From contig JAFMJV010000003.1 of the NCBI GenBank assembly GCA_017853275.1, forward strand, positions 64,649 through 128,648: DNA of 64,000 nucleotides. Direction: 5' to 3'. The notes beneath the pieces are model-generated. The model was not told the origin of the DNA. It saw nothing but the letters and a program-made list of their open reading frames with translations, and did no database searches. The stretch comes from Chloroflexota bacterium (GTDB lineage: Bacteria > Chloroflexota > Limnocylindria > Limnocylindrales > CSP1-4). Shown one piece after another: positions 1-64,000 of this stretch. The translations under genes and the position numbers were made by a program. The stretch's first letter is position 1. Every line of letters starts with the position of its first letter.

Positions 1-110
1 CCACGGCCACCCCGGCCCGGGGGCCGCAGGACGCGCCTTCGCTATCCTGCGTTCATCCTCGGGCGGCGCCGGCGCGCCGCCCTGTCCCCTTCCAGAGCGA
101 GGTGAGATGA
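1..110 (+). CDS. 3' end of an unidentified upstream ORF (partial)
   Basis: Frame is open from the window edge to TGA at 108-110, which overlaps the ATG at 107 of the next gene (ATGA coupling). The roughly 35 visible residues carry no recognisable motif. Confidence 0.2.
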   Translation, partial: TATPARGPQDAPSLSCVHPRAAPARRPVPFQSEVR

Positions 111-1153
111 CGGCGGACGAGCCGGGCACGCGGGTGCCGGGATCGGGATCGCGCGCGCCCGGTGGGAGCGGCGTCGCCTACTCGCCGCTCGCCCGTCCCA
201 CGGCCCGCCGCGGGGCGCGGGTCGTGGAGCGGATCGCCGTCCTCGTCTTCCGGAGCGCCTCGGCCATGGCGGCACGGATCCCCGCCCGCGCCGCGGACCT
301 CCTCGTCCGGGTCGCCTTCCGGATCGGCTACCACGCGTGGCCGCCGAAGCGCCGGATCATCCACCGCAACGCCTCCCGGATCCTCCGCCTCCCGGAGGAC
401 GATCCCGCCGTGGGCCGGCTCGCCCGGGACATCTACACCGGCTACGGGCGCTTCACCCTGGAGCTCCTCCGCCTTCCCCATGCGCCGGAGGACGAGCCGC
501 TCCGGCTCCTGCCGGGAGACGGGCCGGCACACACCGCCTTCCTTGCCGCGTGGGACCGGGCGAGCGCCCGGGGGACCGGGGTCATCGCGGTGAGCGGTCA
601 TATCGGGAGCATCGATCTCTTCGCCGGTTCGTATGCGCTCCGCGGCTACCCCACCTACGGGCTCGCGGACGACACCGCCTTCCCGGAGCTCTTCGACCTC
701 CTCAACCGCCAGCGGCGGCGCTGGGGCCTGGAGATCATCCCGTGGCGGAACCTGCGCGAGATCTTCCGCGTGATGCGGGCGCCCGCGATCCTCGGCATGG
801 TCGTGGACTGGGGCTACCGCCCGGATGACCTTCCGGTCCGGCTCTTCGGCTCGTGGACGACCCTCCCGGCCGGCCCGGCCACCCTTGCCGCCCGGAGCGG
901 CGCGGTCATCCTCCCGGTCGCCTCGATCCGCCAGGCGGATGGGACCTACCGCTCCGTCGCCGCGGAGGCGATCGAGGTCCCGGACGGGTCGCCGGCCGCG
1001 ATCCTCGCCGCGACCCAGCGGATCGCGGATGCCCTGGAGGCGCTCGTCCGGCCCGACCCACGCCAGTGGTTCGCCTTCAAGCCGCTCTGGCCGGCCACGG
1101 ATGCGGAGGGGCGGGCGCTCGAGGCGCGCGCCCGGGAGATCGCCGCGGGATGA
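107..1153 (+). CDS. Lysophospholipid / PIM acyltransferase (LpxL-HtrB-PatA family)
   Basis: 348-aa ORF with an HIGSID (HX4D) acyltransferase motif and family-like C-terminus (PDPRQWFAFKPLW). Stop overlaps the next start (ATGA at 1150). Confidence 0.75.
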   Translation: MTADEPGTRVPGSGSRAPGGSGVAYSPLARPTARRGARVVERIAVLVFRSASAMAARIPARAADLLVRVAFRIGYHAWPPKRRIIHRNASRILRLPEDDPAVGRLARDIYTGYGRFTLELLRLPHAPEDEPLRLLPGDGPAHTAFLAAWDRASARGTGVIAVSGHIGSIDLFAGSYALRGYPTYGLADDTAFPELFDLLNRQRRRWGLEIIPWRNLREIFRVMRAPAILGMVVDWGYRPDDLPVRLFGSWTTLPAGPATLAARSGAVILPVASIRQADGTYRSVAAEAIEVPDGSPAAILAATQRIADALEALVRPDPRQWFAFKPLWPATDAEGRALEARAREIAAG

Positions 1154-2142
1154 GCGAGAGCACCACCGCGCCGTCCCCGGAGCCCGGGTCCGCTCCCCCC
1201 ACGCGCGGCCAGCGGATCTCCGGCGCGCTCCTCATCGCCGCGCTCGGGATCGTCCGGCGCCTCCCCGAGCAGCTCGTCCTGCGGGCGGCCTGGAACGCGG
1301 GCCTCCATCTCCTGCCGCGGCTCCTGCCGGCCCGGCGCGCGGTCGTCCGGGCGAACCTCGGCCGGGTCGTGCGCTGGATGGCCGCCGAGGGCGTGGGAAG
1401 CGAGCGGGGGCGGGCCGCGGCCACGGACGCGCGGCTCCATGAGCGGCTCGTCCGGGAGGTCTTCGGCCACTGGGCGCTCACCTATGCCGAGAGCGCCCTG
1501 GCGACGCGCTATGACGCGGCGGTCCTCCGGGAACGCGTCCGCCTGCCGGACCCGGAGGCGGTCCGCGAGGGGCTCTCCGCGGTCCCCGACGGCGAGCCCG
1601 GCCGGATCTACATCTCGATCCACTTCGGGGCGGTGGAGATCGCCGGGGTCTTCGCGGCCCGGACCGGGGCGATCCCCCTTGCGGCGCCGATGGAGGTCGT
1701 GGCGAACCCGGTGATGGAGCGCTATATCCAGGCGGTCCGGGGCGAGTTCGGGGTGGAGGTCCTTCCTCTTCTCGGCGTGAGCGGGATCCTCAAGGAGCGG
1801 ATCCGGTCCGGCGGCGCGGTGGGGATCGTGGCCGATCGTCCGATCGGCGGCCCGGCCGCCACTCTCTCGCTCTTCGGGGCGCCGGCGCGGATCCCGGCGG
1901 GCCCGGCGATCCTCGCCGTGGAGACGCGCGCCCGGGTCGCCTTCATCAGCCTCGCCCGGGATGCGGGGCTGGGACGCTGGATCGGGCGGATGGATGCGGC
2001 GCTCCCGGCGGCCGACCTCCCGCGCGCCCGGCAGGTCCAGGCCCTCATCGGCGACCATGTGCGCTGGATGGAGCGGACGATCGCGTCCGCGCCGGAGCAG
2101 TGGTGGACGCTGCTCTTCCCGATCTGGGAGGAGGCTGCATGA
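1150..2142 (+). CDS. Second LpxL-HtrB-PatA family acyltransferase (tandem paralog)
   Basis: ATG at 1150 (MSESTT...) lies in frame inside track ORF 853-2142. HFGAVE (HX4E) motif and C-terminal APEQWWTLLFPIW parallel the preceding gene. Stop overlaps the next start at 2139. Confidence 0.7.
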   Translation: MSESTTAPSPEPGSAPPTRGQRISGALLIAALGIVRRLPEQLVLRAAWNAGLHLLPRLLPARRAVVRANLGRVVRWMAAEGVGSERGRAAATDARLHERLVREVFGHWALTYAESALATRYDAAVLRERVRLPDPEAVREGLSAVPDGEPGRIYISIHFGAVEIAGVFAARTGAIPLAAPMEVVANPVMERYIQAVRGEFGVEVLPLLGVSGILKERIRSGGAVGIVADRPIGGPAATLSLFGAPARIPAGPAILAVETRARVAFISLARDAGLGRWIGRMDAALPAADLPRARQVQALIGDHVRWMERTIASAPEQWWTLLFPIWEEAA

Positions 2143-3017
2143 CGACGGACGGGACGGGGGCGGCAGAGACGCCGTCCGCGCACGCCCGGCCGCGGGAGGG
2201 GAAGGCGGACCTCCACGTCCACACGCTCGCCTCGGACGGTGTCTCCGGCGTGGAGGAGATCCTCGCCTTCGTGGAGTCGAGCGACCTGGACGTCGTGGCG
2301 ATCACGGACCACGAGCGGATCGATGCGGGGATCGCGGCGCGCCGGATCGCCCTCGCCCGGGGCCTGCGGACGGAGATCATCGTGGGCGAGGAGATCACGA
2401 CCCGGAACGGCCACCTCATCGCCCTCTTCCTCGAGCGCAAGGTCGCCCCCTGGCGCTCGATGCGCGAGAGCGTCCTGCGCGTCCATGAGCAGGGCGGGAT
2501 CGCGATCGTCGCCCACCCGCTCGTCCCCTACCCCCTGTGCGCCTCCGCAGGCACGATCCGGCGCCTCCTGGACGACCCCGACCCCGCCGCCCATCCGGAT
2601 GCCATCGAGGCCTTCAACCCCACGACCGCGCGGATGCGCTGGAGCCGCCAGGTGCCGGGCTTCGTGGCGGAGGTCGGGCTCGCGGCGGTGGCCGCCTCGG
2701 ATGCCCACCGCGCGGACCTCATCGGGCGGGCGCGGACCCGCTTCCCGGGCCGGAGCGCGGAGGACCTGCGGGCCGCGATCCTCGCGCGGGAGACCGACTG
2801 GGAGGGACGTGGCTACGCCTGGGCCGAGCAGATGGGGATGTTCCGGCGCCAGATGACGAAGAACGTCCGCGCGCTCGGCGAGGAGATCGGCGGGAAGGTG
2901 ATCCGGCGGGACGGGACCGGGCGCGACCTGGGCTACCCGGGCGGGCGGCTCCGGCCGGTCCGCTTCGATCCGCGGGCGGCGGGGATCGAGGATGAGCCGG
3001 CGGCCGGCCCGCGATGA
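2139..3017 (+). CDS. PHP-domain metal-dependent phosphoesterase
   Basis: ADLHVHTLASDG...VVAITDHERID...IVAHP...ASDAHR histidine-rich PHP motifs. ATGA overlaps on both sides tie it to the flanking genes. Confidence 0.8.
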   Translation: MTTDGTGAAETPSAHARPREGKADLHVHTLASDGVSGVEEILAFVESSDLDVVAITDHERIDAGIAARRIALARGLRTEIIVGEEITTRNGHLIALFLERKVAPWRSMRESVLRVHEQGGIAIVAHPLVPYPLCASAGTIRRLLDDPDPAAHPDAIEAFNPTTARMRWSRQVPGFVAEVGLAAVAASDAHRADLIGRARTRFPGRSAEDLRAAILARETDWEGRGYAWAEQMGMFRRQMTKNVRALGEEIGGKVIRRDGTGRDLGYPGGRLRPVRFDPRAAGIEDEPAAGPR

Positions 3018-4231
3018 AGATCGGCCTCGTCACCCCCTACATCTACCCCCGCCCGGGCGGGGTGAACGCGCACGTCCAGGAGCTCTACGAGAACCTCGTC
3101 CTGCGCGGCCACGATGTCCGGATCATCAGCTCCACGCACGGCCCGCAGCGCTCGAGCGAGGGCGACATCATCCGGCTCGGCTACGGGATGAGCGTCCCCA
3201 CGAACGGCTCGGTCGGCACGCTCACCGTCTCCCACCGCTACCCCTCGCTCGTGAAGCGGATGCTCGAGCGCGAGCGCTTCGATCTCATCCACTTCCACGA
3301 GCCCTTCGTCCCCTTCCTCTCGCTCGAGGTGCTGCGGCATTCGAAGAGCGTGAACATCGCCACCTTCCACGCCTACTCCGGCTGGAGCCCCTCCTACGAG
3401 TTCGGCAAGCGGGCGATGGCCCACTACGCCGCGCGCCTCCACGGCCGGATCGCGGTGAGCGCGGCGGCGCGCCACTTCATCAGCCGCTACTTCCCCGCCG
3501 AGTACAAGGTGATCCCCAACGGCGTGGACCTGAACGACTACCGGAACCCCTCGCCCTTCGCGCGCTGGCGGGACGGCGTCCCGAACCTCCTCTTCATCGG
3601 GCGCTTCGAGAACCGGAAGGGGCTCCTCTACCTCCTGCGCGCCTTCCACGAGGTGCGCCGGGCCGGCGAGCCCGCGCGGCTCCTCGTCGTGGGTGGCGGC
3701 CCGCAGGAGCAGGAGGCACGCGACTACATCCGGAAGCACGACCTGCGGGACGTGGAGCTGCTCGGGCGGGTGAGCGACGCGGACAAGGTGCGCGCGCTCG
3801 TCACGTCGGACATCTACGTCTCCCCGGCCACCGGCCAGGAATCGTTCGGGATCGTCCTTCTCGAGGCGATGGCCGCGGGACGGGCGGTCGTCTGCTCGGA
3901 TATCCACGGCTACAAGGGGGTCGTGCGCCGGAACGAGCAGGCGCTCCTCGTCCCCCCCAAGGACGTGGATGCGCTTGCGGGCGCGCTCCTCACCCTCCTG
4001 CGGGATCCCGAGCGGCGGGCACGGATGGGCGAATCGGGCCGCCGGCGGGCGATCCAGTTCGGCTGGGAGAACATCACCGCGAAGGTGGACGACTACTACG
4101 CCTTCGTCATCCGGCGGCTCGCCCAGAGCGGTGAGCTCCCGCGCGGCTTCTCGGCGCCGGTGCCGCCGATGCCCCCCCGTCCCCCGGCTCAGCCCGGCCT
4201 CTGGAACGGCGCCGGAGACGAGGCCGGCTGA
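3014..4231 (+). CDS. pimA: GT4 glycosyltransferase resembling phosphatidylinositol alpha-mannosyltransferase PimA
   Basis: MKIGLVTPYIYPRPGGVNAHV...HFHEP...ATFHAY...ESFGIVLLEAMAAG tracks the mycobacterial PimA N- and C-terminal motifs as I recall them. It sits in an operon with PatA-like acyltransferases. Confidence 0.75.
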   Translation: MKIGLVTPYIYPRPGGVNAHVQELYENLVLRGHDVRIISSTHGPQRSSEGDIIRLGYGMSVPTNGSVGTLTVSHRYPSLVKRMLERERFDLIHFHEPFVPFLSLEVLRHSKSVNIATFHAYSGWSPSYEFGKRAMAHYAARLHGRIAVSAAARHFISRYFPAEYKVIPNGVDLNDYRNPSPFARWRDGVPNLLFIGRFENRKGLLYLLRAFHEVRRAGEPARLLVVGGGPQEQEARDYIRKHDLRDVELLGRVSDADKVRALVTSDIYVSPATGQESFGIVLLEAMAAGRAVVCSDIHGYKGVVRRNEQALLVPPKDVDALAGALLTLLRDPERRARMGESGRRRAIQFGWENITAKVDDYYAFVIRRLAQSGELPRGFSAPVPPMPPRPPAQPGLWNGAGDEAG

Positions 4232-4299
4232 GCGCTTTCGTCACCGAGCCGCCACCCGCGCGGACCCGAGCCGGTCTCCCGCGCCGGGCTCCGGCTCCG

Positions 4300-4305
4300 T
4301 AGAAT
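4300..4305 (+). promoter_or_regulatory. Possible -10 element (TAGAAT) for the BMP ABC operon
   Basis: TAGAAT lies 65 nt upstream of the RBS-supported ATG at 4370. No convincing -35 was seen. Confidence 0.25.
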
Positions 4306-4369
4306 GCGCTCGGTGGGAGAGAACGGGCCGTCGGCGCTGGACCGGCCCCGAGCGAAGGAGTCGCGATCG

Positions 4370-5605
4370 ATGGTCACAACTCGGTGGATGCGCGCGGCGC
4401 GTGCCGGTCTCGCGGGCGCGGTCCTGGGCACGGCGATCCTTGCGGGCGGCGGGCCCGCGACCCTCGCACAGGACGCGAACGCCTGCGAACCGGCGGGTGG
4501 CGTCCAGCTGCCCGAGGCGGTGGACGGGAAGTTCAACGTCGCGATGGTCCTCATCGGACCGCACGATGACGGTGGCTGGAGCCAGGCCCACTACGAGGGC
4601 CTCCTCCACGTCTGCGAGTACCTCCCGGAGACGCACATCGCCTACGTGGAGCTCGTCCCGGAGGGCCCGGACGCCGAGCAGGTCTTCCGCAGCCTTGCGC
4701 GCAAGGGCTTCGACTTCATCATCGGGACCTCGTTCGGCTACATGGACCCGATGGCGACGGTCGCCGAGGAGTTCCCGGACTCGACCTTCCTCCACCTCAC
4801 CGGCTTCAAGAGCAACGGCCGGAACTTCGGCAACTTCTTCGGCGCGATGGAGGACTACAAGTACCTCGCCGGGATGCTCGCCGGCTCGCGCGCCAAGATG
4901 GACGGCGAGACGAAGCTCGGCTACATGGCGACCTTCCCGATCCCGGAGGAGCTCCGGCTGGGGAACGCGATGATGCTGGGCATCAAGGAGACCTGCCCCG
5001 AGTGCACGATGGACATCCGCTTCATCAACACCTGGCATGACCCGGTGAAGGAGCGGGACGGCGCGGCGTCGCTCTTCGACGCGGGGGCGCACGTCGTCTT
5101 CACGGGCGCGGATACCCCCGCGAACGCGATCGTCGCCCAGGAGCGCGGCAAGTGGGCGGTCACCTACGACCACCCGAGCTCGTGCACCCTCGACTCCTGC
5201 CTCACGGCCCCCTACTGGATCTGGGGCCCGGAGTACCTCCGGATCGCCCAGCAGGTGAAGGACGGGACCTACACGGCGGGCTACGAGTACTTCGACGCCG
5301 ATTCGATGGCGATGGGCCTCTACGGCTTCGAGGAGGGCCAGGAGCTCCAGCCCGGCGTGGCAGAGCTGCCGGCCGAGGACATCCAGCTCGTCCGCGACAC
5401 CCTCGAGAAGATGCGCAACGGGGAGTTCACCCGCTTCGACGTCTTCGCCGGCCCGATCATGGACAACCAGGGGAACGTCGTCCTCGCGGAGGGCGAGCGC
5501 CTCGACCAGTCCGACCTCGACCAGTTCCCGCCCGGCGCCCCGGGTGCGGAGTGCGATCCGTGCATGTACTGGTGGGCGGACGGGATCACCGCCGAGCTCC
5601 CCTGA
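4370..5605 (+). CDS. BMP-family ABC transporter substrate-binding lipoprotein (nucleoside/purine type)
   Basis: GAAGGAG RBS 9 nt before ATG 4370 and a signal-like N-terminus (AGLAGAVLGTAILAGG). The FNVAMVLIGPHDDGGWSQAHYEGL block is typical of Bmp/PnrA proteins. Confidence 0.8.
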   Translation: MVTTRWMRAARAGLAGAVLGTAILAGGGPATLAQDANACEPAGGVQLPEAVDGKFNVAMVLIGPHDDGGWSQAHYEGLLHVCEYLPETHIAYVELVPEGPDAEQVFRSLARKGFDFIIGTSFGYMDPMATVAEEFPDSTFLHLTGFKSNGRNFGNFFGAMEDYKYLAGMLAGSRAKMDGETKLGYMATFPIPEELRLGNAMMLGIKETCPECTMDIRFINTWHDPVKERDGAASLFDAGAHVVFTGADTPANAIVAQERGKWAVTYDHPSSCTLDSCLTAPYWIWGPEYLRIAQQVKDGTYTAGYEYFDADSMAMGLYGFEEGQELQPGVAELPAEDIQLVRDTLEKMRNGEFTRFDVFAGPIMDNQGNVVLAEGERLDQSDLDQFPPGAPGAECDPCMYWWADGITAELP

Positions 5606-5627
5606 GCACGGCGAACCGGCCAGACCC

Positions 5628-5659
5628 GAGCCCCGGGGACCCCACGGTCCCCGGGGCTC
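5628..5659 (+). terminator. Perfect 13-bp GC-rich stem-loop after the SBP gene (attenuator/mRNA stabiliser)
   Basis: gagccccggggac (5628-5640) pairs with gtccccggggctc (5647-5659) around a 6-nt loop, 23 nt after the stop codon. There is no U-tract. Confidence 0.5.
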
Positions 5660-5693
5660 GTCCTTCCCCCGGCGGCGTGCCCCGCGGCGCGCG

Positions 5694-7247
5694 ATGATGG
5701 AGCCGATGACCGAGACCGCCACGCCCCTCGCGGTCGAGATGCGGGGGATCGTCAAGCGCTTCCCCGGCCTGGTCGCGAACGACCGGGTCGATCTGGACGT
5801 GCGGCGTGGCGAGGTCCATGCCCTTCTCGGCGAGAACGGCGCCGGGAAGAGCACCCTGATGAACATCCTCGCCGGGCTCTACAGCGCGGATGAGGGGACG
5901 GTCGCCGTGGATGGCCGGCCCGTCCGCTTCCGCTCCCCGCGCGAGGCGATCGCGGCCGGGATCGGGATGGTCCACCAGCACTTCACCCTCGTCCCCTCGC
6001 TCACCGTGACGGAGAACGTCCTCCTCGGCCTGGCGGAGCCGCGGATCCGTCTCGGGCTCGGGGCGCGCCACGCCGCGGTCGCTGCCTTCGCGGAGGAGCG
6101 GGGCCTGCGGGTCCCCGCGGACGCCCCCGTCTGGCAGCTCTCCGTGGGCGAGCAGCAGCGCGTCGAGATCCTGAAGATGCTCTGGCGCGGCGCCCGGATC
6201 CTGATCATGGACGAGCCGACCGCCGTCCTCGGGCCGGCGGAGACCGAGGAGCTCTTCCGCTCCCTGCGCGCGATGACCGCGGCCGGCGGGTCGGTCGTCC
6301 TCATCAGCCACAAGCTCGGCGAGGTCCTCTCCGTGGCGGACCGGATCACCGTCCTCCGGCGCGGCGCCGTCACGGCGGCGGGGATCGACGCCGCCGGGCG
6401 GACCCCCGCGGAGCTCGCCCGGCTGATGGTGGGCCGGGAGGTCCTGGAGCGCATCGAGAAGGCGCCCGCCACGCCCGGTCCCGTCGTCCTCGCCGTGCGT
6501 GGCCTCGCGGCGCAGAACGACCGCGGCCTCCCCGCGCTGCGGGGGATCGACCTCGAGGTCCGGGCGGGGGAGATCGTGGGCATCGCCGGCGTCGCCGGGA
6601 ACGGCCAGAGCGAGCTCGCGGAGGCGATCACCGGCCTGCGCGCCGCCACCGGCTCGATCACCCTGGACGGCCGGGAGATCGCGAACCGGCCGGTCCTGGA
6701 GATCATCGAGGCGGGGGTCGCGCATATCCCGGAGGACCGGACGGGGACCGGCAGCGCACCCGGTCTCTCGCTCGCGGACAACCTCGTGATGAAGCGCTAC
6801 CGGAGCGCGCCGGTCGGCGGGCGGATCCGCTTCCGGCGGCGCGCGGCGCGCGGGATCGCGGAGGCGCTGAAGGCGGACTACGCGGTGAGCGCCCCCTCGA
6901 TCGACACCCCGGCGCGGCTCCTCTCCGGCGGGAACCTCCAGCGGCTCATCCTCGCCCGCGAGCTCACATCGGGGCCGCGGCTGATCGTCGCGGTCCAGCC
7001 CACGCGCGGCCTGGACGTGGGCGCGATCGAGACCGTCCACCGGCTCCTCCTGGACCAGCGGCGGGCGGGGGCGGCGATCATCCTCATCAGCGAGGAGCTG
7101 GACGAGCTGACCGGGCTCGCCGACCGGATCCTCGTGATGTACGAGGGGCGGATCGCGGGCGATATCGAGCCCGAGCTCTTCGGCGAGATCGAGGAGATCG
7201 GGCTCCTGATGACCGGCAGCCGCGGGGCGGCGGAAGGCGCGGCATGA
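5694..7247 (+). CDS. ABC transporter ATP-binding protein, duplicated ATPase (BMP/sugar type)
   Basis: Two Walker A motifs (GENGAGKST, GVAGNGQSE) and two signature motifs (LSVGEQQR, LSGGNLQR). Start taken at ATG 5694 (MMEPMTE), inside track ORF 5544-7247. Confidence 0.85.
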   Translation: MMEPMTETATPLAVEMRGIVKRFPGLVANDRVDLDVRRGEVHALLGENGAGKSTLMNILAGLYSADEGTVAVDGRPVRFRSPREAIAAGIGMVHQHFTLVPSLTVTENVLLGLAEPRIRLGLGARHAAVAAFAEERGLRVPADAPVWQLSVGEQQRVEILKMLWRGARILIMDEPTAVLGPAETEELFRSLRAMTAAGGSVVLISHKLGEVLSVADRITVLRRGAVTAAGIDAAGRTPAELARLMVGREVLERIEKAPATPGPVVLAVRGLAAQNDRGLPALRGIDLEVRAGEIVGIAGVAGNGQSELAEAITGLRAATGSITLDGREIANRPVLEIIEAGVAHIPEDRTGTGSAPGLSLADNLVMKRYRSAPVGGRIRFRRRAARGIAEALKADYAVSAPSIDTPARLLSGGNLQRLILARELTSGPRLIVAVQPTRGLDVGAIETVHRLLLDQRRAGAAIILISEELDELTGLADRILVMYEGRIAGDIEPELFGEIEEIGLLMTGSRGAAEGAA

Positions 7248-8353
7248 GCGCGCCGGCCACGGATCGCGGGCTCCTCCCCGTCACGCTCCGCGTGGAGCGG
7301 CGGCTGGGGACACCGCGCTGGCTCCCCCTCGCGGCCACGCTTGCGGCGATCGGGGCCGCCCTCGTCCTCTCGGGCCTTCTCCTCGCGCTCATCGGCGCCG
7401 ATCCCTTCGCGGTCTTCGCGCATATCCTCGGCGCGTCCTTCGGCGACCTCTACGTCCTCTCGGACACGCTCGTCAAGGCGACCCCGCTCATCCTCACCGG
7501 CCTCGCCTGCTCGCTCGCCTTCCGGATGCGCCTCTGGAACATCGGTGCGGAAGGCCAGCTCCTCATGGGCGCCTGGGGAGCCTCCGCCGTGGTCCTCCTC
7601 GGGATCTTCCCCGCCGGGACGCCGGGGATCATCCTCATCCCGGCGATGGTCGTGGGAGGGATGGTCGCGGGCGCGCTGTGGGGCGGGATCGCGGGCGTCC
7701 TCCGGGCGCGCCTGAACGTGAACGAGATCATCACCACGCTGATGCTCAACTACGTCGCCCTCTCCTTCCTCCGCTTCTGGGTCTTCGGCCCGTGGAGCGA
7801 GGGTGGCTTCCAGCAGACGGTCCAGTTCCCGCGCGATGCCTGGCTGGGGCGCCTGACGGAGCTCTCGTGGCTCATCCCGGACGTGGCGGGGATGACCGTC
7901 CACGGCGGCTTCCTCCTTGCGCTCGTGGCGGCGGGGATCGTCTGGTGGGTCCTCTCGCGGACGCGGACCGGCTACGAGATCCGGCTCGCCGGGGACAACC
8001 CGCAGGCGGCGCGCTACGCGGGGATCGACCTGAAGCGGAAGATCGTGCTCGTCTTCCTCGCCTCGGGCGCCCTCGCGGGGCTCGCCGGGGCCTCCGAGGT
8101 GAGCGGGACGGTCCACCGGCTCCAGGACAGCCTGGCGCTGGGCTACGGCTTCACCGGGATCGTCATCGCGTATCTCGCCAAGTTCCACCCGCTCGGGGTG
8201 ATCGTGGCGGCGATCGGCTTCGGCGCGCTCATCCTCGCCGGCCGGGAGATCCAGCCCGCGGGGATCCCCGCGATGATCCAGGGGATCGTCCTCGTCTGCG
8301 TGATCGTCGCGGACGCCCTCACCCGCTACACGCTGCGGGTGGTCCGCCGATGA
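7244..8353 (+). CDS. ABC transporter permease (BMP-family system)
   Basis: Polytopic hydrophobic 369-aa ORF with ATGA overlaps to the ATPase gene and the following permease gene. Confidence 0.8.
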   Translation: MSAPATDRGLLPVTLRVERRLGTPRWLPLAATLAAIGAALVLSGLLLALIGADPFAVFAHILGASFGDLYVLSDTLVKATPLILTGLACSLAFRMRLWNIGAEGQLLMGAWGASAVVLLGIFPAGTPGIILIPAMVVGGMVAGALWGGIAGVLRARLNVNEIITTLMLNYVALSFLRFWVFGPWSEGGFQQTVQFPRDAWLGRLTELSWLIPDVAGMTVHGGFLLALVAAGIVWWVLSRTRTGYEIRLAGDNPQAARYAGIDLKRKIVLVFLASGALAGLAGASEVSGTVHRLQDSLALGYGFTGIVIAYLAKFHPLGVIVAAIGFGALILAGREIQPAGIPAMIQGIVLVCVIVADALTRYTLRVVRR

Positions 8354-9318
8354 GCCTCGAGGTCCTCCTCGCCGCAGGCGTGGCGAGCGGTACCGTCCTC
8401 CTCCTCGCCGCGCTCGGCGAGATCCTCACGGAGCGCTCGGGGATCCTCAACCTCGGGGTGGAGGGGATGCTCTTCGTGGGCGCCCTGGCCGGCTTCAAGG
8501 TGGGCCTCGAGACCGGGAACCCGTGGCTCGGGCTCGTGGCGGCGGTCCTCGCGGGGACGGCGCTCGCCCTCCTCCATGCCTTCGTCACCGTCCGGCTGGG
8601 GGCGGACCAGACGGTCTCCGGGCTCGCCCTCACGCTGCTCGGGACCGGGGTCGCGATGGTCCTCGGCGAAGGGCTCGCGGGCGGCGGGACCGGCGCCCTC
8701 CTCCCCACCCTGACGATCCCGCTCCTCTCCGCGATCCCCTTCCTCGGGCCGGTCCTCTTCACGGACCAGTCGATCATGGTCTACGTGGGGCTCCTCCTCG
8801 TGCCGCTCTGCTGGTGGTGGGTGGAGCGGACCCGGCCGGGGCTCCATCTCCGCGCGGTCGGCGAGAACCCCACCGCGGCGGACGCGCTCGGCGTCAACGT
8901 GATCCGGACGCGCGTCATCTACACCGCCCTCGGCGGCGCGCTCGTGGGTCTCGCGGGAGCCACGATCACGATGGCGATCAGCCCCGGCTGGAACGCGAAC
9001 CAGACGACCTCGGGCCAGGGCTGGATCGCGGTCGGGCTCGTGATCTTCGCCCGCTGGAGCCCGTGGCGGGCGCTCCTCGGGGCGTGGCTCATCGCGACGA
9101 TCCGCCGCCTCGCCCTCGACCTCCAGGGCCCGGACGAGATCCTCGGCATCCCGAACGTCTTCCACCTCTACCAGCCGGCGACCTTCTTCCTGGACATGCT
9201 CCCCTACCTCCTCGTCATCCTCGTCGTCGTCCTCGGCTCGCGGGAGGCGATCCGGCGGCGGCTCGGGGCACCCGCGGCGCTCGGCGTGCCGTGGCACCGG
9301 GGGGAGCGGGGGCTCTAG
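8350..9318 (+). CDS. ABC transporter permease (BMP-family system)
   Basis: ATG 8350 (MSLEVLLAAG...) lies in frame within track ORF 7678-9318. The product is polytopic and the gene ends at TAG 9316-9318, inside repeat copy 1. Confidence 0.8.
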   Translation: MSLEVLLAAGVASGTVLLLAALGEILTERSGILNLGVEGMLFVGALAGFKVGLETGNPWLGLVAAVLAGTALALLHAFVTVRLGADQTVSGLALTLLGTGVAMVLGEGLAGGGTGALLPTLTIPLLSAIPFLGPVLFTDQSIMVYVGLLLVPLCWWWVERTRPGLHLRAVGENPTAADALGVNVIRTRVIYTALGGALVGLAGATITMAISPGWNANQTTSGQGWIAVGLVIFARWSPWRALLGAWLIATIRRLALDLQGPDEILGIPNVFHLYQPATFFLDMLPYLLVILVVVLGSREAIRRRLGAPAALGVPWHRGERGL

Positions 9319-9359
9319 GGTCCGGTCAGCCCTCGGTGGATCGGGTGAGCGCGGCCGCG
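9246..9359. repeat. 114-bp direct repeat, copy 1 (left border of the 11-kb insert)
   Basis: Identical by eye, base for base, to 20391-20504. It contains the genuine 3' end of the permease gene plus a relic of the 3' end of the minus-strand protease gene. Confidence 0.9.
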
Positions 9360-9361
9360 GC

Positions 9362-9417
9362 TTGACAACGGCGATCGGGATGCCGCAGTCTCTGTGCCTC
9401 ATGTCGAAAGCGCTTTC
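9362..9417 (+). promoter_or_regulatory. Candidate promoter (TTGACA -35) and LacI-type operator palindrome GAAAGCGCTTTC
   Basis: TTGACA at 9362-9367 follows the repeat end by 2 nt. A perfect 12-bp palindrome at 9406-9417, with the CG-centred AANCGNTT core typical of LacI-family operators, begins 3 nt after the ATG at 9401-9403. Confidence 0.45.
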
Positions 9418-10453
9418 ATCCCGGGCACGACCACCGGCCGAGGACCTTCGCCGCCCCACGATCGATGACGTCGCGCGGCGAGCCGGAGTCTCGATCTCGA
9501 CGGTGAGCCGGGTCATGAACGGGTCGGCCCCGGTCGTCGATGCAAAGGCGGATCGCGTGCGCCGCGCGATGCGCGAGCTCGAGTACCGGCCGGCGACCGC
9601 CGCGCAGGTGCTCGCACGCCGACGCACGAAGACGGTCGGCCTCCTCCTCTCCCGGATCTCCGGTGACTACGTCGCCTCGCTCCTGAGGGGGATCGAGACG
9701 GAGGTCTCCGCCGCCGGCATGAACCTGCTCGTGAGCACAGCGGGGGCGGGGCGCTCGTCGGCGCTCGGCGAGCACAACACGGACGGGCTCCTCGTCTTCG
9801 CAGACGGGATGAGCGACGACGACCTTCGGTTCGCCTGGGCGAGACGGCATCCCGTCGTCCTGCTGCATCGCACGCCGCCCCGGGATCTCGCGATCCCCAG
9901 CGTCACGGTGGAGAACAAGGGGGGTGCCCGCCAGCTGGTCGACCACCTGATCGAGGCGCACGGAGCCCGGTCGATCGCCTACCTCCGCGGCCCTGCGGGG
10001 CATGAGGACTCCCGCTGGCGCGAGCTCGGCTATCGCGATTCGCTCGCTGCCCACGGGATCACCGTCGACCCGGACCTGATCGGGGATGGAGGCTTCACGA
10101 GCTCCGGGGGCGAACGACAGGCCGCCGCCTGGATCGCCGGTGGGCTCGCGTTCGACGCCGTCTTCGCCGGGGACGACGCTGCAGCGGTCGGCGTCCTGCA
10201 GGCGCTCCGGCGTCTGGCGCCGGAGCGGCGAGTCGCGGTCGTCGGCTTCGATGACACACCCCTCGCCCGCCATGTGGCGCCGTCGCTCACGACGGTCCGC
10301 GCGCCGACCGAAGCGGTCGGATCGGCCGCGGTCCGAAGGCTCCTGGAGATGGGGAGCGCGGATCCGGAAGCGCCGCTCCTCACGCTGCTGCCGACACACA
10401 TCGTCCTGCGCCGGTCGTGCGGGTGTCCCGGGGACCGGGAGGAGCAGGGATGA
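9401..10453 (+). CDS. LacI-family transcriptional regulator
   Basis: HTH TIDDVARRAGVSISTVSRVMNG followed by a periplasmic-binding-fold effector domain. Start is uncertain: ATG 9401 is preferred over TTG 9362 from the track. Confidence 0.85.
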   Translation: MSKALSSRARPPAEDLRRPTIDDVARRAGVSISTVSRVMNGSAPVVDAKADRVRRAMRELEYRPATAAQVLARRRTKTVGLLLSRISGDYVASLLRGIETEVSAAGMNLLVSTAGAGRSSALGEHNTDGLLVFADGMSDDDLRFAWARRHPVVLLHRTPPRDLAIPSVTVENKGGARQLVDHLIEAHGARSIAYLRGPAGHEDSRWRELGYRDSLAAHGITVDPDLIGDGGFTSSGGERQAAAWIAGGLAFDAVFAGDDAAAVGVLQALRRLAPERRVAVVGFDDTPLARHVAPSLTTVRAPTEAVGSAAVRRLLEMGSADPEAPLLTLLPTHIVLRRSCGCPGDREEQG

Positions 10454-11748
10454 TCAAGGTCGCGGTGATCGGCGGCGGATCGACCTACACGCCCGAGCTC
10501 ATCCAGGGGTTCCTCGCCCGTCGGGGACGGCTCCCGGTCGGAGAGGTCTGGCTCGTGGATCCCGACCCGGACCGCCTCGCGGTGGTGGGGGGGCTGACGG
10601 CCCGGATGGTGGCGGCGGCCGGCGGCCCGTTCCGCGTGGTCCTCACCGGCGATCGCCGTGCGGCGATCTCGGGTGCGGACTACGTGGTGACGCAGCTTCG
10701 GGTGGGCCGGATGGCGGCTCGCGAGGGAGACGAGCAGCTCGGGCGGCGCCACGGCCTGGTCGGCCAGGAGACGACCGGTGTGGGTGGGTTCGCGAAGGCG
10801 CTGCGCACGGTCCCGGTCATCCTCGAGATCGCTGCGGAGATCGCCGCGGAGGCACCGGCGGCACTCCTGGTGAACTTCACGAACCCCGCCGGCCTCGTCA
10901 CCGAGGCCCTCTTCCGCCACGCGCCACAGGTCCGGGCGGTCGGCGTCTGCAACGGACCGCCCCATCTGCAGATGGAGATCCTCGCTGCTCTCGCGGACGG
11001 AGGGCCGGCGATCGACCCGGAGCGCAGCGCCCTCGAGACCCTCGGCCTGAACCACCTCGGGTGGTACCGCGGCTTCCGCCTTGACGGGCGGGACCTGTGG
11101 CCGGAGGTGATGGACCGCTGGATCCGGCGGATGCGTGAGACCCCCGATCCTGCGTGGGACCCGGACCTGCTCGCCGCGCTGGGCATGATCCCGAACTCCT
11201 ATCTCCGCTACTTCTATGACACCGCGCGGGTCGTGGACGAGCAGGCCGGATCGCCGACACGCGCGAGCACGGTGATGGCGATCGAAGCGGAGCTTCTCCG
11301 TGATTACGCCGACCCGGACCGCGTGGCGCCGCCGGCCACACTGATGCAGCGGGGGGGCGCCTACTACTCCACGGTCGCCACGCAGCTGATCGACGCCCAT
11401 CACAACGGACGCGGAACCACGCACATCGTCAACGTCCGTCACGCGGGCGCCGTCCCCGGATGGGACCCGTCATGGGTCCTCGAGCTCCCCGCTCGCGTAG
11501 ACCGGGACGGGATCCACCCGATCCCGACCGAGCCGCTGCCGGCGGTCGTCGCGGGGCTCCTCCATCACGTGAAGGCCTACGAGCTGCTCGCCGTGGAAGC
11601 GGCCGTCCACGGAGACCCTCGGGTGGCCCTCCAGGCGCTCATCGCGCACCCGCTCGGGCCCTCGATGCGCCGAGCCGAGGCCCTGCTCGAGGACCTTCTG
11701 CAGACGAACGCCACCTACCTGCCGCGCTTCCGGACGCCGGCGCCATGA
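10450..11748 (+). CDS. GH4 family 6-phospho-beta-glucosidase (ChbF/CelF-like, NAD/Mn dependent)
   Basis: MIKVAVIGGGSTYTPELIQGF...VVTQLRVG...GQETTGVGGFAKALRTVPV...NFTNPAG...GVCN closely parallels E. coli ChbF as I recall it. Confidence 0.85.
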   Translation: MIKVAVIGGGSTYTPELIQGFLARRGRLPVGEVWLVDPDPDRLAVVGGLTARMVAAAGGPFRVVLTGDRRAAISGADYVVTQLRVGRMAAREGDEQLGRRHGLVGQETTGVGGFAKALRTVPVILEIAAEIAAEAPAALLVNFTNPAGLVTEALFRHAPQVRAVGVCNGPPHLQMEILAALADGGPAIDPERSALETLGLNHLGWYRGFRLDGRDLWPEVMDRWIRRMRETPDPAWDPDLLAALGMIPNSYLRYFYDTARVVDEQAGSPTRASTVMAIEAELLRDYADPDRVAPPATLMQRGGAYYSTVATQLIDAHHNGRGTTHIVNVRHAGAVPGWDPSWVLELPARVDRDGIHPIPTEPLPAVVAGLLHHVKAYELLAVEAAVHGDPRVALQALIAHPLGPSMRRAEALLEDLLQTNATYLPRFRTPAP

Positions 11749-12767
11749 GGATCTTCCTGGGTGGCGACCTCGGCGGGACCAAGTCCCATCTCCTGCTCGC
11801 GGACGAGGCGGGACGCGTCCTCGGCTTCGCGGCAGGGGGCGGGGCGAACCACGAGGCGGTGGGATACGGCGCGGTCACGGAGGTGGTCCGGTCGCTCTTC
11901 CGGGAGGTCCTCGCATCGGCGGGCATCGGCGCCACCCGGGTCACCGCCGCGGGCTTCGGCATCGCCGGTCTCGACTGGGGATCGGAGGAGCCGGCCCAGC
12001 TGGCAGCCCTCCGGGCGGCGGGGGTCGATGGCTTCCCGGTCACGGTCGTGAACGACGCGGTGGTCGGCCTCCTCGCGGGGGCGACGGAAGGGTGGGGGAT
12101 CGGCCTCGTCTCGGGGACCGGGTGCAACTGCTGGGGCCTCGATCGCGATGGTCGACTCGGACGGGTCCTGGGCATGGGTGCGCGGGTCGGGGAGTTCGCG
12201 GGGGCCTCCGCGCTCGTGACGCGGGCCGTCTGGGCGATCTCGCGAGCGGCCACGCGACGCGGGCCCGAGACCGCCCTCACGGATGCCTTCCTCACCGCCT
12301 TTCGGGCCGCTGATGCGCTCGCCTTTCTCGAGGGCTACTGCGAGGAGCGCTATCCGGTGGATGCCTCCCTCGCCCCGCTGGTCTTCTCCGTCGCCGAAGC
12401 CGGCGACCGGGTGGCGACGGAGTGCATCGCGTGGGCAGGGCGCGAGCTGGCCGACCTCGTCACGGGTGTCGCCCGGCAGCTCGACCTGACCGGCTCGTCC
12501 TTCGAGCTCGTCCTGATCGGGAGCCTCTTCCGGGGCGGACCCCTCCTCCTCGACCCACTCCTCGCCGCGGTCCGTGCGGAAGCCCCGGGCGCGCGGACAG
12601 TCACCCTCTCCGGTCCCCCGGTCATCGGCGGCGTGGTCCTCGCCATGCGCCGCGCGGGGATCGATCGACGCGATATCGACCGGCAGCGGCTTGCCGGGTC
12701 GATCCAGACGGACCGGTCGCCGGTGCTCGCCCCGCGACCCCATGAGCTCGAGGAGGTCTACTCATGA
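11745..12767 (+). CDS. BadF/BadG/BcrA/BcrD-type ATPase, N-acetylglucosamine-kinase-like sugar kinase
   Basis: MRIFLGGDLGGTKSHLLLADEAG...GGGANHEAVGY and GLVSGTGCNCWG are ASKHA-fold phosphate motifs. ATGA overlap at 11745. Confidence 0.7.
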   Translation: MRIFLGGDLGGTKSHLLLADEAGRVLGFAAGGGANHEAVGYGAVTEVVRSLFREVLASAGIGATRVTAAGFGIAGLDWGSEEPAQLAALRAAGVDGFPVTVVNDAVVGLLAGATEGWGIGLVSGTGCNCWGLDRDGRLGRVLGMGARVGEFAGASALVTRAVWAISRAATRRGPETALTDAFLTAFRAADALAFLEGYCEERYPVDASLAPLVFSVAEAGDRVATECIAWAGRELADLVTGVARQLDLTGSSFELVLIGSLFRGGPLLLDPLLAAVRAEAPGARTVTLSGPPVIGGVVLAMRRAGIDRRDIDRQRLAGSIQTDRSPVLAPRPHELEEVYS

Positions 12768-14041
12768 CGACGCTCGGCGATCCCGTGGGGACGAGCACGC
12801 TCCCTGCGATCCTCGGCGGACCGCGCGCGCGGCAGGACGACTACCCCGTCTGGCCCGAGCATGACGAGCGCGACGTTGAGGCAGTGGCGCGCGTCGTCCG
12901 CTCCGGGCGCTGGGGTGGCTTCCCGTTCCCCGGACCCGAGACGGCTCGCTTCGCGGAGCGGTTCGCTGCGCTCCAGGGGGGCGGGACCGCCGTCCCGATG
13001 GTCAACGGCACGATCACGATGGAGGTCGCGATGCGCGCGGCCGGCATCGGCTGGGGTGACGAGGTGATCGTCCCCGCCTACACCTTCCAGGCAACGGCGG
13101 CGGCTCCGATGGCGGCAGGGGCGCTGCCGGTCATCGTGGACATCGACCCCGAGACCTACTGCATCGACCCCGCAGCGGTGGAGGCGGCGATCACGCCCCG
13201 CACGCGCGCGATCATCCCCGTCCACCTGGGCGCCCAGATGGCGGACATGGACGCGATCATGCGCATCGCCGAGGCCCACGACCTGATCGTCGTGGAGGAC
13301 TGCGCGCATGTGCCCGGCGCTGCCTGGCAGGGACGCGGTGCCGGGACGATCGGCCACTTCGGCTCCTTCAGCCTCCAGTCATCGAAGACGCTCACCTCGG
13401 GCGAGGGCGGCGTCCTCCTCTGCCGCACCCCCGAGCTCGCCCGCCGTGCGAGCTCGATCATCGACTGCGGGCGACCCAAGGACCCCGCCGGGATCGAGTA
13501 CACGCAGGGTTCGAACTACCGGATGACGGAGCTGCAGGCCGCCCTCGCCAATGTCGGCCTGGACCGCCTCCCCGGGCAGATCGCCGAGCGCGCGGAGAGC
13601 CGCGCCTACGCGGACCGGGTCCTCGGCTCCGTCCCCGGGGTCCGGATCCTGCCCGCCGACCCCCGCATGACGATCCCTGCCTTCTACCGCTACGTCTTCG
13701 CCGTGGACCCGGACCGCTTCGGCCTCGATCACCTTCAGGTCACCCGGGCGCTCGCGGCCGAGGGGGTCCCGTCCTGGATCGGGTACGAGGCGATGCATCG
13801 GTACACGCTCTTCCAGCCGCAGACGACGCGCCTGCCGGTCCCGACCGCCTTCCCCGAGTACTTCCGGTTCGAGACGATGTCCTTCCCGGAAGCGGAGCGG
13901 GCCGCCGAGCGTGAGGCTGTCTGGCTCGATGAGCGGATCTTCCGCGCGGGGACGGACGGGGTGGACGCGGTGGTCGATGCGCTCCGGAAGATCCAGGCGC
14001 ACGCGCCCGCCATCGCCGGCCACCTGGGAGGAGCCGCCTGA
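12764..14041 (+). CDS. DegT/DnrJ/EryC1/StrS-family PLP-dependent sugar aminotransferase
   Basis: Family blocks NGTITMEVAMRAAGIGWGDEVIVPAYTF, IIPVHLGAQ and SFSLQSSKTLTSGEGG, the last containing the putative PLP lysine. Confidence 0.85.
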   Translation: MTTLGDPVGTSTLPAILGGPRARQDDYPVWPEHDERDVEAVARVVRSGRWGGFPFPGPETARFAERFAALQGGGTAVPMVNGTITMEVAMRAAGIGWGDEVIVPAYTFQATAAAPMAAGALPVIVDIDPETYCIDPAAVEAAITPRTRAIIPVHLGAQMADMDAIMRIAEAHDLIVVEDCAHVPGAAWQGRGAGTIGHFGSFSLQSSKTLTSGEGGVLLCRTPELARRASSIIDCGRPKDPAGIEYTQGSNYRMTELQAALANVGLDRLPGQIAERAESRAYADRVLGSVPGVRILPADPRMTIPAFYRYVFAVDPDRFGLDHLQVTRALAAEGVPSWIGYEAMHRYTLFQPQTTRLPVPTAFPEYFRFETMSFPEAERAAEREAVWLDERIFRAGTDGVDAVVDALRKIQAHAPAIAGHLGGAA

Positions 14042-14042
14042 G

Positions 14043-14840
14043 ATGACCGCGGGTGAGCTCGCGGGAGAGGTCGCCGTCGTGACCGGGGCCGCGCAGGGGA
14101 TCGGGGAGGCGATCGCGCGGCGGCTGGCCGCGGCCGGGGCGCGCGTCGCGCTGGCAGACCTCCAGGCGGAGAAGGCGGAGGGGGTCGCGGCTTCGATCCG
14201 CGCGGCAGGCGGCGAGGCGCTCGCCTTCCCCGTGGATATCGCCGATGGAGCCTCCCTCGACCGGCTCCGGTCACAGGTCCGGTCGGCCTTCGGCCCGGTC
14301 ACGATCCTCGTGGCGAACGCGGCCCGGATCACGATCCGGCCCTTCCTCGAGCTCACGGACGCGGAGTGGGAGGCGACGGTCGCGACGAACGTGACGGGGA
14401 CCTACCTCACGATCCGCCGTTTCTGCGATGAGATGATCGACGCACATCGCGGCAGCATCATCGTCATCTCGTCGGTGAACGGCCTGCGGGGACAGGTCGG
14501 GCTCTCGGCGTACAACGTCACAAAGGCTGCCCTCGTGATGCTCGCCCGGACGGTCGCCCTGGAGCTGGCCGGTCATGGGATCCGCGTGAATGCGATCGCT
14601 CCCGGGGACATCGCCACGGCCATCGTCGACCAGGTCGCGGACCAGGACGGAGCCCAGGGGACGATCCCGCTCCGGCGCTATGGCCGTCCCGAGGAGGTCG
14701 CCGAGACAGCCCTCTTCCTCGCCTCGGCACGCGCTGCATACACGACCGGCTCCGTCGTGACCGTCGATGGCGGTCTGGACGCACAGCTCTATCCGGGCGA
14801 CATCTTCGCCTCGGGAGAGGCTCCGGGGGCGAACGGATGA
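14043..14840 (+). CDS. Short-chain dehydrogenase/reductase (SDR)
   Basis: TGAAQGIGEAIA Rossmann motif together with SSVNG, a YNVTK catalytic Y/K and PGDIAT. Start ATG 14043 comes 2 nt after the preceding stop. Confidence 0.85.
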   Translation: MTAGELAGEVAVVTGAAQGIGEAIARRLAAAGARVALADLQAEKAEGVAASIRAAGGEALAFPVDIADGASLDRLRSQVRSAFGPVTILVANAARITIRPFLELTDAEWEATVATNVTGTYLTIRRFCDEMIDAHRGSIIVISSVNGLRGQVGLSAYNVTKAALVMLARTVALELAGHGIRVNAIAPGDIATAIVDQVADQDGAQGTIPLRRYGRPEEVAETALFLASARAAYTTGSVVTVDGGLDAQLYPGDIFASGEAPGANG

Positions 14841-16102
14841 CCGACGGGCTCACCGCGTCGCTGGAGGCCAGCATCAGGGAGATCCCGGTGGTGGACTGCC
14901 ACGAGCACACCTTCCTGCCGGACCGGCGGCCCGCGCGGGTGGATCTCGGGACGCTCGTAGCCGGCTCCGACCTCGCGGACGACCTGATCTCCGCCGGGAT
15001 GCCCGCCGAGGCCCGTGCCCGTCTCGGGTATGCCGACGCCGCGCCCTTCCTCGGCCACGTGCGGAACACGGGCTTCAGCCGCAGCCTGATGGCGGCCTTC
15101 GCGGAGCTCTTCGACTTCCGCGAGGAGACGATCTCGGCGACGGACTGGGAAGCGCTCTCGGAGCTCCTGGCAACGGCGAACACGCGACCCGGCTGGTACG
15201 ACGACGTCCTCGGGCGCGGCCGGGTGACGACCATCCTCCGGATCCAGGGCGATGAGCCGGACCCGCTCGCAGTGCCACGGCGCTGGTTCCGGCCGATCCT
15301 GCGGATCGACCCGTGGATCGTGGAGGCGGGGAGCACGACGGAGCGGGAGCGGATCGCCGAGCGCGCCGGGGGGCGTGGAACGACCCTCGCGGGCTACCTC
15401 GAGGCGCTCGACGGGTGGTTCTCGGCAGCGGCCGCGGGCGGAGCGGTCGGGATCAAGTCGATGCTCGCCTATCGTCGGCCGCTGACCCACGGGCGACCCA
15501 CGGCCGAGGAGGCCGAGCGCCTCTTCCAGGCGAAGCACCGCTCGGCAGCCGAGGAGCGTGCCCTCGAGGACGCGATCGTCCACGCCGTGGCGGAGCGTGC
15601 CGGCAGAGCCGGCCTCCCGTGGCAGATCCACGTGGGGATCGGGTCATGGCAGACGAACATCGTCGGCAACGGCGATCCCGTCATGCTCGATCCCCTCGTG
15701 TCCGCCCACCGGGGGACCACCTTCGTCCTCCTCCATGGGGGCTACCCCTACCTCGGACAGATCGGCTCCATGGCGAAGAACCACCCGAACGTGGTCATCG
15801 AGTGCGGCTGGCTCGCGTATATCGCGCCGGCCGCCTACCGGCGAGCCCTCGCCGAGTGGCTGGACTCGGTCCCTGTCTCCAAGATCCTCGCGGTGGGCGC
15901 CGACTGCGCGCACGTGGAGCAGACGCTCGGGGCGCTGCTCCTGACGCGACACGACCTGGCGCGCGTGCTTGCGGAGAAGATCCGCCACGACGGCTGGTCG
16001 GAGAAGGAGGCCATATCGTCGGCCCACGCCCTGCTGGGCGGGAACGCCGGCTCGGTCTACCGCCTGGACGGCGCCGGGGGAGGGGGTGGCACGCGGGCCT
16101 GA
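14837..16102 (+). CDS. Amidohydrolase-superfamily metal-dependent hydrolase (PF04909-like)
   Basis: N-terminal VVDCHEHTF metal motif, LLHGGYPY and a C-terminal LLGGNAGSVYRL are typical of TIM-barrel amidohydrolase_2 proteins. Substrate is unknown. Confidence 0.6.
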   Translation: MTDGLTASLEASIREIPVVDCHEHTFLPDRRPARVDLGTLVAGSDLADDLISAGMPAEARARLGYADAAPFLGHVRNTGFSRSLMAAFAELFDFREETISATDWEALSELLATANTRPGWYDDVLGRGRVTTILRIQGDEPDPLAVPRRWFRPILRIDPWIVEAGSTTERERIAERAGGRGTTLAGYLEALDGWFSAAAAGGAVGIKSMLAYRRPLTHGRPTAEEAERLFQAKHRSAAEERALEDAIVHAVAERAGRAGLPWQIHVGIGSWQTNIVGNGDPVMLDPLVSAHRGTTFVLLHGGYPYLGQIGSMAKNHPNVVIECGWLAYIAPAAYRRALAEWLDSVPVSKILAVGADCAHVEQTLGALLLTRHDLARVLAEKIRHDGWSEKEAISSAHALLGGNAGSVYRLDGAGGGGGTRA

Positions 16103-16136
16103 CATCCACTTTCCCTATCCGGACCTTCACCGACCG

Positions 16137-17468
16137 ATGAGAACCGTGGGAGGAACCATGCGTCGCCGAACCCTTCGGCTCCTGATCGCCGGGCTGATCC
16201 CGGCCACGATCGCGCTCGGCGCGGTCACCGGGCCGGTCGCGGCCCAGGATCCCCAGACGATCCGCATGTGGACGTGGAGCCAGTGGAACGGGGTCACGGG
16301 CCTCGAGCCCGACGGCCAGCCGCTCGACTGGTGGCGTGCCGCCGTGGATGCGTGGGCAGCCGAGCACCCCGGCGTCACCGTCGAGATCGAGGATCTCAAC
16401 GGCCAGGACCTGGACATCAATGCGAAGTACGACACCGCCGTGGCGGCCGGGAATATCGCCGACCTCATCTGGGTGGACGAGTCGTACTTCTCCAAGTACG
16501 CGTCTGCGGACGTGCTCGCCCCGATCGACGCCTACCTGACCGAGGAGGACCGCGCGGACTTCCTCGCCAAGAACCTGGAGCTGAGCGCCGCCGACGGCAA
16601 GCAGTGGTTCTGGCCCTACATCACCCAGGGGAACCACCTGGCGATCAACGTCGATCTCTTCCGCGCCGCAGGAGCGGAGGACCTGCTTCCCAAGGCGCCG
16701 GACTACACCTGGACGTGGGATGAGTTCGTGGCAGCGGCCAAGGCCGTCACGTCGCCCGAAGCGTTCGGTGTCGGGTTCAGCACGGATGGTGCCTACACGA
16801 TGGCCGAGGCGTGGGGGGACCACCTCTACGCCCAGGGCGACGAAAGCAAGGTCACGATCAACACCCAGAACACGGTCGATGCCTTCGAAGCCCTGATCGG
16901 GCTCACGAAGGACGGGACCGCCTTCCCGGGCTCCGGCACCGGTGCGGTGGACCTCGCGACAAACTTCCTCCAGGGCCGGATCGCCATGATCAACTCGTGG
17001 GGGATCATCAACGACATCGAGAAGCTCCCGGAGGGGGAGCGGTTCGACGCGATGCTCGTCCCCTTCCCGAGCGGGCCGAACGGCGAGCCGCTCGTCTGGG
17101 GTGGCGTCCATGGCCTGGCCGTCACGAAGCAGCCGAGCGCGGAGCGTGAGGCCCTCGTCATGGACCTTGCGCACTACCTCACCAGCTTCGAGGCGCTCAA
17201 GGACGTGCGCGCGTGGAGCAAGCCGGCCCGGCACTCGATCATCGCAGCCCAGGAAGCGGACGAGTCCTACCTCTTCCGCGACTTCCTGCCGATGTTCGAG
17301 GCGTACACGAACGTCGCGATCCCGCTCATGGGCCAGGGGCCGAACGCGGTCCCGGTCCTGATCAAGTACGAGCCCCTCGTCGAGGCGATGTTCACCGGGG
17401 ACCTGCCCCCCGCTGAAGCGCTCGCGCTCTTCGAGGCGGACGCGAACATGATCCTCGGAGCGCCCTGA
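16137..17468 (+). CDS. ABC transporter extracellular solute-binding protein (family 1, carbohydrate type)
   Basis: Signal-like RRRTLRLLIAGLIPATIALGAVTGPVAAQ followed by a family-1 SBP-like body. Start is ATG 16137 (or 16158) inside track ORF 15969-17468. Confidence 0.8.
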   Translation: MRTVGGTMRRRTLRLLIAGLIPATIALGAVTGPVAAQDPQTIRMWTWSQWNGVTGLEPDGQPLDWWRAAVDAWAAEHPGVTVEIEDLNGQDLDINAKYDTAVAAGNIADLIWVDESYFSKYASADVLAPIDAYLTEEDRADFLAKNLELSAADGKQWFWPYITQGNHLAINVDLFRAAGAEDLLPKAPDYTWTWDEFVAAAKAVTSPEAFGVGFSTDGAYTMAEAWGDHLYAQGDESKVTINTQNTVDAFEALIGLTKDGTAFPGSGTGAVDLATNFLQGRIAMINSWGIINDIEKLPEGERFDAMLVPFPSGPNGEPLVWGGVHGLAVTKQPSAEREALVMDLAHYLTSFEALKDVRAWSKPARHSIIAAQEADESYLFRDFLPMFEAYTNVAIPLMGQGPNAVPVLIKYEPLVEAMFTGDLPPAEALALFEADANMILGAP

Positions 17469-17482
17469 TCCACGGCTTCCAC

Positions 17483-17512
17483 CCCCGGGGCGGCCATCCG
17501 GCCGTCCCGGGG
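17483..17512 (+). terminator. 13-bp stem-loop (one G-U pair) between the SBP and permease genes
   Basis: ccccggggcggcc (17483-17495), atcc loop, ggccgtcccgggg (17500-17512). Intercistronic position matches mRNA-stability hairpins that follow SBP genes. Confidence 0.45.
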
Positions 17513-17538
17513 GGCGACCCATTCCCATCGAGGCATCG

Positions 17539-18489
17539 ATGACGGAGACGAACACAGCGACCGGAGACCGCACCCTGGGCCGACGGATCTGGCGCGCCCG
17601 GTGGGCCTATCTCTTCGTGCTCGTCCCCGCGGTCCTCTTCCTCGTCTTCGAGCTTTACCCCTTCATCCGGGCCACGGGCTACAGCGTCTCGTCGTGGACG
17701 ATCCGCGGCCCGGGTGAGTTCGTGGGCCTGGAGAACTACGCGGCGATCTTCCGGGACCGGATCTTCTGGAAGGCGCTCATGAACACGATCGCGTACGCGG
17801 TGATCGTGGTGGGGGGCAGCGTGGGTCTCTCGCTCGTCCTCTCCGCCGCGATGTACCCGCTGGCGACGCGCGCGAAGTCCTTTTTCAAGATGGCCTTCTA
17901 CCTGCCGGCGGTCGCTTCGATCGTCGTGGTCGCGCTGGTCTGGCGCTGGATGTACCAGCCTGCCTTCGGCCTCTTCAACCACCTCGCGGCGATCATCGGG
18001 ATCGGTCCGTTCGGCTTCCTCACGGACACCTCGCAGTCGCTCGCCTCGATCATGCTCATGCAGATCTTCTCCAACCCCACGATCGGGATCGGCGCCTCGG
18101 TCATCCTCGTGCTCGCGGCGATGAACAGCATCCCGACCCACCTCTACGAGGCGGCGATGCTGGACGGGGCGGGGACCGTCGCGCGCTTCCGGCGCATCAC
18201 CGTCCCCCTTCTCCGGCCGACCGTCGTCTTCCTCGTGATCATCGGGACGGTGGAGGCATTCCGGGAGTTCACGGCGATCTACCTGATGACCAGCTCCTCG
18301 TCGGGCCAGGCGCTGTCGGGGGGCGGGCCCTTCTACTCGACGACGACGCTCGCCTACTACACCTACGTCCAGGCCTTCCTCGCCCGGCAGGTCGGCGTGG
18401 CATCGGCGGCAGCGATGGTCCTCCTCGCGATCGTCTTCGTCGTGGCGGTCATCCAGTTCCGCCGGTTCAACACCGAGATCGAGTACTAG
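17539..18489 (+). CDS. Carbohydrate ABC transporter permease (MalF/UgpA-like)
   Basis: Six predicted TM segments and an EAA-loop-like YEAAMLDGAGTVARFRRITVPLLRP. Confidence 0.85.
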   Translation: MTETNTATGDRTLGRRIWRARWAYLFVLVPAVLFLVFELYPFIRATGYSVSSWTIRGPGEFVGLENYAAIFRDRIFWKALMNTIAYAVIVVGGSVGLSLVLSAAMYPLATRAKSFFKMAFYLPAVASIVVVALVWRWMYQPAFGLFNHLAAIIGIGPFGFLTDTSQSLASIMLMQIFSNPTIGIGASVILVLAAMNSIPTHLYEAAMLDGAGTVARFRRITVPLLRPTVVFLVIIGTVEAFREFTAIYLMTSSSSGQALSGGGPFYSTTTLAYYTYVQAFLARQVGVASAAAMVLLAIVFVVAVIQFRRFNTEIEY

Positions 18490-18498
18490 GGGAGAACG

Positions 18499-19389
18499 AT
18501 GGCGACCTTCGATCGGACGCGGCCATCCGCGCAGGCGGATCTGCCCGGGGGAGGACGCGGGCGGCTTCGCCCCGATTCGTTGCCGCGGATCCTGGCCTAC
18601 GTGATCGTGGGATCGATGGCGATCGCCTCGCTCATGCCCCTTTACTGGATGTTCACGACATCCCTGAAGGACCAGGCGGCCTACATGGCACAGCCGCCGG
18701 AGATGCTCCCCGGCGATCCGACCCTCGCGAACTTCGGGCAGCTCTTCGCGAACCCGAACATGCTCCGGTGGATCTTCAACAGCGCGTTCGTCGCCCTCTC
18801 GGTGACCGGCCTCAACCTGGTCTTCGCGACCCTGGCCGGGTATGCCTTCGCGAAGATGTCCTTTCCGGGGCGGCGCTGGATGTTCTGGATCTACCTCGCG
18901 ACGATGATGGTCCCCTTCCAGGTCACGATCTTCGCCCTCTTCCAGCTGATGGTCACGATCGGCTGGGTGAATACCTACTGGGCGCTGATCATCCCGGCGA
19001 TGGCCCTTCCCTACAACGTCTTCCTGATGCGCCAGTTCATGCATACGCTGCCCAACGAGATCCTGGACGCCGGGCGGATCGACGGTTGCTCAGAGATCCA
19101 GCTGGTTCGCAGGGTCGTCGTACCCATGAGCACGAATGGTCTTGCCGTCGTGGGGATCTTCACCTTCATCACCACCTGGAACAACTTCCTGTGGCCGCTG
19201 GTGATCCTGAACACGGAGGAGATGCGGACCCTTCCGATCGCGCTCTCGACCTTCCAGAGCACGAACGAGACGGACTACGGCCTGCTCATGGCCGGGGGTG
19301 TCCTGATGGCGATCCCGATGTTCATGATCTTCTTCGCGTTCCAGCGGTACTTCCTCCAGGGAGTCACCTTCGGTGGCCTGAAGGGGTAG
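18499..19389 (+). CDS. Carbohydrate ABC transporter permease (MalG/UgpE-like)
   Basis: Polytopic product with the EAA-loop-like motif LDAGRIDGCSEIQLVRRVVVPMS. Confidence 0.85.
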   Translation: MATFDRTRPSAQADLPGGGRGRLRPDSLPRILAYVIVGSMAIASLMPLYWMFTTSLKDQAAYMAQPPEMLPGDPTLANFGQLFANPNMLRWIFNSAFVALSVTGLNLVFATLAGYAFAKMSFPGRRWMFWIYLATMMVPFQVTIFALFQLMVTIGWVNTYWALIIPAMALPYNVFLMRQFMHTLPNEILDAGRIDGCSEIQLVRRVVVPMSTNGLAVVGIFTFITTWNNFLWPLVILNTEEMRTLPIALSTFQSTNETDYGLLMAGGVLMAIPMFMIFFAFQRYFLQGVTFGGLKG

Positions 19390-19393
19390 GAGG

Positions 19394-20386
19394 ATGACGA
19401 TGCGCCTCGGCTTCTCGGGAACGGGTTACATCGCGAAGATCCATGCGGACGCGGCGCAGGCGATCGGCGCCCGGGTCGCGTCCGTCGCGAACCACCGCCC
19501 GGAGTCCCGGGCGGCGTTCGCCGAACGCTTCGCGGTCGACCGGACCTTCGAGAACGTCCCCGATCTCCTCGCGGCCGGTGGCATCGACGGCCTCGTCGTG
19601 TGCACGCCGAACGCGCTCCACGCACCCGATACGCTGGCCGCGCTCGCGGCCGGGATCCCCGTCCTCGTCGAGAAACCGATGGCGCGGACCGCCGTCGAGG
19701 CGCAGACGATGCACGATGCGTCCGTCGCGTCCGTCGTGCCCCTCATGGTCGCCCACTGCTGGCGGTTCGACGCCGAGGCCCTCTGGCTGCGCGACGAGGT
19801 CCGCGCCGGCCGGCTGGGAAGGATCATCCGGACGAAGGGCTACGGGGTCCATGTCGACTGGGGCCCGAAGGGCTGGTTCACCCAGTCCGCCCTGGCGGGT
19901 GGCGGAGCGCTCGCAGACATGGGGATCCACGCGCTGGACACGGTCCGCTTCCTGCTCGGTGACCCGCTGCCGGAGCGCGTCTACGCGGCGGTGGGGACCT
20001 ACTACCGCGAGATCGACGTGGACGATACCGGGGTGATCGTCGTGACGTGGCAGGGCGGGATCACCTCGGTGATCGAATCGGGCTGGTTCCAGCCCCAGGC
20101 TGACGGCCCGGAAGCGGCGACCCAGCTTTACGGGACCGAGGGCTATGGACGCCTCTACCCCACCTCCCGCAAGGCATCGGGAGGGGAGCTCGTCGACCCG
20201 GGCTTCGTCTTCCCGCGGAAGCCGCACTGCCTCCCGGAGATGTACCAGGCGCAGATGCGCGCCTTCCTCGAGGTGATCCGCACCGGCCGCGTGGAGGAAG
20301 GGCGGTCGGACGTGAGCCTGGTGAACGCGCGGATCGTGGATGCGACCTACACGAGCTCGCAGAGAGGCGAGGTGGTCCACCTCTGA
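19394..20386 (+). CDS. Gfo/Idh/MocA-family NAD(P)-dependent oxidoreductase
   Basis: N-terminal Rossmann segment MRLGFSGTGYIAKIHA and the VLVEKPMART (EKP) motif. GGTAGGAGG RBS precedes the start; the stop at 20384-20386 lies 4 nt before repeat copy 2. Confidence 0.85.
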   Translation: MTMRLGFSGTGYIAKIHADAAQAIGARVASVANHRPESRAAFAERFAVDRTFENVPDLLAAGGIDGLVVCTPNALHAPDTLAALAAGIPVLVEKPMARTAVEAQTMHDASVASVVPLMVAHCWRFDAEALWLRDEVRAGRLGRIIRTKGYGVHVDWGPKGWFTQSALAGGGALADMGIHALDTVRFLLGDPLPERVYAAVGTYYREIDVDDTGVIVVTWQGGITSVIESGWFQPQADGPEAATQLYGTEGYGRLYPTSRKASGGELVDPGFVFPRKPHCLPEMYQAQMRAFLEVIRTGRVEEGRSDVSLVNARIVDATYTSSQRGEVVHL

Positions 20387-20390
20387 TCCG

Positions 20391-20504
20391 GGCGATCCGG
20401 CGGCGGCTCGGGGCACCCGCGGCGCTCGGCGTGCCGTGGCACCGGGGGGAGCGGGGGCTCTAGGGTCCGGTCAGCCCTCGGTGGATCGGGTGAGCGCGGC
20501 CGCG
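20391..20504. repeat. 114-bp direct repeat, copy 2 (right border of the 11-kb insert)
   Basis: Identical to 9246-9359. It holds a relic of the permease 3' end (including TAG 20461-20463) and the genuine 3' end of the protease gene (stop 20471-20473). Confidence 0.9.
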
Positions 20505-20953
20505 ATCGCCGCGGCGGCATCCCGCAGGGCGCCCTCCACCTCGGGGGAGAGCGGGTCCCCCATCCCGAAGGAGCGCCCGCCGATCCCCACGAAGCTCCCG
20601 GCCGGGACGCGCCCGCCGATGAGCGCCGCGAGGGCGATCGTCTCCTCCAGGGGAAGCTCGTGGGAGGAGCGCGGCCTGGGCCCGGGGCCTGCGGCACGTG
20701 CCGTCCCCATCCCCGCCAGCTCCGCGAGCGGCCGGATCCAGAGCGTCCCCGGCGGGATCCCCGCCACCGCGTCCACGATCACCGTCTCCGCCTCGGCAGG
20801 GAGGTCGAGGAGGAGCTGGACGTCCAGGCTCCCGGCGGGGATCACGCGGACGCCCGCGAGGAGCGCCGGGTCGAGGAGGTCGGCAGCCCGGAAGGCGGCG
20901 TCATCGTCCCCGCGGGCCGGCTCGCCGCACAGGACGAGCGTGCGCTCGGCCAC
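20471..20953 (-). CDS. [NiFe]-hydrogenase maturation endopeptidase (HoxW/HycI-like)
   Basis: 160-aa ORF reading LVLCGEPARGDDDAAF...VIVDAV, typical of hydrogenase maturation proteases. It lies 4 nt downstream of the large-subunit gene. Confidence 0.75.
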   Translation of the reverse strand: MAERTLVLCGEPARGDDDAAFRAADLLDPALLAGVRVIPAGSLDVQLLLDLPAEAETVIVDAVAGIPPGTLWIRPLAELAGMGTARAAGPGPRPRSSHELPLEETIALAALIGGRVPAGSFVGIGGRSFGMGDPLSPEVEGALRDAAAAIAAALTRSTEG

Positions 20954-20956
20954 CGC

Positions 20957-22288
20957 TCAGGCGCGGTCGATCGTGAGATCGAGGAAGTGGGTCGCGCAGC
21001 TGATGCAGGGGTCGTAGGAGCGGATCATCTGCTCCAGGCGGTGGGTCGCCTCGGCATGGGGGAGCGCCAGGACCTCGCGCGCGGCGACCACGAGATCGGC
21101 CTCGATCGCCGCCTGGTTCTGGCTCGTGGGCGGGACGATCTGCGCCTCCCGGATCCGGCCCCGATCGTCCACCACGTAGCGGTGGAAGAGGAGGCCGCGC
21201 GGGGCTTCCGTGGCCCACGCGGCGACCCCGGCGCGCGGCTCCCAGGCGGCGAGCGGGACGGAGGGCGGCACGTAGGCATCGATGAGGTCGAGCGCCTCCG
21301 CGTAGGCGTGGATGAGCTCCACCCCGCGGGCCACGATCGAGGCGTAGATGTTCGTCCGGATGAGCTCCGCGAAGCCGCTCTGGTCGAGCGCCTCGCGGGC
21401 GAGCGGGTGGAGCGTCCCGCCGGTGAGGGTGACGCGGGCTGCGGGGCCGAGGAGATAGGCGCCCTTCCCGTCCAGGGTCCGGGCATGGAGCGCGTTGCTC
21501 CCCTCCACCTGGTGCTCCTCGAAGATCGAGCGCCAGTCCGCCATCGGGATGTCGATCCCGTCCGAGCTCACGATCCGGCCGTGGTTGAAGGGGTACTCGT
21601 CCGGGTGGCGGAGGGAGACGAGGCGAGGCTCGCGCGCGAAGGCGGGCATCGGGAGGCTCGCCACGAAGCGGGTCGTCTCCTGCGCGATCGCGAGCCCGTC
21701 GGCGAGCGCGGGCCGGAGGGCGAGGAGCTCGGAGCGGCGCGGGGCGCGGCTCCAGCCGCCCACGCGGACGGAGACCGGGTGGATCGGCCGGCCGCCGAGG
21801 AGGCGGAGGAGGTCGTTCCCGGCCTTCTTCGCGCGGAGCGCCGCCTCCACCCGCTCCCGGTGGTCCGCGGCCATCGCGATCGCGGAGGGATAGCCGAGGA
21901 AGTCCGGCGCGTGGAGGAGCCAGATATGGAGGGCGTGGCTCTCGATCCACTCGCCGCAGTAGAGGAGCCGCCGGAGGGCGCGCACGGAGGGATCGATCGC
22001 GACGCCGAAGAGGTCCTCGAAGGCGTGGACCGCGCTCATCTGGTACGCCACGGGGCAGATCCCGCAGATGCGCGCGACGATGTCGATCACCTCGTCCGGC
22101 GTCCGATCCACCACGAGCGCCTCGAAGTAGCGCGGCGCCTCGAAGATCCCGAGGCGCGCCTCCACGATCTCGCCGCCGCGGACGACGAGGTGGAGCGAGC
22201 CCTCCCCCTCGACGCGGGTCAGCTCACCGACGGCATAGGTGCGGTCCTCGGGGACGGGGGCCGGGGTGGGGGTGGGACGCTCGGTCAT
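20957..22288 (-). CDS. hyhL: [NiFe]-hydrogenase large (alpha) subunit, group 3b-like
   Basis: N-terminal RICGICPVAY and C-terminal DPCISCATH Ni-Fe ligand motifs. The product is 443 aa from ATG 22288 (MTERPT...), and ATGA overlaps the small-subunit stop. Confidence 0.85.
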   Translation of the reverse strand: MTERPTPTPAPVPEDRTYAVGELTRVEGEGSLHLVVRGGEIVEARLGIFEAPRYFEALVVDRTPDEVIDIVARICGICPVAYQMSAVHAFEDLFGVAIDPSVRALRRLLYCGEWIESHALHIWLLHAPDFLGYPSAIAMAADHRERVEAALRAKKAGNDLLRLLGGRPIHPVSVRVGGWSRAPRRSELLALRPALADGLAIAQETTRFVASLPMPAFAREPRLVSLRHPDEYPFNHGRIVSSDGIDIPMADWRSIFEEHQVEGSNALHARTLDGKGAYLLGPAARVTLTGGTLHPLAREALDQSGFAELIRTNIYASIVARGVELIHAYAEALDLIDAYVPPSVPLAAWEPRAGVAAWATEAPRGLLFHRYVVDDRGRIREAQIVPPTSQNQAAIEADLVVAAREVLALPHAEATHRLEQMIRSYDPCISCATHFLDLTIDRA

Positions 22289-23151
22289 CGCGCTCCCTCC
22301 TGGGCCGCGCGGCGGGCGGCCTCCGGTGCCATGGGAAGCGAGCGGCGGCTCCCCTCCGGCGCTCCGCCCGTGGCGTCGATCGCGCTGCGGAAGGGCTGCG
22401 CCCAGGCCGTGAAGCCGGCGAGGAGCCGGCCCGCCTCCGCGGGGTCGTGGCCGAGATCGGCGGTGAGATGGCGGAGGAGGCCGTCCACGTTCGCGCCCTC
22501 GCGCGGCCCGAAGCAGCCGTAGCAGCCGCGCCCGTAGCGGGGGCAGATCGCGCCGCATCCACCCTGGGTCACCTGGCCGAGGCAGGGGACACCCTTCGCG
22601 ACCGCCACGCAGACCGCGCCGCGCCGCTTGCACTCCTGGCAGACCGATTCATCGCGCAGCTGCGGCCGGCGGCCGGTGGCGAGCGCGGCGAGAAGCTCCA
22701 GGAGCTGGTCCGGGTCGATCGGGCAGCCGCGCAGCTCGGCATCCACGGGGACGAGATCGGCGACGGGGAGGGAGCGGTCGAGCGAGGCGACCCATTCCGG
22801 CCGGGCGTAGACCGCGTCCCGGAAGGCCGCGTGGTCGCCCCAGTTCCGGAGCGCCTGGATCCCGCCCGCGGTGGCGCAGGCGCCGATCGTCACGAGGTAC
22901 CGCGTCCGGGCGCGCAGCTCCACGATCCGCTCCGCCTGGTGCGGGTCGGAGATCGAGCCCTCGATGAAGAGGACGTCGAAGGGGCCGGCGGAGCGCGCCG
23001 AGGAGGCCTCCGGGAAGTCGAGGATCTCGAAGCGCTCCGTGACGTCCAGGAGGCGCTCCTCGAGGTCGAGGATCGTGAGCTGGCAGCCATCGCAGGAGGC
23101 CATCTTCACGACCCCCACGCGGGGCCGGGCGGGCGCGGCGGAGGAAGCCAT
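22285..23151 (-). CDS. hyhS: [NiFe]-hydrogenase small (delta) subunit, group 3b-like
   Basis: VVKMASCDGCQ...IGACATAGGI plus C-terminal Cys clusters (CQECKRRGAVC, GGCGAICP, CYGCFGP) fit an NuoB-fold FeS subunit. Start is ATG 23151. Confidence 0.85.
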   Translation of the reverse strand: MASSAAPARPRVGVVKMASCDGCQLTILDLEERLLDVTERFEILDFPEASSARSAGPFDVLFIEGSISDPHQAERIVELRARTRYLVTIGACATAGGIQALRNWGDHAAFRDAVYARPEWVASLDRSLPVADLVPVDAELRGCPIDPDQLLELLAALATGRRPQLRDESVCQECKRRGAVCVAVAKGVPCLGQVTQGGCGAICPRYGRGCYGCFGPREGANVDGLLRHLTADLGHDPAEAGRLLAGFTAWAQPFRSAIDATGGAPEGSRRSLPMAPEAARRAAQEGAR

Positions 23152-25130
23152 CAGATCCCCTCCCGTCCGAAGGTGTCGCCGAGCTGGGCGATCGAGAAGA
23201 CCGGGCCGTCCTTGCAGATGAAGAGGCTCCCCATCTGGCAGTGGCCGCAGAGCCCGATCCCGCACTCCATGTGGCGCTCCAGGGTGACCCACGTGCGGGC
23301 CGCCCCGATCCCCCGCGCGGCGAGCGCCGCGACCGTCGCCTGCATCATCCGCTCCGGCCCGCACACGAAGGCGTGCGTCGCGCTGCCGTCCCAGGTCGCC
23401 CGGTCGAAGAGGTGGGTGACCACGCCGACCGGCCCGGACCAGTCGCTCCCCGCGCGGTCCACGGTGAGCGCGACCTCGATCCCGGCGTGCGGCCAGATCC
23501 CCTCCAGCTCATCGCGGAAGAGGAGGTCCGCCGGGGTCCGCGCGCCGTAGTAGAGGCGCACGCTGCCGAAGCGCTCCCGGTCCGCCACCACCGCGTCCAG
23601 GACCGGCCGGAGCGGCGCGAGACCGATCCCGCCGGTGACGATCACGAGGTCGCGGCCGGCGACCCGGTCGAGCGGCCAGGCGGTGCCGAGGGGTCCGCGG
23701 AGGCCCACCTCATCCCCCGGCTGGAGGCCGCACAGGACGCGCGTGGCGGGTCCTGCGCCGCGGATCGTGAGGACGAGACCGTCCGCGGTGAAGCGGCTGA
23801 TCGAGATCGGCAGGGGCGGGAAGCCGGGCAGGTCGACCATCGCGAACTGGCCCGGCCGGCCGGCCGCGAAGGCCGGGTCGAGGCGGTCGATCGCGAGCGT
23901 CGTGGTATCCGCGGTCTCGCTCCGGACCGCGCTCACCCGTCCCACCGCGAAGGCGCCGGGCGTGGCCGCCACCGGCGCGATGACCGGCTCCGGCGGGCGG
24001 ACCGGCGCGATCGCCGCGGCCTCCTCCCGGAGATCGATCCCGACCGGGCACCAGGTGACGCAGCGGCCGCAGCCGACGCATCCGGGCGTCCCGAACTGGT
24101 CCTCCCAGGTGGCGAGCTTGTGCGTCAGCCACTGGCGATAGCGGTCGCGCGGGCGGGAGCGGAAGGAGCCGCCCGCCACCTTCGCGAAGGACGGGCTGAA
24201 GCAGCTATCCCAGGTCCGGTTCATCACGACGTCCGCGCCCGCCAGGTCGGTCGTCTGGGTGACCGAGGTGCAGAAGCAGGTGGGGCAGACGCTCGTGCAG
24301 CTCCCGCAGGTGATGCAGCGCTCGGCCACCTCGGCCCAGCGGGGATGGTCCGGCTGCGCGAGGAGGCGCTCCTTGAGGCCGGGGAGGGCGACCGGGTCGC
24401 CGATCCTGGCGCGCGTGGCGGCGACCTCGTGGGTCGCCCGGGCCCGCTCCTCCGGCGTGGCGACGCGCGCGGCGAGGGCGGCGAGGAGCGTCTCGCCCGC
24501 AGGCGTGGCCGCCTCCACGAGGAGCCCGTCCTCCGTCTCCACGATCGCGAGGTCGTGGCCGGCGGTGAGCTCGGGTCCGCTCCCCATCGAGGTGCAGAAG
24601 CAGGTCGGGGCGCTCACCGTGCAGCCCACCGCCACGATCAGCGTGTCCGCGCGCCGGGCCGCGTAGTCCGTGTCCACGAAGGGGCCGCCCTGGAGGACGC
24701 GGTCGTGGATCCGGAGCGCCGCGATCTCGCAGGCACGGATGCCGAGGAAGGCGATCTTCGGCGGCTCGGGGAGGACGGGGTCGAAGGTGACCTTCCCCTC
24801 CGACCGGGTGGCGCGGGAGATCGGGACGAGGGACGGGAAGGTCCACGCCTTGGGCGAGGAGGGGCCGAGGTTGTAGCCGAAGAGCCGGTCGTCCTCGCGC
24901 CGGACGAGCCGGTAGCGGCCGGGCGCCTGGTCATCCCCCCAGCCGCGCGGGAGCTGGTCCGCGCTGACGATCTCGTCCATCACGATCGCCCCGTCCGCAA
25001 CGGTGGGGCCGATCACCCGGCGGCCGTCCGCGCGGAGGAGGTCGAGGAGGGGCTGGATCCCGTCCCGCGAGAGGAAGCGCGGTCCGGCCAGGGCCGGAAG
25101 GGGAGCGGGGGGTGGGGGCGTCATCACCAT
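23151..25130 (-). CDS. Fused hydrogenase beta-gamma subunit (AsrA-like 4Fe-4S protein fused to AsrB-like FAD/NAD(P)/2Fe-2S oxidoreductase)
   Basis: One uninterrupted frame. The N-terminal half carries CITCGSCTSVCPTCFC and CVGCGRCVTWCP. The C-terminal half carries RPGQFAMV, VTGGIGLAPL and CGIGLCGHCQMG. Start is ATG 25130 or 25124. Confidence 0.8.
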   Translation of the reverse strand: MVMTPPPPAPLPALAGPRFLSRDGIQPLLDLLRADGRRVIGPTVADGAIVMDEIVSADQLPRGWGDDQAPGRYRLVRREDDRLFGYNLGPSSPKAWTFPSLVPISRATRSEGKVTFDPVLPEPPKIAFLGIRACEIAALRIHDRVLQGGPFVDTDYAARRADTLIVAVGCTVSAPTCFCTSMGSGPELTAGHDLAIVETEDGLLVEAATPAGETLLAALAARVATPEERARATHEVAATRARIGDPVALPGLKERLLAQPDHPRWAEVAERCITCGSCTSVCPTCFCTSVTQTTDLAGADVVMNRTWDSCFSPSFAKVAGGSFRSRPRDRYRQWLTHKLATWEDQFGTPGCVGCGRCVTWCPVGIDLREEAAAIAPVRPPEPVIAPVAATPGAFAVGRVSAVRSETADTTTLAIDRLDPAFAAGRPGQFAMVDLPGFPPLPISISRFTADGLVLTIRGAGPATRVLCGLQPGDEVGLRGPLGTAWPLDRVAGRDLVIVTGGIGLAPLRPVLDAVVADRERFGSVRLYYGARTPADLLFRDELEGIWPHAGIEVALTVDRAGSDWSGPVGVVTHLFDRATWDGSATHAFVCGPERMMQATVAALAARGIGAARTWVTLERHMECGIGLCGHCQMGSLFICKDGPVFSIAQLGDTFGREGI

Positions 25131-25606
25131 GAGCGCACCTGCTCGGCAGCATAGAGATCGAGGAGCTGGAGGCGCGTCGCCGTGAGCCGCCGGGAGACGG
25201 CGAGGAGGACGCGCGGGTAGAGCGCCGCGGCGAGGGCAGGGTCCTCGTGGAGGGCCGCGCGGAGCGCGGTGCCGGGGAAGACGATCGCCTCGAGCGGCTC
25301 GATCGCGACGGCCGTCGAGGTGGCCCGGTAGGGCGGCACGAGCGCGGACCAGCCGTAGATGTCGCCCGGCTCCACGGTGAGGATCGTCGCCTCGCCGCGC
25401 TCGGGGACGAGCGTGCGCAGGGCGACCCGGCCGGTGATCACGACCCCCAGGAGGTCCGTCCCCTCGCCCTCGCGGAGGATGACCGTGCCGGCGGGCGCGG
25501 AGACCGGCCGGGCGAGCGCCGCGAGCCGGGCGGAGACCGCGGGCGCGAGCCCGGTGGCGAACCACGTGGAGGCAAGGGTCGCGACGAGGGTGGCCTGATC
25601 GTTCAT
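25124..25606 (-). CDS. Stand-alone cyclic-nucleotide-binding-domain protein (Crp-like effector domain, no HTH)
   Basis: 160-aa ORF with a cNMP beta-roll pattern (VILREGEGTDLLGVVITGRVAL...EPGDIYGWSALV...RATSTAVAIEP). Its stop (25124-25126) overlaps the beta-gamma start. Confidence 0.7.
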   Translation of the reverse strand: MNDQATLVATLASTWFATGLAPAVSARLAALARPVSAPAGTVILREGEGTDLLGVVITGRVALRTLVPERGEATILTVEPGDIYGWSALVPPYRATSTAVAIEPLEAIVFPGTALRAALHEDPALAAALYPRVLLAVSRRLTATRLQLLDLYAAEQVRSW

Positions 25607-25699
25607 GACCTCAGTCTCGCCTCCGGTGCGGGATGGGGAGAGGGCCGAGCGGCCCGGCGGAGCGTGACGAGCGTCCCACCGGGGCCGGTCCGGCCGGGG

Positions 25700-28600
25700 T
25701 CAGCCTCCGGGGGGGCGGCCGGCGGGCGGGGCCGGGCGGGAGCGGGCTGCGATCACCGTGGCCGCCACCGCGACGAGGATGAGGATGCCCATGACGATCG
25801 TGTCCGCGCGGATCGTGGAGCCCTCGACGCGCGGGTCCATGTTCACCGCGAACTGGAAGTCGTAGTTCCAGGTGGGGAGGAGCATCTGGTAGATGTTCGC
25901 CATCGCCGAGGGGACGGGGAGGCCGGAGAGGTTCGGGATGAAGGCGACGAGGAAGAGGATCGCGGCGAGGAGGATCCCCACCGCGAGCCGGCGCGGATCC
26001 CGGGCACGCAGGACGAGGATGGCCGCGATCCCGAGCGCGATCAGCGCCGGAAGGGCGATGAAGATGTCCGCGACCTCGACCGAGATCGGGTCACCGGAGA
26101 GGAGGAGGCGCGCGGCCACGACGCCGAGGAGCGTGGCGCCCCCGGTGCCGAGGAGCGCGACGCTCCCCCAGCGGCCGTTCCGGCCGGGCGCGCCGGTGCT
26201 TCCGGAGATCTGGACGATCCAGAGCGCGACGGCGATCCCCGCGAGGAGGACGAAGAGGATCCCGATCGCCTGCTGGCTGAGCGTGATCGTGCGGGTGACG
26301 GTCTCCGCGCAGGCGGTCGCTCCCGGGTTCATCTCCGTGACGCCCGCGATCGCGCAGAGCGGCTGGCGGAAGAGCCAGAGGAGCGGGGCGCCCACGAGCG
26401 AGAGGGCGGCGGCGATCCGCGCGATGAGCCAGGCGGCGCGCGAGGGGCCGTGCCACAGCTCCGCCACGAGGTAGCCGAGCCCGAGGACGATGAATGGGAG
26501 GCTCGCATAGACGTGGTACTGGAAGGTGGCCCGGTCGATCCGCGCCCACGGGATCCACATCGACAGGAAGAGGACGATGACGAGCGTGAGCGCGAGGCTC
26601 CGCCGCCGCCACGCCGCCCACGCGGAGAAGATGAGGCCCGCGATCCCCATCCAGAAGACGACGAGGTTCCCGGTGTCGTAGATCGAGCCGGTCCGGCCAC
26701 CTGCGAAGCCCTCCTGGTAGAACCAGACCGGCTTGAGGTCGAGCGGCCAGGCCCACCACGGCGAGGTGGCCGCGTGGGTCGCCCGCAGGCCGTCGTGGTA
26801 GTCGTACATCCCGAGCGTGAGCTGCCAGAGCGTCTGCCCGGTGTTCCCGGCCGGGAAGCCCGGCCAGAGCTGGTTGCCGAGCGCCGCCCAGGGGAGGTAG
26901 GCGGCCACGTAGACGGCGAGCGGGATCAGCGTGAGGCAGGCGAGCGCGAGGAGCCAGGGGATCCCCCCGGCGGCCCCGGGGAGGAGCCACGCGTGGGGTG
27001 GCGGTGCGGAGGGCTCCGGGCCCACGCGGGAGAGGCCGGGCCGGGCGAGCGGTCCGATCCCCGCCGCGCCCGCGAGGCGCCCCGCGACCAGGACGCCGAC
27101 CCCGAGGACGATGAGCCCGATCCCCGCGAGGAGCGCGAGCCGCGGGTCGGGCGGGGCAGGGGCGGCCGGGTCCGACGGGGCAAGGAAGAGGAGACCGCCC
27201 GCGATGAGCGCGAGGACGCCGAGGACGATCGGCACAAAGGTCGCGAAGCGGAGCTCGTCCAGGGTCATCCGGACCGGGCGCCGGACGATCGCCGCGGCGA
27301 GCGCGACGGTGAGCAGGATGATCACGATCGGGAAGAGCCAGTTCCGGCTCGGGTCCGGGACATCCGCCGCCCGGAGCGCCATCGCGCCGAGGACGGCGGA
27401 GAGGACGACCATCCCGGCGAGCGCGAGGAGCCGGCCGAGGGCGGAGCGGAAGAGGACGAGGAGGATGATCCCGCCGATCGCGTAGGCCGCGACCCACTTG
27501 GACGCGAGCGCAAGCCCGAGCAGGAGCCCGACCCCCATGAGCCCGGCGGCGATCTGCCAGGCGCGGGTCCAGCGACCGGTCCAGAGCCCGGCGAAGAGGG
27601 TGAGCGCCGCGACCACGAAGAACGTGATGTAGACGTCGTTCATCGCGATCCGGGCGTTCGCGAAGAGCATCCCCTCCGCGAGGGCGAGGACCGCGACCGC
27701 GACCGCGACGGCGCGGCGGCGGAAGAGGATCCGGGCGAGCAGGTAGAGGAGCGCCGCGGTGAGCGCGCCGAGGATGACGCCGGGGAGGCGCCAGGCGAAG
27801 GCGTTCCCGCCGACCCCCACGGTGGCGCTCGCCCCGTCCGCGGCGACCGCGATGAGCCCCGTCCGGTCCGCCTCCGGCCGGTCGGGCTGGAGGTCGAGCG
27901 TCACCGCGACCGGGGTGAAGGGGAGGCGGGCGTCCGCGAAGAGCGAGCTCCCGTTCGGCTCGATGACCCAGACGGTCGGCTCGCCCGCGGCCGTCCTGCC
28001 CACGACGTGGATGAGGGACGCGGTGTCGTTCCAGAGGACCGGGCCACCGCTCCCCGGAAGCCGGACCGGCTCACGCGGGATGGGGCCCGTCCGGTCGAAG
28101 CGCCACGCGGTCACCTCGCCCTCGCGGGCGACGTAGAGGAGGGGCTCGCCGGTCCCGTAGGGCATGTAGCCGAGACCGAGGACGGGGCTCTCCGTGCCGA
28201 GGGTGCGCAGGATGCGCAGCGAGGAGGGATCCACGATCTCCACGCCCGCGGGGGCCGCGACGGCGACCACGGGGACGGAGGCGAAGCTGACGCCGGTGAG
28301 CCGCCCGTCGTCGATCGGCCCCTGGAGGGTCTCGCGCACGAGATCGTCCGGCCAGGCGGCGAGGACGACCGGTCCGTCCGCCGTGCGGAGCCGCTCCTCG
28401 ATCGCCACGGCATCGATGCCGAGGGCTTCGGCGAGCGGGATCGCCGCGGTCGCGAGGTCGCCGATCAGGGTGGGGTCGGCAACGACCGCCTCGGCGTCCC
28501 CCGCGCGGGAGAGGGCGATGGAGCCGGGGAGGGAGAGCGAGGGACCGACCTGCCGGAGGGTGAGGTCGATCGTGTGCAGCGTCCCGTCCGCGTCGAGGAG

Positions 28601-30934
28601 GACGACCTCGTCCCAGGTCCGCACGAGGTCGATGACCGGGGCGCCGGGCGGGAGGGTCGCGATCTCGTCCGGGAGCGGGGGCCGGTCCGCGTTGCCGAGC
28701 CGGAGCGCATCCATCGCGACGGTGTCGATCGAGCGGAGGGTCCGGTCCTCGCCGGCGATCCAGAGCTGATGCTCGTCCGCGTCCAGCACGAGGGCGGTGG
28801 CGGCAGGACCGATCGGACCGGTGCGCTCGCCGGTGGCGAGATCGATCGCGGTCACTCCGTCCGGGCCGGCGATCCAGAGCCGGTCGCCCATCCGGCGGCC
28901 GGGGTCCCCATCCGGGCTCCAGCGCCGCTCCACGAGGGCGTCCGCCACCGCGCCGTCCGCGACCCGCCCGGTGGCGACCACGCGGTTCCCGCCCGTGAGA
29001 TCGACGCTCGCGGCCATCAGGTACTTCGCGAGGTGCGGGTGCGTGTACTCGTAGATCCCGTGCGGGTATCCGTAGCGCCAGTGCTGGAGGAACTCGAGCG
29101 CGGTCCGCGCGTGGTAGACCTCGTCGAAGTACATCCCGTAGGGGTGCGCGAGGTTGGCACCCCGCAGGACGAGGCCCGCGAGGACGATCGCGAGGAGGGC
29201 GGCGGCATCCTTCCGGGTGAGCGTCCCGCCCCGCTCGCGGGCGAGGCCGGCGCTCCGGTCCGCGCGGGCGCGGGGGGCGGAGAGGTAGCGGCCCACGCGG
29301 GACGCCGCGGTCCGCCAGGCATCCCAGCCGGCGGGCGCGGGCATGGCGGCCTCCATCCCGGCGGATGGCGTAGGCGCCGCGAGCGGCCCGGAGCCGCCCA
29401 CGCGGCGGGGGGCAGAGCCGGGTACGGGGGCTTCCATGGGAGCGCCGGGGATGGGGTCGCCCACCGGACGCGCGAGGTCCGGGATGACGCTCCGGCGGAC
29501 CGCCCCGGCGAGCTCGCCGGCGATCCGCTCGAAGGGGTCCGGTGCGATGCGCCGCCGGAGCTCCCAGCCCGCGAGGACGAGTCCCGTCCCCTGGAGGAGG
29601 ATCGCGACGAGGATCGGGAGCGGTCGGCCGGGCCCGAAGGCCTCGCCGAGCGGGAGGCCCGCGATGTTCTCCGTGGAGTAGCCGGGGACCATGAGGATCC
29701 CGTGGAGGTTGATGAAGGAGCCGGCCGCGACCGCGATCAGGGCGGCCATCCAGCGCGGCGAGGCGACGGCGAGGAGCGGCAGGAAGGCGAAGACCGGGAA
29801 GAGGTAGCGCTCGTGGACGCGCGTGGGGAGGAAGAAGAAGGCGAGCGAGAGCCAGACGGCCGCCAGGAGGATCGTCCAGCGGTCCGCGGCGAGGATGCTG
29901 CGCAGGAAGCCCCACAGGAAGCCGAGCGCAAGGAGGACCGTCCCGATGAGGATCCCGGGGAGCGGGCCGAGGAGCGGGACGTCGTCCGGGGACCAGGCGT
30001 AGGCGAGGGCGAGCGGCGGGCTGCCGCCGGCGCCCAGGAGCGCCCACAGGTTGTAGGCGTTCACCGAGAGATACGGATAGCCACCCGCCGTCTGGGACAT
30101 CAGGCTGAGGTACTGGATCGGCCCGATCCCGAAGGGGAGGGCGATGGCGAGGAAGACGAGGACGAAGGCGAGCCCGGCGGTGACGAGCCGGAGGGGTCCC
30201 TGCTCGGCGGCGAGCCACGGCCGGATGGCCGCCGGCCCCCACGGCCGGTTGCGCGGCGCGGATCCCCGGCGGAGGAGATGGCGCGAGATCAGGACGCCCA
30301 CGACGATCGGCGCGAGGACGATCCCGAACTGGGGCTTCATCAACGCCGCGACGGCGAGGAGCGCGGCGGATCCCTCGCCATTGCCGCGCACGAGGGCCGC
30401 GACGGCGAGGAGCATGACGAGCGCCCCCACCGCGTCCGTCTGCCCCCAGATCGCGGAGTCGTAGATCGTGACCGGGTTGAAGAGCCAGACGGCGGCGGCG
30501 ATGAGCGCCAGCTGCGGCGCGCGCCGGCCCGGCCAGGTCCAGCCGAGGACGAGCCGGTAGAGGAGGAACCCGACGGCCAGGTCCGCGGCGATCGCAGGGA
30601 GCTTGATCAGCTCCCCGGTGGCGTTCCCGCCGTCCCCGCCGAGGAACGAGCCGAGGAGACCGATCGGCCACAGGACGAGGAGATAGCCGGGCGGGTAGTC
30701 GGACCAGACGGATCCGTAGAAGCCGCCCGGTCCCCGCTCCGCCATGACGTTCGCCCAGGCGATATAGCTGTTGAGGTCCGTCGCGAAGCCCGATCCGGGG
30801 AAGAGGACATACGCGAGCGTGAGACGGAGGGCGAGAGCGCCGAGCAGGAGTAGGATGAGGGCGGGCGTCTGGGAGACCGGGGGCAGAGGACGCCCAGCCG
30901 ATCCGACCACCGAGCCGGACGAGGTCGGGAACAC
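25700..30934 (-). CDS. Giant polytopic double GT-C glycosyltransferase with a soluble insertion in the PMT/GT39 module
   Basis: The track ORF reaches 31360 (1886 aa). I prefer GTG 30934, which has GGAGG 11 nt upstream and TATACT about 41 nt upstream. Module 1 is a GT-C-like module (FATDLNSYIAWA...DYPPGY). Module 2 is PMT-like (MYFDEVYHAR...YEYTHPHLAKY...NAFAWRLPG...SPWWAWPL...FQYHVY). Confidence 0.75.
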   Translation of the reverse strand: MFPTSSGSVVGSAGRPLPPVSQTPALILLLLGALALRLTLAYVLFPGSGFATDLNSYIAWANVMAERGPGGFYGSVWSDYPPGYLLVLWPIGLLGSFLGGDGGNATGELIKLPAIAADLAVGFLLYRLVLGWTWPGRRAPQLALIAAAVWLFNPVTIYDSAIWGQTDAVGALVMLLAVAALVRGNGEGSAALLAVAALMKPQFGIVLAPIVVGVLISRHLLRRGSAPRNRPWGPAAIRPWLAAEQGPLRLVTAGLAFVLVFLAIALPFGIGPIQYLSLMSQTAGGYPYLSVNAYNLWALLGAGGSPPLALAYAWSPDDVPLLGPLPGILIGTVLLALGFLWGFLRSILAADRWTILLAAVWLSLAFFFLPTRVHERYLFPVFAFLPLLAVASPRWMAALIAVAAGSFINLHGILMVPGYSTENIAGLPLGEAFGPGRPLPILVAILLQGTGLVLAGWELRRRIAPDPFERIAGELAGAVRRSVIPDLARPVGDPIPGAPMEAPVPGSAPRRVGGSGPLAAPTPSAGMEAAMPAPAGWDAWRTAASRVGRYLSAPRARADRSAGLARERGGTLTRKDAAALLAIVLAGLVLRGANLAHPYGMYFDEVYHARTALEFLQHWRYGYPHGIYEYTHPHLAKYLMAASVDLTGGNRVVATGRVADGAVADALVERRWSPDGDPGRRMGDRLWIAGPDGVTAIDLATGERTGPIGPAATALVLDADEHQLWIAGEDRTLRSIDTVAMDALRLGNADRPPLPDEIATLPPGAPVIDLVRTWDEVVLLDADGTLHTIDLTLRQVGPSLSLPGSIALSRAGDAEAVVADPTLIGDLATAAIPLAEALGIDAVAIEERLRTADGPVVLAAWPDDLVRETLQGPIDDGRLTGVSFASVPVVAVAAPAGVEIVDPSSLRILRTLGTESPVLGLGYMPYGTGEPLLYVAREGEVTAWRFDRTGPIPREPVRLPGSGGPVLWNDTASLIHVVGRTAAGEPTVWVIEPNGSSLFADARLPFTPVAVTLDLQPDRPEADRTGLIAVAADGASATVGVGGNAFAWRLPGVILGALTAALLYLLARILFRRRAVAVAVAVLALAEGMLFANARIAMNDVYITFFVVAALTLFAGLWTGRWTRAWQIAAGLMGVGLLLGLALASKWVAAYAIGGIILLVLFRSALGRLLALAGMVVLSAVLGAMALRAADVPDPSRNWLFPIVIILLTVALAAAIVRRPVRMTLDELRFATFVPIVLGVLALIAGGLLFLAPSDPAAPAPPDPRLALLAGIGLIVLGVGVLVAGRLAGAAGIGPLARPGLSRVGPEPSAPPPHAWLLPGAAGGIPWLLALACLTLIPLAVYVAAYLPWAALGNQLWPGFPAGNTGQTLWQLTLGMYDYHDGLRATHAATSPWWAWPLDLKPVWFYQEGFAGGRTGSIYDTGNLVVFWMGIAGLIFSAWAAWRRRSLALTLVIVLFLSMWIPWARIDRATFQYHVYASLPFIVLGLGYLVAELWHGPSRAAWLIARIAAALSLVGAPLLWLFRQPLCAIAGVTEMNPGATACAETVTRTITLSQQAIGILFVLLAGIAVALWIVQISGSTGAPGRNGRWGSVALLGTGGATLLGVVAARLLLSGDPISVEVADIFIALPALIALGIAAILVLRARDPRRLAVGILLAAILFLVAFIPNLSGLPVPSAMANIYQMLLPTWNYDFQFAVNMDPRVEGSTIRADTIVMGILILVAVAATVIAARSRPAPPAGRPPGG

Positions 30935-30965
30935 GCGCTGACCGGCCTCCAGGAGCGAGCGGAGA

Positions 30966-32786
30966 GTGGACGGGAGTATAGCAACGGGCCCCCTGCCGCC
31001 ATTCCCCCCGGATGAAGCGGGTGATGGGCGGTCGCCGACGTCACCCCCGGCTCCGCCCCGGCCCTCGTGGGCACCCCCGGTGCGGCCCGGTCCGGCGACC
31101 CCGTCACCCGTCCCACCGGAGCCTCTCGTCCCCCCGCTCCCGCGCGCCTCGAACGCCGCCGCGGAGCGCTCGCTCGCGGGCTGGGCCGTGGCGGCGATCG
31201 GGGAACCCGCCGCGGAGCCCGGTGAGCCGCCGGCCGGCCGGACCGGCGACCTCCGCTCGCCGGGCGTCCCACCCCCGCCCGGTCCCGGCAGCGACCCCTG
31301 GCAGCTCGCGGCTCCGGCGCCGGGGGAGGCCGGCGGCCCGGCCGTCAGCCCGTGGATCACCGATCCCGGGGAGGTGCCGGCTCCGCCCGTGGCGCTCCCG
31401 GCGCGGCCGGGGAGGAAGCGGCGCGATCGCTCGACGATCCTCGGGCGCTTCCTCGACCGGGTCGACCCGCTGATCGTGGGTGCCCTCCTCTTCCTCGTCG
31501 CTGCGTGGGTCTACCTGGGGAGCAACCCGGGCCGGATCGACTTCTACGACCACTTCACGTGGCAGGCCGAGGCCTGGCTGAGCGGCCACGCGGGGATCCG
31601 CTGGCCCGTCTCGGAGGGGCCCTTCGTGAACGACTACTTCCAGGACGTGCTCCCCCTCGACGACGATCCGGGTCACGCCCTCATCCCCTTCCCGCCGCTC
31701 CCCGCGATCCTCCTTCTCCCCTTCGTGGCGGCCTTCGGGCTGGCGGCGAGCGCCTCCACCCTCGCGGCGGTCCTCGGCGCGCTGAACGTCGTGCTCTGCT
31801 GGCGGATGCTCCTGCGGGTGACGGATCGCCGGGATGCCGCGCTCCTGGGCGCGATCTTCTACGGCTTCGGGACGGTCGCGTGGTACGCGGCGATGCTCGG
31901 GAACACGTGGTTCTACGCTCACGTGGCGGCGTCCACCTTCGTCTTCCTCTCGATCACCGCCGCGCTGGACGCGGACCGGCGGGAGCAGACGGGCCAGGCC
32001 GCGCGGCGGATCGCGGGGATCCTCGTGCCGCGGGCGGTGTGGGCCGGCTTCCTCGCGGGGATCGGGATGCTCGCCCGGCTCCCCACCGGGTTCGGTGCGA
32101 TCTTCCTCGTCTTCGTGGGCGGCGGCGGCCACTGGTTCCGGCGCGGGCTCTCGGCGGCGATCGGGGCGCTGATCCCCGTCCTCCTCCTGCTCGGCTACAA
32201 CCTCACCGTGACCGGGCATCTCTTCCACCCGGCCTACGAGTACCTCTACCGCAACGAGTACCGGCCGGTGGGCGCCTTCTGGAACGATTCGTGGGCGATC
32301 GAGGACCCGCGCTACATCCCCCAGAACGCGATCATCATGCTCGCGTGGCCGCCGGAGCGGCCGATCGAGGAGGACCCCGAGTGCGCCGGCCGGGGGAACC
32401 TCCAGGGCGCGGACCTCCTCTTCGACCGCCAGTGCCCCCTCCTCCGGCCGAGCCCGATCGGGATGAGCATCCTCCTCACGAGCCCCGCCTACCTCCTCAT
32501 GCTCCCCGTCCTGTTGCGCGGGAGGCGGAACCGGCTCGTCCTGGGCGCCGGCCTCGCGGTCCTCCTCATCACGATCGTCAACCTCAGCCACTTCAGCCAG
32601 GGCTGGGTCCAGTTCGGGTACCGCTTCTCCAACGACTTCGCACCGTATGCCGCGATCCTCGTCACGCTGGGGATCGCGAGCGCGCTCCGGAACCGGACAG
32701 GGACCGCGATCGCCGTCCTCCTCGTGGGCGCCTCCGTCCTCGTCAACGCCTGGGGGGTCTGGTGGGGAGTGGCACGGGGATGGTGA
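30966..32786 (+). CDS. GT-C-fold membrane glycosyltransferase (ArnT/PMT_2-like)
   Basis: Polytopic body begins near residue 170 (VDPLIVGALLFLVAAWVYL) and has an acidic first loop (DFYDHF...NDYFQDVLPLDDDP). Start is uncertain: GTG 30966 from the track or GTG 31374. The N-terminus is Pro-rich and low complexity. Confidence 0.6.
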   Translation: MDGSIATGPLPPFPPDEAGDGRSPTSPPAPPRPSWAPPVRPGPATPSPVPPEPLVPPLPRASNAAAERSLAGWAVAAIGEPAAEPGEPPAGRTGDLRSPGVPPPPGPGSDPWQLAAPAPGEAGGPAVSPWITDPGEVPAPPVALPARPGRKRRDRSTILGRFLDRVDPLIVGALLFLVAAWVYLGSNPGRIDFYDHFTWQAEAWLSGHAGIRWPVSEGPFVNDYFQDVLPLDDDPGHALIPFPPLPAILLLPFVAAFGLAASASTLAAVLGALNVVLCWRMLLRVTDRRDAALLGAIFYGFGTVAWYAAMLGNTWFYAHVAASTFVFLSITAALDADRREQTGQAARRIAGILVPRAVWAGFLAGIGMLARLPTGFGAIFLVFVGGGGHWFRRGLSAAIGALIPVLLLLGYNLTVTGHLFHPAYEYLYRNEYRPVGAFWNDSWAIEDPRYIPQNAIIMLAWPPERPIEEDPECAGRGNLQGADLLFDRQCPLLRPSPIGMSILLTSPAYLLMLPVLLRGRRNRLVLGAGLAVLLITIVNLSHFSQGWVQFGYRFSNDFAPYAAILVTLGIASALRNRTGTAIAVLLVGASVLVNAWGVWWGVARGW

Positions 32787-34378
32787 GCGCGGCGCGGCCG
32801 GTGGAGCGACCCCGGCGGGAGCCCTTCCCGGACACGTGGGCTGCGGCCCCGCTCCTCGCAGCGGCGGCCGCCCTCGGGCTCTACCTCCCCACCCTCATGC
32901 CGGGGGTCGGGGTCTGGGACACCGCGGAGTTCCAGGCGCTCGGTCCCACGCTCGGGATCGCCCATCCCACCGGCTACCCGGCCTACACGCTCCTCCTCTG
33001 GCTCGCCTCCGTCGTCCTCCAGCCGTTCGGGGAGCCGGCCTTCCGGGCGAACCTCCTCTCGGCGCTCCTCACCGCCGGGGCGGCCGCCTTCGCCGCGATC
33101 GCCCTCATCCAGCTCACCCGCCGGACGGCGATCGCGCTTGCGGGCGGGATCGCGCTCGCCGTGGCGCCGGTCGCGTGGGCGAACGCGCTGCGCGCGGACC
33201 CCCATCCGTTCCACCTCTTCCTCAGCGCGCTCCTCCTCGTCCTCCTCATCGCCTGGGGCGAGCGGGTCCGCGCCGGCGAGGAGCGGGCGGGCCGCCTTCT
33301 CGTGGCCGCGTCGGCGGTCTGGGCCCTCTCCGTGGGGAACCACGCGCTCAGCCTCCTCCTCGCCCCGGGGATCGCGCTCTACGTCCTCCTCGTCGTGCCG
33401 CCGCGGGCGTGGCTGACGCGCCGGCACTGGGGGCTCGTCCTGGGCTGCATCGTCACGATCGTCGTCATCGTGGTGGCGACCTACGCCTACCTCCCGATCC
33501 GCTCCTCCATGGGACCCCCGCTGGACTACGCCCACCCCGCGGACTGGATCCGCACGGATGCGTGGGGGAACGTGACCGGCGGCTTCCGCTACCTCGTCCT
33601 CGGCGAGCAGTTCCAGGGGACCTTCCGCGAGCTCCCGGAGCTGCGCGAGGCGATCGCCACCGTCTGGGCGCAGCTGGAGGCGAACCTCGGGCCGGCGGCC
33701 TGGCTCGTCCTCCTCGGCATCCCGGCCGGGCTGATCCGGCGGACCCGCGAGACGATCCTCATGCTCGCCTGGTTCGTCATCACCTGGCGCTTCTCGCTCG
33801 GCTATCTGAACGCGGCGATCGAGCGCTACTACCTCGTCCCGATCCTCGTCGCGGTCCTGTGGGCCGGGATGGGGCTCGACCTCGTCTGGAGCGCGCTGGC
33901 CCGGGTGGGCCGGCTCGTCGCGGCACCGGGATCGCGGGCCGCGCAGGCCACCGGGCTCGCGGCTTCGATCCTCATCGGCGGGCTCGCGCTCGGCGTCGTC
34001 CTCCAGCCGGTCCAGGAGCGAGCGCGGATGCTGGACGCCTCCGGCGATACGTGGGCGCAGGCATGGCTGGACGAGGTCCTCGTGGCGCTCCCGCAGGACG
34101 CGGTCATCGTCAGCTGGTGGGGCTGGTCCACGCCGCTCTGGTATGCGATCCACGTGGAAGGCCGGCGGCCGGACCTCCTCGTCATCGACGATCGCAACGT
34201 CCTGGATGACGGCTACGGCGGCGCCGGGGTGGCGATCGATACCTGGCTCGGCCGGCGGCCGGTCTACATCATCCGGCTGGACGGGGATCTCCCCGCCTTC
34301 CAGGAGCGCTGGGGGCTGGAGCCTCTGCCGGGGATCACGACGGGTAGCCCGGTCTACCGGGTCATCCCGCCCTCCTGA
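32780..34378 (+). CDS. DUF2723/TMEM260-like GT-C membrane glycosyltransferase
   Basis: ATG 32780 overlaps the previous stop. The N-terminal loop motif VWDTAEFQALGPTLGIAHPTGYPAY resembles the WDxGEF...HPPG signature of DUF2723 proteins as I recall it. A polytopic N-terminal half is followed by a soluble C-terminal domain. Confidence 0.65.
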   Translation: MVSAARPVERPRREPFPDTWAAAPLLAAAAALGLYLPTLMPGVGVWDTAEFQALGPTLGIAHPTGYPAYTLLLWLASVVLQPFGEPAFRANLLSALLTAGAAAFAAIALIQLTRRTAIALAGGIALAVAPVAWANALRADPHPFHLFLSALLLVLLIAWGERVRAGEERAGRLLVAASAVWALSVGNHALSLLLAPGIALYVLLVVPPRAWLTRRHWGLVLGCIVTIVVIVVATYAYLPIRSSMGPPLDYAHPADWIRTDAWGNVTGGFRYLVLGEQFQGTFRELPELREAIATVWAQLEANLGPAAWLVLLGIPAGLIRRTRETILMLAWFVITWRFSLGYLNAAIERYYLVPILVAVLWAGMGLDLVWSALARVGRLVAAPGSRAAQATGLAASILIGGLALGVVLQPVQERARMLDASGDTWAQAWLDEVLVALPQDAVIVSWWGWSTPLWYAIHVEGRRPDLLVIDDRNVLDDGYGGAGVAIDTWLGRRPVYIIRLDGDLPAFQERWGLEPLPGITTGSPVYRVIPPS

Positions 34379-34409
34379 GCGGCGGGCGGACGGGTAGTAG
34401 GATGCAGCC

Positions 34410-35207
34410 GTGCAAGCCGTAGCCGATCCCGGGGAACGCCGGCGCGTCGCCGCCCTCAGCTACTTCTTCCCCGCGCACAACGAGGAGGAGAACCTCGAGG
34501 CGCTCGTGGACGAGGCCCTCGCGACGCTCCCCCTGCTCGCGGACGAGTTCGAGATCATCGCCGTGAACGACGGCAGCCGCGACCGGACCGGGGAGATCGC
34601 GGACCGGCTCGCCGCCGCGCACCCCGGACGCGTCCGTGCCGTCCACCACGAGGTGAACCGCGGCTATGGCGCCGCGCTCCGGAGCGGCTTCGGGGCGGCG
34701 CGCTACCCGCTCATCTGCTTCACGGACGGGGACCGGCAGTTCCGCGTGGCGGACCTCGGCCGCCTCCTCGACCTGCTCGACCCTGCCGGCGGGGCGCCGG
34801 ACGTGGTGGTGGGCTACCGGATCCAGCGCGCGGACCCCGCGGTCCGGCTCGCCTATGCGCGGGTCTACCGCGCCTGTCTGCGGCTCTTCTTCGGCCTCGG
34901 GGTCCGCGATGTGGACTGCGCCTGCAAGCTCTTCCGGCGCGATGCCCTTGCGGGGATCCGCCTCGAATCGGGCGGCGCCTTCCTCTCCGCGGAGCTGCTC
35001 ATCAAGCTGCGCGCCACGGGCCGCACGATCCGCGAGGTCGGCGTCCCCCATCACCCCCGGGTCGCGGGCCGGCAGTCGGGGGCGAACCCGCGCGTCGTGC
35101 TGCGTGCCGTGCGCGACTTCTGGCGGCTCCGGATCCGGCTCTGGCTGCGCCGGGACGCGGCGCTCCGCCGGGGCGTCCCGGTCCTCGGGGACGAGAGCGG
35201 CCGCTAG
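34410..35207 (+). CDS. GT2 polyprenol-phosphate glycosyltransferase (Ppm1/DPM-synthase-like)
   Basis: FPAHNEEENL...IIAVNDGSRDRT...NRGYGAALRSG...TDGDRQF are GT-A (DXD) motifs of dolichol/polyprenol-phosphate mannose or glucose synthases. GTG start. Confidence 0.8.
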   Translation: MQAVADPGERRRVAALSYFFPAHNEEENLEALVDEALATLPLLADEFEIIAVNDGSRDRTGEIADRLAAAHPGRVRAVHHEVNRGYGAALRSGFGAARYPLICFTDGDRQFRVADLGRLLDLLDPAGGAPDVVVGYRIQRADPAVRLAYARVYRACLRLFFGLGVRDVDCACKLFRRDALAGIRLESGGAFLSAELLIKLRATGRTIREVGVPHHPRVAGRQSGANPRVVLRAVRDFWRLRIRLWLRRDAALRRGVPVLGDESGR

Positions 35208-35710
35208 CCGGCCGCCGGTCCCTCGCTCCGCTCCTCGGGGTCGAGGTCGAGCGAGTTCACGAAGGAGCGGAAGACGGAGAGCCGTTGCTCCTCCTCGTTC
35301 TCCGCGATGACGCCCGCGCGATCCAGGACGCGCTCGCTCGCGTGGATCGGGCAGTCGGCGCGGATCGCGAGCGCGATCGCGTCGCTCGGACGGGCATCCA
35401 CCTCGCGCACGCCGCCGGGCCCGTCCAGGACGATGCGCGCGCGGAAGGTCTCCTCGGCGAGCTCCCGGATCTCCACCCTCTCCACGCTCACCCCAAGGGA
35501 GCGGAGCGTGCGCAGGAAGAGATCGTGGGTGAGGGGCCGCTCGGGGGCGATCCCCTGGAGCCGCATCGCGATCGCGTTCGCCTCCCAGGGGCCGATCCAG
35601 ATCGGCAGGTAGCGCTCGCGCTCCAGCTCCCGGAGGATGACCACGTGCTGGCCCGTGGGGCCATGGACGCGCACGCTCTCGACCACGACCTCGATCCCGA
35701 CCGGCTCCAT
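35204..35710 (-). CDS. Bifunctional nuclease family protein (DUF151/BFN)
   Basis: ATG 35710 follows a CAGGAGA RBS. LPIWIGPWEANAIAMRLQG...THDL...VDARPSDAIALA is the DUF151 signature. The gene overlaps the convergent GT2 gene by 4 nt. Confidence 0.8.
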   Translation of the reverse strand: MEPVGIEVVVESVRVHGPTGQHVVILRELERERYLPIWIGPWEANAIAMRLQGIAPERPLTHDLFLRTLRSLGVSVERVEIRELAEETFRARIVLDGPGGVREVDARPSDAIALAIRADCPIHASERVLDRAGVIAENEEEQRLSVFRSFVNSLDLDPEERSEGPAAG

Positions 35711-35720
35711 CGTCTCCTGC

Positions 35721-37967
35721 CTACGGCTCCGGCGACGCTTCGGCCGCCGGTGTCTTCTTCGGCTTCGGGGTCCGGTCCGGCTTCGGGGTCCGGTCCGGGC
35801 GGGGGGTCCGGTCGGGCGCCGGGGTGGTGAGCGGGGAGACCTTGCCATCCGGGTCGTCGATGAGCGGCGCGCGGTAGAGCCCGGTCCCGGTCACCCAGAC
35901 GACGTCCGGCGTCCCCTTGGCCCGCGCAGCCTCCACGAGATAGAAGCCGCGCACGTCCTCGAGGGGCGGGACCCGGTCGGCCGCGATCCACTGCTCGATG
36001 AACTCGCCGCTGCTCTCGTCGTAGGCGACGATCCGCTGCCACTTCGCGTCCCAGAGGTAGAAGCGCCCGTCCGTGTTCGCGAGGTAGCGGAAGTCGTGGC
36101 CCGGCCGCAGGTCCGCATCGTCCGGTGGCGTCTCGAGCTCGAAGTCGTCCTGGATCCGGCCCTGGTAGTGGCGGACGAGCCCGCGATCGTCCAGCGTGAA
36201 GAGGCTGGACGAGACGTGCATGTCCCGGAAGGTGGAGACGTCCTCGTTCGCCGCGGCCAGGTAGTCGTTCACGTCCGCGAAGCCGGTCCCGTCCCCGGTG
36301 GGGATATAGCGCCGGATCTGGTTCCCTTCCGGGTCCGCCACGTAGAGGTTGTAGAAGTTGCTCTCCGCGCTGAGGAGGTAGGTCTCCATCGCCACGGCGC
36401 GGCTGGAGAGGACCGGGTCCTCCGGCTTGCGGACCTCCGTGAGCGTCCCGGTCCCCGCGGTGCGCCAGCGCCAGATCGCGCCGAGGTCGTCCAGGATGAG
36501 GAGGTCGACCCCGCCCGTGGCGAGGAGATGGGGGGCGGCCACCACGAGCCGCCCGATGCCGTCACCCTGGCGGACGACCGCCCGCTGCTCGCCGGTCCGC
36601 GGATCGACCGTCCAGACGGCGCCCGCCGCCCGGTCGATGAAGTAGGGGTTGCGGTCCGGGCCCTCCACGAGCGCGGCGGGCTCCATCCCCTCGGTCTTCA
36701 TGAGCAGCGTGGCGCGCAGCCGGCGGACGCCATGGAGGCGCTCCAGGCAGAGCCGCACCGACTCGCCGACGGGGGCGATCACCTCTTCCGTGACACCGCC
36801 GTCCCGAGCGCGGCCGAGCGCGGCCCAGGCATCCCGGCAGAGGGAGAGCGCCTCCACCCGGTCCGTCCCCACGAGCTCGCTGCCGCGATCGCCCTTCTCC
36901 TTCGCCTCCACCCAGGCGCGCTCACCGGTGGTGAGGGTGACGACCGGGTCCTCCTTCCCCTGCGGGAAGATCCAGATCCCGAGACCGAGGACGAGGACGA
37001 CGGTGAGGAGGCCGATCAGGGCGCTCGCGATCCGGCGCTCGCGCTCCCGCTGGCTGACGGACGGCGCGACGCGGCGGACGCTCACGGAGCGCGCCGGGAG
37101 GCGGGAGATCACCCGGTCCGTGAGGACCGCGACGCTCCGCGAGATCCGCGAGCCGGCGCCGCTCACCGCTCCCGCAGCGCCGGTGACGGCATCGGTCACG
37201 GTGTCCGTGCCGGGGAGCGCGCCGCCCGGGAGCTCCGCATAGGCATCGCTCCGGCCGGCGGGCGGGACGGGGCGCCGCTCGGGACGGATCGTGGATCCAT
37301 CCACCGCCTCGATCGCGATCAGGCCGTCCGACCCCTCTCCACCCGCCGCGACGAAGAGATGGTGGAGATGCTCCGCCGCGGACTGCGGGTGGAGGGTGAC
37401 GACCGCGTTCTTCAGCTCCTCGGTACCCACCGTCCGGGTGACGTTCCGGGAGACGAGGAGGATCGCGTCGCCGATCGCGAGCTCGCCGCGCCAGACGTCG
37501 ATCCGGACCCCCTCCTCGGCGGGAAGGCCGGGCGATGGGGTCTGATCCGGCATGAGCAGCCGCGCCGCCCGGACGAGGTAGGCGTCCGTCTCGCCGATCG
37601 AGGCGACATAGAGCTCGCCCTGGCGGACCACCGCGACCGCGATCCCGATCGCCCCCTCGACCGGCGCCCCGGGGTCGCGCATCCCGCGCAGCCGTCGGTT
37701 GACGGAGCGGATCGCCTTCTCCAGGCAGATCGGGATCCCCGCGCTCTCGTCGTAGTAGTAGTCACGGCGGATCGCGGCGGCGACGAGCTGGGTGACCTCT
37801 GCGCTCCGGGCCGAGGTCCCGTCGCTCGTGACGAGGAGGTAGAGGTTCCCCTTCGAGCGGATCTTCGACCCGATGACGGGCACCTCGACGAGCTGTGCGT
37901 CCGCGGAGCCGGCGATCCGCTCGGCCTCCGCGACCAGGCCGTGCCGCAGCTCCAGTCGCGCTCCCAT
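35721..37967 (-). CDS. Membrane protein: cytoplasmic PP2C-like domain, single TM, extracytoplasmic repeat (propeller-like) domain
   Basis: ATG 37967 follows a GAAGG RBS. The N-terminal 230 aa resemble a PPM/PP2C fold (YLLVTSDG...VASIGETDAYLV...AILLVSRNV). A TM segment (IASALIGLLTVVLVLGLGIWIF) is followed by repeated beta-strand motifs. Confidence 0.6.
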   Translation of the reverse strand: MGARLELRHGLVAEAERIAGSADAQLVEVPVIGSKIRSKGNLYLLVTSDGTSARSAEVTQLVAAAIRRDYYYDESAGIPICLEKAIRSVNRRLRGMRDPGAPVEGAIGIAVAVVRQGELYVASIGETDAYLVRAARLLMPDQTPSPGLPAEEGVRIDVWRGELAIGDAILLVSRNVTRTVGTEELKNAVVTLHPQSAAEHLHHLFVAAGGEGSDGLIAIEAVDGSTIRPERRPVPPAGRSDAYAELPGGALPGTDTVTDAVTGAAGAVSGAGSRISRSVAVLTDRVISRLPARSVSVRRVAPSVSQRERERRIASALIGLLTVVLVLGLGIWIFPQGKEDPVVTLTTGERAWVEAKEKGDRGSELVGTDRVEALSLCRDAWAALGRARDGGVTEEVIAPVGESVRLCLERLHGVRRLRATLLMKTEGMEPAALVEGPDRNPYFIDRAAGAVWTVDPRTGEQRAVVRQGDGIGRLVVAAPHLLATGGVDLLILDDLGAIWRWRTAGTGTLTEVRKPEDPVLSSRAVAMETYLLSAESNFYNLYVADPEGNQIRRYIPTGDGTGFADVNDYLAAANEDVSTFRDMHVSSSLFTLDDRGLVRHYQGRIQDDFELETPPDDADLRPGHDFRYLANTDGRFYLWDAKWQRIVAYDESSGEFIEQWIAADRVPPLEDVRGFYLVEAARAKGTPDVVWVTGTGLYRAPLIDDPDGKVSPLTTPAPDRTPRPDRTPKPDRTPKPKKTPAAEASPEP
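35760..35813 (-). repeat. Three tandem 18-bp units encoding (PDRTPK/R)3 at the C-terminus of the PP2C-like protein
   Basis: cggcttcggggtccggtc occurs twice and is followed by cgggcggggggtccggtc. The translation is PDRTPRPDRTPKPDRTPKP. Confidence 0.85.
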
Positions 37968-37977
37968 CCTTCGGAGT

Positions 37978-38337
37978 CTACACGGGGCGCCCGGCGTCCC
38001 CGGGGGGGCGGCCCGGCCGGGGAGCGGAGCGGATGACGATGCGCAGCTCGCGCAGGCGGGAACCACCGGGTGCGGCGGCGAAGGCATCGAGGAGGATCCC
38101 CGAGCGGAGGCGGAGCTCCTGGGCGGTGAGCGGATCGGGCGCGCTGACCACGAGGACAGGGGGAGCGACCTCGAGGAGGCGCGAGGTCCCGGTGGCGGGC
38201 GGGACCTGCTCGGCCACGACCCGCTCCCAGCTCGCCATCGCGGTCGCGAGCTTCAGCTCCGGCTCCAGGCCGAGCTCGTTCGCGAGCCCGGGGATGAGGT
38301 CGCCGATCCGGCGCATCGGCCGGCGCGGCCGGGTCAT
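37978..38337 (-). CDS. DUF721 (DciA-like) protein
   Basis: Position immediately after recF (ATGA overlap at 38334-38337) and the pattern IGDLIPGL...W..VVAEQV...TSRLLEV..PVLVVSAPDPLTAQELR are typical of DUF721/DciA. Confidence 0.7.
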   Translation of the reverse strand: MTRPRRPMRRIGDLIPGLANELGLEPELKLATAMASWERVVAEQVPPATGTSRLLEVAPPVLVVSAPDPLTAQELRLRSGILLDAFAAAPGGSRLRELRIVIRSAPRPGRPPGDAGRPV

Positions 38338-39446
38338 CCTGCGCGCTCGAGACGGCCATCCACGACGCGCCACGCCGTGGAGGCGGCGACGAGCGCCGGG
38401 TCGAGGTCGTCCAGGGTCGTCGTCGTGACGAAGGCCTGGGGGAGGGCGCCGATCCGCCGGACGAGGTGGGCCCGCCGGTCCGGGTCGAGCTCGGAGAAGA
38501 CGTCGTCGAGGAGGAGGAGCGGCGGGCGGCCGTCCACCTCGCGGAGGACCTCGAGCTCCGCGAGCTTCAGGGCGAGGATCGCCGTCCGCTGCTGGCCGCG
38601 GGAGGCGAAGCCCGCGAGGTCGCGTCCGTCCAGGCGGAAGACGAGGTCGTCCCGGTGCGGACCGATGAGCGTGGCGCCGTTCCAGAGCTCCTTCTCGGCG
38701 GTCTCCGCGAGCCGGCGGCGCAGGGCGTCCTCCGGCTCCTCCCCGGGTCCGGCCGGCGCGTTCGTGACGAGCTCGAGGGTGAGCCGCCCCTCGCCCGGTG
38801 CGATCTCCGCGTGGGCATCCGCGAGCGGTCCGGCGAGCGCTGCGAGCGTCTCCTGGCGCCAGCGGACGATCCGTCCGCCCTCGGTGACCACGACCCGGTC
38901 CCAGAAAGGGAGCTCGTCGCGCGACGCCTGCTCCTCCCGGATCCGCCGGAGGAGCGTGTTCCGCTGGGTGATCGCCCGGGCGTAGGTGGCGAGGACGGAG
39001 GCGCCCTCCGGCTCCCGTCCGGCCACGAGCGTATCGATCGTCTCCCGGCGCAGGCCCGGCGCGCCGACGACGAGGAGCATCTCCTCCGGTGCGAAGAGGA
39101 CGGTCCGGAAGGCGGAGGGGAGGGCCGTGGTGCGGCGCGGGACGCCGTTGATCCGGACCCGCTTCCGGGCGCCGGGGTCGCCTCCCGGCTTCGCCAGCAC
39201 GACCTCGATCACCGGCCCCGGGTCGAGCGTCGCCTCCACGCGCGCGAGACCCGCGCTCCAGCCCACGAGCTCCGCATCCACCGAGGCGCGGTGGGAACGC
39301 CCACGGGAGCAGACGACGATCGATTCCACGAGGTTCGTCTTGCCCGCCGCGTTCGCACCCACGATCACCTGGGGGCCGGGCGGGAAGTCCACCTCCAGGG
39401 AGGCGTAGCTGCGGTAGCCGGCGAGCGAGAGGTGGCGGACGATCAT
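38334..39446 (-). CDS. recF: DNA replication and repair protein RecF
   Basis: MIVRHLSLAGYRSY...GANAAGKTNLVESI (Walker A), SRGQQRT signature and LLLDDVFSELD (Walker B). Conserved dnaN-recF synteny. Confidence 0.92.
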   Translation of the reverse strand: MIVRHLSLAGYRSYASLEVDFPPGPQVIVGANAAGKTNLVESIVVCSRGRSHRASVDAELVGWSAGLARVEATLDPGPVIEVVLAKPGGDPGARKRVRINGVPRRTTALPSAFRTVLFAPEEMLLVVGAPGLRRETIDTLVAGREPEGASVLATYARAITQRNTLLRRIREEQASRDELPFWDRVVVTEGGRIVRWRQETLAALAGPLADAHAEIAPGEGRLTLELVTNAPAGPGEEPEDALRRRLAETAEKELWNGATLIGPHRDDLVFRLDGRDLAGFASRGQQRTAILALKLAELEVLREVDGRPPLLLLDDVFSELDPDRRAHLVRRIGALPQAFVTTTTLDDLDPALVAASTAWRVVDGRLERAG

Positions 39447-39486
39447 GCGCGCTCCACCGACCGGGAGCGGCCGGGGATGGCCCCGC

Positions 39487-40608
39487 TCAGGAGGGCGTCC
39501 GCACCGGCATGATCACGTGGACGTAGCGATCGTCGCCGATCATCCGCAGGACGCCCGGCGAGAGCGGCCCGCTCAGCTCCAGGGCGACCTGCTCGGCCAC
39601 CATGTTCTGGAGCGCCTCCGCGAGGTAGCGCGCGTTGAAGGCGATGGCGACCGCGTCGCCCTCCACCATCGCCTCCACCTCACCCTCGGTGTCCCCGATA
39701 TCCGCGCTCGCGGCGATCCGGATGGCGGAAGGTCCGCTCGTCCCGATCGCGAGCCGGACGACGTTCGCGGACGACGACGCGATGAGCGCCGAGAGCCGGA
39801 CCGACTTCAGGAGCTCCTCGCGATCGACGACGACGCGCGTGGCGTGGCTCGCCGGCAGGACCTGCTGGTAGTTCGGGAACTGGCCGTCGATGAGGCGGCT
39901 GACGAGCTCCGTGCCGTCCACCGAGAAGATCACCTGGCTGCGCGACGGAGCGAGCCGGATCTCCACGGGATCATCCGTCTCACCGAGGATCCGGGTGAGC
40001 TCGGAGTAGGAGCGGGCGGGGACGACGATGCTCGCCTCCTCCGCGGGGGCACCGAGCGGGACGGTCCGCACGGCGATCCGGTAGTTGTCCGCTGCCGCGA
40101 GCGTGAGCGAGTCGCCGGAGAAGCGGGTGAGCACGCCGGTGAGGATCGGGCGCGCCTCGTCCGAGGCAGCCGCGAAGGTGACCCCGGCGAGCGCATGGCG
40201 CAGCTGCTTCTGGGGGATGCGCACGGAAGGGCGCTCGCCCGCGGTGGGCAGGCTCGGGAAGTCCTCCGGGTCGATCCCCCGGATGCGCGCCTGGGAGCGA
40301 CCGGAGCGGAGGTGGAGGGTCGTCCCGTCCTCCACCTCGAGGTCGACGCGCTCACCCGCCCGCAAGCCGGCGACGACATCCGTGATCAGGCGGGCCGGGA
40401 CCGTCAGGGAGCCTTCTCCCTCGATCTTGCCGGGGACCCATGTGGCGATCCCGATCTCGAGGTTCGTGGCGGCGAGCTTCAGCCCGGCGTCCTCCGTCCG
40501 GAGAAGGACGTTCGCGAGGACGGGCAGGGTGGGCCGCCCGCCGCTCACGGCGCGGCTGACCACGGAGAGGCCGCGCGCCAGGTTCTCCTGCATCAGCGAA
40601 AGCTTCAC
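39487..40608 (-). CDS. dnaN: DNA polymerase III beta sliding clamp
   Basis: (V)KLSLMQENLARGLSVVSRAV...LPVLANVLL...LKLAATNLEI is the canonical DnaN N-terminus. GTG 40608 is preferred over the track start at 40650. Confidence 0.92.
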   Translation of the reverse strand: MKLSLMQENLARGLSVVSRAVSGGRPTLPVLANVLLRTEDAGLKLAATNLEIGIATWVPGKIEGEGSLTVPARLITDVVAGLRAGERVDLEVEDGTTLHLRSGRSQARIRGIDPEDFPSLPTAGERPSVRIPQKQLRHALAGVTFAAASDEARPILTGVLTRFSGDSLTLAAADNYRIAVRTVPLGAPAEEASIVVPARSYSELTRILGETDDPVEIRLAPSRSQVIFSVDGTELVSRLIDGQFPNYQQVLPASHATRVVVDREELLKSVRLSALIASSSANVVRLAIGTSGPSAIRIAASADIGDTEGEVEAMVEGDAVAIAFNARYLAEALQNMVAEQVALELSGPLSPGVLRMIGDDRYVHVIMPVRTPS

Positions 40609-40719
40609 GTCCGTCCGGCTCCTGCGTCGTGAATGGCGGATGACCGTCATCTCCCGGCGGGATCCGATCCCCCGGTCGTTGCCCGTATCTTCGCACCCCT
40701 CCGCCCTGCGCGTCCGGAG

Positions 40720-40982
40720 CTCTCCACGGTCCGGGAAGAGATGGTTCTTCTTTCATTCTTCATCCCGTCATCGTCATCAGGACGTTGGCGGTGTGGAGAT
40801 CCGCCCCTCCTCCACGAGGGCGGACGCTCGGGATCCGGCCCGGAAGGGTGTGGACGGCGCGGCGCCACCACGCGGCCGGCCGGGATCCGCCCTGTGGGCG
40901 CCGCGTGGACGATCCCGGGGATCTTCCCCATCCCATCCCCGGAGAGGGGCGCCGACCCCGGATCCGGAGCCACTTCTCCACA
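40720..40982. other. Candidate oriC: six DnaA-box-like 9-mers plus an AT-rich patch
   Basis: Boxes with a TCCAC core: CTCTCCACG at 40720, ATCTCCACA (reverse complement of 40792-40800), TCCTCCACG at 40808, CCGTCCACA (reverse complement of 40849-40857), TCGTCCACG (reverse complement of 40903-40911) and TTCTCCACA at 40974-40982. The stretch 40741-40780 is about 42% GC. Confidence 0.55.
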
Positions 40983-41084
40983 GCGCATCCAGCCCCGCAG
41001 ATCCCCCATCCGACCCGCTCGCCGCGGCGAAGATGGGATACTCGACCAATGATGCGTTCCCCAGGACGCCGTGAGGAGACCCGG

Positions 41085-42227
41085 ATGCTTCGCCGAACCG
41101 CCCTCCTGATCCTCGCCGCAACGCTCGTGATCCCGGCGGCGGCCACCGCCCAGGTCCCGCGCGCCGCCAACGGCCAGGCGTGCACGATCGTGGGCACCGC
41201 AGCGGCAGACACGCTGCGGGGGACGAAGGGCAACGACGTCATCTGCGGCCTGGGCGGGAACGACCGGATGCTCGGCGGGACCGGGAGCGACACGCTGGAC
41301 GGTGGCGCCGGCGCAGACCGGCTCTCCGGGGAGGGCGGCACGGACCTCCTCCTCGGCGGCCTCGCGGTGGACACCCTGGATGGAGGAGCCGCCGCGGACC
41401 GGATCGTGGGCGGGGATGGCAACGACGCGGTGACCGCGGGGACCGGCGACGTCTGTGCCGCGCCCGGTGGGGACAGCATGACCGGGACCTGCACCGCGGA
41501 TACCGCGGGGCCCGTGATCTCCGCGGTCTCGGTCGCCGCGCAGGTCGCAGCCGGCTCCCTCCTCACCGTCACCTGGCGGCTCGCGGACGCGACCGGCGTC
41601 GGCATCCTCGAGGGCGGCCCCGCTTCCTGGCTCCAGATCGGGGGCGCCCCGGGCTGGCTCACCTGGTGCGGGTTCCAGATCCCCGCCACGCGGCTCTCCG
41701 GCGATGCGCTGGACGGGACCTACCAGGCCACCTGCGCGATCCCGGCCGGCGTCCCGAACGGCGAGTACGGCCTGTGGATCGGCGCCTACGACCTCGCCGG
41801 GACCACGACCCCCGCCGATGAGCGGGCGACCTTCCGGATCGGGGGCGGGACGGACGACACCACCGCCCCCGTCGTCACGGAGGTCCGCCTCGGCGGGCCG
41901 GTCCCGGGGCCCGGCGGCACGCTCATCCTCGAGTGGCGGGCGGCGGATCCGTCCGGGATCGACTACGTCCTTCCCTGGGTCTTCGGGCCGAACGGGCTCC
42001 TCGTGAGCCAGCCGAGCGGCGCCCAGTGGTTCGGGATGGGGAGCGACCCGGTGCGGCTCACCGGCGACGGCACGGACGGGACCTACCGCCAGTCACTCCC
42101 CGCCTCCGCGGAGCTGGTCCCGGGCGTCTACTCCGTCTGGTTCAGCGGCCGTGACGTCCCCGGGAACCGCTTCTACGACGGCGGCCCCGGCGGCACGGGC
42201 TACCTGACCTTCACCGTCCCGGGCTGA
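41085..42227 (+). CDS. Secreted calcium-binding protein with RTX-like GGxGxD repeats and two beta-sandwich repeats
   Basis: GGAG RBS 7 nt before ATG 41085, signal peptide MLRRTALLILAATLVIPAAATAQ, and GNDVICGLGGNDRMLGGTGSDTLDGGAGADRLSGEGGTD repeats. Confidence 0.75.
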   Translation: MLRRTALLILAATLVIPAAATAQVPRAANGQACTIVGTAAADTLRGTKGNDVICGLGGNDRMLGGTGSDTLDGGAGADRLSGEGGTDLLLGGLAVDTLDGGAAADRIVGGDGNDAVTAGTGDVCAAPGGDSMTGTCTADTAGPVISAVSVAAQVAAGSLLTVTWRLADATGVGILEGGPASWLQIGGAPGWLTWCGFQIPATRLSGDALDGTYQATCAIPAGVPNGEYGLWIGAYDLAGTTTPADERATFRIGGGTDDTTAPVVTEVRLGGPVPGPGGTLILEWRAADPSGIDYVLPWVFGPNGLLVSQPSGAQWFGMGSDPVRLTGDGTDGTYRQSLPASAELVPGVYSVWFSGRDVPGNRFYDGGPGGTGYLTFTVPG

Positions 42228-42259
42228 GGGCGGGGCGCAGGCCCCGGCGCCGCTCAGCC
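42222..42259. terminator. Imperfect bidirectional hairpin spanning both convergent stop codons
   Basis: Outer stem ggctgag (42222-42228) pairs with ctcagcc (42253-42259). Inner stem ggggc/gcccc encloses a 4-nt loop. Confidence 0.35.
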
Positions 42260-43465
42260 GCGCGCGATCTCCTCGGCGACCACGGACCACGCGGCCGCCG
42301 GGTCGGGGAAGCCGGCCCGGTCCACGAGCAGCCGGCGCGCTGACCGGAGGCAGGCGGCGGCGGCGCTCGCGCGCTCGGCGTCCGGGAGCGAGTCGATGTC
42401 GCTCACGTGGGCGAAGCCCGCGATCCGGCGGACGAGCTCCGTGGCCATGTAGCCGAGCGCGTCATCCCAGGTCCGCCGCAGCCACGCCGCGAGGAAGGCA
42501 TCCGGGTAGAAGCGATCCGCCCGCTCCGGCCAGAGGCGCCGGACCTCGCCGGTGAAGGCGTCCCAGCTCTCCGGCAGGATCGCGGCGACGTGCGCCCGGA
42601 AGGCCTCCGGCCGGCCGAGCCGTGCCCCGCGGGCCGCCGCGAAGCCCGCGTTCGCCCACAGGTTGCCGAGGTCGAAGCCGACCGGGCCGTAGAAGGCGAA
42701 CTCCGGGTCGATCGCCACCGCGCGGCCTCCGCCGACCATGACGCTCCCGGTGTGGAGGTCCCCGTGGATGTGGGCCTCGGCGCCGGTGAGGAAGCGGTGC
42801 TTGAGGGTCGCCACGGCGAGCCGGACGCGGTCGTCCGCCCGCAGCCCGGCGATCAGCGGCTCCACCCCGGGGACCGCGCGGTTCCGCTCATGCTCGATGT
42901 ACGGGTCCGTGAGGACGAGGTCCTCGGTGATCCGGCACAGCTCCGGGTTCGTGGCGAGCGCGGCCTGGCGCTTGCGCACCTCCGGCTCCAGGCCGAAGTC
43001 CGAGGTCCGCATGGCGATGCGCGCGATGAAGGTGCCGATCTCCCCCGCCGCGCCCGGGTGGATCTCCCCCTCGTTCAGCGCCGTGCGCCAGATCCGCAGG
43101 TCCGCGAGGTCCTCCATCGCCAGGACGTACCAGACGGGGTCGAAGCCGTGGTAGTCCGGGTTCGTGGCGCCCGCGAAGGGCCGGTAGGCCTCGTAGGCGT
43201 CCGCCTCGTGGCGCGCCCGCTCCACGGTGAGGGGCCAGCCCTTACCGAAGACACGGACCCAGGGGAGCGATTGCTTGAGGACGATCCCCGGCCGGTCCGG
43301 GTCGTCCCGCACGATGAAGACGAGGTTCAGGTTGCCGTCCCCGACCTCGCGGACATGGAGGGGAGAGCCCGGCACGCGCGCCCGCAGGTGTGGGCGGGCG
43401 TCGAGCCAGGCAGGGACGGTCTCCACGGTGAGCGGCGTGTAGCCGCCGGAGGTCGTCATCGGCAT
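42254..43465 (-). CDS. mtnK: 5-methylthioribose (or 5-deoxyribose) kinase, MtnK family
   Basis: HVREVGDGNLNLVFIV...VLKQSLPWVRV...HGDLHTGSVMV are MtnK/APH-fold signatures. Confidence 0.85.
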   Translation of the reverse strand: MPMTTSGGYTPLTVETVPAWLDARPHLRARVPGSPLHVREVGDGNLNLVFIVRDDPDRPGIVLKQSLPWVRVFGKGWPLTVERARHEADAYEAYRPFAGATNPDYHGFDPVWYVLAMEDLADLRIWRTALNEGEIHPGAAGEIGTFIARIAMRTSDFGLEPEVRKRQAALATNPELCRITEDLVLTDPYIEHERNRAVPGVEPLIAGLRADDRVRLAVATLKHRFLTGAEAHIHGDLHTGSVMVGGGRAVAIDPEFAFYGPVGFDLGNLWANAGFAAARGARLGRPEAFRAHVAAILPESWDAFTGEVRRLWPERADRFYPDAFLAAWLRRTWDDALGYMATELVRRIAGFAHVSDIDSLPDAERASAAAACLRSARRLLVDRAGFPDPAAAWSVVAEEIARG

Positions 43466-43523
43466 CCTCCGATCGGCCGTCCCGGCGTGCCGGCAGGCGT
43501 GCCGGCACCGGGACCGGCGGGTC

Positions 43524-43961
43524 TCAGCCCTTCTTCTCCTCGTCCAGCCAGACGCGGTCCTGGTTCACCGGATCGTCCACCGGCGACGAGATGAAGAGGA
43601 CCTGGGGGGCGTCCTCGAAGCGCCCGCCGTGGGGCGTGTTCGCGGGGATCACCCAGACATCGCCCTTCTTCACCGGCCGGGTCACCCCACCCACGGTCAC
43701 CTCGCCCGTCCCCTCGAGGACGTAGCCGATCTCGTCGTGGGTCTCGTGGACGTGGGTCCGGAAGGGGCCGGGATGGCCCTGGAAGACGAAGACCGAGGAC
43801 ATCGTGCCGTGGCCGATATAGGTCCGCCGGAAGACGTCCTTCTCGGTCAGCTTGTCCGCCTGCACCGCCGCCGCGACATCGACGACATCGATCTTCGTGA
43901 GCGGCATCTCCTGCTGGCAGTTCGGGCACAGGTACGGCCCGTCGTGGTGGTGTGCTCCCAT
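43524..43961 (-). CDS. Cupin-domain protein with an N-terminal CxxC element
   Basis: Cupin motifs HVHETHDEIGYVLEG and GDVWVIPANTPHGG, plus an N-terminal CPNC. Function is unknown; a role as an acireductone-dioxygenase analogue is speculative. Confidence 0.6.
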   Translation of the reverse strand: MGAHHHDGPYLCPNCQQEMPLTKIDVVDVAAAVQADKLTEKDVFRRTYIGHGTMSSVFVFQGHPGPFRTHVHETHDEIGYVLEGTGEVTVGGVTRPVKKGDVWVIPANTPHGGRFEDAPQVLFISSPVDDPVNQDRVWLDEEKKG

Positions 43962-43968
43962 TCCTTCC

Positions 43969-44604
43969 TTACCCTCCTGTGCGGCGCGAGCGCCGCGCTA
44001 CCGTTGCCTCGAAGAGGTAGTGGTACGTCTCCGTGTGGCGCTTCGCCTCCCAGATGTCCGCACCCCAGACATAGACCCCATGGTCCTCCACGACGACCGC
44101 GAAGGTGCGCGCGAAGCGCGGATCGGCGATCGCCGCCGCCATGTTCCCCACCAGCTCGATCTCCCGTGGGGTGTTCCGGATGACGGGGATCGCGTGCTGC
44201 TCCGTGTTCGCGAAGCCGCGGATCCCCTTGAGCATCTCGAGCCGCTCCACGGTCACCGCATCTCCGCCCTCCGCGAGGTCGCCGAAGAGGACGGCGGAGA
44301 GCGCATGGGTGTGGACGACGCTCGTGGCGCCCCGCTCCCGGGCGATGAGGGTGAAGATCGGCGTGCACTCGCTCGGCCGCAGCCCCGGCCGCTCGGGCGC
44401 CACGACCACGGCCTCCGTGTGGTGGTCCACCGTGAAGAGCTCATCCGGCTCCACGAGCTCCTTGTGGACGCCGGTGGGCGCCACGAGAAGGCCGCCCCCG
44501 TCCGCCGGCCCGCAGATGCCACCCCCGGTCCCGGAGATCCAGCCACGCGCGTAGAGGACGCGCAGCTGCTCCACGAGGAACCGGCGGGTCTCCTGCTCGG
44601 TCAT
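43969..44604 (-). CDS. Class II aldolase/adducin-family protein (MtnB dehydratase-like or DrdA/Ald2-like aldolase)
   Basis: YARGWISGTGGGI...VAPTGVHKE...CTPIF...VVHTHA follows the class II aldolase fold pattern. ATGA overlap with the mtnA-like gene. Confidence 0.75.
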   Translation of the reverse strand: MTEQETRRFLVEQLRVLYARGWISGTGGGICGPADGGGLLVAPTGVHKELVEPDELFTVDHHTEAVVVAPERPGLRPSECTPIFTLIARERGATSVVHTHALSAVLFGDLAEGGDAVTVERLEMLKGIRGFANTEQHAIPVIRNTPREIELVGNMAAAIADPRFARTFAVVVEDHGVYVWGADIWEAKRHTETYHYLFEATVARRSRRTGG

Positions 44605-45695
44605 GCGTCCTCCGCTCCGCGCGCGTGGCGGGCGATCCCCGGTCCGTAGGGTGCGACGAGGGTCCCGCGGTCCGTCACGATCCCGGTGATCAGCTCCGCC
44701 GGTGTGACATCGAAGGCGGGGTTCCAGGCGCCGGCGCCCGCGGGCGACCAGCGCACGTCACGGTAGCCGAAGACCTCCGCGGGGTCCCGCTCCTCCACGA
44801 CGATCGCGGCGCCGTCCGGCGTGGCGGGGTCCACCGTGCTCCACGGGGCGGCGACCCAGAAGGGGATCCCATGGTGGCGCGCGAGGACGGCGAGCGCGTA
44901 GGTCCCGATCTTGTTCGCGGTATCCCCGTTCGCGGCGATCCGGTCCGCGCCCACGATCACCGCCTCCACGAGACCGGCGGCCATCGCCGCGCCGGCCGCG
45001 CCGTCCACGATCACGCGGCTCGGCACCCCGGCCATGACGAGCTCCCAGGCGGTGAGCCGCCCGCCCTGGAGGAGGGGGCGCGCCTCGCACGCGAGGACCT
45101 CGTCCAGCTCACCTGCGGCGTGGAGCGCGTAGACGACCGCAAGCGCCGTCCCGTCCCCGCCCGTGGCGAGCCGGCCGGTGTTGCAGTGGGTGAGGATCCG
45201 CCGCCGGCCCGCGAGCGCCATCCGTCCGTGGTGCGCGATCGCGGCGCACGAGGCCCGGTCCGCCGCGTGGATCGCGAGGGCCTCCGTGAGCGCGGCCTCC
45301 CGGACGGCCGCCGGACCCCGGTCCGCCGCCGCGAGCGCGGCCTCGCGCACCCGCCCCACGTCGTGCGCGAGGTTCACCGCCGTGGGGCGGGCTGCCGCGA
45401 TCCGGTCCGCGAGGTCGCCCACGAGCGCCCGGAGCGTGTCACCCGAGGACGAGGCCAGGCCGGCGGCATCCAGGGCCGCCACCAGGCCGTAGGCGCCGGC
45501 GATCCCGATCGCGGGCGCACCGCGCACCGCGAGCGTGCGGATCGCCTCGATCGTCTCCGCGGCGTCCGTGAGGCGCCGGTGGACGACCTCGCCGGGGAGG
45601 AGCCGCTGGTCCACGATCACCGGCGCGCCGCCATCCCAGGTGACGCTCATGACGGGGGCATCCGGGGTCAGGGGGGCAGGTCCGGGTCGGCTCAC
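44601..45695 (-). CDS. mtnA: S-methyl-5-thioribose-1-phosphate isomerase family (MtnA/eIF-2B-like)
   Basis: VDQRLLPGE...LAVRGAPAIGIAGAYGL...THCNTG.LAT...EARPLLQGGRLTAWEL...VGADRIAANGDTANKIGTY. Start is GTG 45695 or ATG 45650. Confidence 0.85.
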   Translation of the reverse strand: MSRPGPAPLTPDAPVMSVTWDGGAPVIVDQRLLPGEVVHRRLTDAAETIEAIRTLAVRGAPAIGIAGAYGLVAALDAAGLASSSGDTLRALVGDLADRIAAARPTAVNLAHDVGRVREAALAAADRGPAAVREAALTEALAIHAADRASCAAIAHHGRMALAGRRRILTHCNTGRLATGGDGTALAVVYALHAAGELDEVLACEARPLLQGGRLTAWELVMAGVPSRVIVDGAAGAAMAAGLVEAVIVGADRIAANGDTANKIGTYALAVLARHHGIPFWVAAPWSTVDPATPDGAAIVVEERDPAEVFGYRDVRWSPAGAGAWNPAFDVTPAELITGIVTDRGTLVAPYGPGIARHARGAEDA

Positions 45696-45741
45696 AGGTG
45701 GGGAGGCTATCGGCTTCCCCGGGGCCTGTCGAGCCCGTCCG

Positions 45742-47136
45742 TCAGTCGGCGTAGATCAGCTCGCGGACGGCTTCCAGCTCCCGCCGGAGCTCCTCGTTCC
45801 GCTGGAGCTCCTTCTCGATCTTGTCGCAGGCGTGGAGGACGGTGGAGTGGTCCCGTCCGCCGAGCTCGGCACCGATGCGCAGGAGGGAGACGTCCGTCTC
45901 CGCGCGCATCAGGTACATCGCGATCTGGCGGGGGGTGACGATCGCCCGGTCCCGCTTCTGGCCGCGCAGCGCATCCAGCTCCACCGCGTAGTAGTCGGAG
46001 ACCGCGCGGGCGATCCGCTCCGTGGTGACCGCGCGCTTGCGGGGGTTGTAGAGGACGTTGGAGAGGACCGCCTGGGCGAGATCCGGGGTGATCGGCAGGC
46101 CCTGCATCGTGGCGTAGGCGGAGATCCGGTTGAGCGCGCCCTCGAGCTCCCGGATGTTCGAGGCGACCTTGCGGGCGAGGAACTCGATCGCCTCGCCGGA
46201 GATCGTCACCCCCAGCTCCTCCGCCTTGGTACGCACGATCGCGATCCGCGTCTCCAGGTCCGGTGTCCCGATATCCGCGATCAGGCCCCACTCGAAGCGG
46301 CTCCGGAGGCGCTCCTCCAGCGTGGCGATCTGGCGCGGCGGGCGGTCCGAGGAGAGGACGATCTGCTTCCCGTCATCGTGGATCGCGTTGAAGGTGTGGA
46401 AGAACTCCTCCTGCGTCCGCTCCTTGTCCGCGATGAACTGGATGTCGTCGATGAGGAGGACGTCGATCCGCCGGTAGCGCGCCCGGAAGTCCTCGATCCG
46501 CCCCTGCTGGATGCTCGCGATGAAGTCGTTCGTGAACTTCTCGCTCGTCACGTAGAGGACCTTGCGGCGCGGGTGGCGGGCGAGGACGGCGTTCCCGATC
46601 GCGTGCATCAGGTGGGTCTTGCCGAGGCCCACACCGCCGTAGAGGAAGAGCGGGTTGTAGGCCTGGCCGGGCCGCTCTGCCACCGAGAGGCCGGCCGCGT
46701 GGGCGAGCCGGTTGGCGGAGCCCACGATGAAGGAGCGGAAGGAGTAGCGGGGGTTGAGGGTCGTGGGCGCCGGCTCGTTCGCACCGACCCGGCCGGGTTC
46801 CAGGCGGACCCGCGGTGACGGCTCCTCCGCGACGGCCGCCGCGGGGCTTTCCGTGGCGCCGGATCCCGGGTCCATGGGGGCGGGCGCCGGGGTCTCGCGG
46901 ACCTCGAACTCCACGATGACGCTGTAGCCCACGACCCGGGCGAGCGTCTGGCTGATCAGGGAGCGGTAGCGCGCCTCGAGCCAGTCCTTGGCGAAGCCGT
47001 TCGGGACCGCGACGGTGAATCGGTTCTCGTCCACCCGGACGAGCCGCGTCTCCCGCAGCCAGGTCTCGTAGTTGGCCTGGGAGAGGGCCACCTGGAGCTC
47101 GCCCAGGGTCGCCCGCCAGACCTGCTTCGCATCCAT
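45742..47136 (-). CDS. dnaA: Chromosomal replication initiator protein DnaA
   Basis: ATG 47136 ([15 protein letters not shown]). Walker [38 protein letters not shown], and C-terminal DNA-binding [15 protein letters not shown]. Confidence 0.93.
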
Positions 47137-47609
47137 CGGTCGATGTATCGCCCCGTCCTGGCCCGCTCCGGCAGCCCGCGGGCCACCAGGGCCCGGACCA
47201 CCACGATCCAACCGACCGGGGGCCATGGAGGGGCCGTCAGCGAACGGCCTCCGGTGGGCTCCGGAAGGAGGTCCCGCAGGGTCGTTCCCGGCCCCGGGGC
47301 GGCATACGTTACCGCTCGCCGGGGGACCCCGCAACCGCCTCTACCGATACCTCCCGGGGGTATCGTGCGGACCCACGCTCGGCGACGCCTCCCGGGCCTC
47401 CGCGGACCACTGGATCCGGCTCTCCGCCGGCACCCGCCGGGGCCCCCGGCAGGACGGTATACGAACGCTCCGCGATGGGCTATCATCCCCGCCTTGCACC
47501 CGCCACGGTCCGTGGGCTCGCCGATCCGCGAGCGCTCGGGCTCCGGCATCACAGCGGAAAAGGGACCGGCTGCACGCTCACCCGCGGCCCCGGGCCCGCG
47601 AGAGGACCC

Positions 47610-47747
47610 ATGACCAAGCAGACCTACCAGCCCAAGAAGCGCCACCGGATGAAGGAGCATGGCTTCCGCGCGCGGATGAAGACCCGCGGTGGCCGGAACG
47701 TCCTGGCGGCGCGGCGCGCGCGCGGACGGAAGAAGCTCACCGTCTGA
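47610..47747 (+). CDS. rpmH: 50S ribosomal protein L34
   Basis: [45 protein letters not shown] is the canonical L34 sequence. Confidence 0.95.
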
Positions 47748-47764
47748 CGGCCCCGCGCGACACC

Positions 47765-48115
47765 GTGACGGGCGCCCTCGTGATGCTGCGAACGCCGCGT
47801 GATTTCGCGGCCTTCGAGGGTGTCCGGGGCAGGTCGCACCCGCTCCTCTCGGTCCGGGCGCGACGGAACACCCTGGGGCACCAGCGCTTCGGGATCTCCA
47901 CCGGTCGCGCGGTCGGTCCCTCCGTCGTCCGCAACCGCGTCCGCCGCCGGATCCGCGAGATCCTCCGAGCGTGGGCGGGGCCGCTGACGCCGGGCTGGGA
48001 CCTCCTCATCGTCGCCCGTGCCGGGAGCGCGAGCGCCAGCTTCGCCGACCTGCGCAGCGTCCTCCTCGACCTCCTCGGTCGTCTCACCGCCAGGGAAGGG
48101 ACCTCCAACCCGTGA
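47765..48115 (+). CDS. rnpA: Ribonuclease P protein component
   Basis: Position after rpmH, plus LRTPRDFAAFEGVRGRSHPLLSVRA...VRNRVRRRIRE (RNR motif). Start is GTG 47765 or ATG 47783. Confidence 0.85.
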   Translation: MTGALVMLRTPRDFAAFEGVRGRSHPLLSVRARRNTLGHQRFGISTGRAVGPSVVRNRVRRRIREILRAWAGPLTPGWDLLIVARAGSASASFADLRSVLLDLLGRLTAREGTSNP

Positions 48116-48318
48116 CCCGGATCGCCGTCGGCCTGATCCACGCCTACCGGTTCCTCTTCGCGTGGCTCCCCTCGCCGTGCCGCTTCGAGCCCTCCTGCTC
48201 GCGCTACACGGAGCAGGCGATCGTCCGGTACGGCGTCGTCCGCGGCAGCTGGATGGGGATGCGCCGGATCGCCCGCTGCGGTCCGTGGAACCCCGGCGGC
48301 TTCGACCCGGTCCGCTGA
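48112..48318 (+). CDS. yidD: Membrane protein insertion efficiency factor YidD
   Basis: LIHAYRFLFAWLPSPCRFEPSCSRYTEQAI..YG..RG is the YidD signature. GTGA overlaps the rnpA stop. Confidence 0.88.
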   Translation: MTRIAVGLIHAYRFLFAWLPSPCRFEPSCSRYTEQAIVRYGVVRGSWMGMRRIARCGPWNPGGFDPVR

Positions 48319-49685
48319 TGCGCGCTTCCCTCTCCCTCCGCTCCTTCCCGCGCCTGCTTGCGGCGCTTCTCCTCGCGCTCGTCGCGAGCGGCCTCGCAGG
48401 CCCGGTCCTCGCCCAGAGCCCCGCGCCCGCCTCACCTGCGCCGGCTGCCTCGCCCGCACGCTCGGCGGAGCCCCTGCTCTCGCCCGCGCCGGCGGTCTCG
48501 CCGGGCACCGCGGACGCGGCCGCCGCCTCGCCCCGGCCGCCCTGCCCGAACCCGGTCGCGACCCCCGCGCCCACGCTCGCCCCCGGCCAGAGCCCGGTCC
48601 CCACGATCCACCCGAACCTGTGCCCCGCCCAGCCCAGCGGCGCGGACCCGTTCAGCCTCATCGCCTGGATCTTCACGCCGATCTTCCAGGCCCTCTTCAT
48701 GGGCCTCGCGGTCTTCTACAACCTCTTCCACGACATCGGCCTCGCGATCGTCGCCCTGACGATCCTCATCCGCCTCCTGCTCGTCCCCGTCTTCCGGGCG
48801 CAGATCGTCTCGCAGCGGCGGATGCAGATGCTCCAGCCGGAGCTCAAGGCGATCCAGGCCAAGCACAAGGGCGACCGGGCCAAGATCTCGGAAGAGCAGA
48901 TGAAGCTCTACAAGGAGCGCGGCGTGAACCCGGCCCAGGGCTGTCTGCCGGCGCTCCTCCAGATGGTCCTCCTCGTCCCCATGTACAACGTCTTCTCGCA
49001 GGGCCTGAACGCCCCGGACATCTCCTCGATGCTCCAGGTCTTCGGCCAGCCCGTGATCACGGTCACCTGCCAGGACCCCGGGAACCCCTACGTCCCGTGC
49101 ATCGATCCGACCGTCGGCTGGCTCGCCTGGATCCCCAGCATCACCCCGGAGGGTCTCCAGTTCTACTTCGGCGTGGGCGGCATGCCTGCGAACGTCCCGG
49201 AGATCTTCCTCATGGTCCTCCCCGGGGTCTTCGGGCTCTCGCTCCTCGCCCTCGTCGCGGCGATCCTCCAGGTCGTCCAGACCCGGATGATGGCGACCCC
49301 CTCGGATGACCCGCAGATGCGCAGCCAGCAGCGGATCTTCCTCATCCTCCCGCTCTTCTCGCTGATCTACGGCTGGTTCCTGCCGGCCGGCCTCTTCATC
49401 TACTGGATCGTCACCACGCTCTTCTCCATCGTCCAGCAGTACCTGATCAACGGCTGGGGGGCGCTCTTCCCGCTCTTCGGCTGGAACCCCGCATTCGCCC
49501 GGAACCACACACCGCGGTTCCCCGTCAAGCCGATCACCCCGCGTGTCGACCCCCGCACCCCGGGATCCGGAGGCCTCGGAGACAGCTCCACCCCCGCCTC
49601 CGCCCGGCGCTCGGCGTCCGACAGCGCGGCAGGCACCATCAAGCCCGCTCGCGGTCGGTCGAGCAGGCGAGGGAGGCGTCGATGA
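48318..49685 (+). CDS. yidC: Membrane protein insertase YidC
   Basis: ATG 48318 overlaps the yidD stop. The core reads LLVPVFRAQIVSQRRMQMLQPELKAIQAKHKGD...MKLYKERGVNPAQGCLPALLQ. The N-terminal linker is Pro/Ala-rich. Confidence 0.9.
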   Translation: MRASLSLRSFPRLLAALLLALVASGLAGPVLAQSPAPASPAPAASPARSAEPLLSPAPAVSPGTADAAAASPRPPCPNPVATPAPTLAPGQSPVPTIHPNLCPAQPSGADPFSLIAWIFTPIFQALFMGLAVFYNLFHDIGLAIVALTILIRLLLVPVFRAQIVSQRRMQMLQPELKAIQAKHKGDRAKISEEQMKLYKERGVNPAQGCLPALLQMVLLVPMYNVFSQGLNAPDISSMLQVFGQPVITVTCQDPGNPYVPCIDPTVGWLAWIPSITPEGLQFYFGVGGMPANVPEIFLMVLPGVFGLSLLALVAAILQVVQTRMMATPSDDPQMRSQQRIFLILPLFSLIYGWFLPAGLFIYWIVTTLFSIVQQYLINGWGALFPLFGWNPAFARNHTPRFPVKPITPRVDPRTPGSGGLGDSSTPASARRSASDSAAGTIKPARGRSSRRGRRR

Positions 49686-50749
49686 CCGAGTACCAGGAGT
49701 TCACGGGAAAGACCGTCGAGGAGGCGATCCGCACCGCCACGGAGGCGCTCGGCGTCTCGGGCCTCGCGGACCTCGACTTCGAGATCCTCACGCCCGGGTC
49801 CCGCGGCGTGCTGGGGATGGGCGCGGAGCCCGCGCGGATCATCGCTGCGCCGCGCTCTGCGCTCGGCGGAGCTGCGCCACGCGTCCAGGCGGCGAGCAAG
49901 GCCCCGCTCCCCGCCCAGCCCCCGCGCGAGGATCGCGGCCCGCGGCCGGAACGCCGGGATGATCGCGGCCCGCGCACGGACGACCGAGGTCCCCGCCGCG
50001 ACGACCGCGGCCCCCGCCCGGAGCGCCGCGACGATCGCGCCCCGCGCACGGACGACCGCCCCGCGCGGACGGACGACCGTGGCCCCCGCCCGGAGCGCCG
50101 CGACGATCGCGCTCCCCGCCGCGATGACCGTGGCCCCCGCCCGGAGCGCCGGGACGACCGCGGCCCCCGCCGCGACGACCGGCGTGGGAGCGGCCTCTCG
50201 CAGCACGAGGCGGACGAGGTGAAGAACGCCCGCGCCTCGGTCGTCAGCGAGCGCGAGGAGATCCAGGCGGCGGAGGCTTCCCCGGAGGCGCTCGCGGCCG
50301 GCCGGGAGATCGTGGAGCAGCTGATCGGCCTCATGGGCTACCGCGCGAGCGTGACGGTCGCGGAGAGCGGCACCGCGCGGATCGAGGTCCATGCGGAGGA
50401 CGAGGACGAGAAGGAGGCGCTCGGCGCCCTCATCGGGCGGAAGGGCGAGCGGCTCTCCGCTCTCCAGCACCTCGTCAACCTGATGCTCTCGCGGAAGATG
50501 GGCGAGTGGACCCGCGTCCTCGTGGACGTGGAGGACTACCGTGGCCGGCGCGAGCGCCAGCTGACGGAGCTCGCCCGCCGTGCGGCGGACCGGGTCATCG
50601 AGACCGGGATGATGCTCCAGCTCGACCCGATGCCCCCGCTCGAGCGCCGCTGGGTCCACCTCGCGCTCAAGGCGATCCCCGGGGTCGCCACGCAGTCGAT
50701 CGGCGAGGAGCCGGAGCGCCGGATCGTCATCCTGCCCGTCGCCGACTGA
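49682..50749 (+). CDS. jag: Jag/SpoIIIJ-associated RNA-binding protein (Jag_N, KH, R3H)
   Basis: Position after yidC (ATGA overlap). Jag_N start MTEYQEFTGKTVEEAI, a KH-like middle region, and an R3H end LDPMPPLERRWVHLAL. Confidence 0.85.
   Translation: MTEYQEFTGKTVEEAIRTATEALGVSGLADLDFEILTPGSRGVLGMGAEPARIIAAPRSALGGAAPRVQAASKAPLPAQPPREDRGPRPERRDDRGPRTDDRGPRRDDRGPRPERRDDRAPRTDDRPARTDDRGPRPERRDDRAPRRDDRGPRPERRDDRGPRRDDRRGSGLSQHEADEVKNARASVVSEREEIQAAEASPEALAAGREIVEQLIGLMGYRASVTVAESGTARIEVHAEDEDEKEALGALIGRKGERLSALQHLVNLMLSRKMGEWTRVLVDVEDYRGRRERQLTELARRAADRVIETGMMLQLDPMPPLERRWVHLALKAIPGVATQSIGEEPERRIVILPVAD
49928..50184 (+). repeat. Imperfect tandem repeats encoding an Arg/Asp-rich (DRGPRPERRDDRxPRxDDR)n linker within jag
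   Basis: Nucleotide blocks gaccgYggcccccgcccggagcgccgSgacga recur. The peptide is EDRGPRPERRDDRGPRTDDRGPRRDDRGPRPERRDDRAPRTDDRPARTDDRGPRPERRDDRAPRRDDRGPRPERRDDRGPRRDDRR. Confidence 0.85.
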
Positions 50750-50803
50750 GCCGGGGCGGGGGGAGACCCGGAGACCATTCCCCGTTCCGGACCAGGAGGT
50801 TCC

Positions 50804-51802
50804 ATGCTCACTCTCGGCTATAAGGCGTCCGCGGAGCAGTTCGGCCCGCGCAGGCTTCTCGACCTCGCCGTCGCCGCGGAGCGCGCAGGCTTCGACAGCG
50901 TCTGGACGAGCGACCACTTCCAGCCCTGGAAGCACACGGACGGCCATGCGCCGAACGCGCTCGTCTGGCTCGGGGCTGCCGCCCAGGCGACGGAGCGGGT
51001 CATCCTCGGCACGAGCGTCCTCACGCCCGGCTACCGCTATAACCCGGGCGTGATCGCCCAGGCCTTCGCGACGCTCGCCTGCCTCGCCCCCGGCCGGGTG
51101 ATCCTCGGATCGGGGACCGGTGAGTCCCTGAACGAGGTCGTCGTGGGGATGGACTGGCCGGAGCAGAGCGAGCGCTTCGCCCGCTTCAAGGAGGCGCTCG
51201 ATCTCATCGCCCGGCTGTGGCGCGAGGAGCGGCTCACCTACGAGGGCCAGTTCTACAAGACCCACAACGCCACGATCTATGACCGCCCCGAGCAGCCCGT
51301 CCCGATCTACATCGCGGCGGCCGGCCCGGCCGCGGCCAAGCTCGCCGGCCGGACCGCGGACGGCTTCATCTGCACCTCCGGCAAGCCGAAGGAGCTCTAC
51401 CTGGACACCCTGATCCCGGGGATCCGGGAGGGCGCCGAGAAGGCGGGCCGGGATGCGTCCGCGATCCCGATGATGATCGAGATGAAGGTCTCCTTCGACA
51501 CCGACCGCGAGCGGGCGATGGAGGACACGAAGCTGTGGGCGGCGCTCGCGCTGCCGGCCGAGATGAAGATGGGGGTCGAGGACCCCGTGGAGATGGAGAA
51601 GCTCGCGAAGCAGGTGGAGGGGAACGCCCACCGCCGCTGGCTCGTCTCGGACGACCCCGAGGAGCACATCGAGCAGATCCGCCCCTACATCGAGTGGGGC
51701 TTCACCCACCTCGTCTTCCACTTCCCGGGCAACGACCAGGAGGCGGCGATCGCCCGCTACGGGCAGACGATCCTCCCGCTCCTGCGCAAGCGCTTCGGCT
51801 GA
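50804..51802 (+). CDS. fgd: F420-dependent glucose-6-phosphate dehydrogenase (LLM class)
   Basis: LGYKASAEQFGPR...SDHFQPWKHTDGHAP...GTSVLTPGYRYNPGVIAQAFATL...GFICTSGK...HLVFHFPG tracks mycobacterial Fgd1 almost block for block as I recall it. AGGAGG RBS. Confidence 0.88.
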   Translation: MLTLGYKASAEQFGPRRLLDLAVAAERAGFDSVWTSDHFQPWKHTDGHAPNALVWLGAAAQATERVILGTSVLTPGYRYNPGVIAQAFATLACLAPGRVILGSGTGESLNEVVVGMDWPEQSERFARFKEALDLIARLWREERLTYEGQFYKTHNATIYDRPEQPVPIYIAAAGPAAAKLAGRTADGFICTSGKPKELYLDTLIPGIREGAEKAGRDASAIPMMIEMKVSFDTDRERAMEDTKLWAALALPAEMKMGVEDPVEMEKLAKQVEGNAHRRWLVSDDPEEHIEQIRPYIEWGFTHLVFHFPGNDQEAAIARYGQTILPLLRKRFG

Positions 51803-51823
51803 GCCCCCTCCGCACCAGGGTCC

Positions 51824-51850
51824 GATGCCCCCGGCGACGCCGGGGGCATC
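51824..51850. terminator. Perfect 11-bp stem-loop between convergent genes (bidirectional terminator candidate)
   Basis: gatgcccccgg (51824-51834), cgacg loop, ccgggggcatc (51840-51850). It lies between the fgd stop (51802) and the TrxR-fusion stop (51875). Confidence 0.55.
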
Positions 51851-51874
51851 GTCATCTCCGGCTCCCGGCGGGGC

Positions 51875-53080
51875 TCACTCCGTGGGCGGCTCCGCGATGA
51901 GGCGCCGGCTCTCCAGGTGGTGGCGGATCGCGAGGAGCGCGGCGATCCCCTCGCCCACCGCGCTCCCCACCTGGCGCGTCGCCCCCCGGCGCACGTCGCC
52001 CGCGGCGAAGAGGCCGGGCATGGAGGTCGCGAAGCGGTCATCGGTGACGATGAAGCCACGCTCGTCCAGGTCGATGACGCCGCGCAGGAAGGCCGTGTTC
52101 GGGTCGAGGCCCACGAAGACGAAGGCGGCCGGGGCGGGGATCCGGAGCTCCTCGCCCGTCTCGCGGACGCGGGCGAGGACGGCGCCCAGGCGGCCATCCT
52201 GCGCCTCGAAGTCGACGAGGTCCGTCCCCGTGTGGACGGTGATCCGCGGGTGGCCCATCACCTTGTCCACGATCAGCCGGCTCGCCGAGAGCCCGCTCCG
52301 GGCGAGGATCGTCACGTGCTCCCCGATGCCCACGAGGAAGAGCGCCTCCTCCAGCGCGGAGTTCCCGCCGCCGATGACGACGAGGTCGCGCGCGCCGCGG
52401 TAGAAGGGGCCGTCGCAGGTGGCGCAGTAGTGGACGCCAAGGCCGATCAGGCCCTCCTCCCCGGGGACCCCCGCGCGCCGGTAGCGCGACCCCGTGGCGA
52501 GGAGGGCCGCCTCCGCGATGTAGCGGTCCCCGGTGGAGGTCGTGACCGCGATCCGGCCCAGCTCCGTCGCCACGCCGGCGACCTCCACGGCAGGGAGGAG
52601 CTCCACCTCGTAGCGCCGCGCGTGGGCGATCAGCCGGTCGGCGAGCTCGGCGCCGGTGAGGCCCTCCGGGAAGCCGGGGTAGTTGTCGATCCGCTCCGTC
52701 GTCCCTGCCTGGCCGCCGAGCCCGCCGCGCTCGATGACGAGCGCGGAGATCCCCTCGCGCGCGGCGTAGATCGCGGCCGCGAGCCCTGCCGGCCCGCCGC
52801 CCACGATCGCCAGGTCATAGGCGCTCCGGGTCGCCTTCAGCTGCAGGCCGAGCTTCGCGGCGAGCTCCGTGTTCGACGGCTCCAGGAGGACCGAGCCGTC
52901 CGGGAAGACGATCGTGGGGATCGTCCGGCCGCCGCCCTGGAGGCGCTCCACGTAGGCGCGACCCTCGGCGTCCTGGTCGATATCGACCCACGCGTAGTCG
53001 ATCCGCTGCTCGTTGAGGAAGCCCTTGGACCGGCGGCAATCGGGGCACCACGGGGCCCCATAGACGGTGATCCGGTCCAT
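51875..53080 (-). CDS. Glutaredoxin/NrdH-like domain fused to thioredoxin-disulfide reductase
   Basis: GGAGGATGGG precedes ATG 53080. N-terminal ITVYGAPWCPDCRRSK (CPxC). The body carries IVGGGPAGLAAAIYAAR, the CATCDG redox centre and GGGNSALEEALFL. Only the C-terminal 401 aa of track ORF 51875-54634 are used. Confidence 0.85.
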   Translation of the reverse strand: MDRITVYGAPWCPDCRRSKGFLNEQRIDYAWVDIDQDAEGRAYVERLQGGGRTIPTIVFPDGSVLLEPSNTELAAKLGLQLKATRSAYDLAIVGGGPAGLAAAIYAAREGISALVIERGGLGGQAGTTERIDNYPGFPEGLTGAELADRLIAHARRYEVELLPAVEVAGVATELGRIAVTTSTGDRYIAEAALLATGSRYRRAGVPGEEGLIGLGVHYCATCDGPFYRGARDLVVIGGGNSALEEALFLVGIGEHVTILARSGLSASRLIVDKVMGHPRITVHTGTDLVDFEAQDGRLGAVLARVRETGEELRIPAPAAFVFVGLDPNTAFLRGVIDLDERGFIVTDDRFATSMPGLFAAGDVRRGATRQVGSAVGEGIAALLAIRHHLESRRLIAEPPTE

Positions 53081-53193
53081 CCCATCCTCCAGCGATCGCT
53101 CCGCCGCGAGCCGCGGCCAACCGATCGTATCGGATTCAAGGCGGGGATCGCCGGGGCGGCCGGCGAAGGCGGAGTCCGGTGGCGGGCGCCGGC

Positions 53194-54405
53194 TCAGGCC
53201 CCGGCGGTCACCCTCCGCGCCACCGCCGCATAGGTAGCGGCACCGAGCGCCATCGACTCCTCGTCGAAGACGATCCGGTTCGAGTGGTTCCGCGGCGCGG
53301 TCGCGGGATCCTCGCCCGCGGGGCGGGCCCCGAGGAAGGCCATCGCACCGGGGACCTCGTCGATGACGTAGCTGAAGTCCTCGGCACCCATGAGCGGCGC
53401 GCTCATCTCGCGCACCACATCGGGTCCCGCGACCCTCCGCCCGACCTCCCGGACGAGCTCCGTGAAGGCCGCGTCGTTGAAGGTGACGGGGAAGCCGGGG
53501 TCGATCTCGATCTCCACGCTCGCGCCGTGCGCCGCGCAGATCCCCTCGGCGACCTGGTGGAGCCGTTGGCGCATCGCAGCGCGCGTCTCGCGGGAGAGGG
53601 AGCGGATCGTCCCCTCGAGGACGGCGACCTCCGGGATGATGTTGTTCGTCGTGCCCGCGCTCACCCGGCCGATCGTGAGGACGACCGGGTCGGCGGGCGC
53701 GTCCACCCGGCGGGTGACCATCAGCTGGAGCGCGATGATCAGCTCCGCGGCGACCGTGATCGGGTCCAGCGCGTTGTGCGGTGCGGACGCGTGGCCGCCG
53801 CGCCCGCGGATCGTGACCACGATCCGGTCCGCGCACGCGAGGAGCGGTCCGCTCCGGATGTTCAGGGTCCCGGCCGGGAAGTCGTTCGAGATGTGGATCG
53901 CGAATGCGCCCACCGGCCGCTCCCCGGCCCGCGCGAGCAGCCCTTCCTCGAGCATGAAGCGCGCCCCGTGGAAGCCTTCCTCGCCCGGCTGGAGCATGAG
54001 GAGGACCTTCCCCGCGAGCGAGGCGCGCTCGGCGAGAAGGAGCCGCGCCGCCCCGAGGAGCATCGCCACGTGCGTGTCGTGGCCGCACGCATGCATCCGG
54101 CCCGCGTGCTCGGAGCTGAAGGGGAGGCCGGTCTCCTCGGTGAGCGGGAGACCGTCCATGTCGGCGCGGAGGAGGACGACCGGACCCGGCCGCCCGCCCT
54201 CGATCACCGCGGTCACGCCCGAGGTCGTCCGGTCCAGGGTCGGCTCGAGGCCGATCTCCCGGAGCGCCGCAAGGACGATCTCCCGGGTGAGCGGCGTCTC
54301 GAGCCCGACCTCGGGGACCCGGTGGAGGCGCCGGCGGAGGTCCACGATCCAGGGAAGGATGCTGCGGGCGGCAGCGAGGTCGGCGGGCGAGGCGGTGGGC
54401 TCCAT
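53194..54405 (-). CDS. M20D-family amidohydrolase (N-acyl-amino-acid / hippurate hydrolase-like)
   Basis: ATG 54405. RRRLHRVPEVGLE...LLRADMDGLP..E...MHACGHDTH...HISND are M20 metal-ligand blocks. Confidence 0.8.
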   Translation of the reverse strand: MEPTASPADLAAARSILPWIVDLRRRLHRVPEVGLETPLTREIVLAALREIGLEPTLDRTTSGVTAVIEGGRPGPVVLLRADMDGLPLTEETGLPFSSEHAGRMHACGHDTHVAMLLGAARLLLAERASLAGKVLLMLQPGEEGFHGARFMLEEGLLARAGERPVGAFAIHISNDFPAGTLNIRSGPLLACADRIVVTIRGRGGHASAPHNALDPITVAAELIIALQLMVTRRVDAPADPVVLTIGRVSAGTTNNIIPEVAVLEGTIRSLSRETRAAMRQRLHQVAEGICAAHGASVEIEIDPGFPVTFNDAAFTELVREVGRRVAGPDVVREMSAPLMGAEDFSYVIDEVPGAMAFLGARPAGEDPATAPRNHSNRIVFDEESMALGAATYAAVARRVTAGA

Positions 54406-54458
54406 GCGCCGAGGATAGCGGGGCGCCGGTGTCGGAACGGGCGCTCCGCGCGTGGCGC

Positions 54459-55415
54459 TCAGCCCGCTCGGCCGAGATCGATGGGGACGCCCGGCAGGAG
54501 CTGCGGGTGCCGCTCCCCGAGCCAGCGACGGAAGGTCCGGTAGGCGGCCTCGCTCGCGGCCGTGTACGGCGGCAGGAGCCGGAGCGGCAGGCGCTCCTCG
54601 GTGACCCGCTGGAGCATCTTCTCGTACGCCCCATCGATATGGGGTCCGTCGCCGGCGAAGCGTGTGAGCGCTTCCTCGATCGCGAGGTAGGCCGGGTGCA
54701 TCGCCGCGAGCGTCTCGTGGTCGCCGGCTACCCCGGCCTCGAAGAAGCGCCAGGCGTGGGGGTCGTTCGTGGAGCTCAGCGACTGGAGCAGCCCGGGCTC
54801 GCCGATCGCGCACCCGATCGGGTAGCCGACCTCCGTCAGGAAGTGCCGGAGCATCGGCGCCTCCGTGAGGAGCGCGTGGATGCGCAGCGTGTCGCCGGTC
54901 CCGTTCTTGGTCCCCACCAGGTTCGGGTGCTCGGCCGCGAGCTCCGCGTAGAGCGGTGCAGCGATCAGTCGTCCCGCACGCAGCAGGTTGTAGTGGAGGA
55001 AGCGCGCCTCCGGCAGCCGCCACAGGAGGCCGCGCACGAAGGTCCGCACCTCGTCATCGGTGAGGACGCCCCATGCGGGTAGGGTGAACTGGAAGTCCCG
55101 GACCCCGGCCGCCATCGCCCGCTCCGCGCGCGCGATCAGGATGCCCATGGACTGGCCGATCAGGCCGACCATGGGGTGGGCATCCGGCGTATCCGCGCAC
55201 GCCGCCACGAAGTGACCGACGATCTCGTCGAACTGGGCGTCGGTCACCGCGTAGCCTTCGCCGGCGGTCCCGAAGACGTAGAGGTGACGGATGCCGCCCG
55301 CGAGACGCGAGCGCACGATCGACCGGAAGAGATCGGCGTCCAGCCGGTGCTCGGTGGTCCATGGGATGCAGACCGTGGGCAGGATCGTGCGTGGGAAGCG
55401 CGCTTCGAGGGACAT
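54459..55415 (-). CDS. DapA/NAL-family class I aldolase-like protein
   Basis: GGAGG RBS. LYVFGTAGEGYAVT (GTxGE motif) fits the dihydrodipicolinate synthase family. Substrate is unknown. Confidence 0.6.
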   Translation of the reverse strand: MSLEARFPRTILPTVCIPWTTEHRLDADLFRSIVRSRLAGGIRHLYVFGTAGEGYAVTDAQFDEIVGHFVAACADTPDAHPMVGLIGQSMGILIARAERAMAAGVRDFQFTLPAWGVLTDDEVRTFVRGLLWRLPEARFLHYNLLRAGRLIAAPLYAELAAEHPNLVGTKNGTGDTLRIHALLTEAPMLRHFLTEVGYPIGCAIGEPGLLQSLSSTNDPHAWRFFEAGVAGDHETLAAMHPAYLAIEEALTRFAGDGPHIDGAYEKMLQRVTEERLPLRLLPPYTAASEAAYRTFRRWLGERHPQLLPGVPIDLGRAG

Positions 55416-55471
55416 CAGGGCCTCCGTTCCGATGGATGCGAGCCGTTGGGCATGGTCCGTTGGCCGGCGGG

Positions 55472-56494
55472 TCAGCGCTGCGCCGCAGCGTGGGCGGCCA
55501 TCATCGCGCGCAGCGATCCGATCGGGCAGGTGGCCGGATCGGCCTGGAGCGCGCGCGCGACATCCGAGAGCGGACCCAGCTTGGCGAGGACGACTGCGGT
55601 CCCCATGCTCTCGATCTTGCGCCTGGCCTGGCGCCGGTCAAGGTGGTCGATGTCTCCCGAGGTGGCGATCCCGACCCGCAGGTGCCCCCGGCCGCGGCTC
55701 TCGGCGGCGAGCGTCGCCGCCCAGACGAGCATCTCGGGGTCGTCGACGCCCGGTTTCCGCGCATCGGCGGCACCGACCACGACCCCCTGCTCGGCCGGCA
55801 GCTGCTCGATGAGCCGCCACGCGTCCTCGCCGGCGGTCACGTCGATGAGGAAGCTCCGATAGGGGAGCGCCGCGATCCGGTCATGCGTGGAGCGATGCGG
55901 CGCCGCGCCGGTGAGCGCGAGCGAGAGGTGGGTCCCCTCCGGAACGGCCGCGACGAGCGCTTCCAGGGCGCCGGCGGCATCGTGCAGGGCGCCGGGGTCG
56001 TCGCCGAGCGCGGCGAGACCGGGCTCCTGGACCTGGATCACCGGGCAGGTCGCATCAAGGAGGGCGCGGGTCGTGGCGGCGAGGGCGTCCGCGAGCGCCG
56101 GCCGGATCGACGCCGCGCGCGCCGGGTCGCCGTCCGCGAGGGCCAGGCTCGCCGACCAGGGGCCGGGCAGGACCTGCTTGACGACCGCGTCGATCCCGTC
56201 GTCCGCCCAGCGCCACGCGGTGGCGATCTCGGCCGGCCCGATCGTCCCCGCGAGGAGACCGCGGGCGAGGGCGAGGCCGTCGCCGCCGGGCCAGCGCACC
56301 CATGCATCGTGGACCATCGCGAGCCCGGCGGCCGCCTGCTCGGCGACCAGCTCCGTGACCACGCGGTCGGCCGCGTCGGCATGGGCATCCGGCGATGACA
56401 GGTCGGAGGCCCGGCGATGCCGGGCCTCCGCCAGGGGATCCGTGACGCCGGGGAGAGCCCCCAGGGGGTACCCGCCGGCGAGCGTCGCGAACAC
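55472..56494 (-). CDS. Cobalamin-independent methionine-synthase-like (Meth_synt_2 / URO-D-like) protein
   Basis: 340 aa from a GTG start. The IQVQEPGL block resembles the IQIDEP motif of MetE C-terminal domains. Assignment is weak. Confidence 0.45.
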   Translation of the reverse strand: MFATLAGGYPLGALPGVTDPLAEARHRRASDLSSPDAHADAADRVVTELVAEQAAAGLAMVHDAWVRWPGGDGLALARGLLAGTIGPAEIATAWRWADDGIDAVVKQVLPGPWSASLALADGDPARAASIRPALADALAATTRALLDATCPVIQVQEPGLAALGDDPGALHDAAGALEALVAAVPEGTHLSLALTGAAPHRSTHDRIAALPYRSFLIDVTAGEDAWRLIEQLPAEQGVVVGAADARKPGVDDPEMLVWAATLAAESRGRGHLRVGIATSGDIDHLDRRQARRKIESMGTAVVLAKLGPLSDVARALQADPATCPIGSLRAMMAAHAAAQR

Positions 56495-56517
56495 CGCGAT
56501 CCGTCAGAAGGATGGCG

Positions 56518-56549
56518 CGACCCGGGGTCGCCGGAGCGACCCCGGGTCG
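56518..56549. terminator. Perfect 14-bp stem-loop between the SBP gene and the next gene (minus-strand operon)
   Basis: cgacccggggtcgc (56518-56531), cgga loop, gcgaccccgggtcg (56536-56549). It lies 10 nt downstream of the SBP stop at 56559. Confidence 0.5.
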
Positions 56550-56558
56550 GGATCCGTG

Positions 56559-57917
56559 TCAGGCCAGGAGCCACTCCTGGATGACCGCCTGGACCCCATC
56601 GATCGCGGCCTGATGGGCCGCGGCCGCGTCGTACTCGCCGGAGATCATCTTCGCTAGGACCTCGTCGAAGACCGGGTTCCAGTCGTACGGAGCGCCCCAG
56701 CGGTTCATCCCACCCTGGGACTGGACGGCCCAGATCGGGGTGAGGTCGGCGTCGTACTCCTGGATCGCCGGATCCTCCAGGACCGAGGTCCGCGTGGGCG
56801 GGTAGCGGTCCGGAGAGAGGGCGACCTGGAGGCAGACATCGCGCGAGAACTGGGTGAGCAGGTAGCTCTTGCCCGCGTCCTGGTTGAGGCTGAACCTGGA
56901 GAGGCCCAGGCCGTCCGAGCCGTTCACCGTGCCGGTCGAGCCGTCCACGATGCCCGGGTTCGCCATCCGGCCGAACTTCTCGATGAAGTCCCCCTCCGGG
57001 ACCGAATCCTCGCCGGCGATGATGAACGCGATGTTCCCCTGGGTGAAGAGGACGAACGTGTCGTGCTCGTTCTTCGTGTTGTTGTAGTCCGGATCCCAGA
57101 ACCCTTCCTTGAGACCGCGCTCGATGGTCTGGAAGGTCCGCAGGCCCTCCTCGCCGTCGAACATCAGCTGGGTCCGGTCATCGCTGAACATCGGCTTGCC
57201 CAGCGAGTTGTACATCTGCATGAAGTAGAAGGCCGCGAAGATGCCGCCCTCGCCCAGCCACGGCTGGACGCTCGGGATGATCCCCTGCTCCTTGAACTTC
57301 GGCGTGAGGTCGATCAGCTCGTCCCACGTCTTCGGCGGCTCGCTCAGCCCGATCTTCTCGAAGAGCTCCCGGTTGTAGGCGCTCAGGAAGCCGGAGTAGT
57401 GGATCGGCAGGCCGCGCAGGACACCATCGCTCGCCGTGAAGGTGGAGAGCGCGGAGGGGTAGTAGTCCTCCGTATCCAGCTCGCCCCACTCCGCGACCGG
57501 GGTCAGGATGCGGGCCCCGAAGCGAGCCATGAAATTGTCGCTCGTGTAGATCGTGTCCCAGTTCGAATCGGCGGTCGCGATCATCGCCGCGAGGACCGCC
57601 GGCTTCTCCGTGAACGGCACGTTCGTGAACGTCGCGTTGCCACCGGTCTGCGCATTCCAGACCGCCAGGCCGATGTGCTCGGCGTTCATGGAGTAGCCGC
57701 CGCTGAACCCCTGGAGGTTGACGCCCGCGAACGAGCCATCGCCCTCCAGCGCAGGGGTCGGCTGCGGGGTCGGCGACGCGTCCTGCGCCTTCACCGACCG
57801 AGCGCCTGCTGCGGCGGCGAACGCCGCCGCCCCGGCCGCGAGCCCGCCGGCGAGCACCTGCCGCCGAGAGACCTGCGCGTGGGTCAGGGCCTCCGCGCCC
57901 TTCTTGAGATCCGCCAT
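56559..57917 (-). CDS. ABC transporter solute-binding protein (family 1) with Tat-like signal
   Basis: GGAGGAGG RBS before ATG 57917. Twin-arginine signal SRRQVLAGGLAAGAAAFAAAAGARSVKA, then a family-1 SBP body. Confidence 0.8.
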   Translation of the reverse strand: MADLKKGAEALTHAQVSRRQVLAGGLAAGAAAFAAAAGARSVKAQDASPTPQPTPALEGDGSFAGVNLQGFSGGYSMNAEHIGLAVWNAQTGGNATFTNVPFTEKPAVLAAMIATADSNWDTIYTSDNFMARFGARILTPVAEWGELDTEDYYPSALSTFTASDGVLRGLPIHYSGFLSAYNRELFEKIGLSEPPKTWDELIDLTPKFKEQGIIPSVQPWLGEGGIFAAFYFMQMYNSLGKPMFSDDRTQLMFDGEEGLRTFQTIERGLKEGFWDPDYNNTKNEHDTFVLFTQGNIAFIIAGEDSVPEGDFIEKFGRMANPGIVDGSTGTVNGSDGLGLSRFSLNQDAGKSYLLTQFSRDVCLQVALSPDRYPPTRTSVLEDPAIQEYDADLTPIWAVQSQGGMNRWGAPYDWNPVFDEVLAKMISGEYDAAAAHQAAIDGVQAVIQEWLLA

Positions 57918-58011
57918 TCCCGCTACCTCCTCCAGGACCATCCGCTCCGGCCGGGCGGCCGGACACGGCTCATCTGAAGCACCGTGCAAGACACCCCCGG
58001 GGCGCCGCTCG

Positions 58012-59913
58012 TCAACCCTTCACAAGCCCCTCCGTGAGGCCGGCGATGATCCGCCGATGGAAGAGGAGGACGAGCAGGAGGCAGGGGAGCACCGCGACGA
58101 TGCCGGCGCTCGCGAGCATATTCGGCGGGGGCGTCTGGTTGAGCGTCTCGCCGAAGCCGAAGTTGTTCGTGCTCACGATGCGGCGGGTGATCGTGATCGT
58201 GTCCCGCTGCCCGAGCACGACCGCGAAGAGGAACTCATTCCAGGTGCCGATGAGCAGGAGGATCGCAGTCGCCGCGATCCCCGGCGCCGAGGCAGGCACG
58301 ACGATGCGGAAGAGGGTCCCCAGGCGTGAGCAGCCGTCGATCCGGGCTGCCTTCTCGAGCGAGATCGAGACGTCCGCGAAGAAGTTCCGCAGGAGCCAGA
58401 CGACGAGCGGGACCCAGAACGCCACGTTGACCAGGACGAGCGCCAGGACGGTGTCCGTGATGCGCAGGATCTGGAAGATCCGCAGCACCGGGATCGCCAT
58501 CACGACCGCCGGGACCATCTGGGTGAAGATCAGGATCGCGATGACCCCTCTCTTGCCGGGGAGGTCGTAGCGGGCGAGCGCGTATGCCGCAGGCGCGGAG
58601 AGGACGATGACGACGAGGGTCGTGATCAGCGAGACCTCGAGGCTCGTGATGAGCGAGGAGAACCAGACCGGGTCCCCATAGACCGTCCGGTATCCGTCGA
58701 GCCACAGGTCGAGCGTCAGCGTGGGCGGCATCGTCGTGAGGTTCCGCTCCGGCTGGACGCTGGAGATCATCACCCATGCGATCGGCGCGAAGAAGAAGAG
58801 GAAGAGGGCGATCGTCACGATGGCGAAGCCGACCTTGCCCGCTCGCGGGGGGATCCTCAGCCGCCGCCGTGGACCGCTCTCGTAGCGGGTCCCGGCCACG
58901 GCTGCCAGCTGCGCCGCCCGCCCTGCCACCGTCCAGGCACGCTGGTCGGATGCCCCGTCGTCTCCGCCGGACATCCCGGATGCGCGACGCCGTCCCTGGA
59001 TGAGGACGAGGAGGAGCGAGCACGCGACGATGAGCCCGAAGAGGATCACCGTGAGCGTGGACGCGTAGCCCAGGCTCAGGTTGTTGAACGCCTTGTCGTA
59101 GATCGCGTAGATCAGCACGTAGGTCTGACGCCCGGGACCACCGCTCGTGAGGCTGAAGAGCAGGTCGAAGACCTGGAGCCCGATGATGATCTGGAGGACG
59201 GCCACCACCAGCACCGTGGGGCGGATCGCCGGCAGGACGACCCACCGGAAGGTCTCCCAGCCGGTGGCTCCGTCCATGCGTGCCGCGCGGTAGTGCGAGG
59301 AGGGGATCGTGCGCAGGGCGGCGAGCAGGAGGAGCGCGAGGAGAGGCACCGACCGCCACGCGGTGGCGACGATCGCGATGACCACGGCGTTGCCGGTGTC
59401 CTGGAGCCAGTTGACCGGCTCCGCGATCAACCCGAGCCCGATGAGGAGCCCGTTCACGATCCCGAAGTGGGTGTCGAAGATGAAGCGCCAGAAGACGCCC
59501 GCCACGACCGAGGCGACCGCCCACGGTGTGAGCACGGCCATGAGGAAGATCCCCGATCCGCGGAAGCGCCGGTTGAGCACGAGCGCCGTGACGAGGGCGA
59601 GCGGGATCGTGACGAGCGTGACCGCTGCGGCGAAGAGCAGCGTGCGCGGGATCGTCTGAAGGACGACCTCGTCGATGGGCAGCCGCTCGAGGTAGTTGCG
59701 CAGGCCGACGAATGGCGTCAGATCGTCCTTGGCAAGCTCCACGCGGAAGAAGCTCAGACCGAAGACAGAGAGGATCGGGGGGAGAACGAAGGCCGCCACA
59801 AGGAGGAGCGCGGGTACGCTCACGAGCAGACCGAACCGCCGGTCGCTCAACCGGTCGAGGCGCGCCGTGATCGTCCCCCCTGCACGACCAAGCACCGTAC
59901 CGACCATGGACAT
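58012..59913 (-). CDS. Fused two-domain carbohydrate-type ABC permease (MalF-like plus MalG-like in one polypeptide)
   Basis: A single uninterrupted frame encodes two complete permease modules joined by the linker QGRRRASGMSGGDDGASDQRAW. Each has an EAA-loop-like motif (AARMDGATGWETFRWVVLPAI and AARIDGCSRLGTLFRIVVPAS). Confidence 0.75.
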   Translation of the reverse strand: MSMVGTVLGRAGGTITARLDRLSDRRFGLLVSVPALLLVAAFVLPPILSVFGLSFFRVELAKDDLTPFVGLRNYLERLPIDEVVLQTIPRTLLFAAAVTLVTIPLALVTALVLNRRFRGSGIFLMAVLTPWAVASVVAGVFWRFIFDTHFGIVNGLLIGLGLIAEPVNWLQDTGNAVVIAIVATAWRSVPLLALLLLAALRTIPSSHYRAARMDGATGWETFRWVVLPAIRPTVLVVAVLQIIIGLQVFDLLFSLTSGGPGRQTYVLIYAIYDKAFNNLSLGYASTLTVILFGLIVACSLLLVLIQGRRRASGMSGGDDGASDQRAWTVAGRAAQLAAVAGTRYESGPRRRLRIPPRAGKVGFAIVTIALFLFFFAPIAWVMISSVQPERNLTTMPPTLTLDLWLDGYRTVYGDPVWFSSLITSLEVSLITTLVVIVLSAPAAYALARYDLPGKRGVIAILIFTQMVPAVVMAIPVLRIFQILRITDTVLALVLVNVAFWVPLVVWLLRNFFADVSISLEKAARIDGCSRLGTLFRIVVPASAPGIAATAILLLIGTWNEFLFAVVLGQRDTITITRRIVSTNNFGFGETLNQTPPPNMLASAGIVAVLPCLLLVLLFHRRIIAGLTEGLVKG

Positions 59914-60088
59914 CCGCCGACCAACCCCCACCGGTACCCCGAGGCGGCCCGTCCGGGCCGGATTCGACGGTAGCAGCGCCCGAGGCCGGGCGTCAATGAT
60001 CTTTGATCTGACGGAGCCCTCCGCGCCCGCTATCGTTCGACGTGCAGATGGACCGGCCCATCGCTCCGGCCCGACCCCGAGGTGCCAC

Positions 60089-61087
60089 GTGTCGTTCACG
60101 GTCGTCCAGGTCGATCCCAGCCCCGACCTCGAGCCGTATGCGTGGGAGCGCGCCCGGCTCGCGGAGGCGGGCGGCACGCTCCGCGTCGCCGGCTGCACGG
60201 ATGCCGCGCAGGTCGTCCCCGCGCTCGCGGACGCGGACGTCGCGTGGCTCTCGTGGTCGCCGCCCATCGACCGCACCATCCTCCAGGGGCTCGCCCGCTG
60301 CCGGCTCGTGATCCGCTGGGGGATCGGCTACGACCAGATCGACGCGCAGGCGGCGACGGAGCTGGGGATCGCGGTCGCCAACTCGCCCACGTACGGCACG
60401 GAGGACGTGGCGGAGCTCGCCATCGGGCATCTCTTCGCGGTGATGCGCCGGATGCCCTGGGCCCACGCGGCGATGACCGCGGGCGGCTGGGTCGTCCCCG
60501 AGGAGCCGACCGTCCACCGGATCACCGGACGGACGCTGGGGCTCCTGGGCGTCGGCCGGATCGGCTCGGCGGTCGCACGGCGAGCGATCGGGCTCGGGAT
60601 GCGTGTGATGGGGACGGATATCGCGCGCAGCGACGCGGAGCTGCGGGCGATCGGCGTGGAGCCGGTGGGCCACGCGGAGCTCGCGGCGGCGTCGGATGCG
60701 ATCAGTGTCCACGTCCCCTACTCCGCCGCGAACCACCACCTTGTGGATGCCGCGTTCATCGCGCGGATGCGCCCCGGCGCCGTCCTCGTCAACACGAGCC
60801 GGGGCAAGGTGATCGACCAGGCGGCGCTCGTCGCGGCGCTCCGCGAGGGCCGGCTGGGCGGGGCGGGGATCGATGTCTACGAGGTGGAGCCGCCCGCATC
60901 GGACGATCCGATCCGCAGCGCGCCGAATGTCTCGCTCACCTGCCACCACGCCGGATTCACCCAGGAGGCGATCGTGGACCTGCGCGCGGAGATGGTGCGC
61001 ACCACGATCGACTTCATCACGACCGGCTGGTCGGACGCGATCGTCAACCCGGAGGTGCGGGGACGGCTCCGCCCGCCCGCCCGCTGA
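60089..61087 (+). CDS. D-isomer-specific 2-hydroxyacid dehydrogenase family protein
   Basis: GAGG lies 6 nt before GTG 60089 (alternative ATG 59996). GLLGVGRIGSAVARRA NAD motif, plus NTSRG and DVYEVEP blocks. Confidence 0.8.
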   Translation: MSFTVVQVDPSPDLEPYAWERARLAEAGGTLRVAGCTDAAQVVPALADADVAWLSWSPPIDRTILQGLARCRLVIRWGIGYDQIDAQAATELGIAVANSPTYGTEDVAELAIGHLFAVMRRMPWAHAAMTAGGWVVPEEPTVHRITGRTLGLLGVGRIGSAVARRAIGLGMRVMGTDIARSDAELRAIGVEPVGHAELAAASDAISVHVPYSAANHHLVDAAFIARMRPGAVLVNTSRGKVIDQAALVAALREGRLGGAGIDVYEVEPPASDDPIRSAPNVSLTCHHAGFTQEAIVDLRAEMVRTTIDFITTGWSDAIVNPEVRGRLRPPAR

Positions 61088-61097
61088 GTGGGGGCGC

Positions 61098-62450
61098 CTA
61101 GCGCGCGGGCAGCGTCGGCCCGACCGCCGCGAAGGTCGCCACCAGCCGCCGCGATAGCTCGCCGAGCTCCTCATCCGTGATCGTGAGCGGCGGGTAGAGG
61201 CTGATGATGTCGCCGCGGGCCCCGTCCGCCATCCCGGTCCCCGGGTAGACGACGATCCCGTTCCGCAGGCCCGCCTCGCGCAGCTTCACCGCGACCCCGT
61301 CAGTGCTCTCGAAGGGTTCCTTCGTCTCCCGGTCGCGCACCAGCTCGATCCCCGCCATGAGGCCGCGGATCCGGATGTCGCCGACCCAGGGGTAGGCCCA
61401 CAGCGGATCGAGCGCGGCACGGAAGGCAGGCTCCATCGTGGCCGCCCGGCCGATCAGGCCCTCGCGATCCACGATGTCCAGGACCGCCAGCCCGGCCGCC
61501 ATCGAGACCGGGTTGCCGCCGAACGTGAAGATGTGCTCGAACGACGAGCCCGAGCGCCGGAACGCCTCGCGCAGCGGGTCGCGCACTGCGACCGCGCCGA
61601 GTGGCGCATAGCCCCCGGAGATCCCCTTGCCCATCGCGAGCAGGTCCGGCACGACCCCCCAGCGATCGATCGCGAACGGGGTCCCGGTCCGGCCGAAGCC
61701 GGTCACCACCTCGTCCACGATGAGCAGGACGCCGTACCGGTCGCAGATCTCCCGGATGAGCGGCCAGTAGTCATCCGGTGGGCTGATCGCCCCGCCGACC
61801 GATGCGATGACCGGCTCTGCGATGAACGCGGCGACACGGCCCGGCCCGGCATCGAGGATGGCCCGCTCCAGCTCCGCCGCGTAGCGCTCGCCGCAGCCGC
61901 CGTGGTCGCCACCCGCGGTGCATCGGTAGCAGTAGGGCGGGGAGATGTGCGGCACGTCCAGGAGGAGCGGCTCGTACTTCCTGCGCCGCATCCGTGCGCC
62001 ACCCACGGAGAGCGTGCCGAGCGTGGCGCCGTGGTAGCTGGTCCAGCGCGAGATGAAGACGCTCCGGTCCGGCTCGCCATGTTCCACGTGGACCTGGCGG
62101 GCCAGCTTGAGCGCGACCTCCACGGCCTCCGAGCCGCCCGACGTGAAATGGACCCAGCCGAGATCGCCGGGCGCCATGGCGGCGATGCGGGCGGCCAGCC
62201 GCTCGGCCGGCTCGGTCGCGAAGATGTTGCTTACCGCGAACGGGAGCCGGCGGGCCTGCGCCGCCATCGCATCCACGACCTCGTCCCGTCCGTAGCCCGC
62301 GTTGACGACCGCGATCCCGGCGATCGCGTCCAGGTAGCGGTTCCCCGCCACATCCGTCACCCAGACCCCGTTCGCCGAGGCGAGCACGGGGTAGGTCCGG
62401 CGCGGGTCGAGGGTGAAGAGGTGGTCGCGGTGCTCCACAGCGGTCGTCAT
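61098..62450 (-). CDS. Class III (omega-type) PLP aminotransferase
   Basis: VVNAGYGRDEV, SGGSEAVEVALKLA, LIVDEVVTGFGRTG and a putative PLP lysine in MGKGISGG. Confidence 0.85.
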   Translation of the reverse strand: MTTAVEHRDHLFTLDPRRTYPVLASANGVWVTDVAGNRYLDAIAGIAVVNAGYGRDEVVDAMAAQARRLPFAVSNIFATEPAERLAARIAAMAPGDLGWVHFTSGGSEAVEVALKLARQVHVEHGEPDRSVFISRWTSYHGATLGTLSVGGARMRRRKYEPLLLDVPHISPPYCYRCTAGGDHGGCGERYAAELERAILDAGPGRVAAFIAEPVIASVGGAISPPDDYWPLIREICDRYGVLLIVDEVVTGFGRTGTPFAIDRWGVVPDLLAMGKGISGGYAPLGAVAVRDPLREAFRRSGSSFEHIFTFGGNPVSMAAGLAVLDIVDREGLIGRAATMEPAFRAALDPLWAYPWVGDIRIRGLMAGIELVRDRETKEPFESTDGVAVKLREAGLRNGIVVYPGTGMADGARGDIISLYPPLTITDEELGELSRRLVATFAAVGPTLPAR

Positions 62451-62460
62451 GCCGCCATCA

Positions 62461-63564
62461 TCACGCGCCGATGCGGACCCCGCTCGCCGCGTCGAAGAGG
62501 TGCGCGCGTCCGGGAGCGATCGCCATGCGTACCGGTTGGCCGATCGCCAGCGGCATGTCCGGGCTCACCCGTGCGACCACCGTCGATGGGCCGAGCGACA
62601 GCTCCACGAAGGTGTCCGATCCGATCGGCTCAAGGAGCGCGACCGTGGCCGCGATCCCGTCCGTCGCGTCCGCGGACGGGTCGACCCGTACGTCCTCGGC
62701 GCGCACGCCCAGTGCCACGAGCGTGGGCGGCGTCCCGGTGAGCCCGAGCGCACCAGGGGCGCCAAGGGGCAGCTCCAGCCCATCCGCCACCAGGGTCGCG
62801 GCCTCCGCGCCCAGCCGGAGCGCTCCCTCCACGAGGCTCATCCGCGGCTTGCCCACGAAGGTCGCCACGTAGGTCGTGGCGGGCCGGCGGTAGATCTCCG
62901 TGGTCGTTCCGAACTGGACGAGCTTCCCGTCGCGCATGACCGCCACCACGTCGGAGAGGGTCATCGCCTCTTCCTGGTCGTGGGTCACGAAGACGCTCGT
63001 CGTGCCCAGGGCGAGGTGGAGGTGCTTCACCTCCGTGCGCATCCGGGCGCGCAGGGCGGCGTCCAGGTTGCTGAACGGCTCGTCGAGCAGGAAGACGAGT
63101 GGCTGCTTCACGAGCGCCCGGCCGAGCGCGACGCGTTGCTGCTGCCCGCCCGAGAGCTGGCCCGGCTTGCGCTCCAGGAGGTGCCCGATATCGAGCATCT
63201 CCGCGACCGCGCGGACGCGTGTGCGGACCTCGTCCGAGGGCCGGCGCAGGAGGCGCAGGCTGAACGCGATGTTGTCGAACGCGGTCATGTGCGGGTAGAG
63301 CGCGTAGTTCTGGAAGACCATCGCCATCCGTCGCTCGTTCGGGGGCATCCGAGTGATCTCGGTCTCGCCCAGCCGCACCACGCCGGTATCCGGGGTGTCC
63401 AGCCCGGCCACGATGTTGAGGGTCGTGCTCTTCCCGCAGCCGGACGGCCCAAGGAGCGTGACGAACGCCCCTGCGGGGATGGAGAGCGAGAGCTCGTCGA
63501 GGGCCCGCACCCGGCCGTAGTGGCGGGAGACGCCCTCAAGGTGGAGCGATGCGTCCTCGGTCAT
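62461..63564 (-). CDS. ABC transporter ATP-binding protein (MalK/UgpC/MsiK-like)
   Basis: ATG 63564 overlaps the upstream stop. Walker A GPSGCGKST, LSGGQQQRVALGRAL, LLDEPFSNLD, and a C-terminal TOBE-like regulatory domain. Confidence 0.88.
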   Translation of the reverse strand: MTEDASLHLEGVSRHYGRVRALDELSLSIPAGAFVTLLGPSGCGKSTTLNIVAGLDTPDTGVVRLGETEITRMPPNERRMAMVFQNYALYPHMTAFDNIAFSLRLLRRPSDEVRTRVRAVAEMLDIGHLLERKPGQLSGGQQQRVALGRALVKQPLVFLLDEPFSNLDAALRARMRTEVKHLHLALGTTSVFVTHDQEEAMTLSDVVAVMRDGKLVQFGTTTEIYRRPATTYVATFVGKPRMSLVEGALRLGAEAATLVADGLELPLGAPGALGLTGTPPTLVALGVRAEDVRVDPSADATDGIAATVALLEPIGSDTFVELSLGPSTVVARVSPDMPLAIGQPVRMAIAPGRAHLFDAASGVRIGA

Positions 63565-64000
63565 CGCGCGGCAGCCTCCGTGGTCGTGTCGCCGGCGCCG
63601 GTATCGAGCCGGGGCGCCAGCCTGGTCAGGGTCCATGCGAGCGCAGCGCGGATCGTCGTCTCGGCAGCCGGGCCGTCATGGGCGACGGCCGCGGCCAGGA
63701 GCCGCTCGCTGTAGCCGATCTCGAAGCCGGGGGTGCCGTCGAGCGCGAGCCGGACATAGCGATCGGCGCGCTCGCGCCACGACCGTACCTGCGCGAGGAG
63801 CTGCGGCCGTCCCGCGGCGCGGTAGCACTCGTCCTCGAACGCGGTCTCCGTCGGGAGGAAGCTCTCCAGGTCGCCGCGGGCTGCGCTCGCCCGCATGACG
63901 CCGAGCAGGTCGCTCATCCGCTGCAGCCCGCGGTCATCGATGCGCCTCGCGCCAAGGCGCGCGGCGAGACCCTCCAGCCCCGAGCGGATCGCCTGGATCT
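63561..64000 (-). CDS. GntR/FadR-family regulator, C-terminal FCD-like domain (5' end outside the window)
   Basis: The frame stays open to the window edge. The helical C-terminal domain (LEGLAARLGARRIDD..L..M..LL) resembles an FCD ligand-binding domain. The HTH is not visible. Confidence 0.5.
   Translation of the reverse strand, partial: IQAIRSGLEGLAARLGARRIDDRGLQRMSDLLGVMRASAARGDLESFLPTETAFEDECYRAAGRPQLLAQVRSWRERADRYVRLALDGTPGFEIGYSERLLAAAVAHDGPAAETTIRAALAWTLTRLAPRLDTGAGDTTTEAAAR

Follow-up and report, generated by a model that had tools for sequence, protein, structure and literature searches.

The H47 island of Escherichia coli (microcin H47), described by Azpiroz and Lavina, spans 13 kb, is flanked by long direct repeats, encodes no recombinase, and is excised as a circle without RecA (PMC5426353). 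The CIMEs of streptococci have lost their integrase while keeping attL and attR (reviewed in PMC5704250), and the ssrA-specific islands of Dehalococcoides, also a member of the Chloroflexota, are an example (PMC3146451) of integrase-borne islands and integrative elements whose insertion duplicates the target gene's 3' end. The locus described here lies in a 64-kb window (i.e., the whole stretch of DNA that was analyzed) and is a fairly ordinary presence/absence island without mobility genes. Like H47, it is small (11 kb vs. 13 kb), carries one functional gene set, encodes no recombinase, and has long flanking direct repeats with a single repeat in the empty site. However, the H47 repeats are imperfect and comprise four blocks of homology, whereas those found here repeat the ends of two convergent host genes exactly, and so plainly constitute a target duplication rather than an att sequence borne by the element. 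In addition, the H47 circle was shown by PCR, while no circle was detected here in JGI contigs. CIMEs resemble the locus in being flanked by attL and attR and in having no integration or transfer genes of their own, but they derive from ICEs or IMEs by decay, and the att site at which they lie belongs to a known integrase family. In contrast, the long direct repeats found here, likewise without an element recombinase, enclose a clean operon with no decayed mobility genes or other ICE/IME remnants and with no cognate integrase family known. Integrase-borne islands share with the locus direct repeats that restore the 3' end of the interrupted gene and a presence that varies among strains, but they have their own integrase and tRNA or tmRNA targets, whereas neither integrase nor tRNA is present here and the repeat restores two genes at once.

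Direct comparison of positions 9246-9359 and 20391-20504 showed that they are identical base for base over 114 nt, as a sequence-only reading of this DNA had claimed. Since the bases immediately outside the copies differ on both sides (A vs. G on the left; GCTT vs. ATCG on the right), the limits of the repeat are exact. Other repeat families in the window are at most 87 nt long and 60-84% identical, and this far weaker next-best level excludes chance for the 114-nt pair. The limits of the open reading frames also upheld the proposed composition of the repeat unit (X), i.e., 73 nt of a permease 3' end, a 7-nt spacer, and 34 nt of a HycI 3' end. Copy 1 supplies the working 3' end of a BMP-type permease gene (9246-9318, including the TAG stop at 9316-9318; Pfam BPD_transp_2), the 7-nt spacer (9319-9325), and a 34-nt relic of the HycI 3' end (9326-9359, in minus-strand sense). 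In copy 2, the last 73 nt of the permease gene recur as a relic (20391-20463), and the 7-nt spacer and the working HycI 3' end (20471-20504) follow. The DNA between the copies amounts to 11,031 bp (9360-20390).

To the left of the insert lies a plus-strand BMP/PnrA-type ABC transporter operon (4304-9318; Pfam) encoding a binding protein, an ATPase, and two permeases; its last gene terminates within copy 1, and the operon is kept in 80 Chloroflexota genomes. The right flank (20471-25130, minus strand; Pfam) encodes a HycI-type maturation protease (20471-20953), whose 3' end lies within copy 2, the large and small subunits of a [NiFe]-hydrogenase, and an Fe-S/NAD-binding subunit. Gene calls on L001, an empty-site contig, and on L003 match this assignment.

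The insert is a complete LacI-regulated operon for carbohydrate uptake and catabolism, consisting of 10 co-directional genes on the plus strand. It had been thought to hold 11 genes, but Pfam searches yielded 10, and public gene calls on ERZ27275072, ERZ27275061, JGI, and Logan contigs agree. Its edges lie 2 nt upstream of a -35-like TTGACA (9362-9367, plus strand) and 4 nt past the last stop codon, leaving 41 nt of non-coding DNA at the left end and 4 nt at the right (45 nt in all). Positions 9362-9417 of the plus strand form a putative promoter-operator region that begins with this TTGACA and ends with a perfect palindrome, GAAAGCGCTTTC (9406-9417), resembling a LacI-family operator. A sigma-70 consensus scan found no full promoter match; TTGACA and palindrome recur at similar spacing upstream of the orthologous LacI gene in a sister species (locus L096). 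The first gene encodes a LacI-family repressor (9401-10453; Pfam LacI HTH, 3.3e-17; Peripla_BP_3, 7e-30) that probably starts at ATG 9401, in a reading frame open from 9362, while public gene calls begin it at 9515 and thereby lose the HTH. It is followed by an NAD-dependent family 4 glycoside hydrolase (GH4; 10450-11748; Glyco_hydro_4, 7.5e-52; Glyco_hydro_4C, 1e-46), a BadF/BadG/BcrA/BcrD-type ATPase resembling N-acetylglucosamine kinase (11745-12767; PF01869, 2.5e-18; weak NagK match in NCBIfam), a DegT/DnrJ/EryC1-type sugar aminotransferase (12764-14041; Pfam, 3.6e-83), a short-chain dehydrogenase/reductase (14043-14840; adh_short_C2, 2.5e-59), and an Amidohydro_2-family metal-dependent hydrolase (14837-16102; Pfam, 5.6e-11). 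A sugar ABC transporter (16158-19389) comprises a solute-binding protein (16158-17468; SBP_bac_1) and two permeases (17539-18489 and 18499-19389; BPD_transp_1), with no gene for an ATPase. The last gene encodes a Gfo/Idh/MocA oxidoreductase (19400-20386; Pfam), whose TGA stop precedes copy 2 by 4 nt. Beyond the source population, the closest homologues of the solute-binding protein are 86-88% identical, and those of the Amidohydro_2 protein 65-69%.

The insert has a lower GC content than its flanks (70.1% vs. 73-75%). In tetranucleotide use, no other 11-kb segment of the window deviates as much, but the correlation is still r = 0.976. The lower GC3 of the operon is also present in the sister species.

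The sequence-only reading took the structure for the footprint of an insertion and predicted an empty site consisting of the permease stop, 7 nt, the HycI stop, and one X. Such sites were found in closely related genomes, and the contrast between X-insert-X and a single X bears out the insertion. In two contigs (L001 and L002), the insert is missing exactly to the base and a single X is left. These co-occurring empty-site strains are 99.3-99.8% identical (L001, 99.3-99.6% to the flanks), and L002 comes from the same JGI sample as occupied junctions; L002, L007, and L090 have a terminal 127-mer in common. Three further contigs (L101, L102, and L104), about 94-95% identical, also have empty sites with one X. 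In the sister species, permease faces HycI (L010), and the same MAG has the operon in syntenic form elsewhere, on a contig with different surroundings (L096), with proteins 65-86% identical to those of the insert, as compared with 68-83% for core genes; the operon is of a type native to this bacterial group. Since the empty site is found in close strains, in relatives at ~95% identity, and in the sister species, the empty state is ancestral and the insert derived. The comparisons show an ancestral arrangement in which the genes for the BMP-type permease and the hydrogenase maturation protease face each other across 6-7 nt, and they show that the operon was inserted in one sub-lineage.

Both occupied junctions are present in the window, which lies within an NCBI MAG contig of 141 kb, and again in contig k141_602254 (79.7 kb) of ERZ27275072, which is 99.8% identical to the window and ungapped over ~30 kb. 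They were also recovered on separate contigs from JGI 3300025872 (L093, left; L007, right) and from Logan SRR5602543 (L094 and L004). Empty and occupied states both occur on mixed flanking haplotypes. The presence/absence polymorphism is real: in nature, members of this uncultured freshwater Chloroflexota population (Candidatus Limnocylindrales-like) either carry the insert or lack it.

The perfect identity of the copies had been read as a possible sign of a recent event. However, the insert is as polymorphic as its flanks (0.11-0.28% among assemblies vs. 0.2-0.7%), and at 0.11-0.28% a segment of 114 nt would usually be identical anyway. Moreover, copy 1 carries three substitutions in ERZ27275072 and JGI 3300025872 (9337 T>C, 9340 A>T, and 9341 T>G), each of them in the HycI relic and absent from copy 2, which is invariant in all assemblies covering it. 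The variant preserves the HycI reading frame (TRSTEG to TRTAEG), and two of its three states are common to both 95% outgroups. Since it keeps the frame and matches outgroup states, the divergent copy 1 looks like a fossil HycI allele that is older than the perfect form. With flank-like polymorphism in the insert and an older-looking copy 1, a very recent origin is not borne out.

Searches for mobility machinery confirmed the earlier statement that the insert lacks an integrase, a transposase, a tRNA, and inverted terminal repeats. No recombinase domain was found in the 10 insert genes (Pfam, NCBIfam, and PHROGs), in the 10 longest alternative-frame ORFs of the insert (Pfam), or, outside the insert, in those large ORFs of the window that were scanned; nor was a transposase found in the insert, or a tRNA or tmRNA in the window. 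The ends of the insert have no terminal inverted repeats, their best end-to-end alignment being an insignificant 32-column gapped match. In none of 80 related genomes does this permease end border a duplication or an island, and no match to plasmid collection or viral contigs was found. A circle or tandem junction (Gfo end, 112-116 nt, LacI start) had 0 matches in JGI metagenome contigs, in which rare circles are poorly detected. Of the features of an integrative element with its own recombinase, the locus therefore has the att-like direct repeats and the single-copy empty site, but not the recombinase or a tRNA or other recurrent att target. It is also unlike a transposon or IS element, having neither transposase nor terminal inverted repeats, and its duplication measures 114 bp vs. 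2-15 bp.

The best reading, in which we place moderate confidence, is a one-off illegitimate duplication-with-insertion that is now kept polymorphic by homologous recombination of the host. A single illegitimate event would have duplicated 114 bp of the target, giving a tandem duplication with 11 kb captured at the joint, and no element-encoded enzyme would have taken part. The event may have proceeded by two template switches during replication, or an incoming fragment may have been enclosed when sister chromosomes with unequal breaks were joined. Template switching (FoSTeS/MMBIR) and end joining give tandem duplications with DNA at the joint and are known mostly from eukaryotes and from studies of amplification in E. 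coli. The locus resembles their products in its short direct duplication, with extra DNA exactly at the joint and no need for an element's enzyme. However, templated insertions in these systems usually measure tens to hundreds of bp, vs. a whole 11-kb operon here, and microhomology at the junctions is their hallmark. No donor sequence close enough to show such microhomology was found, the nearest homologues having 65-88% protein identity. The junction motifs GGCGAT and GATCCGG occur 1.4-3 times per kb in the genome and, being common, carry no weight as microhomology.

Selection may have favored such a duplication-with-insertion, since the duplicate regenerates both convergent 3' ends and leaves both genes whole, while a 7-nt spacer barely permits a clean insertion. 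Ordinary homologous recombination within the core genes on either side would then have carried the allele from strain to strain. The two copies, at 114 bp, would also offer host recombination enough length to remove the island exactly, yielding the empty site and an 11,145-bp circle, and to homogenize the copies, which would account for their perfect identity in the window. From the two forms of copy 1 only, we infer that excision or conversion between the copies may take place.

In pure Campbell cycling, an X-bearing circle would enter empty sites by host single crossover, and the perfect repeats of the window would reflect a recent re-entry. Two copies of a segment that bracket an insert and occur once in the empty chromosome are exactly the expected product, 114 bp is sufficient homology for RecA-type recombination, and the two forms in which copy 1 occurs are consistent with crossovers to the left and to the right of X positions 92-96. 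We nevertheless consider this account unlikely. Since an X-carrying circle arises only from an already occupied chromosome, the first duplication is left unexplained; furthermore, JGI contigs held no circle junction, it is not evident how an 11-kb circle that does not replicate would pass from cell to cell, and double crossover in the flanks accounts for the spread equally well.

A trans-mobilized island is quite unlikely. Here, a site-specific recombinase whose gene lies elsewhere in the genome or on a helper element would use the 114-bp repeats as attL and attR, and the island, cis-mobilizable or of the H47 type, would still excise and integrate as an 11,145-bp circle. The searches revealed neither a recombinase in the window nor a circle junction in JGI contigs; the target is neither a tRNA nor another usual att site, and we know of no precedent for an attachment site built from the 3' ends of two different genes. 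The exactness of both the direct repeats and the empty site does fit such an island, as do the tight trimming from promoter to stop codon only and the occurrence of empty and occupied states in one sample on mixed haplotypes, but the insert, with its 45 nt of non-coding DNA, holds no decayed remnants of an integrative element, and gene-end duplication beside this permease was seen in 0 of the 80 related genomes. Precedents for trans-mobilization are the H47 island (PMC5426353) and CIMEs (PMC5704250). We give similarly little credence to a broader proposal, namely that the gene-end repeats are either working attachment sites of a recombinase-free operon cassette that cycles via host functions only, as H47 does in E. 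coli, or the mark of a mode of insertion not yet described, which duplicates ~100 bp of its target. The meeting point of the head-on transcribed BMP operon and the converging hydrogenase operon, ~26 kb from dnaA, might set it off.

An assembly artefact, which had also been offered as an explanation of the perfect identity and by which the assembler made the repeat or misjoined an empty-site chromosome and a separate operon molecule through the shared 114 bp, is close to refuted: the copies are 100% identical in the window, the samples hold mixed populations, and two contigs of the insert (L005 and L006) end after 5-6 nt of copy 2, but independent assemblies made with different software contain the same junctions, in two of them the copies differ from each other at three positions, and 114 is neither k nor k-1 of any of the k-mer sizes inferred for the assemblies (141, 127, and 31). 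MEGAHIT at k=141 runs through both copies in the single 79.7-kb contig and, since 141 and 127 both exceed 114, k-mers spanning the junctions must exist in the reads.

The locus illustrates cleanly, in nature, how a compact genome can gain an entire self-regulated catabolic operon with no mobile-element gene and with two tightly abutting genes undamaged. Both alleles are found side by side in the same water samples. Existing public read sets allow the relative abundance of the two alleles, how often excision occurs, and conversion of the copies to be measured. If excision circles are found, recombinase-free islands, which are poorly understood and so far essentially represented by H47 of E. coli, would extend to an abundant uncultured freshwater phylum. 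If there are none, the locus would be a well-documented scar of one illegitimate recombination event, together with ordinary strain-level variation in gene content.

Finally, the insert is trimmed (2 nt from its promoter and 4 nt from its last stop codon) more tightly than two random breakpoints usually give, which counts against the best reading and may point to strong selection or to a process of greater specificity.

Direct comparison of window positions 9246-9359 (copy 1) with 20391-20504 (copy 2) showed 114 nt without a mismatch, and since the bases beyond both copies differ on either side, the limits of the repeat are exact. The perfect 114-bp direct repeat described by the sequence-only reading is therefore upheld, as is its make-up, which agrees with the ORFs: the last 73 nt of a BPD_transp_2 permease gene (TAG at 9316-9318), which closes a BMP/PnrA-type ABC transporter operon; a 7-nt spacer between the permease and HycI ends; and the final 34 nt of a convergent gene for a HycI-type hydrogenase maturation protease (ORF 20471-20953, minus strand). 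The remaining repeat families in the window measure at most 87 nt with 60-84% identity, none of them near the 114-nt pair, and a search for structure in the repeat itself gave nothing above chance level. The right flank holds a cytosolic-type [NiFe]-hydrogenase cluster (20957-25606, minus strand) encoding the large subunit, the small subunit, and a 659-aa Fe-S/NAD-binding subunit; a gene resembling cNMP-binding regulators precedes these genes.

The two copies enclose an insert of 11,031 bp (9360-20390) with ten genes in the same direction, mostly overlapping: a LacI repressor, a family 4 glycoside hydrolase, a BadF-type sugar kinase-like ATPase, a DegT-type aminotransferase, a short-chain dehydrogenase, an Amidohydro_2 hydrolase, a sugar-binding protein, two ABC permeases, and a Gfo/Idh/MocA oxidoreductase. 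Eleven genes had been counted from the sequence alone; public gene calls on contigs of several independent assemblies give ten. The ABC transporter (16158-19389) comprises the binding protein and two permeases without an ATPase gene, and would depend on a shared ATPase of the MsiK type whose gene lies elsewhere. The insert begins 2 nt before a TTGACA box that is conserved, along with a perfect palindrome (GAAAGCGCTTTC, 9406-9417), ahead of the LacI gene of the sister species (GCA_046352645.1), and it ends 4 nt past the final stop codon. Since the edges fall at a promoter-like box and at the last stop, the insert is one complete transcription unit and nothing besides. Public gene calls start LacI at window 9515 (312 aa; contig L003, 1017-1955), which loses the helix-turn-helix encoded upstream of this annotated start (9362-9515; Pfam 3.3e-17). 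The LacI start is likely ATG 9401, and since this codon overlaps the conserved palindrome, the transcript may have a short leader or none.

The window is part of a metagenome-assembled genome in NCBI, on a contig of 141 kb, and the same arrangement occurs in ENA ERZ27275072, whose 79.7-kb contig k141_602254 aligns ungapped over ~30 kb at 99.8% identity, both junctions included. At k=141, any k-mer spanning the 114-nt repeat includes flanking bases too; as such k-mers exceed the repeat, the junctions must occur in reads. Left and right junction contigs were also found in JGI 3300025872 (L093 and L007, respectively) and Logan SRR5602543 (L094 and L004), the latter two both stopping k-1=30 nt inside the repeat, matching the expectation at k=31. 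Three substitutions in the left copy (9337 T>C, 9340 A>T, and 9341 T>G) set it apart from the right one in ERZ27275072 and JGI 3300025872; since the copies can differ, they represent two real loci. Two insert contigs produced by different assemblers, L005 (MEGAHIT) and L006 (JGI 3300006875), stop 6 and 5 nt into copy 2 (window 20396 and 20395). These ends may reflect graph pruning, or could mark a branch to a second operon context, and a search of contigs with the exact Gfo protein for such a context returned only those already known.

The empty site predicted by the sequence-only reading was found. ENA ERZ27275061 contig k141_644037 (L001, 16.6 kb) aligns to window 1-9359 (99.56% identity) and to 20391-24720 (99.28%), and the two alignments overlap by exactly 114 nt, giving the permease, a single repeat copy, and HycI. 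JGI contig L002 has the same empty arrangement. In JGI 3300025872, this permease contig and the Gfo contig L007 share a terminal 127-mer, composed of the repeat plus 13 nt of HycI, and the hydrogenase contig L090 begins exactly at the repeat, which together form the graph signature of both alleles in one sample. The empty arrangement was likewise present in relatives at ~94-95% nucleotide identity (NCBI GCA_032110765.1 and three Logan runs), and in the sister species, the closest species-level genome, the permease also faces HycI; its spacer (L010 10970-11020) measures ~55 nt and contains a tandem (GGGCGGCGC)n repeat, compared with 7 nt in the window's species. The BMP operon is conserved across 80 species-level Chloroflexota relatives, in 79 of which neither HycI nor the insert lies within 10 kb downstream, GCA_046352645.1 with its empty arrangement being the exception; gene-end duplication beside the permease occurs in none of the 80. 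An exact search of JGI metagenome contigs with the repeat core returned only the empty-site contig and the hydrogenase-side contig of JGI 3300025872 and no new cargo. Since the empty site is found in close, ~95%, and sister-species relatives, it is the ancestral state, and the insert is a gain inside a clade at least 99% identical. Downstream of the BMP operon in a Caldilineaceae relative (L028 16864-20933) lie ~556-nt repeats 91% identical and a 112-nt repeat 99% identical; these are unrelated to the repeat and insert described here.

The sister species carries the operon in identical gene order on a different contig, behind unrelated genes (L096), and the proteins of the two operons are 65-86% identical, in line with the 68-83% for core genes of both organisms. 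Further Chloroflexota metagenome contigs hold syntenic versions. The nearest homologue past the population's own cluster is 69% identical for Amidohydro_2 and 88% for the insert binding protein, with none between; from this gap, the 95% relatives sampled for HycI seem to be without the operon. We read the insert as acquired from a related, unsampled lineage within the same group, the alternative to acquisition being a transposed copy of a vertically inherited operon. The sister-species genes upstream of the operon are absent from the window and from all fetched loci. By tetranucleotide use, no other 11-kb segment of the window deviates as much as the insert, whose GC is 70.1% vs. 73-75% in the flanks, with GC3 also lower. 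Since in the sister species the orthologous operon has the same GC3 offset from that organism's core genes, composition is weak evidence of foreign origin, and we discarded an argument from this slight difference. Megablast of the insert against PLSDB gave no plasmid match, and no exact IMG/VR match was obtained for 22 nt taken at its right end.

Scans of the insert on either strand, other frames included, revealed no integrase, transposase, or phage-like gene. The window holds no tRNA, no recombinase was seen among the large ORFs scanned in its remainder, and terminal inverted or direct repeats sought at the insert ends did not rise above chance, all of which agrees with the initial impression that integrase, transposase, tRNA, and inverted terminal repeats are missing from the insert. 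Junction microhomology (GGCGAT, GATCCGG) was dropped since these motifs recur 1.4-3 times per kb. Judging from topology, the founding event would have duplicated 114 bp in tandem, with 11 kb taken up at the joint, either through two replication template switches or through sister chromosomes broken 114 bp apart and joined around an incoming fragment. Since the two genes end 7 nt apart, only insertions regenerating both 3' ends would spare both, and selection favouring these would explain why duplication-with-insertion is the event observed; how tightly the insert is trimmed is the chief observation for which this one-off model has no explanation other than selection. Once formed, the allele could be passed on by double crossovers within its flanks, and recombination between the 114-bp copies could precisely delete the island. 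We hold this combined reading, of duplication-with-insertion, selection, flank-crossover spread, and precise deletion, with moderate confidence.

The sequence-only reading had proposed Campbell-type integration of a circle or another duplication-generating insertion. The insertion footprint stands, but Campbell integration cannot be the founding event, since a circle bearing the repeat can come only from a chromosome in which the repeat is already doubled. Continued Campbell cycling via host recombination overlaps in part with our preferred reading, and we consider it unlikely; the circle or tandem junction (Gfo, repeat, LacI) was sought in assembled JGI metagenome contigs and none was found. 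It is rather improbable that a recombinase acts on the repeat in trans, as in H47-type or CIME-type elements. The H47 island of E. coli, recombinase-free with long flanking direct repeats, is the nearest documented case (PMC5426353), the nearest in topology being a duplication whose joint holds inserted DNA; the insert belongs with neither integrase-borne islands, transposons, nor CIMEs. An assembly artefact, an origin previously left open, is scarcely credible, since the junctions recur in independent assemblies and the copies differ in two of them. Unusual features are a repeat composed of two convergent gene ends, its position on either side of a bare operon, and the coexistence of both alleles. 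The insert/empty polymorphism does not represent a new class of system; it is well documented and provides a useful population-genomic marker.

Divergence among assemblies affects 0.11-0.28% of positions in the insert and 0.2-0.7% in the flanks. At this level a stretch of 114 nt is in most cases expected to be identical anyway, so the perfect identity of the copies does not, contrary to the earlier argument, indicate a very recent event. In the HycI frame, the variant left copy shows one synonymous and two conservative changes (TRSTEG to TRTAEG), which fall in a stretch hypervariable between alleles, and two of its three states match both 95% outgroups. The simplest reading, suggested rather than proved by these states, is that the copy 1 relic may preserve the HycI allele of the time of insertion. 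The perfect copies of the window would then have been homogenised afterwards, through conversion of one copy by the other or through excision followed by re-entry. The final 6-7 residues of HycI (window 20471-20504; proteins P0076-P0082) vary among strains otherwise >90% identical, with TRSTEG, RRPAEG, and ERPVGG as C-terminal variants and TRTAEG as the fossil in copy 1. Flanking haplotypes are mixed for empty and occupied alleles (e.g., over 8164-9245 the empty L002 is nearer to the window than the occupied ERZ27275072), which fits a freely recombining population.

The insertion site lies ~26 kb (~36 kb counting the insert) from dnaA (45742-47340, minus strand), within a replication-origin region (38334-50749) that also includes recF (38334-39512, minus), dnaN (39487-40752, minus), yidC (47988-49685, plus), and a jag/khpB-like gene (49310-50749, plus). 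A fork leaving this origin leftwards would meet the BMP operon and the insert, both on the plus strand, head-on. Downstream of the hydrogenase and cNMP-binding protein genes is a very large ORF of the PMT family (25700-31360, minus strand; ~1,750-1,890 aa; PMT, PMT_2, PMT_4TMC; protein O-mannosyltransferase-like). A degenerate tandem repeat at 49900-50181 (21-/30-nt spacing; eight copies that overlap and are 62-83% identical) falls within the Jag-like ORF, where it probably encodes a low-complexity linker.

Follow-up and report, generated by a model that had tools for sequence, protein, structure and literature searches.

Several described systems share parts with the locus reported here. The chbBCARFG operon of E. 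coli combines uptake through a PTS with the AraC-type regulator ChbR and the GH4 glycosidase ChbF, and contains no aminotransferase, Gfo/Idh/MocA oxidoreductase, SDR or barrel protein. Pairs of Gfo/Idh/MocA and DegT-family enzymes, which exchange hydroxyl and amino groups via a keto sugar, are found in NtdABC (kanosamine synthesis in B. subtilis), GnnA/GnnB, WbpB/WbpE and RifL/RifK, all of them biosynthetic. In LacI- and ABC-containing operons such as E. coli ycjQRS and in the levoglucosan and 3-keto-glycoside pathways, catabolic Gfo/Idh/MocA enzymes make or reduce keto-glycosides. The 3-keto-glycoside catabolic routes have been described (PMC7676230, PMC10628242). A non-PTS supply of phosphorylated substrate has a precedent as well: the cytoplasmic kinase BglK of Klebsiella served to prepare the 6-phospho-glycosides required by two phospho-specific glycosidases, BglT of Thermotoga and GlvA (PMC10628242).

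The window, i.e., the whole 64,000-nucleotide stretch of DNA that was analysed, belongs to the genome of a freshwater, Limnocylindria-like member of the Chloroflexota and not to that of an actinobacterium. Its positions 9401-20386 hold an operon that we explain best, with about an even chance of being right, as a self-contained, LacI-autoregulated catabolic module for a beta-linked hexosamine-type amino-sugar glycoside, acquired as an 11-kb insert. A full-text literature search found no characterised counterpart of the operon or its core, and the suggestion of the first-pass annotation that the route is undescribed stands in this respect.

The ten-gene operon and its insertion

The operon consists of ten co-directional plus-strand genes with four ATGA start/stop overlaps (10450, 11745, 12764 and 14837) and remaining gaps of 1, 55, 70, 9 and 4 nt, in agreement with the tight packing and many overlaps noted at first pass. 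The enzyme families are exactly those listed there, and all ten proteins pass the Pfam gathering thresholds. The CUT1 importer proposed at that stage is present as a solute-binding protein and two permeases, with the ABC ATPase encoded outside the operon.

9246..9359, no strand: left copy of a 114-nt direct repeat (100% identity, spacing 11145)
9362..9367, + strand: TTGACA, a -35-like hexamer, the first bases of the insert
9401..10453, + strand: LacI-family repressor (Pfam HTH and Peripla_BP_3)
9405..9418, no strand: LacI-type palindrome CGAAAGCGCTTTCA, candidate operator, just past the ATG at 9401
10450..11748, + strand: GH4 glycosidase, NAD+/Mn2+-type, of the ChbF/LicH/Gan4C/BglT (6-phospho-beta) branch (Glyco_hydro_4 and 4C)
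11745..12767, + strand: BadF/BcrAD-type sugar kinase (BcrAD_BadFG, 68 bits)
12764..14041, + strand: DegT-family PLP aminotransferase (DegT_DnrJ_EryC1, 280 bits; Lys208 in SLQSSK)
14043..14840, + strand: classical SDR (adh_short, 191 bits; TGxxxGxG at 14, Ser143/Tyr157/Lys161)
14837..16102, + strand: amidohydrolase-superfamily TIM barrel (Amidohydro_2, 43 bits, the weakest Pfam match of the operon)
16158..17468, + strand: CUT1-type solute-binding protein (SBP_bac_1; RRR-containing signal peptide; alternative start 16137)
17482..17513, + strand: 14-bp G+C hairpin between the genes of the binding protein and the first permease (-41.7 kcal/mol, z -2.7)
17539..18489, + strand: UgpA/MalF-like ABC permease (BPD_transp_1)
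18499..19389, + strand: UgpE/MalG-like ABC permease (BPD_transp_1)
19394..20386, + strand: Gfo/Idh/MocA oxidoreductase (GFO_IDH_MocA N and C domains; EKP with Lys94, Asp175, His179)
20391..20504, no strand: right copy of the 114-nt repeat, beginning 4 nt past the Gfo stop codon

Since the perfect direct repeat brackets the operon exactly, we regard the operon as an 11-kb insert. The left copy, made up of the last 73 nt of an upstream BPD_transp_2 permease gene and 41 nt more, is the left edge of the inserted module. The operon behaves as a mobile accessory module; a promoter-like TTGACA of its own and a conserved LacI palindrome come with it. The hexamer also lies 5' of the LacI gene in the related loci L009, L089 and L007, and the palindrome upstream of that gene is identical in L009, has one mismatch in L089 and is only degenerate in L007; TTGACA and GAAAGCGCTTTC are the conserved elements upstream of the LacI gene. 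In a generic scan for promoters the TTGACA was not part of a complete sigma-70 match. The public gene call for LacI (312 aa) has its start set too far downstream and lacks the HTH. The hairpin probably stabilises the RNA or acts as an attenuator within the operon.

Conservation in other Chloroflexota

The homologue and gene-neighbourhood comparison proposed at first pass recovered the 10-gene order on four independent contigs (L009, L089, L091 and L007; 57-86% protein identity), and because this order is identical the arrangement is not due to chance. Among the 45 Chloroflexota loci in which 8 kb or more precede the DegT ortholog, the kinase and Gfo genes are each present in 35/45 and a GH4 ortholog in 22/45; all three occur together in 16/45 and none in 3/45, and they always lie on the DegT strand. 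The core of DegT, BadF kinase and Gfo/Idh/MocA enzyme, to which the ChbF-like GH4 is often added, is conserved across dozens of Chloroflexota species, and the cassette is common in Chloroflexota of sludge, groundwater and lakes.

Related Chloroflexota loci, unlike the window operon, often carry deacetylases. A YdjC/ChbG-family deacetylase follows the GH4 ortholog in 34 related loci, PIG-L deacetylases occur in 14, and a ceramidase-like amidase lies directly 5' of DegT in 29. A NagB-II/GlmS-isomerase-like SIS protein is encoded immediately 3' of DegT in L005, L008 and L026, and a NagB/Pgl-family remnant adjoins the window-type operon of L089; apart from this remnant, no canonical NagA or NagB was found in any cassette locus. 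Some Anaerolineae cassettes include a GalK-like kinase, a nucleotidyltransferase and an epimerase, in other variants AKR, SDR or Fe-ADH genes adjoin DegT or Gfo, and the relatives' second GH4 paralog is LplD (alpha-galacturonidase)-like. In L031, DegT, Gfo, SDR, barrel and ABC system are present and GH4 and kinase are absent; the Gfo-DegT pair stands without GH4 in L087 as well.

The expected link to amino sugars is borne out by a kinase close to MurNAc/GlcNAc kinases and, in relatives, by the ChbG-family deacetylase and a NagB-II-type GlcN6P deaminase. An aminoglycoside substrate, which had also been proposed, is unlikely because chb-like deacetylases accompany the core, which is common in environmental Anaerolineae/Chloroflexota.

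Enzyme placements and a proposed route

The GH4 protein (Glyco_hydro_4 and 4C, 176 and 160 bits; GGGS at 8, CNGP at 167, NH at 201, SYL at 250) is indeed ChbF-like, as first suggested: it is 37% identical to E. coli ChbF over the full length and keeps these motifs, and among solved relatives it comes nearest to 6-phospho-beta-glucosidases (2e-99), with 6-phospho-beta enzymes scoring 337-237 bits, 6-phospho-alpha enzymes 156-118 and non-phospho GH4 enzymes 86-65. As in the chb system, the glycone is probably GlcN-6-P, and a YdjC/ChbG-family deacetylase accompanies GH4 in the Chloroflexota relatives. Unlike chb, the window's version has no YdjC, its regulator is of the LacI type, and uptake is by an ABC (or MFS) transporter with a soluble kinase. 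The binding protein of the minimal variant resembles binders of beta-mannobiose, cellodextrin and sophorose.

The best solved relatives of the kinase are MurK (MurNAc/GlcNAc kinase), human NAGK and a Sulfolobus hexokinase. BglK is a ROK-family enzyme; the kinase described here is BadF/NagK/MurK-like, and its activity on disaccharides is predicted. The proposal that it phosphorylates the imported glycoside for GH4 gains from the BglK/BglT precedent (PMC10628242) and loses from its tighter link to DegT/Gfo than to GH4 (35 vs 22 of the 45 loci); it is retained at some loci without any GH4. Because of this tighter link, the kinase may also act on a monosaccharide.

No protein of the module is more conserved than DegT (~65-82% over many non-producer Chloroflexota, with the catalytic Lys invariant among relatives). 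It is of the long, nucleotide-independent type: the nearest solved relatives, NeoB, BtrR/BtrS, RbmB and RifK (AHBA synthase), which use nucleotide-free substrates, match from end to end, C-terminal extension included, though at only 233-203 bits, while NDP-sugar aminotransferases reach ~165 bits or less and NtdA 95. Unlike in aminoglycoside clusters, DOI synthase, glycosyltransferase and other aminoglycoside genes are absent nearby. The best relatives of Gfo are aldose-aldose oxidoreductase, 1,5-anhydrofructose reductase and the IolG model, with structure-relative scores all low (93-60 bits); its beta2 end has no acidic residue (..VANHRPESR), so NADP(H) use is possible.

With a LacI repressor and its conserved operator, its own importer and no nucleotide-sugar genes, the operon looks catabolic, as the first-pass annotation had proposed for the DegT/Gfo pair; we infer the direction of the reactions and the amine handled. 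NtdABC also acts on 6-phosphates, which matches the 6-kinase of the operon, and the kinase stands here in place of the NtdB phosphatase; since the operon is an inducible importer operon, the pair presumably runs in reverse of NtdABC-type pairs. In the ycjQRS, levoglucosan and 3-keto-glycoside routes the ketone arises by oxidation, whereas here it would be made by a transaminase, and the TIM-barrel partners used there, sugar-phosphate-isomerase-fold eliminases or epimerases, are absent from the operon.

At 221 bits the SDR clears the NCBIfam threshold of 215 bits for the glucose 1-dehydrogenase subfamily, and an Asp near the beta2 end suggests NAD. The barrel family is small (78 relatives found), with invariant HxH (22, 24), K207, H265, H300 and D356. 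Its fold is nearest to 4i6v and 2qpx, both of unknown function, and then to uronate isomerases (UxaC/Bh0493; TM 0.7-0.8), and it always stands beside the SDR, a pairing that holds down to a relative of 28% identity and recalls uronate isomerase with the SDR fructuronate reductase of the B. subtilis YjmF type. Its sequence identity to uronate isomerases is only 15-17%, and the barrel family retains more of the metal ligands (HxH, K, H, H, D) than they do. The fold and the SDR pairing suggest that the barrel may be an isomerase; the original assignment holds for the Amidohydro_2 family, and the hydrolase role is doubtful.

From these placements the following route can be proposed. The CUT1 system, with an ATPase from elsewhere, would import the glycoside, and the BadF-type kinase would phosphorylate O-6 of its gluco-configured unit. 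The GH4 enzyme, presumably dependent on this 6-phosphate, would cleave the 6-phospho-beta-glycoside by NAD+/Mn2+ redox-elimination chemistry into a hexos(amin)e 6-phosphate and the second unit. DegT would then move an amino group that is beyond the usual isomerase-type deaminases onto a 2-oxo acid, and the Gfo enzyme, probably with NAD(P)H, would reduce the resulting keto sugar to an ordinary sugar, i.e., the NtdC/NtdA, GnnA/GnnB or IolG/StsC logic in reverse. The SDR and the uronate-isomerase-like barrel would form a two-step sub-module for the remaining product, either isomerase and reductase or dehydrogenase and lactonase.

Tentatively, and with a weak preference that falls well short of an even chance, we place the extra amine at C3 of a gluco-hexose (kanosamine or 2,3-diamino-glucose type), because every characterised Gfo/Idh/MocA-DegT pair on hexoses works, to our knowledge, at C3, and because GH4 has to oxidise the 3-OH and would be blocked by an amino group there. 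Several observations count against the proposed explanation: NtdA, a C3 sugar-phosphate enzyme, is a far poorer match to DegT than NeoB/BtrR; the best relatives of Gfo act at C1 or C2, not C3; a kinase acting on monosaccharides would leave GH4 without a phosphorylated substrate; L031 keeps the other genes without GH4 and kinase; and the window operon has no recognised deacetylase, unless the barrel protein is one. The nucleotide-sugar genes of some Anaerolineae cassettes point to salvage and not to pure catabolism.

Alternative explanations

The alternative that survives best, though we consider it unlikely, is a chb-like pathway for chitobiose or chitosan oligomers in which DegT and Gfo replace NagB. 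Transamination at C2 would turn GlcN(6P) into a glucosone-type 2-keto sugar, to be reduced to glucose or mannose (6P), the nitrogen being captured as glutamate and not released as ammonia. Chitobiose is by far the commonest GlcNAc beta-disaccharide, and ChbF, with which the GH4 shares 37% identity, is a 'monoacetylchitobiose-6-phosphate hydrolase'. The GH4-YdjC adjacency in relatives mirrors chbF-chbG, the NagK/MurK-like kinase, amidase and DegT follow the order NagK-NagA-NagB, canonical NagA/NagB are missing from the cassette loci save for the L089 remnant, and Gfo matches the length and Lys94/Asp175/His179 spacing of 1,5-anhydrofructose reductase, a 2-keto reducer. However, the NagB-II-type deaminase adjoining DegT in three genomes and the NagB/Pgl-like gene abutting the L089 operon would be redundant because DegT would do their job. 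Moreover, we know of no DegT-family enzyme acting at C2 of a hexosamine, three enzymes would be used where two suffice, and the SDR and barrel would be left without a role.

Somewhat more doubtful is the catabolism of an aminocyclitol glycoside or free inosamine (rhizopine or scyllo-inosamine type), where GH4 and kinase would strip off a glucosyl unit and the inosamine would pass through DegT to the inosose and through an IolG-like Gfo to inositol. The best solved DegT relatives are 2-deoxy-scyllo-inosose aminotransferases, an IolG-type dehydrogenase and a StsC/MosB-type aminotransferase are known to connect myo-inositol and scyllo-inosamine, and L031 and L087 hold the Gfo-DegT pair without GH4. 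IolG (inositol 2-dehydrogenase) is also the best NCBIfam model for Gfo, end to end, but at 119 bits it is far under the family cut-off (355). IolE, IolD, IolB and IolC-type genes are absent from the window operon and the relatives' conserved clusters, the deacetylases and NagB-II point to hexosamines, and we know of no abundant beta-glucosylated inosamine.

Equally doubtful is an amine at C6, as in the 6-amino-6-deoxy- or 2,6-diamino-hexosides of aminoglycoside rings, from which DegT would make a 6-aldehyde; a reductase would then restore the 6-OH for kinase and GH4, or a dehydrogenase would make a uronate that the uronate-isomerase-like barrel and SDR would pass to the Ashwell route. This scheme alone puts DegT, Gfo, barrel and SDR in one line, and the top solved DegT relative, 5w71, which we take to be NeoB, exchanges 6'-amine and 6'-aldehyde on a glucosaminide. 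The translational coupling of the kinase gene to DegT, the AKR, SDR or Fe-ADH genes beside DegT or Gfo and the LplD-like paralog also speak for it. Yet 6-amino sugars are rare outside antibiotics, which is difficult to reconcile with how common the cassette is in Chloroflexota of sludge, groundwater and lakes. Gfo/Idh/MocA enzymes normally target ring carbons, and the GH4 belongs to the beta branch, at odds with the mostly alpha linkages of aminoglycosides.

Biosynthesis or recycling of an amino sugar or aminocyclitol destined for the cell envelope or for a natural product, with DegT aminating, or salvage into nucleotide sugars, is very unlikely: DegT/Gfo pairs are classically biosynthetic, some Anaerolineae cassettes carry the GalK-like kinase, nucleotidyltransferase and epimerase, and aminoglycoside clusters also hold PIG-L, DegT and Fe-ADH_2 families, but by Pfam the window operon, a mobile accessory module, has no glycosyltransferase, sugar-nucleotide enzyme, cyclase or exporter, so that the nucleotide-sugar setting considered at first pass is not seen, and it has instead a LacI repressor with a candidate operator, an importer and two hydrolase-type enzymes.

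The operon, which we read as a catabolic module for a beta-linked amino-sugar glycoside, is thus a credible lead to a new way of amino-sugar glycoside breakdown.

Layout, insertion and control of the operon

The ten genes of the operon lie on the plus strand and are tightly packed, as the first-pass annotation had claimed: ATGA overlaps are found at four junctions (10450, 11745, 12764 and 14837) and the other gaps are 1–70 nt. The family assignments made there all pass the Pfam thresholds in a profile search of the ten proteins.

Genes of the operon
9401–10453, plus strand, LacI-family regulator
10450–11748, plus strand, GH4 glycosidase
11745–12767, plus strand, BadF-type kinase
12764–14041, plus strand, DegT aminotransferase
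14043–14840, plus strand, SDR
14837–16102, plus strand, Amidohydro_2 protein (barrel)
16158–17468, plus strand, solute-binding protein (SBP)
17539–18489 and 18499–19389, plus strand, permeases
19394–20386, plus strand, Gfo/Idh/MocA oxidoreductase (Gfo)

The observation thus holds up and is not trivial: the operon is a predicted inducible sugar-utilisation system whose enzyme families are known but whose combination of them is undescribed. Searches of openly accessible full texts returned neither a paper on this gene combination nor a characterised counterpart, only 3-keto-glycoside, levoglucosan and BglK/BglT chemistry. The CUT1 ABC importer proposed earlier is present in part, as a SBP_bac_1 protein and two BPD_transp_1 (MalF/MalG-type) permeases are encoded in the operon and the ABC ATPase is outside it. 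A MalK-like gene (ABC_tran and TOBE_2 domains) is located at 62461–63636 on the minus strand, and its product could also serve the CUT1 importer. This gene is part of a second ABC uptake cluster (56559–63636, minus strand) of an SBP, a fused double permease (755 aa), a class-III aminotransferase and the MalK-like TOBE ATPase. The best similarity of the operon's own SBP, 49 bits, is too weak to point to a ligand. A 14-bp perfect G+C hairpin is found between the SBP and permease genes (17482–17513; 75-nt stretch, −41.7 kcal/mol, z −2.7).

A perfect 114-nt direct repeat (9246–9359 and 20391–20504) flanks the operon exactly. Its left copy consists of the 3′ end of the nucleoside-type ABC permease gene that lies upstream and a further 41 nt, and its right copy begins 4 nt past the Gfo stop codon and extends into a convergent hydrogenase-maturation gene. 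Because this repeat brackets the operon, the 11.0-kb module, which contains neither an integrase nor a transposase, looks like a recent single-crossover (Campbell-type) insert. The window is 72% G+C, and the transporter genes of the operon are 5–8 points below the flanks. The uninterrupted permease-hydrogenase junction had no exact match in metagenome contigs in a search which demanded 40 exact bases and hence was uninformative.

The insert opens with TTGACA at 9362. A LacI-type palindrome, CGAAAGCGCTTTCA, is located at 9405–9418, only 4 nt past the ATG of the LacI gene, which suggests that the predicted LacI transcript of the window is leaderless or has a very short leader; the palindrome is the putative operator to which LacI would bind (TGAAAGCGCTTTCG). 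TTGACA with GAAAGCGCTTTC is also found upstream of the LacI gene in L009, a related locus on another contig, and, with one mismatch, in the related locus L089, where the palindrome forms a tandem, slightly degenerate pair. A third related locus, L007, keeps TTGACA and has only a degenerate palindrome. The recurrence of this arrangement before LacI genes argues for autoregulation of the predicted repressor. A generic scan of 9100–20700 for sigma-70 promoters and terminators gave no match. The public call of the LacI gene (312 aa; 6752–7690 of the related locus L001) begins at an internal ATG and drops the HTH domain.

TTGACA and palindrome at LacI genes
9362–9418, the window
about 1195–1245, L009
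about 4530–4590, L089
about 7880–7935, L007

Several neighbouring features were observed in passing. A [NiFe]-hydrogenase cluster with a HycI-type protease, large and small subunits and a Fer4/NAD-binding diaphorase-like subunit (20471–25565, minus strand) lies directly downstream of the insert, and a 1886-aa ORF is found at 25700–31360 (minus strand) within a stretch of strongly positive GC and AT skew. The origin neighbourhood (38334–50749) contains recF (38334–39446), dnaN (39487–40650) and dnaA (45742–47334) on the minus strand and yidC (48018–49685) and jag (49682–50749) on the plus strand, with strongly negative GC skew at 48–50 kb of the window. At 107–4231, a lipid A-type acyltransferase family gene, a PHP-domain gene and a GT4 glycosyltransferase gene recall the actinobacterial PatA/PimA arrangement, yet the genome is that of a Chloroflexota bacterium. 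These genes and the high G+C content had raised the suspicion of an actinobacterial origin, which was rejected since the named relatives of DnaN (70–75% identity) are "Candidatus Limnocylindrales" and "Chloroflexota"; the host is accordingly a Limnocylindria-like member of this phylum from freshwater or soil metagenomes.

Enzymes encoded by the operon

The GH4 protein (PF02056, 176 bits; PF11975, 160 bits) has an NAD-binding GGGS motif at residue 8 and is 37% identical to Escherichia coli ChbF over the full length. Its CNGP (167), NH (201) and SYL (250) motifs align with CNIP, NH and SYL of ChbF; it is Cys-Asp, in place of the Cys-Asn of CNxP, that is typical of alpha-specific GH4 phospho-enzymes. 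Solved 6-phospho-beta enzymes match it better (337, 333 and 237 bits) than 6-phospho-alpha enzymes (156–118 bits) or the non-phospho alpha-glucosidase and alpha-galacturonidase of the family (86–65 bits). By sequence, the protein belongs to the 6-phospho-beta-glucosidase branch (ChbF/LicH/BglT) of GH family 4. The best solved relatives of the kinase are the MurNAc/GlcNAc kinase MurK, human GlcNAc kinase and a hexokinase. Since uptake proceeds via ABC or MFS transporters and not via a PTS, the phosphate would have to come from a soluble kinase, for which BglK, feeding the phospho-glycosidases BglT and GlvA, is a precedent (PMC10628242).

DegT has its PLP lysine, Lys208, in an SLQSSK motif, and this lysine is invariant in 25 sequences; the S-x-x-x-K lysine is the signature of a true aminotransferase, unlike ColD/E1-type dehydratases, which have His. 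It aligns with the 2-deoxy-scyllo-inosose aminotransferases 5w71 and 2c7t over residues 24–410 (233 bits) and with 5w70 and AHBA synthase at 203–208 bits (1b9i, 208), the match spanning the roughly 50-residue C-terminal extension of the StsC/BtrS/NeoB/RifK sub-group. In contrast, NDP-sugar aminotransferases reach at most 165 bits in alignments that end near residues 345–361, and NtdA reaches 95 bits. This contrast of bit scores and alignment spans places DegT, at the level of family prediction, in the nucleotide-independent "secondary-metabolic" sub-group (StsC/BtrS/NeoB/RifK). No NCBIfam equivalog model is reached, the best match scoring 179 bits where the cut-off is 423. No other protein of the cassette is as conserved as DegT; it has thousands of relatives, of which the best 120 are 67–100% identical, and public annotation labels its sub-family "dTDP-4-amino-4,6-dideoxygalactose transaminase".

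Gfo (PF01408 and PF22725) is predicted to be a Gfo/Idh/MocA oxidoreductase from its Rossmann domain, its EKP motif (93–95) and its Asp-x3-His motif (Asp175, His179); no acidic residue ends beta2. Its nearest relatives, all weak, are an aldose-aldose oxidoreductase and 1,5-anhydrofructose reductase in the PDB and IolG in NCBIfam. None of the C3 enzymes is specifically related to it. Of the catabolic NtdC/NtdA-type pair proposed in the first-pass annotation, then, the two families are present and the match to NtdA and NtdC is at family level only.

The SDR is a classical one that just clears the cut-off of the NCBIfam glucose 1-dehydrogenase subfamily. The protein encoded next to it is predicted to be a TIM barrel of the amidohydrolase superfamily and belongs to a small family (78 relatives in a database of 5.8 billion sequences) with invariant H22 and H24 (HxH after strand 1), K207, H265, H300 and D356 (Asp after strand 8). 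It has no sequence match to UxaC and no NCBIfam match. The structures nearest to its predicted structure (pLDDT 92.9) are two of unknown function, followed by uronate isomerases with TM 0.7–0.8 and 15–17% identity, a likeness at fold level only, and the earlier label "hydrolase" finds no support. A 28%-identical relative of the barrel is also paired with an SDR outside this operon, and the SDR and barrel therefore appear to be a unit of their own whose pairing predates the operon. In the related loci L093 and L094, the 28%-identical relative adjoins a divergent SDR and a PhyH-type dioxygenase.

Related loci in Chloroflexota

Related loci were gathered in a scan of one genome per species and compared by tblastn; all their ORFs were clustered by homology, and representatives of the clusters were scanned with Pfam and NCBIfam. 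DegT identified 80 loci (63–82% identity), mostly in Anaerolineae; 79 are labelled Chloroflexota MAGs and one Bacteroidota. The cassettes are same-strand with DegT at the end. Among the 45 loci that extend 8 kb or more upstream, orthologs of the kinase and of Gfo are each found in 35 and the GH4 ortholog (57–62% identity) in 22; 16 have all three and 3 have none. Since the kinase tracks DegT and Gfo more closely than it tracks GH4 and some cassettes are without any glycosidase, part of the pathway would act on a monosaccharide, and the kinase may be unable to phosphorylate disaccharides.

Three layouts can be distinguished. The gene order of the window (LacI-GH4-kinase-DegT-SDR-barrel-ABC-Gfo) is syntenic in L009, L089, L091 and L007, and L031 has it minus GH4 and the kinase. 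In L007 and L089, which are ENA contigs, many frameshifts split the GH4, Gfo, barrel and NagB-like genes; these look like uncorrected long-read assemblies, and apparent fusions or losses in them are therefore unreliable. The minimal layout, LacI-ABC-(YbaK-like)-Gfo-GH4-kinase-DegT, is found, for example, in L012, L023, L039 and L074 and has an SBP that resembles beta-mannobiose, cellodextrin and sophorose binders. In the large Anaerolineae layout, a YdjC/ChbG-family deacetylase directly follows GH4 in 34 loci, PIG-L/BshB-like deacetylases are present in 14 and a ceramidase-N-like amidase immediately precedes DegT in 29; MFS_2 transporters, GH1 or GH5 enzymes, a second GH4 similar to the alpha-galacturonidase LplD and sometimes a GalK-like kinase, a nucleotidyltransferase and an epimerase are also encoded. 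Such large cassettes (for example, L049 1827–11269, L038 282–11266 and L044 274–11269; range L012–L086) have 2–3 GH4 paralogs, YdjC, 1–2 PIG-L deacetylases and 1–2 ceramidase-N-like amidases, for each of which an MFS_2 transporter is also encoded. They further contain an Fe-ADH similar to glycerol-1-phosphate dehydrogenase and a YbaK/tRNA_edit-like protein whose gene overlaps the start of Gfo. Judged from these genes, the substrate might be an amino sugar that bears several N-acyl groups and is possibly aminoacylated; the window operon encodes no recognised deacetylase.

A NagB-II/GlmS-isomerase-like SIS protein is encoded directly after DegT in L005 (10001–12376), L008 (10001–12311) and L026 (about 10001–12600), and the DegT-SIS pair of L005 stands apart from any glycosidase or kinase. 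Canonical NagA and NagB, sought in all loci and in the window, are absent except for a frameshifted NagB/Pgl-like remnant that adjoins the window-type operon of L089.

Substrate, position of the amine and significance

No available reading is better than that of amino-sugar catabolism, which comparative genomics strengthened; the aminoglycoside flavour originally given to the substrate was not supported. An aminoglycoside or aminocyclitol biosynthetic cluster was rejected, the ten genes and their flanks containing no DOI or inositol-phosphate synthase, glycosyltransferase or resistance/export genes. The operon has the GH4 branch in common with the chb operon, the PTS EIIABC of which is replaced here by the CUT1 ABC importer, and the YdjC/ChbG gene that stands beside GH4 in chb and in the 34 related loci is absent from the window operon. 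No PTS genes were found among the window ORFs examined, and the lack of PTS, ChbR and ChbG in the window puts the module outside the chb system. It shares a non-PTS phosphorylation step with BglK-type systems, and the exchange between amine, ketone and alcohol carried out by NtdC/NtdA is proposed to run here in reverse. The module would thus work as a hybrid of a chb-type GH4, BglK-type phosphorylation and a reversed NtdC/NtdA-type exchange.

We infer the steps that go beyond family placement and co-occurrence. GH4 and YdjC are adjacent in the manner of chbF-chbG; taken with the GlcN6P deaminases nearby and the NagK/MurK-like kinase, this points to a GlcNAc/GlcN unit, which would end as GlcN-6-P. 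The order kinase-amidase-DegT is frequent in related loci and the oxidoreductase is paired with DegT; by analogy, this kinase/deacylase/deaminase series looks like a parallel of NagK/NagA/NagB for an amine that isomerase-type deaminases cannot remove. Some relatives also have genes for nucleotide-sugar salvage, which suggests recycling besides catabolism.

As for the position of this amine, a 3-amino or 2,3-diamino gluco-sugar is weakly favoured by analogy, because to our knowledge all characterised Gfo/Idh/MocA-DegT pairs on hexoses (NtdC/NtdA, GnnA/GnnB, WbpB/WbpE and RifL/RifK) work at C3 and because GH4 chemistry must oxidise a free 3-OH, besides needing a 6-phosphate. An alternative is a 6-amino substrate: the best solved relative of DegT, 5w71, which we take to be NeoB, exchanges 6′-NH2 and 6′-CHO on a glucosaminide, and this scheme alone gives a role to both the uronate-isomerase-like barrel and the SDR. 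An aminocyclitol aglycone and removal of the C2 amine in a bypass of NagB are further, unlikely alternatives. NagB-type genes sit beside DegT, and their presence speaks against DegT being a mere stand-in for NagB. On chemical grounds, MurNAc was discarded as a substrate of DegT, as a 2-keto group would leave the 3-O-lactyl ether unlabilised.

Both the 3-amino and the 6-amino substrate would fit a transaminative "unblocking" pathway, which we put forward tentatively and consider rather unlikely. The imported glycoside would bear an amine, free or N-acylated, at C3 or C6 of a gluco unit and would be refractory to the kinase and GH4, since GH4 must act on the 3-OH of a 6-phosphorylated substrate. 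The nucleotide-independent DegT and the Gfo reductase would exchange NH2 for OH via a keto sugar, and phosphorylation and then GH4 cleavage would follow.

In water, soil and sludge, amino sugars make up a major part of the organic nitrogen, and Chloroflexota figure prominently among the organisms that consume debris of cell walls. The catabolic routes known to us take off the C2 amine only, via NagA and NagB-type enzymes, and we know of no described route for sugars aminated elsewhere, such as the GlcN3N of lipid A, kanosamine, many O-antigen sugars and aminoglycoside rings. The conserved mobile operon, which combines a phospho-glycosidase system with a transaminase/reductase pair, is a concrete candidate for such a route and can be tested directly with a few recombinant proteins. 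If the "unblocking" pathway is true, it would be the first described degradation route for 3-amino, 6-amino or diamino sugars, with the GlcN3N backbone of many lipid A species, kanosamine-type sugars and aminoglycoside rings as candidate substrates. The very large and highly conserved DegT sub-family would gain its first catabolic function, which would also be the first for this class of aminotransferases, the uronate-isomerase-like barrel family with its 78 members found would gain a functional context, and the route would occur widely among Chloroflexota scavenging cell debris.

Follow-up and report, generated by a model that had tools for sequence, protein, structure and literature searches.

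The window analysed here, a 64,000-nucleotide stretch of DNA from a Chloroflexota bacterium, encodes on its minus strand a five-gene module for a [NiFe]-hydrogenase. Its first gene, an open reading frame running from ATG to TGA at 25124..25606, specifies a 160-residue protein with a cyclic nucleotide-binding (CNB) domain, which we propose as a candidate accessory or regulatory subunit of the enzyme. [quoted passage not shown] Pfam places Fer4_22 at residues 271-365 of this protein, and NAD_binding_1 and DHODB_Fe-S_bind within 498-650, while NCBIfam recognizes the sulfhydrogenase beta (HydB/ShyB, 113-372) and gamma (HydG/ShyC, 424-650) subunits, both under the equivalog cut-offs. The small (delta) subunit (22285..23151, minus strand, 288 residues; Pfam Oxidored_q6) matches ShyD over its full length at 170 bits, and the large (alpha) subunit (20957..22288, minus strand, 443 residues; Pfam NiFeSe_Hases) matches ShyA and HydA, likewise full length, at 250 and 225 bits. 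The latter has both NiFe-binding CxxC motifs, RICGIC close to the N-terminus and DPCISCATH at the C-terminal end. A maturation endopeptidase of the HycI/HoxW type (20471..20953, minus strand, 160 residues; Pfam HycI; NCBIfam TIGR00072 at 62 bits, above cut-off) is the last gene of the conserved module, and is found in 70 of 80 related loci. With the alpha, beta, gamma and delta modules all finding their best full-length matches in ShyA/HydA, ShyB/HydB, ShyC/HydG and ShyD/HydD, yet under the equivalog cut-offs, the operon is best termed group-3b-like, and the CNB gene stands at its head, as a preliminary description had it.

The genes of this operon are tightly packed. The TGA of the CNB gene (25126-25124) falls within the start of HydBG, the shared segment spanning 25124..25130 on the minus strand (ATGGTGATGA) and the junction reading GCGCTC-ATG-GTG-ATG-A. 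Three candidate starts for HydBG, ATG at 25130, GTG at 25127 and ATG at 25124, would give overlaps with the CNB stop of 7, 4 or 1 nt. The HydBG stop in turn overlaps the start of the small subunit (TGATG), the small-subunit stop overlaps the start of the large subunit (ATGA), and 3 nt separate the large subunit from the protease gene. The junction sequence thus bears out the overlap that the preliminary description reported, but not the stoichiometric co-production that it read into it: because every junction in the operon is equally tight, the overlap is ordinary operon packing. Among related loci, moreover, an overlap at this junction is estimated in only 47 of 74, and the remainder have gaps of up to 47 nt.

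Upstream of the CNB gene, an intergenic region of 93 nt (25607..25699, minus strand), following the stop of a PMT-like gene, holds a candidate promoter. Comparison of relatives, and nothing else, brought to light a GAGACT hexamer at 25618..25613, that is, at -12 to -7 relative to the CNB ATG; of 77 related loci, 40 have a hexamer of the form [GT]AN[ACG]CT at this offset, whereas such a hexamer occurs in 3.5% of random 18-nt windows. A block resembling CGGCCCTGCC sits near -44 of the CNB start. The region probably acts as a promoter, possibly one that gives rise to a leaderless mRNA. Scans around the operon for consensus sigma-70 promoters and intrinsic terminators returned no match, nor did tRNA and Rfam scans of the whole window.

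The CNB protein consists of little more than its eponymous domain. Pfam assigns residues 35-121 to cNMP_binding (PF00027; 49.2 bits, cut-off 27.5, E 5e-13), and a Pfam scan of the whole chain identifies no other domain and no helix-turn-helix. In the AlphaFold2 model (mean pLDDT 91.5), a beta-roll is predicted to be followed by a 37-residue C-terminal helix (123-159), with nothing modeled beyond this C-helix before the chain stops at residue 160. These data agree with the earlier portrayal of a 160-residue protein with a cNMP domain and no DNA-binding element. The eight-stranded beta-roll with flanking helices that defines the CNB superfamily is present; the helix-turn-helix that follows the dimerization helix in CRP/FNR proteins is absent. 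Foldseek relates the model to many CNB domains with a probability of 1.00, the top matches being the cNMP domains of Mycobacterium tuberculosis CRP (Rv3676) and Corynebacterium glutamicum GlxR, which are also the best sequence matches among solved proteins (50 bits). These transcription factors share the beta-roll and C-helix with the CNB protein (27-29% identity, TM-score up to 0.74), but differ in possessing the C-terminal helix-turn-helix and in retaining the cAMP-contacting Glu and Arg that are replaced in the CNB protein. Two stand-alone CNB proteins from structural genomics, 3mdp (Gmet_1532 of Geobacter metallireducens) and 3gyd (Mfla_1926), are likewise single-domain proteins of this size, and 3mdp superimposes with an rmsd of 1.8 A and a TM-score of 0.83 on the target at 32% identity; to our knowledge, neither has any link to a hydrogenase. 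Ligation of a cofactor in the manner of FNR or CooA was considered and ruled out for the CNB protein, which has no Cys and a lone, unconserved His. About 1000 close homologs exist, nearly all of 159-160 residues, so the open reading frame is a real gene rather than a chance product of a GC-rich genome. Lengths among the wider homologs are uniform at 150-170 residues, in keeping with the missing helix-turn-helix.

Linkage of this gene to the hydrogenase is conserved, as the preliminary description required of its proposal and suggested checking. Among 80 related Chloroflexota loci, all from one bacterial class, the CNB gene lies directly upstream of HydBG and the small and large subunit genes in 79. 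Conversely, all four loci selected through HydBG homologs carry a gene for a PF00027-only protein of 159-171 residues directly upstream. The flanks behave differently: the upstream PMT-like gene is kept in 2 of the 80 loci and the downstream GFO gene in 1, and since the five-gene module is retained while its surroundings vary, the module moves as a unit. On average, the related CNB proteins share 63.8% identity with that of the window, HydBG proteins 64.3%, and the small and large subunits 68.8% and 73.1%, respectively; the CNB protein diverges at the same rate as HydBG. Against a strict link, orphan copies of the CNB family exist, at locus L036 and in Streptomyces.

The same family occurs beside hydrogenases in other phyla. 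Orthologs with 34-44% identity over some 115-140 residues are present in Rhodococcus, Streptomyces, Burkholderia, Azotobacter, Bradyrhizobium and Dongiaceae, and tblastn finds 25 plasmid records in the same identity range. In all 10 annotated records, from plasmids of Rhodococcus, Burkholderia, Paraburkholderia and Pandoraea, the ortholog is placed between hyhB and hyhG, and this is also its position in Streptomyces BHT-5-2, Azotobacter chroococcum, Bradyrhizobium and Dongiaceae. Gene order therefore differs between the phyla: Chloroflexota have hyhB and hyhG fused with the CNB gene first, whereas elsewhere the CNB gene splits two separate genes. Across phyla, the frames of the CNB gene and its hydrogenase neighbors mostly overlap or nearly abut. 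The window protein is 40% identical over 140 residues to the operon-embedded protein of Rhodococcus qingshengii (E 5e-30), and an alignment made in this analysis, rather than any curated resource, defines two motifs common to the group 3b family, one within the cassette region (G-x-S-[AW]-x-x-P-P) and one within the C-helix (RL-x-[AS]-TR-x-x-LLD[LV]Y), the latter shared by the cross-phylum orthologs as RLxATRxxLLDLY. By its significant full-length similarity, its direct adjacency to the hydrogenase genes and these motifs, the window protein belongs to the hyhB/hyhG-linked family, which spans Chloroflexota, Actinomycetota, Pseudomonadota and one metagenome-assembled genome labeled Candidatus Dormibacteraeota. 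The gene is not universal, however. The group 3b operon of Streptomyces NBC_01562 and the Hyd3 operon of M. smegmatis (PMC2799521) have no CNB gene between B and G, and the CNB protein is accordingly dispensable for the core enzyme.

Genes of this type have surfaced in published group 3b clusters. Francci3_4499 of Frankia casuarinae was termed a "small transcriptional regulator" (PMC11879354), the Rhodococcus equi cluster holds a cNMP-domain gene (WP_013415449.1; PMC13332983), and that of "Methylocapsa/M. acidophilus" 29 includes one labeled "HoxI" (PMC12319191). In all three genomes, hyhB and hyhG are separate and flank the gene. Published readings diverge between transcriptional regulator and HoxI. 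The latter name belongs to the sixth subunit type of the NAD+-reducing soluble hydrogenase (group 3d) of Cupriavidus necator (Ralstonia eutropha H16), HoxFUYHI2. Like the CNB protein, HoxI is small (167 vs 160 residues), confined to a cNMP domain, and shares an operon with the genes of a cytoplasmic NAD(P)-linked [NiFe]-hydrogenase. It is a homodimer on the diaphorase module and has been interpreted as an NADPH activation site or as a regulatory dimer (PMC3702609, PMC12809855, PMC3189943), and is present in the purified enzyme (PMC3702609). Beyond the differing hydrogenase subgroup, hoxI comes after hoxW where its operon ends while the CNB gene precedes or splits the HyhB/HyhG module, and the partner of HoxI is a Complex-I-type HoxFU diaphorase while the neighbor of the CNB protein is an AsrA/AsrB-type HyhB/HyhG module. 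High salt and alkaline pH cause HoxI to dissociate. The two proteins share 25% identity at 25 bits, and a profile of the CNB family scores HoxI at 40 bits, M. tuberculosis CRP at 60 bits and the operon-embedded group 3b proteins at 179-196 bits. Membership of the HoxI family, or orthology to HoxI, is rejected on these grounds: the similarity is generic, and the profile ranks CRP above HoxI. The best explanation is that the CNB protein is a functional analog of HoxI, not its ortholog. No HoxI structure was found in the copy of the PDB searched, the literature search returned no solved group 3b structure containing such a CNB subunit, and in the searchable literature no physical interaction of the protein is shown for any group 3b enzyme. 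Although the preliminary description knew of no such arrangement in group-3 hydrogenases, precedents exist both in group 3d, with HoxI (PMC3702609, PMC3189943), and in group 3b itself (PMC11879354, PMC13332983, PMC12319191). New here are the distinctness of the CNB family from HoxI, the replacement of its cassette Glu and Arg, and the recognition of two apparent cNMP-HydB fusions in databases as frameshift artefacts.

Because shared synteny cannot account for so widely conserved a linkage to the hydrogenase, we favor, with slightly better than even confidence, the reading that the CNB protein is a noncatalytic, HoxI-like subunit with an accessory or regulatory role in the NAD(P)-linked [NiFe]-hydrogenase of the bacterial group-3b type. 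By this account, the protein would dimerize via its C-helix, as do CRP and the HoxI homodimer, and the dimer would dock on the HyhB/HyhG electron-transfer module. There it could tune the activity, reactivation or stability of the hydrogenase, perhaps cued by a small ligand in the beta-roll pocket; the candidates are a pyridine nucleotide, which has been proposed for HoxI, some other nucleotide that is uncharged or noncyclic, or no ligand at all. Reasoning by analogy also cuts the other way, as the four-subunit soluble hydrogenase devoid of HoxI is fully active (192 vs 227 U/mg; PMC3702609).

The preliminary description had preferred a nucleotide-sensing accessory subunit to a transcription factor; the accessory role gains from the conserved linkage and the missing helix-turn-helix, but sensing in the cAMP or cGMP sense fares poorly once the pocket is inspected. 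The CNB family lacks a canonical Gly-Glu ... Arg-Ser/Thr phosphate-binding cassette, the element that touches the cyclic phosphate and the 2'-OH of the ribose. In an alignment to M. tuberculosis CRP, the position of the ribose-binding Glu is Trp in 77 of 80 sequences and never Glu, the Arg column holds Ala, Ser or Gly in Chloroflexota, and the cassette Gly is Leu in 25 of 80. Actinomycetota and Pseudomonadota members have Val, Ala or Trp at the Glu position and Trp at the Arg column. HoxI also lacks the canonical Arg, having His there, but unlike the CNB family keeps the Glu. With both signature residues replaced throughout and a pocket rich in aromatic residues, canonical cAMP or cGMP binding is unlikely, and the CNB protein is probably not a cAMP sensor; where a canonical sensor is concerned, the loss of ligand-binding residues that the preliminary description had held would tell against it is indeed what the family exhibits. 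It consequently strikes us as improbable that the protein is a genuine receptor for cAMP or cGMP, through which the second messenger would act straight on the hydrogenase, notwithstanding the above-threshold Pfam match to cNMP_binding and a fold shared with cAMP-bound CRP. The residue just ahead of the canonical Arg column (R94 in the window protein) is conserved as Arg or Lys in Chloroflexota only and, given a loop shorter by one residue, could conceivably still reach a phosphate, but some Actinomycetota members have Gln or Val there.

The pocket residues bear also on the idea that the CNB protein is a dedicated assembly or maturation chaperone, holding HyhB/HyhG for Fe-S or FAD insertion or for docking of HyhSL and absent from the mature enzyme. 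In its favor, co-transcription with the structural genes and the maturation protease is conserved, loss of the canonical ligand residues would suit a purely protein-binding role, and the core enzyme does exist without the gene in some lineages. However, few parts of the family are better conserved than the pocket region (TILTxEPGD, WSxxVPP), suggesting that a binding site is preserved there, we know of no CNB-fold protein that assists in the assembly of Fe-S clusters or flavins, and HoxI, the only characterized CNB protein of a hydrogenase operon, belongs to the purified enzyme (PMC3702609); we judge this role unlikely. About as weak is the case for a small trans-acting transcription regulator that, having no DNA-binding domain of its own, would heterodimerize via the C-helix with a CRP/FNR-type factor or titrate one, thereby autoregulating the operon. 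The nearest solved relatives are indeed CRP-family factors (M. tuberculosis CRP and GlxR at 50 bits, TM-score 0.74 and ~28% identity), the long C-helix corresponds to their dimerization helix, orphan copies sit in stress or dormancy-type neighborhoods, and both the Frankia study (PMC11879354) and databases, with their "Crp/Fnr family transcriptional regulator," use the language of regulation. Set against these points are the absent helix-turn-helix, a rate of divergence equal to that of structural subunits, and the position between structural genes with overlapping frames in Actinomycetota and Pseudomonadota, which is typical of subunits; nor is any partner transcription factor kept nearby, as the flanks vary. 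That leaves an adjacency devoid of functional meaning, an unrelated small gene beside a hydrogenase in one lineage, which we give next to no credence. Orphan copies do exist, and synteny could simply have been inherited among 80 loci of a single class, but the five-gene module is kept where its flanks are not, and the linkage to hyhB/hyhG in other phyla, in a different gene order, effectively refutes chance.

Many aerobic bacteria of soil and freshwater carry group 3b hydrogenases, which are believed to shed surplus reductant as H2 when oxygen is scarce. The CNB gene is missing from the models investigated to date, Pyrococcus SHI/SHII and M. smegmatis Hyd3. Were the CNB protein a fifth subunit, the common bacterial form of the enzyme would comprise five components and include a ligand sensor of its own, the HyhBGSL composition used in annotation schemes would be incomplete, and a second, independent system would join HoxI in illustrating a role for a cNMP-type domain on a hydrogenase. 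A more specific and decidedly tentative extension of the subunit reading is that two unrelated CNB lineages were independently recruited as small dimeric subunits, HoxI to the HoxFU module of group 3d and the CNB family to the AsrAB-type HyhBG module of group 3b, with the Trp-lined, Glu/Arg-less pocket of the 3b family binding a pyridine nucleotide or other noncyclic ligand and gating electron flow or reactivation. If this held, it would amount to unrecognized allosteric control in a hydrogenase class of thousands of soil and freshwater bacteria.

There is a practical consequence for annotation: to call the CNB family "Crp/Fnr family transcriptional regulator" is misleading, and apparent cNMP-HydB fusions in metagenomic protein sets are frameshift artefacts. 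An exhaustive profile search recovered two long proteins with both cNMP_binding and Fer4_22, P0152 (564 residues) and P0222 (613 residues), which might have passed for Rosetta-stone fusions. Both were rejected, as each is a singleton whose sequence shifts into Arg/Pro-rich, out-of-frame stretches. Among the best 120 HydBG relatives, PF00027 was found in none, and no true CNB-HydBG fusion came to light. The join in P0152 and P0222 matches what results when the HydBG frame is extended upstream across the cNMP gene, and this extended frame is open in the window too, as an 804-residue open reading frame at 23151..25565.

The minus-strand ORF 25606..25124, beside the hydrogenase genes, encodes 160 residues (the CNB protein), of which 35-121 match PF00027 (cNMP_binding) at 49.2 bits against a Pfam cut-off of 27.5. 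Pfam finds nothing else and no helix-turn-helix domain, while NCBIfam returns only sub-threshold partial matches to cNMP domains in larger proteins, FtrB, Pat, and encapsulin 2B among them. An AlphaFold2 model built from 17 homologs (mean pLDDT 91.5, pTM 0.82) predicts two N-terminal helices, a beta-roll, a short helix, and a long C-terminal helix (123-159) at which the chain ends. Foldseek groups this model with the cNMP domains of M. tuberculosis (Mtb) CRP, C. glutamicum GlxR, and the stand-alone 3mdp, and phmmer against PDB sequences concurs. With PF00027 alone and a model that stops after the C-helix, the protein is indeed the cNMP-only, HTH-free species that the preliminary description took it to be. 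Nearly all of its approximately 1000 close homologs are 159-160 aa long, and 49 positions are invariant across 17 diverse homologs.

Downstream lie the genes for HydBG (25130..23151, minus strand), a 659-aa fusion of HydB-like 4Fe-4S and HydG-like FAD/NAD(P)/2Fe-2S modules, and then the small subunit, large subunit, and maturation protease, in that order. For every hydrogenase module, the Pyrococcus-type sulfhydrogenase (group 3b) is the best NCBIfam match, full-length with scores below the equivalog cut-offs, and the motifs RICGIC and DPCISCATH occur in the large subunit. The CNB stop codon (TGA, 25126-25124) falls within ATGGTGATGA, so HydBG may start at ATG 25130, GTG 25127, or ATG 25124, with an overlap of 7, 4, or 1 nt, respectively. 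The overlap noted in the preliminary description is therefore real, but not a sign of stoichiometric co-production as proposed there: the remaining junctions are all tight (TGATG, ATGA, and a 3-nt gap), making this ordinary operon packing.

A scan of the 93 nt 5' of the CNB gene revealed no consensus sigma-70 promoter. GAGACT (25613-25618, minus strand) sits at -12 to -7 from the CNB ATG (25606), and a [GT]AN[ACG]CT hexamer occupies this offset in 40 of 77 relatives, whereas 3.5% of 18-nt windows taken at random contain one; approximately 44 nt before the ATG there is a conserved CGGCCCTGCC-like block. As sequence features, the two fit a candidate promoter immediately upstream of the CNB gene, which would be the first cistron of a possibly leaderless transcript. 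Directly upstream of the operon is a giant 1886-aa membrane protein gene with PMT/GT39-type domains (25700-31360, minus strand). A gene for a TMEM260-like O-mannosyltransferase runs divergently to it, and the 606-aa ORF that separates these two genes has no Pfam match (30966-32786 and 32801-34378, plus strand).

Scanning one genome per species gave 263 sites with relatives of the CNB protein, of which the best 80 all belong to Chloroflexota MAGs (Limnocylindrales and 'uncultured Chloroflexia'). In 79 of these 80 loci the CNB gene lies directly 5' of HydBG and the small and large subunits; the sole exception, L036, is a second copy amid methyltransferase genes in a MAG that also holds a linked copy (L005). 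By extrapolation, the CNB stop falls beyond the HydBG start in 47 of 74 loci, and no gap elsewhere is wider than 47 nt. The protease gene was found in 70 of the 80; the genes flanking the operon in the window are rarely kept (the PMT-like gene adjoins the hydrogenase in only 2/80, a GFO oxidoreductase in 1/80). Since the flanking genes are not conserved while the CNB and hydrogenase genes are, the five genes travel as a module. The CNB protein and HydBG diverge at an equal rate (mean identities 63.8% and 64.3%). The linkage, which the preliminary description suggested tracing in hydrogenase neighbourhoods, also holds when approached from the hydrogenase: each of four HydBG homologs picked solely for long contigs or taxon label, one of them from a MAG labeled Candidatus Dormibacteraeota, has a PF00027-only gene (159-171 aa) directly upstream. 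Arrangements do vary locally. In L039-L045 the HycI-type protease gene lies 5' of the CNB gene, not 3' of the large subunit, with CNB-HydBG adjacency kept, and L007 (104-2001) carries a second, distantly related [NiFe]-hydrogenase small/large pair, 28-32% identical to the window's, approximately 6 kb upstream of CNB-HydBG.

Two metagenomic proteins from the profile search, P0152 and P0222, resembled cNMP-Fer4_22 (cNMP-HydB) fusions and were rejected as frameshifted read-throughs. The HydBG frame of this GC-rich DNA is open upstream through the entire cNMP gene (window ORF 23151..25565), such that a single indel yields a false fusion; no true cNMP-HydBG fusion occurs among the best 120 HydBG relatives.

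The linkage crosses phyla. A tblastn search of plasmids with the CNB protein gave 25 records at 32-44% identity, and in Rhodococcus, Burkholderia, Paraburkholderia, and Pandoraea hyhB and hyhG are separate genes with a CNB gene (152-154 aa) between them, the frames mostly overlapping, followed by small subunit, large subunit, and protease. Among a sample of 15 plasmid records matched by HydBG (42-48% identity), 12 place a CNB gene between B and G (10 annotated records, S. rimosus by coordinates, and Streptomyces BHT-5-2 by tblastn); the other three, all Streptomyces, have a family member 12-20 kb away instead. A profile built from members in Proteobacteria and Actinomycetota recovers more than 5400 proteins, again of 152-154 aa, and the order hyhB-CNB-hyhG-hyhS-hyhL-protease was present in all three cases checked: Azotobacter chroococcum, Bradyrhizobium, and a Dongiaceae MAG. 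Yet the more distant AsrA/AsrB-type pairs of anaerobic sulfite reductase and an Ilyobacter Hdr-linked cluster lack a CNB gene, and the consecutive locus tags of M. smegmatis Hyd3 (MSMEG_3931-3927: beta, gamma, delta, alpha, protease; PMC2799521) leave nothing between beta and gamma. The CNB gene thus typifies a large part of the bacterial group-3b-type operons, not all of them.

Module flanks in L081, L082, L085, L096, and L098 include universal stress protein, CBS-domain, DUF1876, and wax-ester synthase genes. Such flanks, seen in Rhodococcus, Burkholderia, and some Chloroflexota, recall hypoxia/dormancy regulons and agree with the reported induction of M. smegmatis Hyd3 under hypoxia (PMC2799521). 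Orphan paralogs of the hydrogenase-linked family, away from any hydrogenase, occur at L036:8001-8480, L083:6914-7366, and L086:5941-6345; Streptomyces orphans adjoin universal stress protein, CBS-domain, and GAF-kinase/response-regulator genes.

The preliminary description took genes of this kind to be undescribed for group-3 hydrogenases, a belief overturned by HoxI and by three group 3b papers. HoxI, a 167-aa cNMP-domain-only protein encoded after hoxW, is a subunit of the group 3d soluble hydrogenase of C. necator, HoxFUYHI2 (PMC3702609). A cNMP-domain gene is mentioned in the group 3b clusters of Frankia (PMC11879354) and Rhodococcus equi (PMC13332983), and in that of 'M. acidophilus' 29 such a gene is named HoxI (PMC12319191); none of the three papers put its function to the test. 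No group 3b structure containing a CNB-type subunit came up in our literature search, and no HoxI entry in our PDB search. The CNB gene is real, conserved, and of a kind already noted, with HoxI as its characterized analogue. HoxI is alike in architecture and operon context, but its low score places it outside the family: it is 25% identical to the window protein (25 bits), and an HMM of hydrogenase-linked members gives it 40 bits, below Mtb CRP (60) and above E. coli CRP (24), compared with 196 for a Burkholderia member, 179 for Rhodococcus, and 142 for a Streptomyces orphan.

Alignment to Mtb CRP allowed the phosphate-binding cassette to be read across the family. The ribose 2'-OH-binding Glu is Trp in 77/80 Chloroflexota proteins and Val, Ala, or Trp in other phyla; the phosphate-binding Arg column holds Ala, Ser, or Gly in Chloroflexota and Trp elsewhere; and the cassette Gly is Leu in 25/80 Chloroflexota proteins. 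HoxI differs in keeping the Glu, with His at the Arg position. An Arg/Lys one position before the canonical Arg column is conserved within Chloroflexota only. With Glu and Arg replaced throughout the family, the ligand site is plainly non-canonical and canonical cAMP/cGMP binding is unlikely, and the nucleotide sensing envisaged in the preliminary description is not supported in its cAMP/cGMP form; that the protein is a true sensor of either is very doubtful. FNR- and CooA-type cofactors are excluded by the absence of Cys and the lack of conservation of its single His. The most conserved stretches are the pocket surroundings (TILTxEPGD and WSxxVPP) and the C-helix motif RLxATRxxLLDLY, and a conserved pocket for another ligand is plausible. 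Uncharged nucleosides can be ligands of CNB domains without the Arg, those of trypanosome PKA being one case; we offer this as an analogy.

The best-supported model, towards which we lean, is of a HoxI-like accessory or regulatory subunit. The CNB protein would dimerize through its C-helix, where by our reading the hydrophobic L134, V137, L141, L148, and L151 have heptad-like spacing; the dimer may dock on the HyhB/HyhG module and modulate hydrogenase activity, reactivation, or stability, perhaps in answer to a pyridine nucleotide. It is conceivable, though tentative, that a CNB-fold sensor subunit with a non-cyclic ligand was recruited independently in group 3b. That the CNB protein is an assembly factor is improbable, and we similarly see little likelihood that, itself devoid of a DNA-binding domain, it partners a CRP/FNR transcription factor. 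That the adjacency is meaningless is exceedingly improbable.

Elsewhere in the window, the C-terminal 400 residues of a 919-aa protein (51875-54634, minus strand) contain glutaredoxin and pyridine-nucleotide-disulfide oxidoreductase domains, while its first ~520 residues have no Pfam match, and a 480-aa ORF (40785-42227, plus strand) bears RTX/HemolysinCabind calcium-binding nonapeptide repeats.
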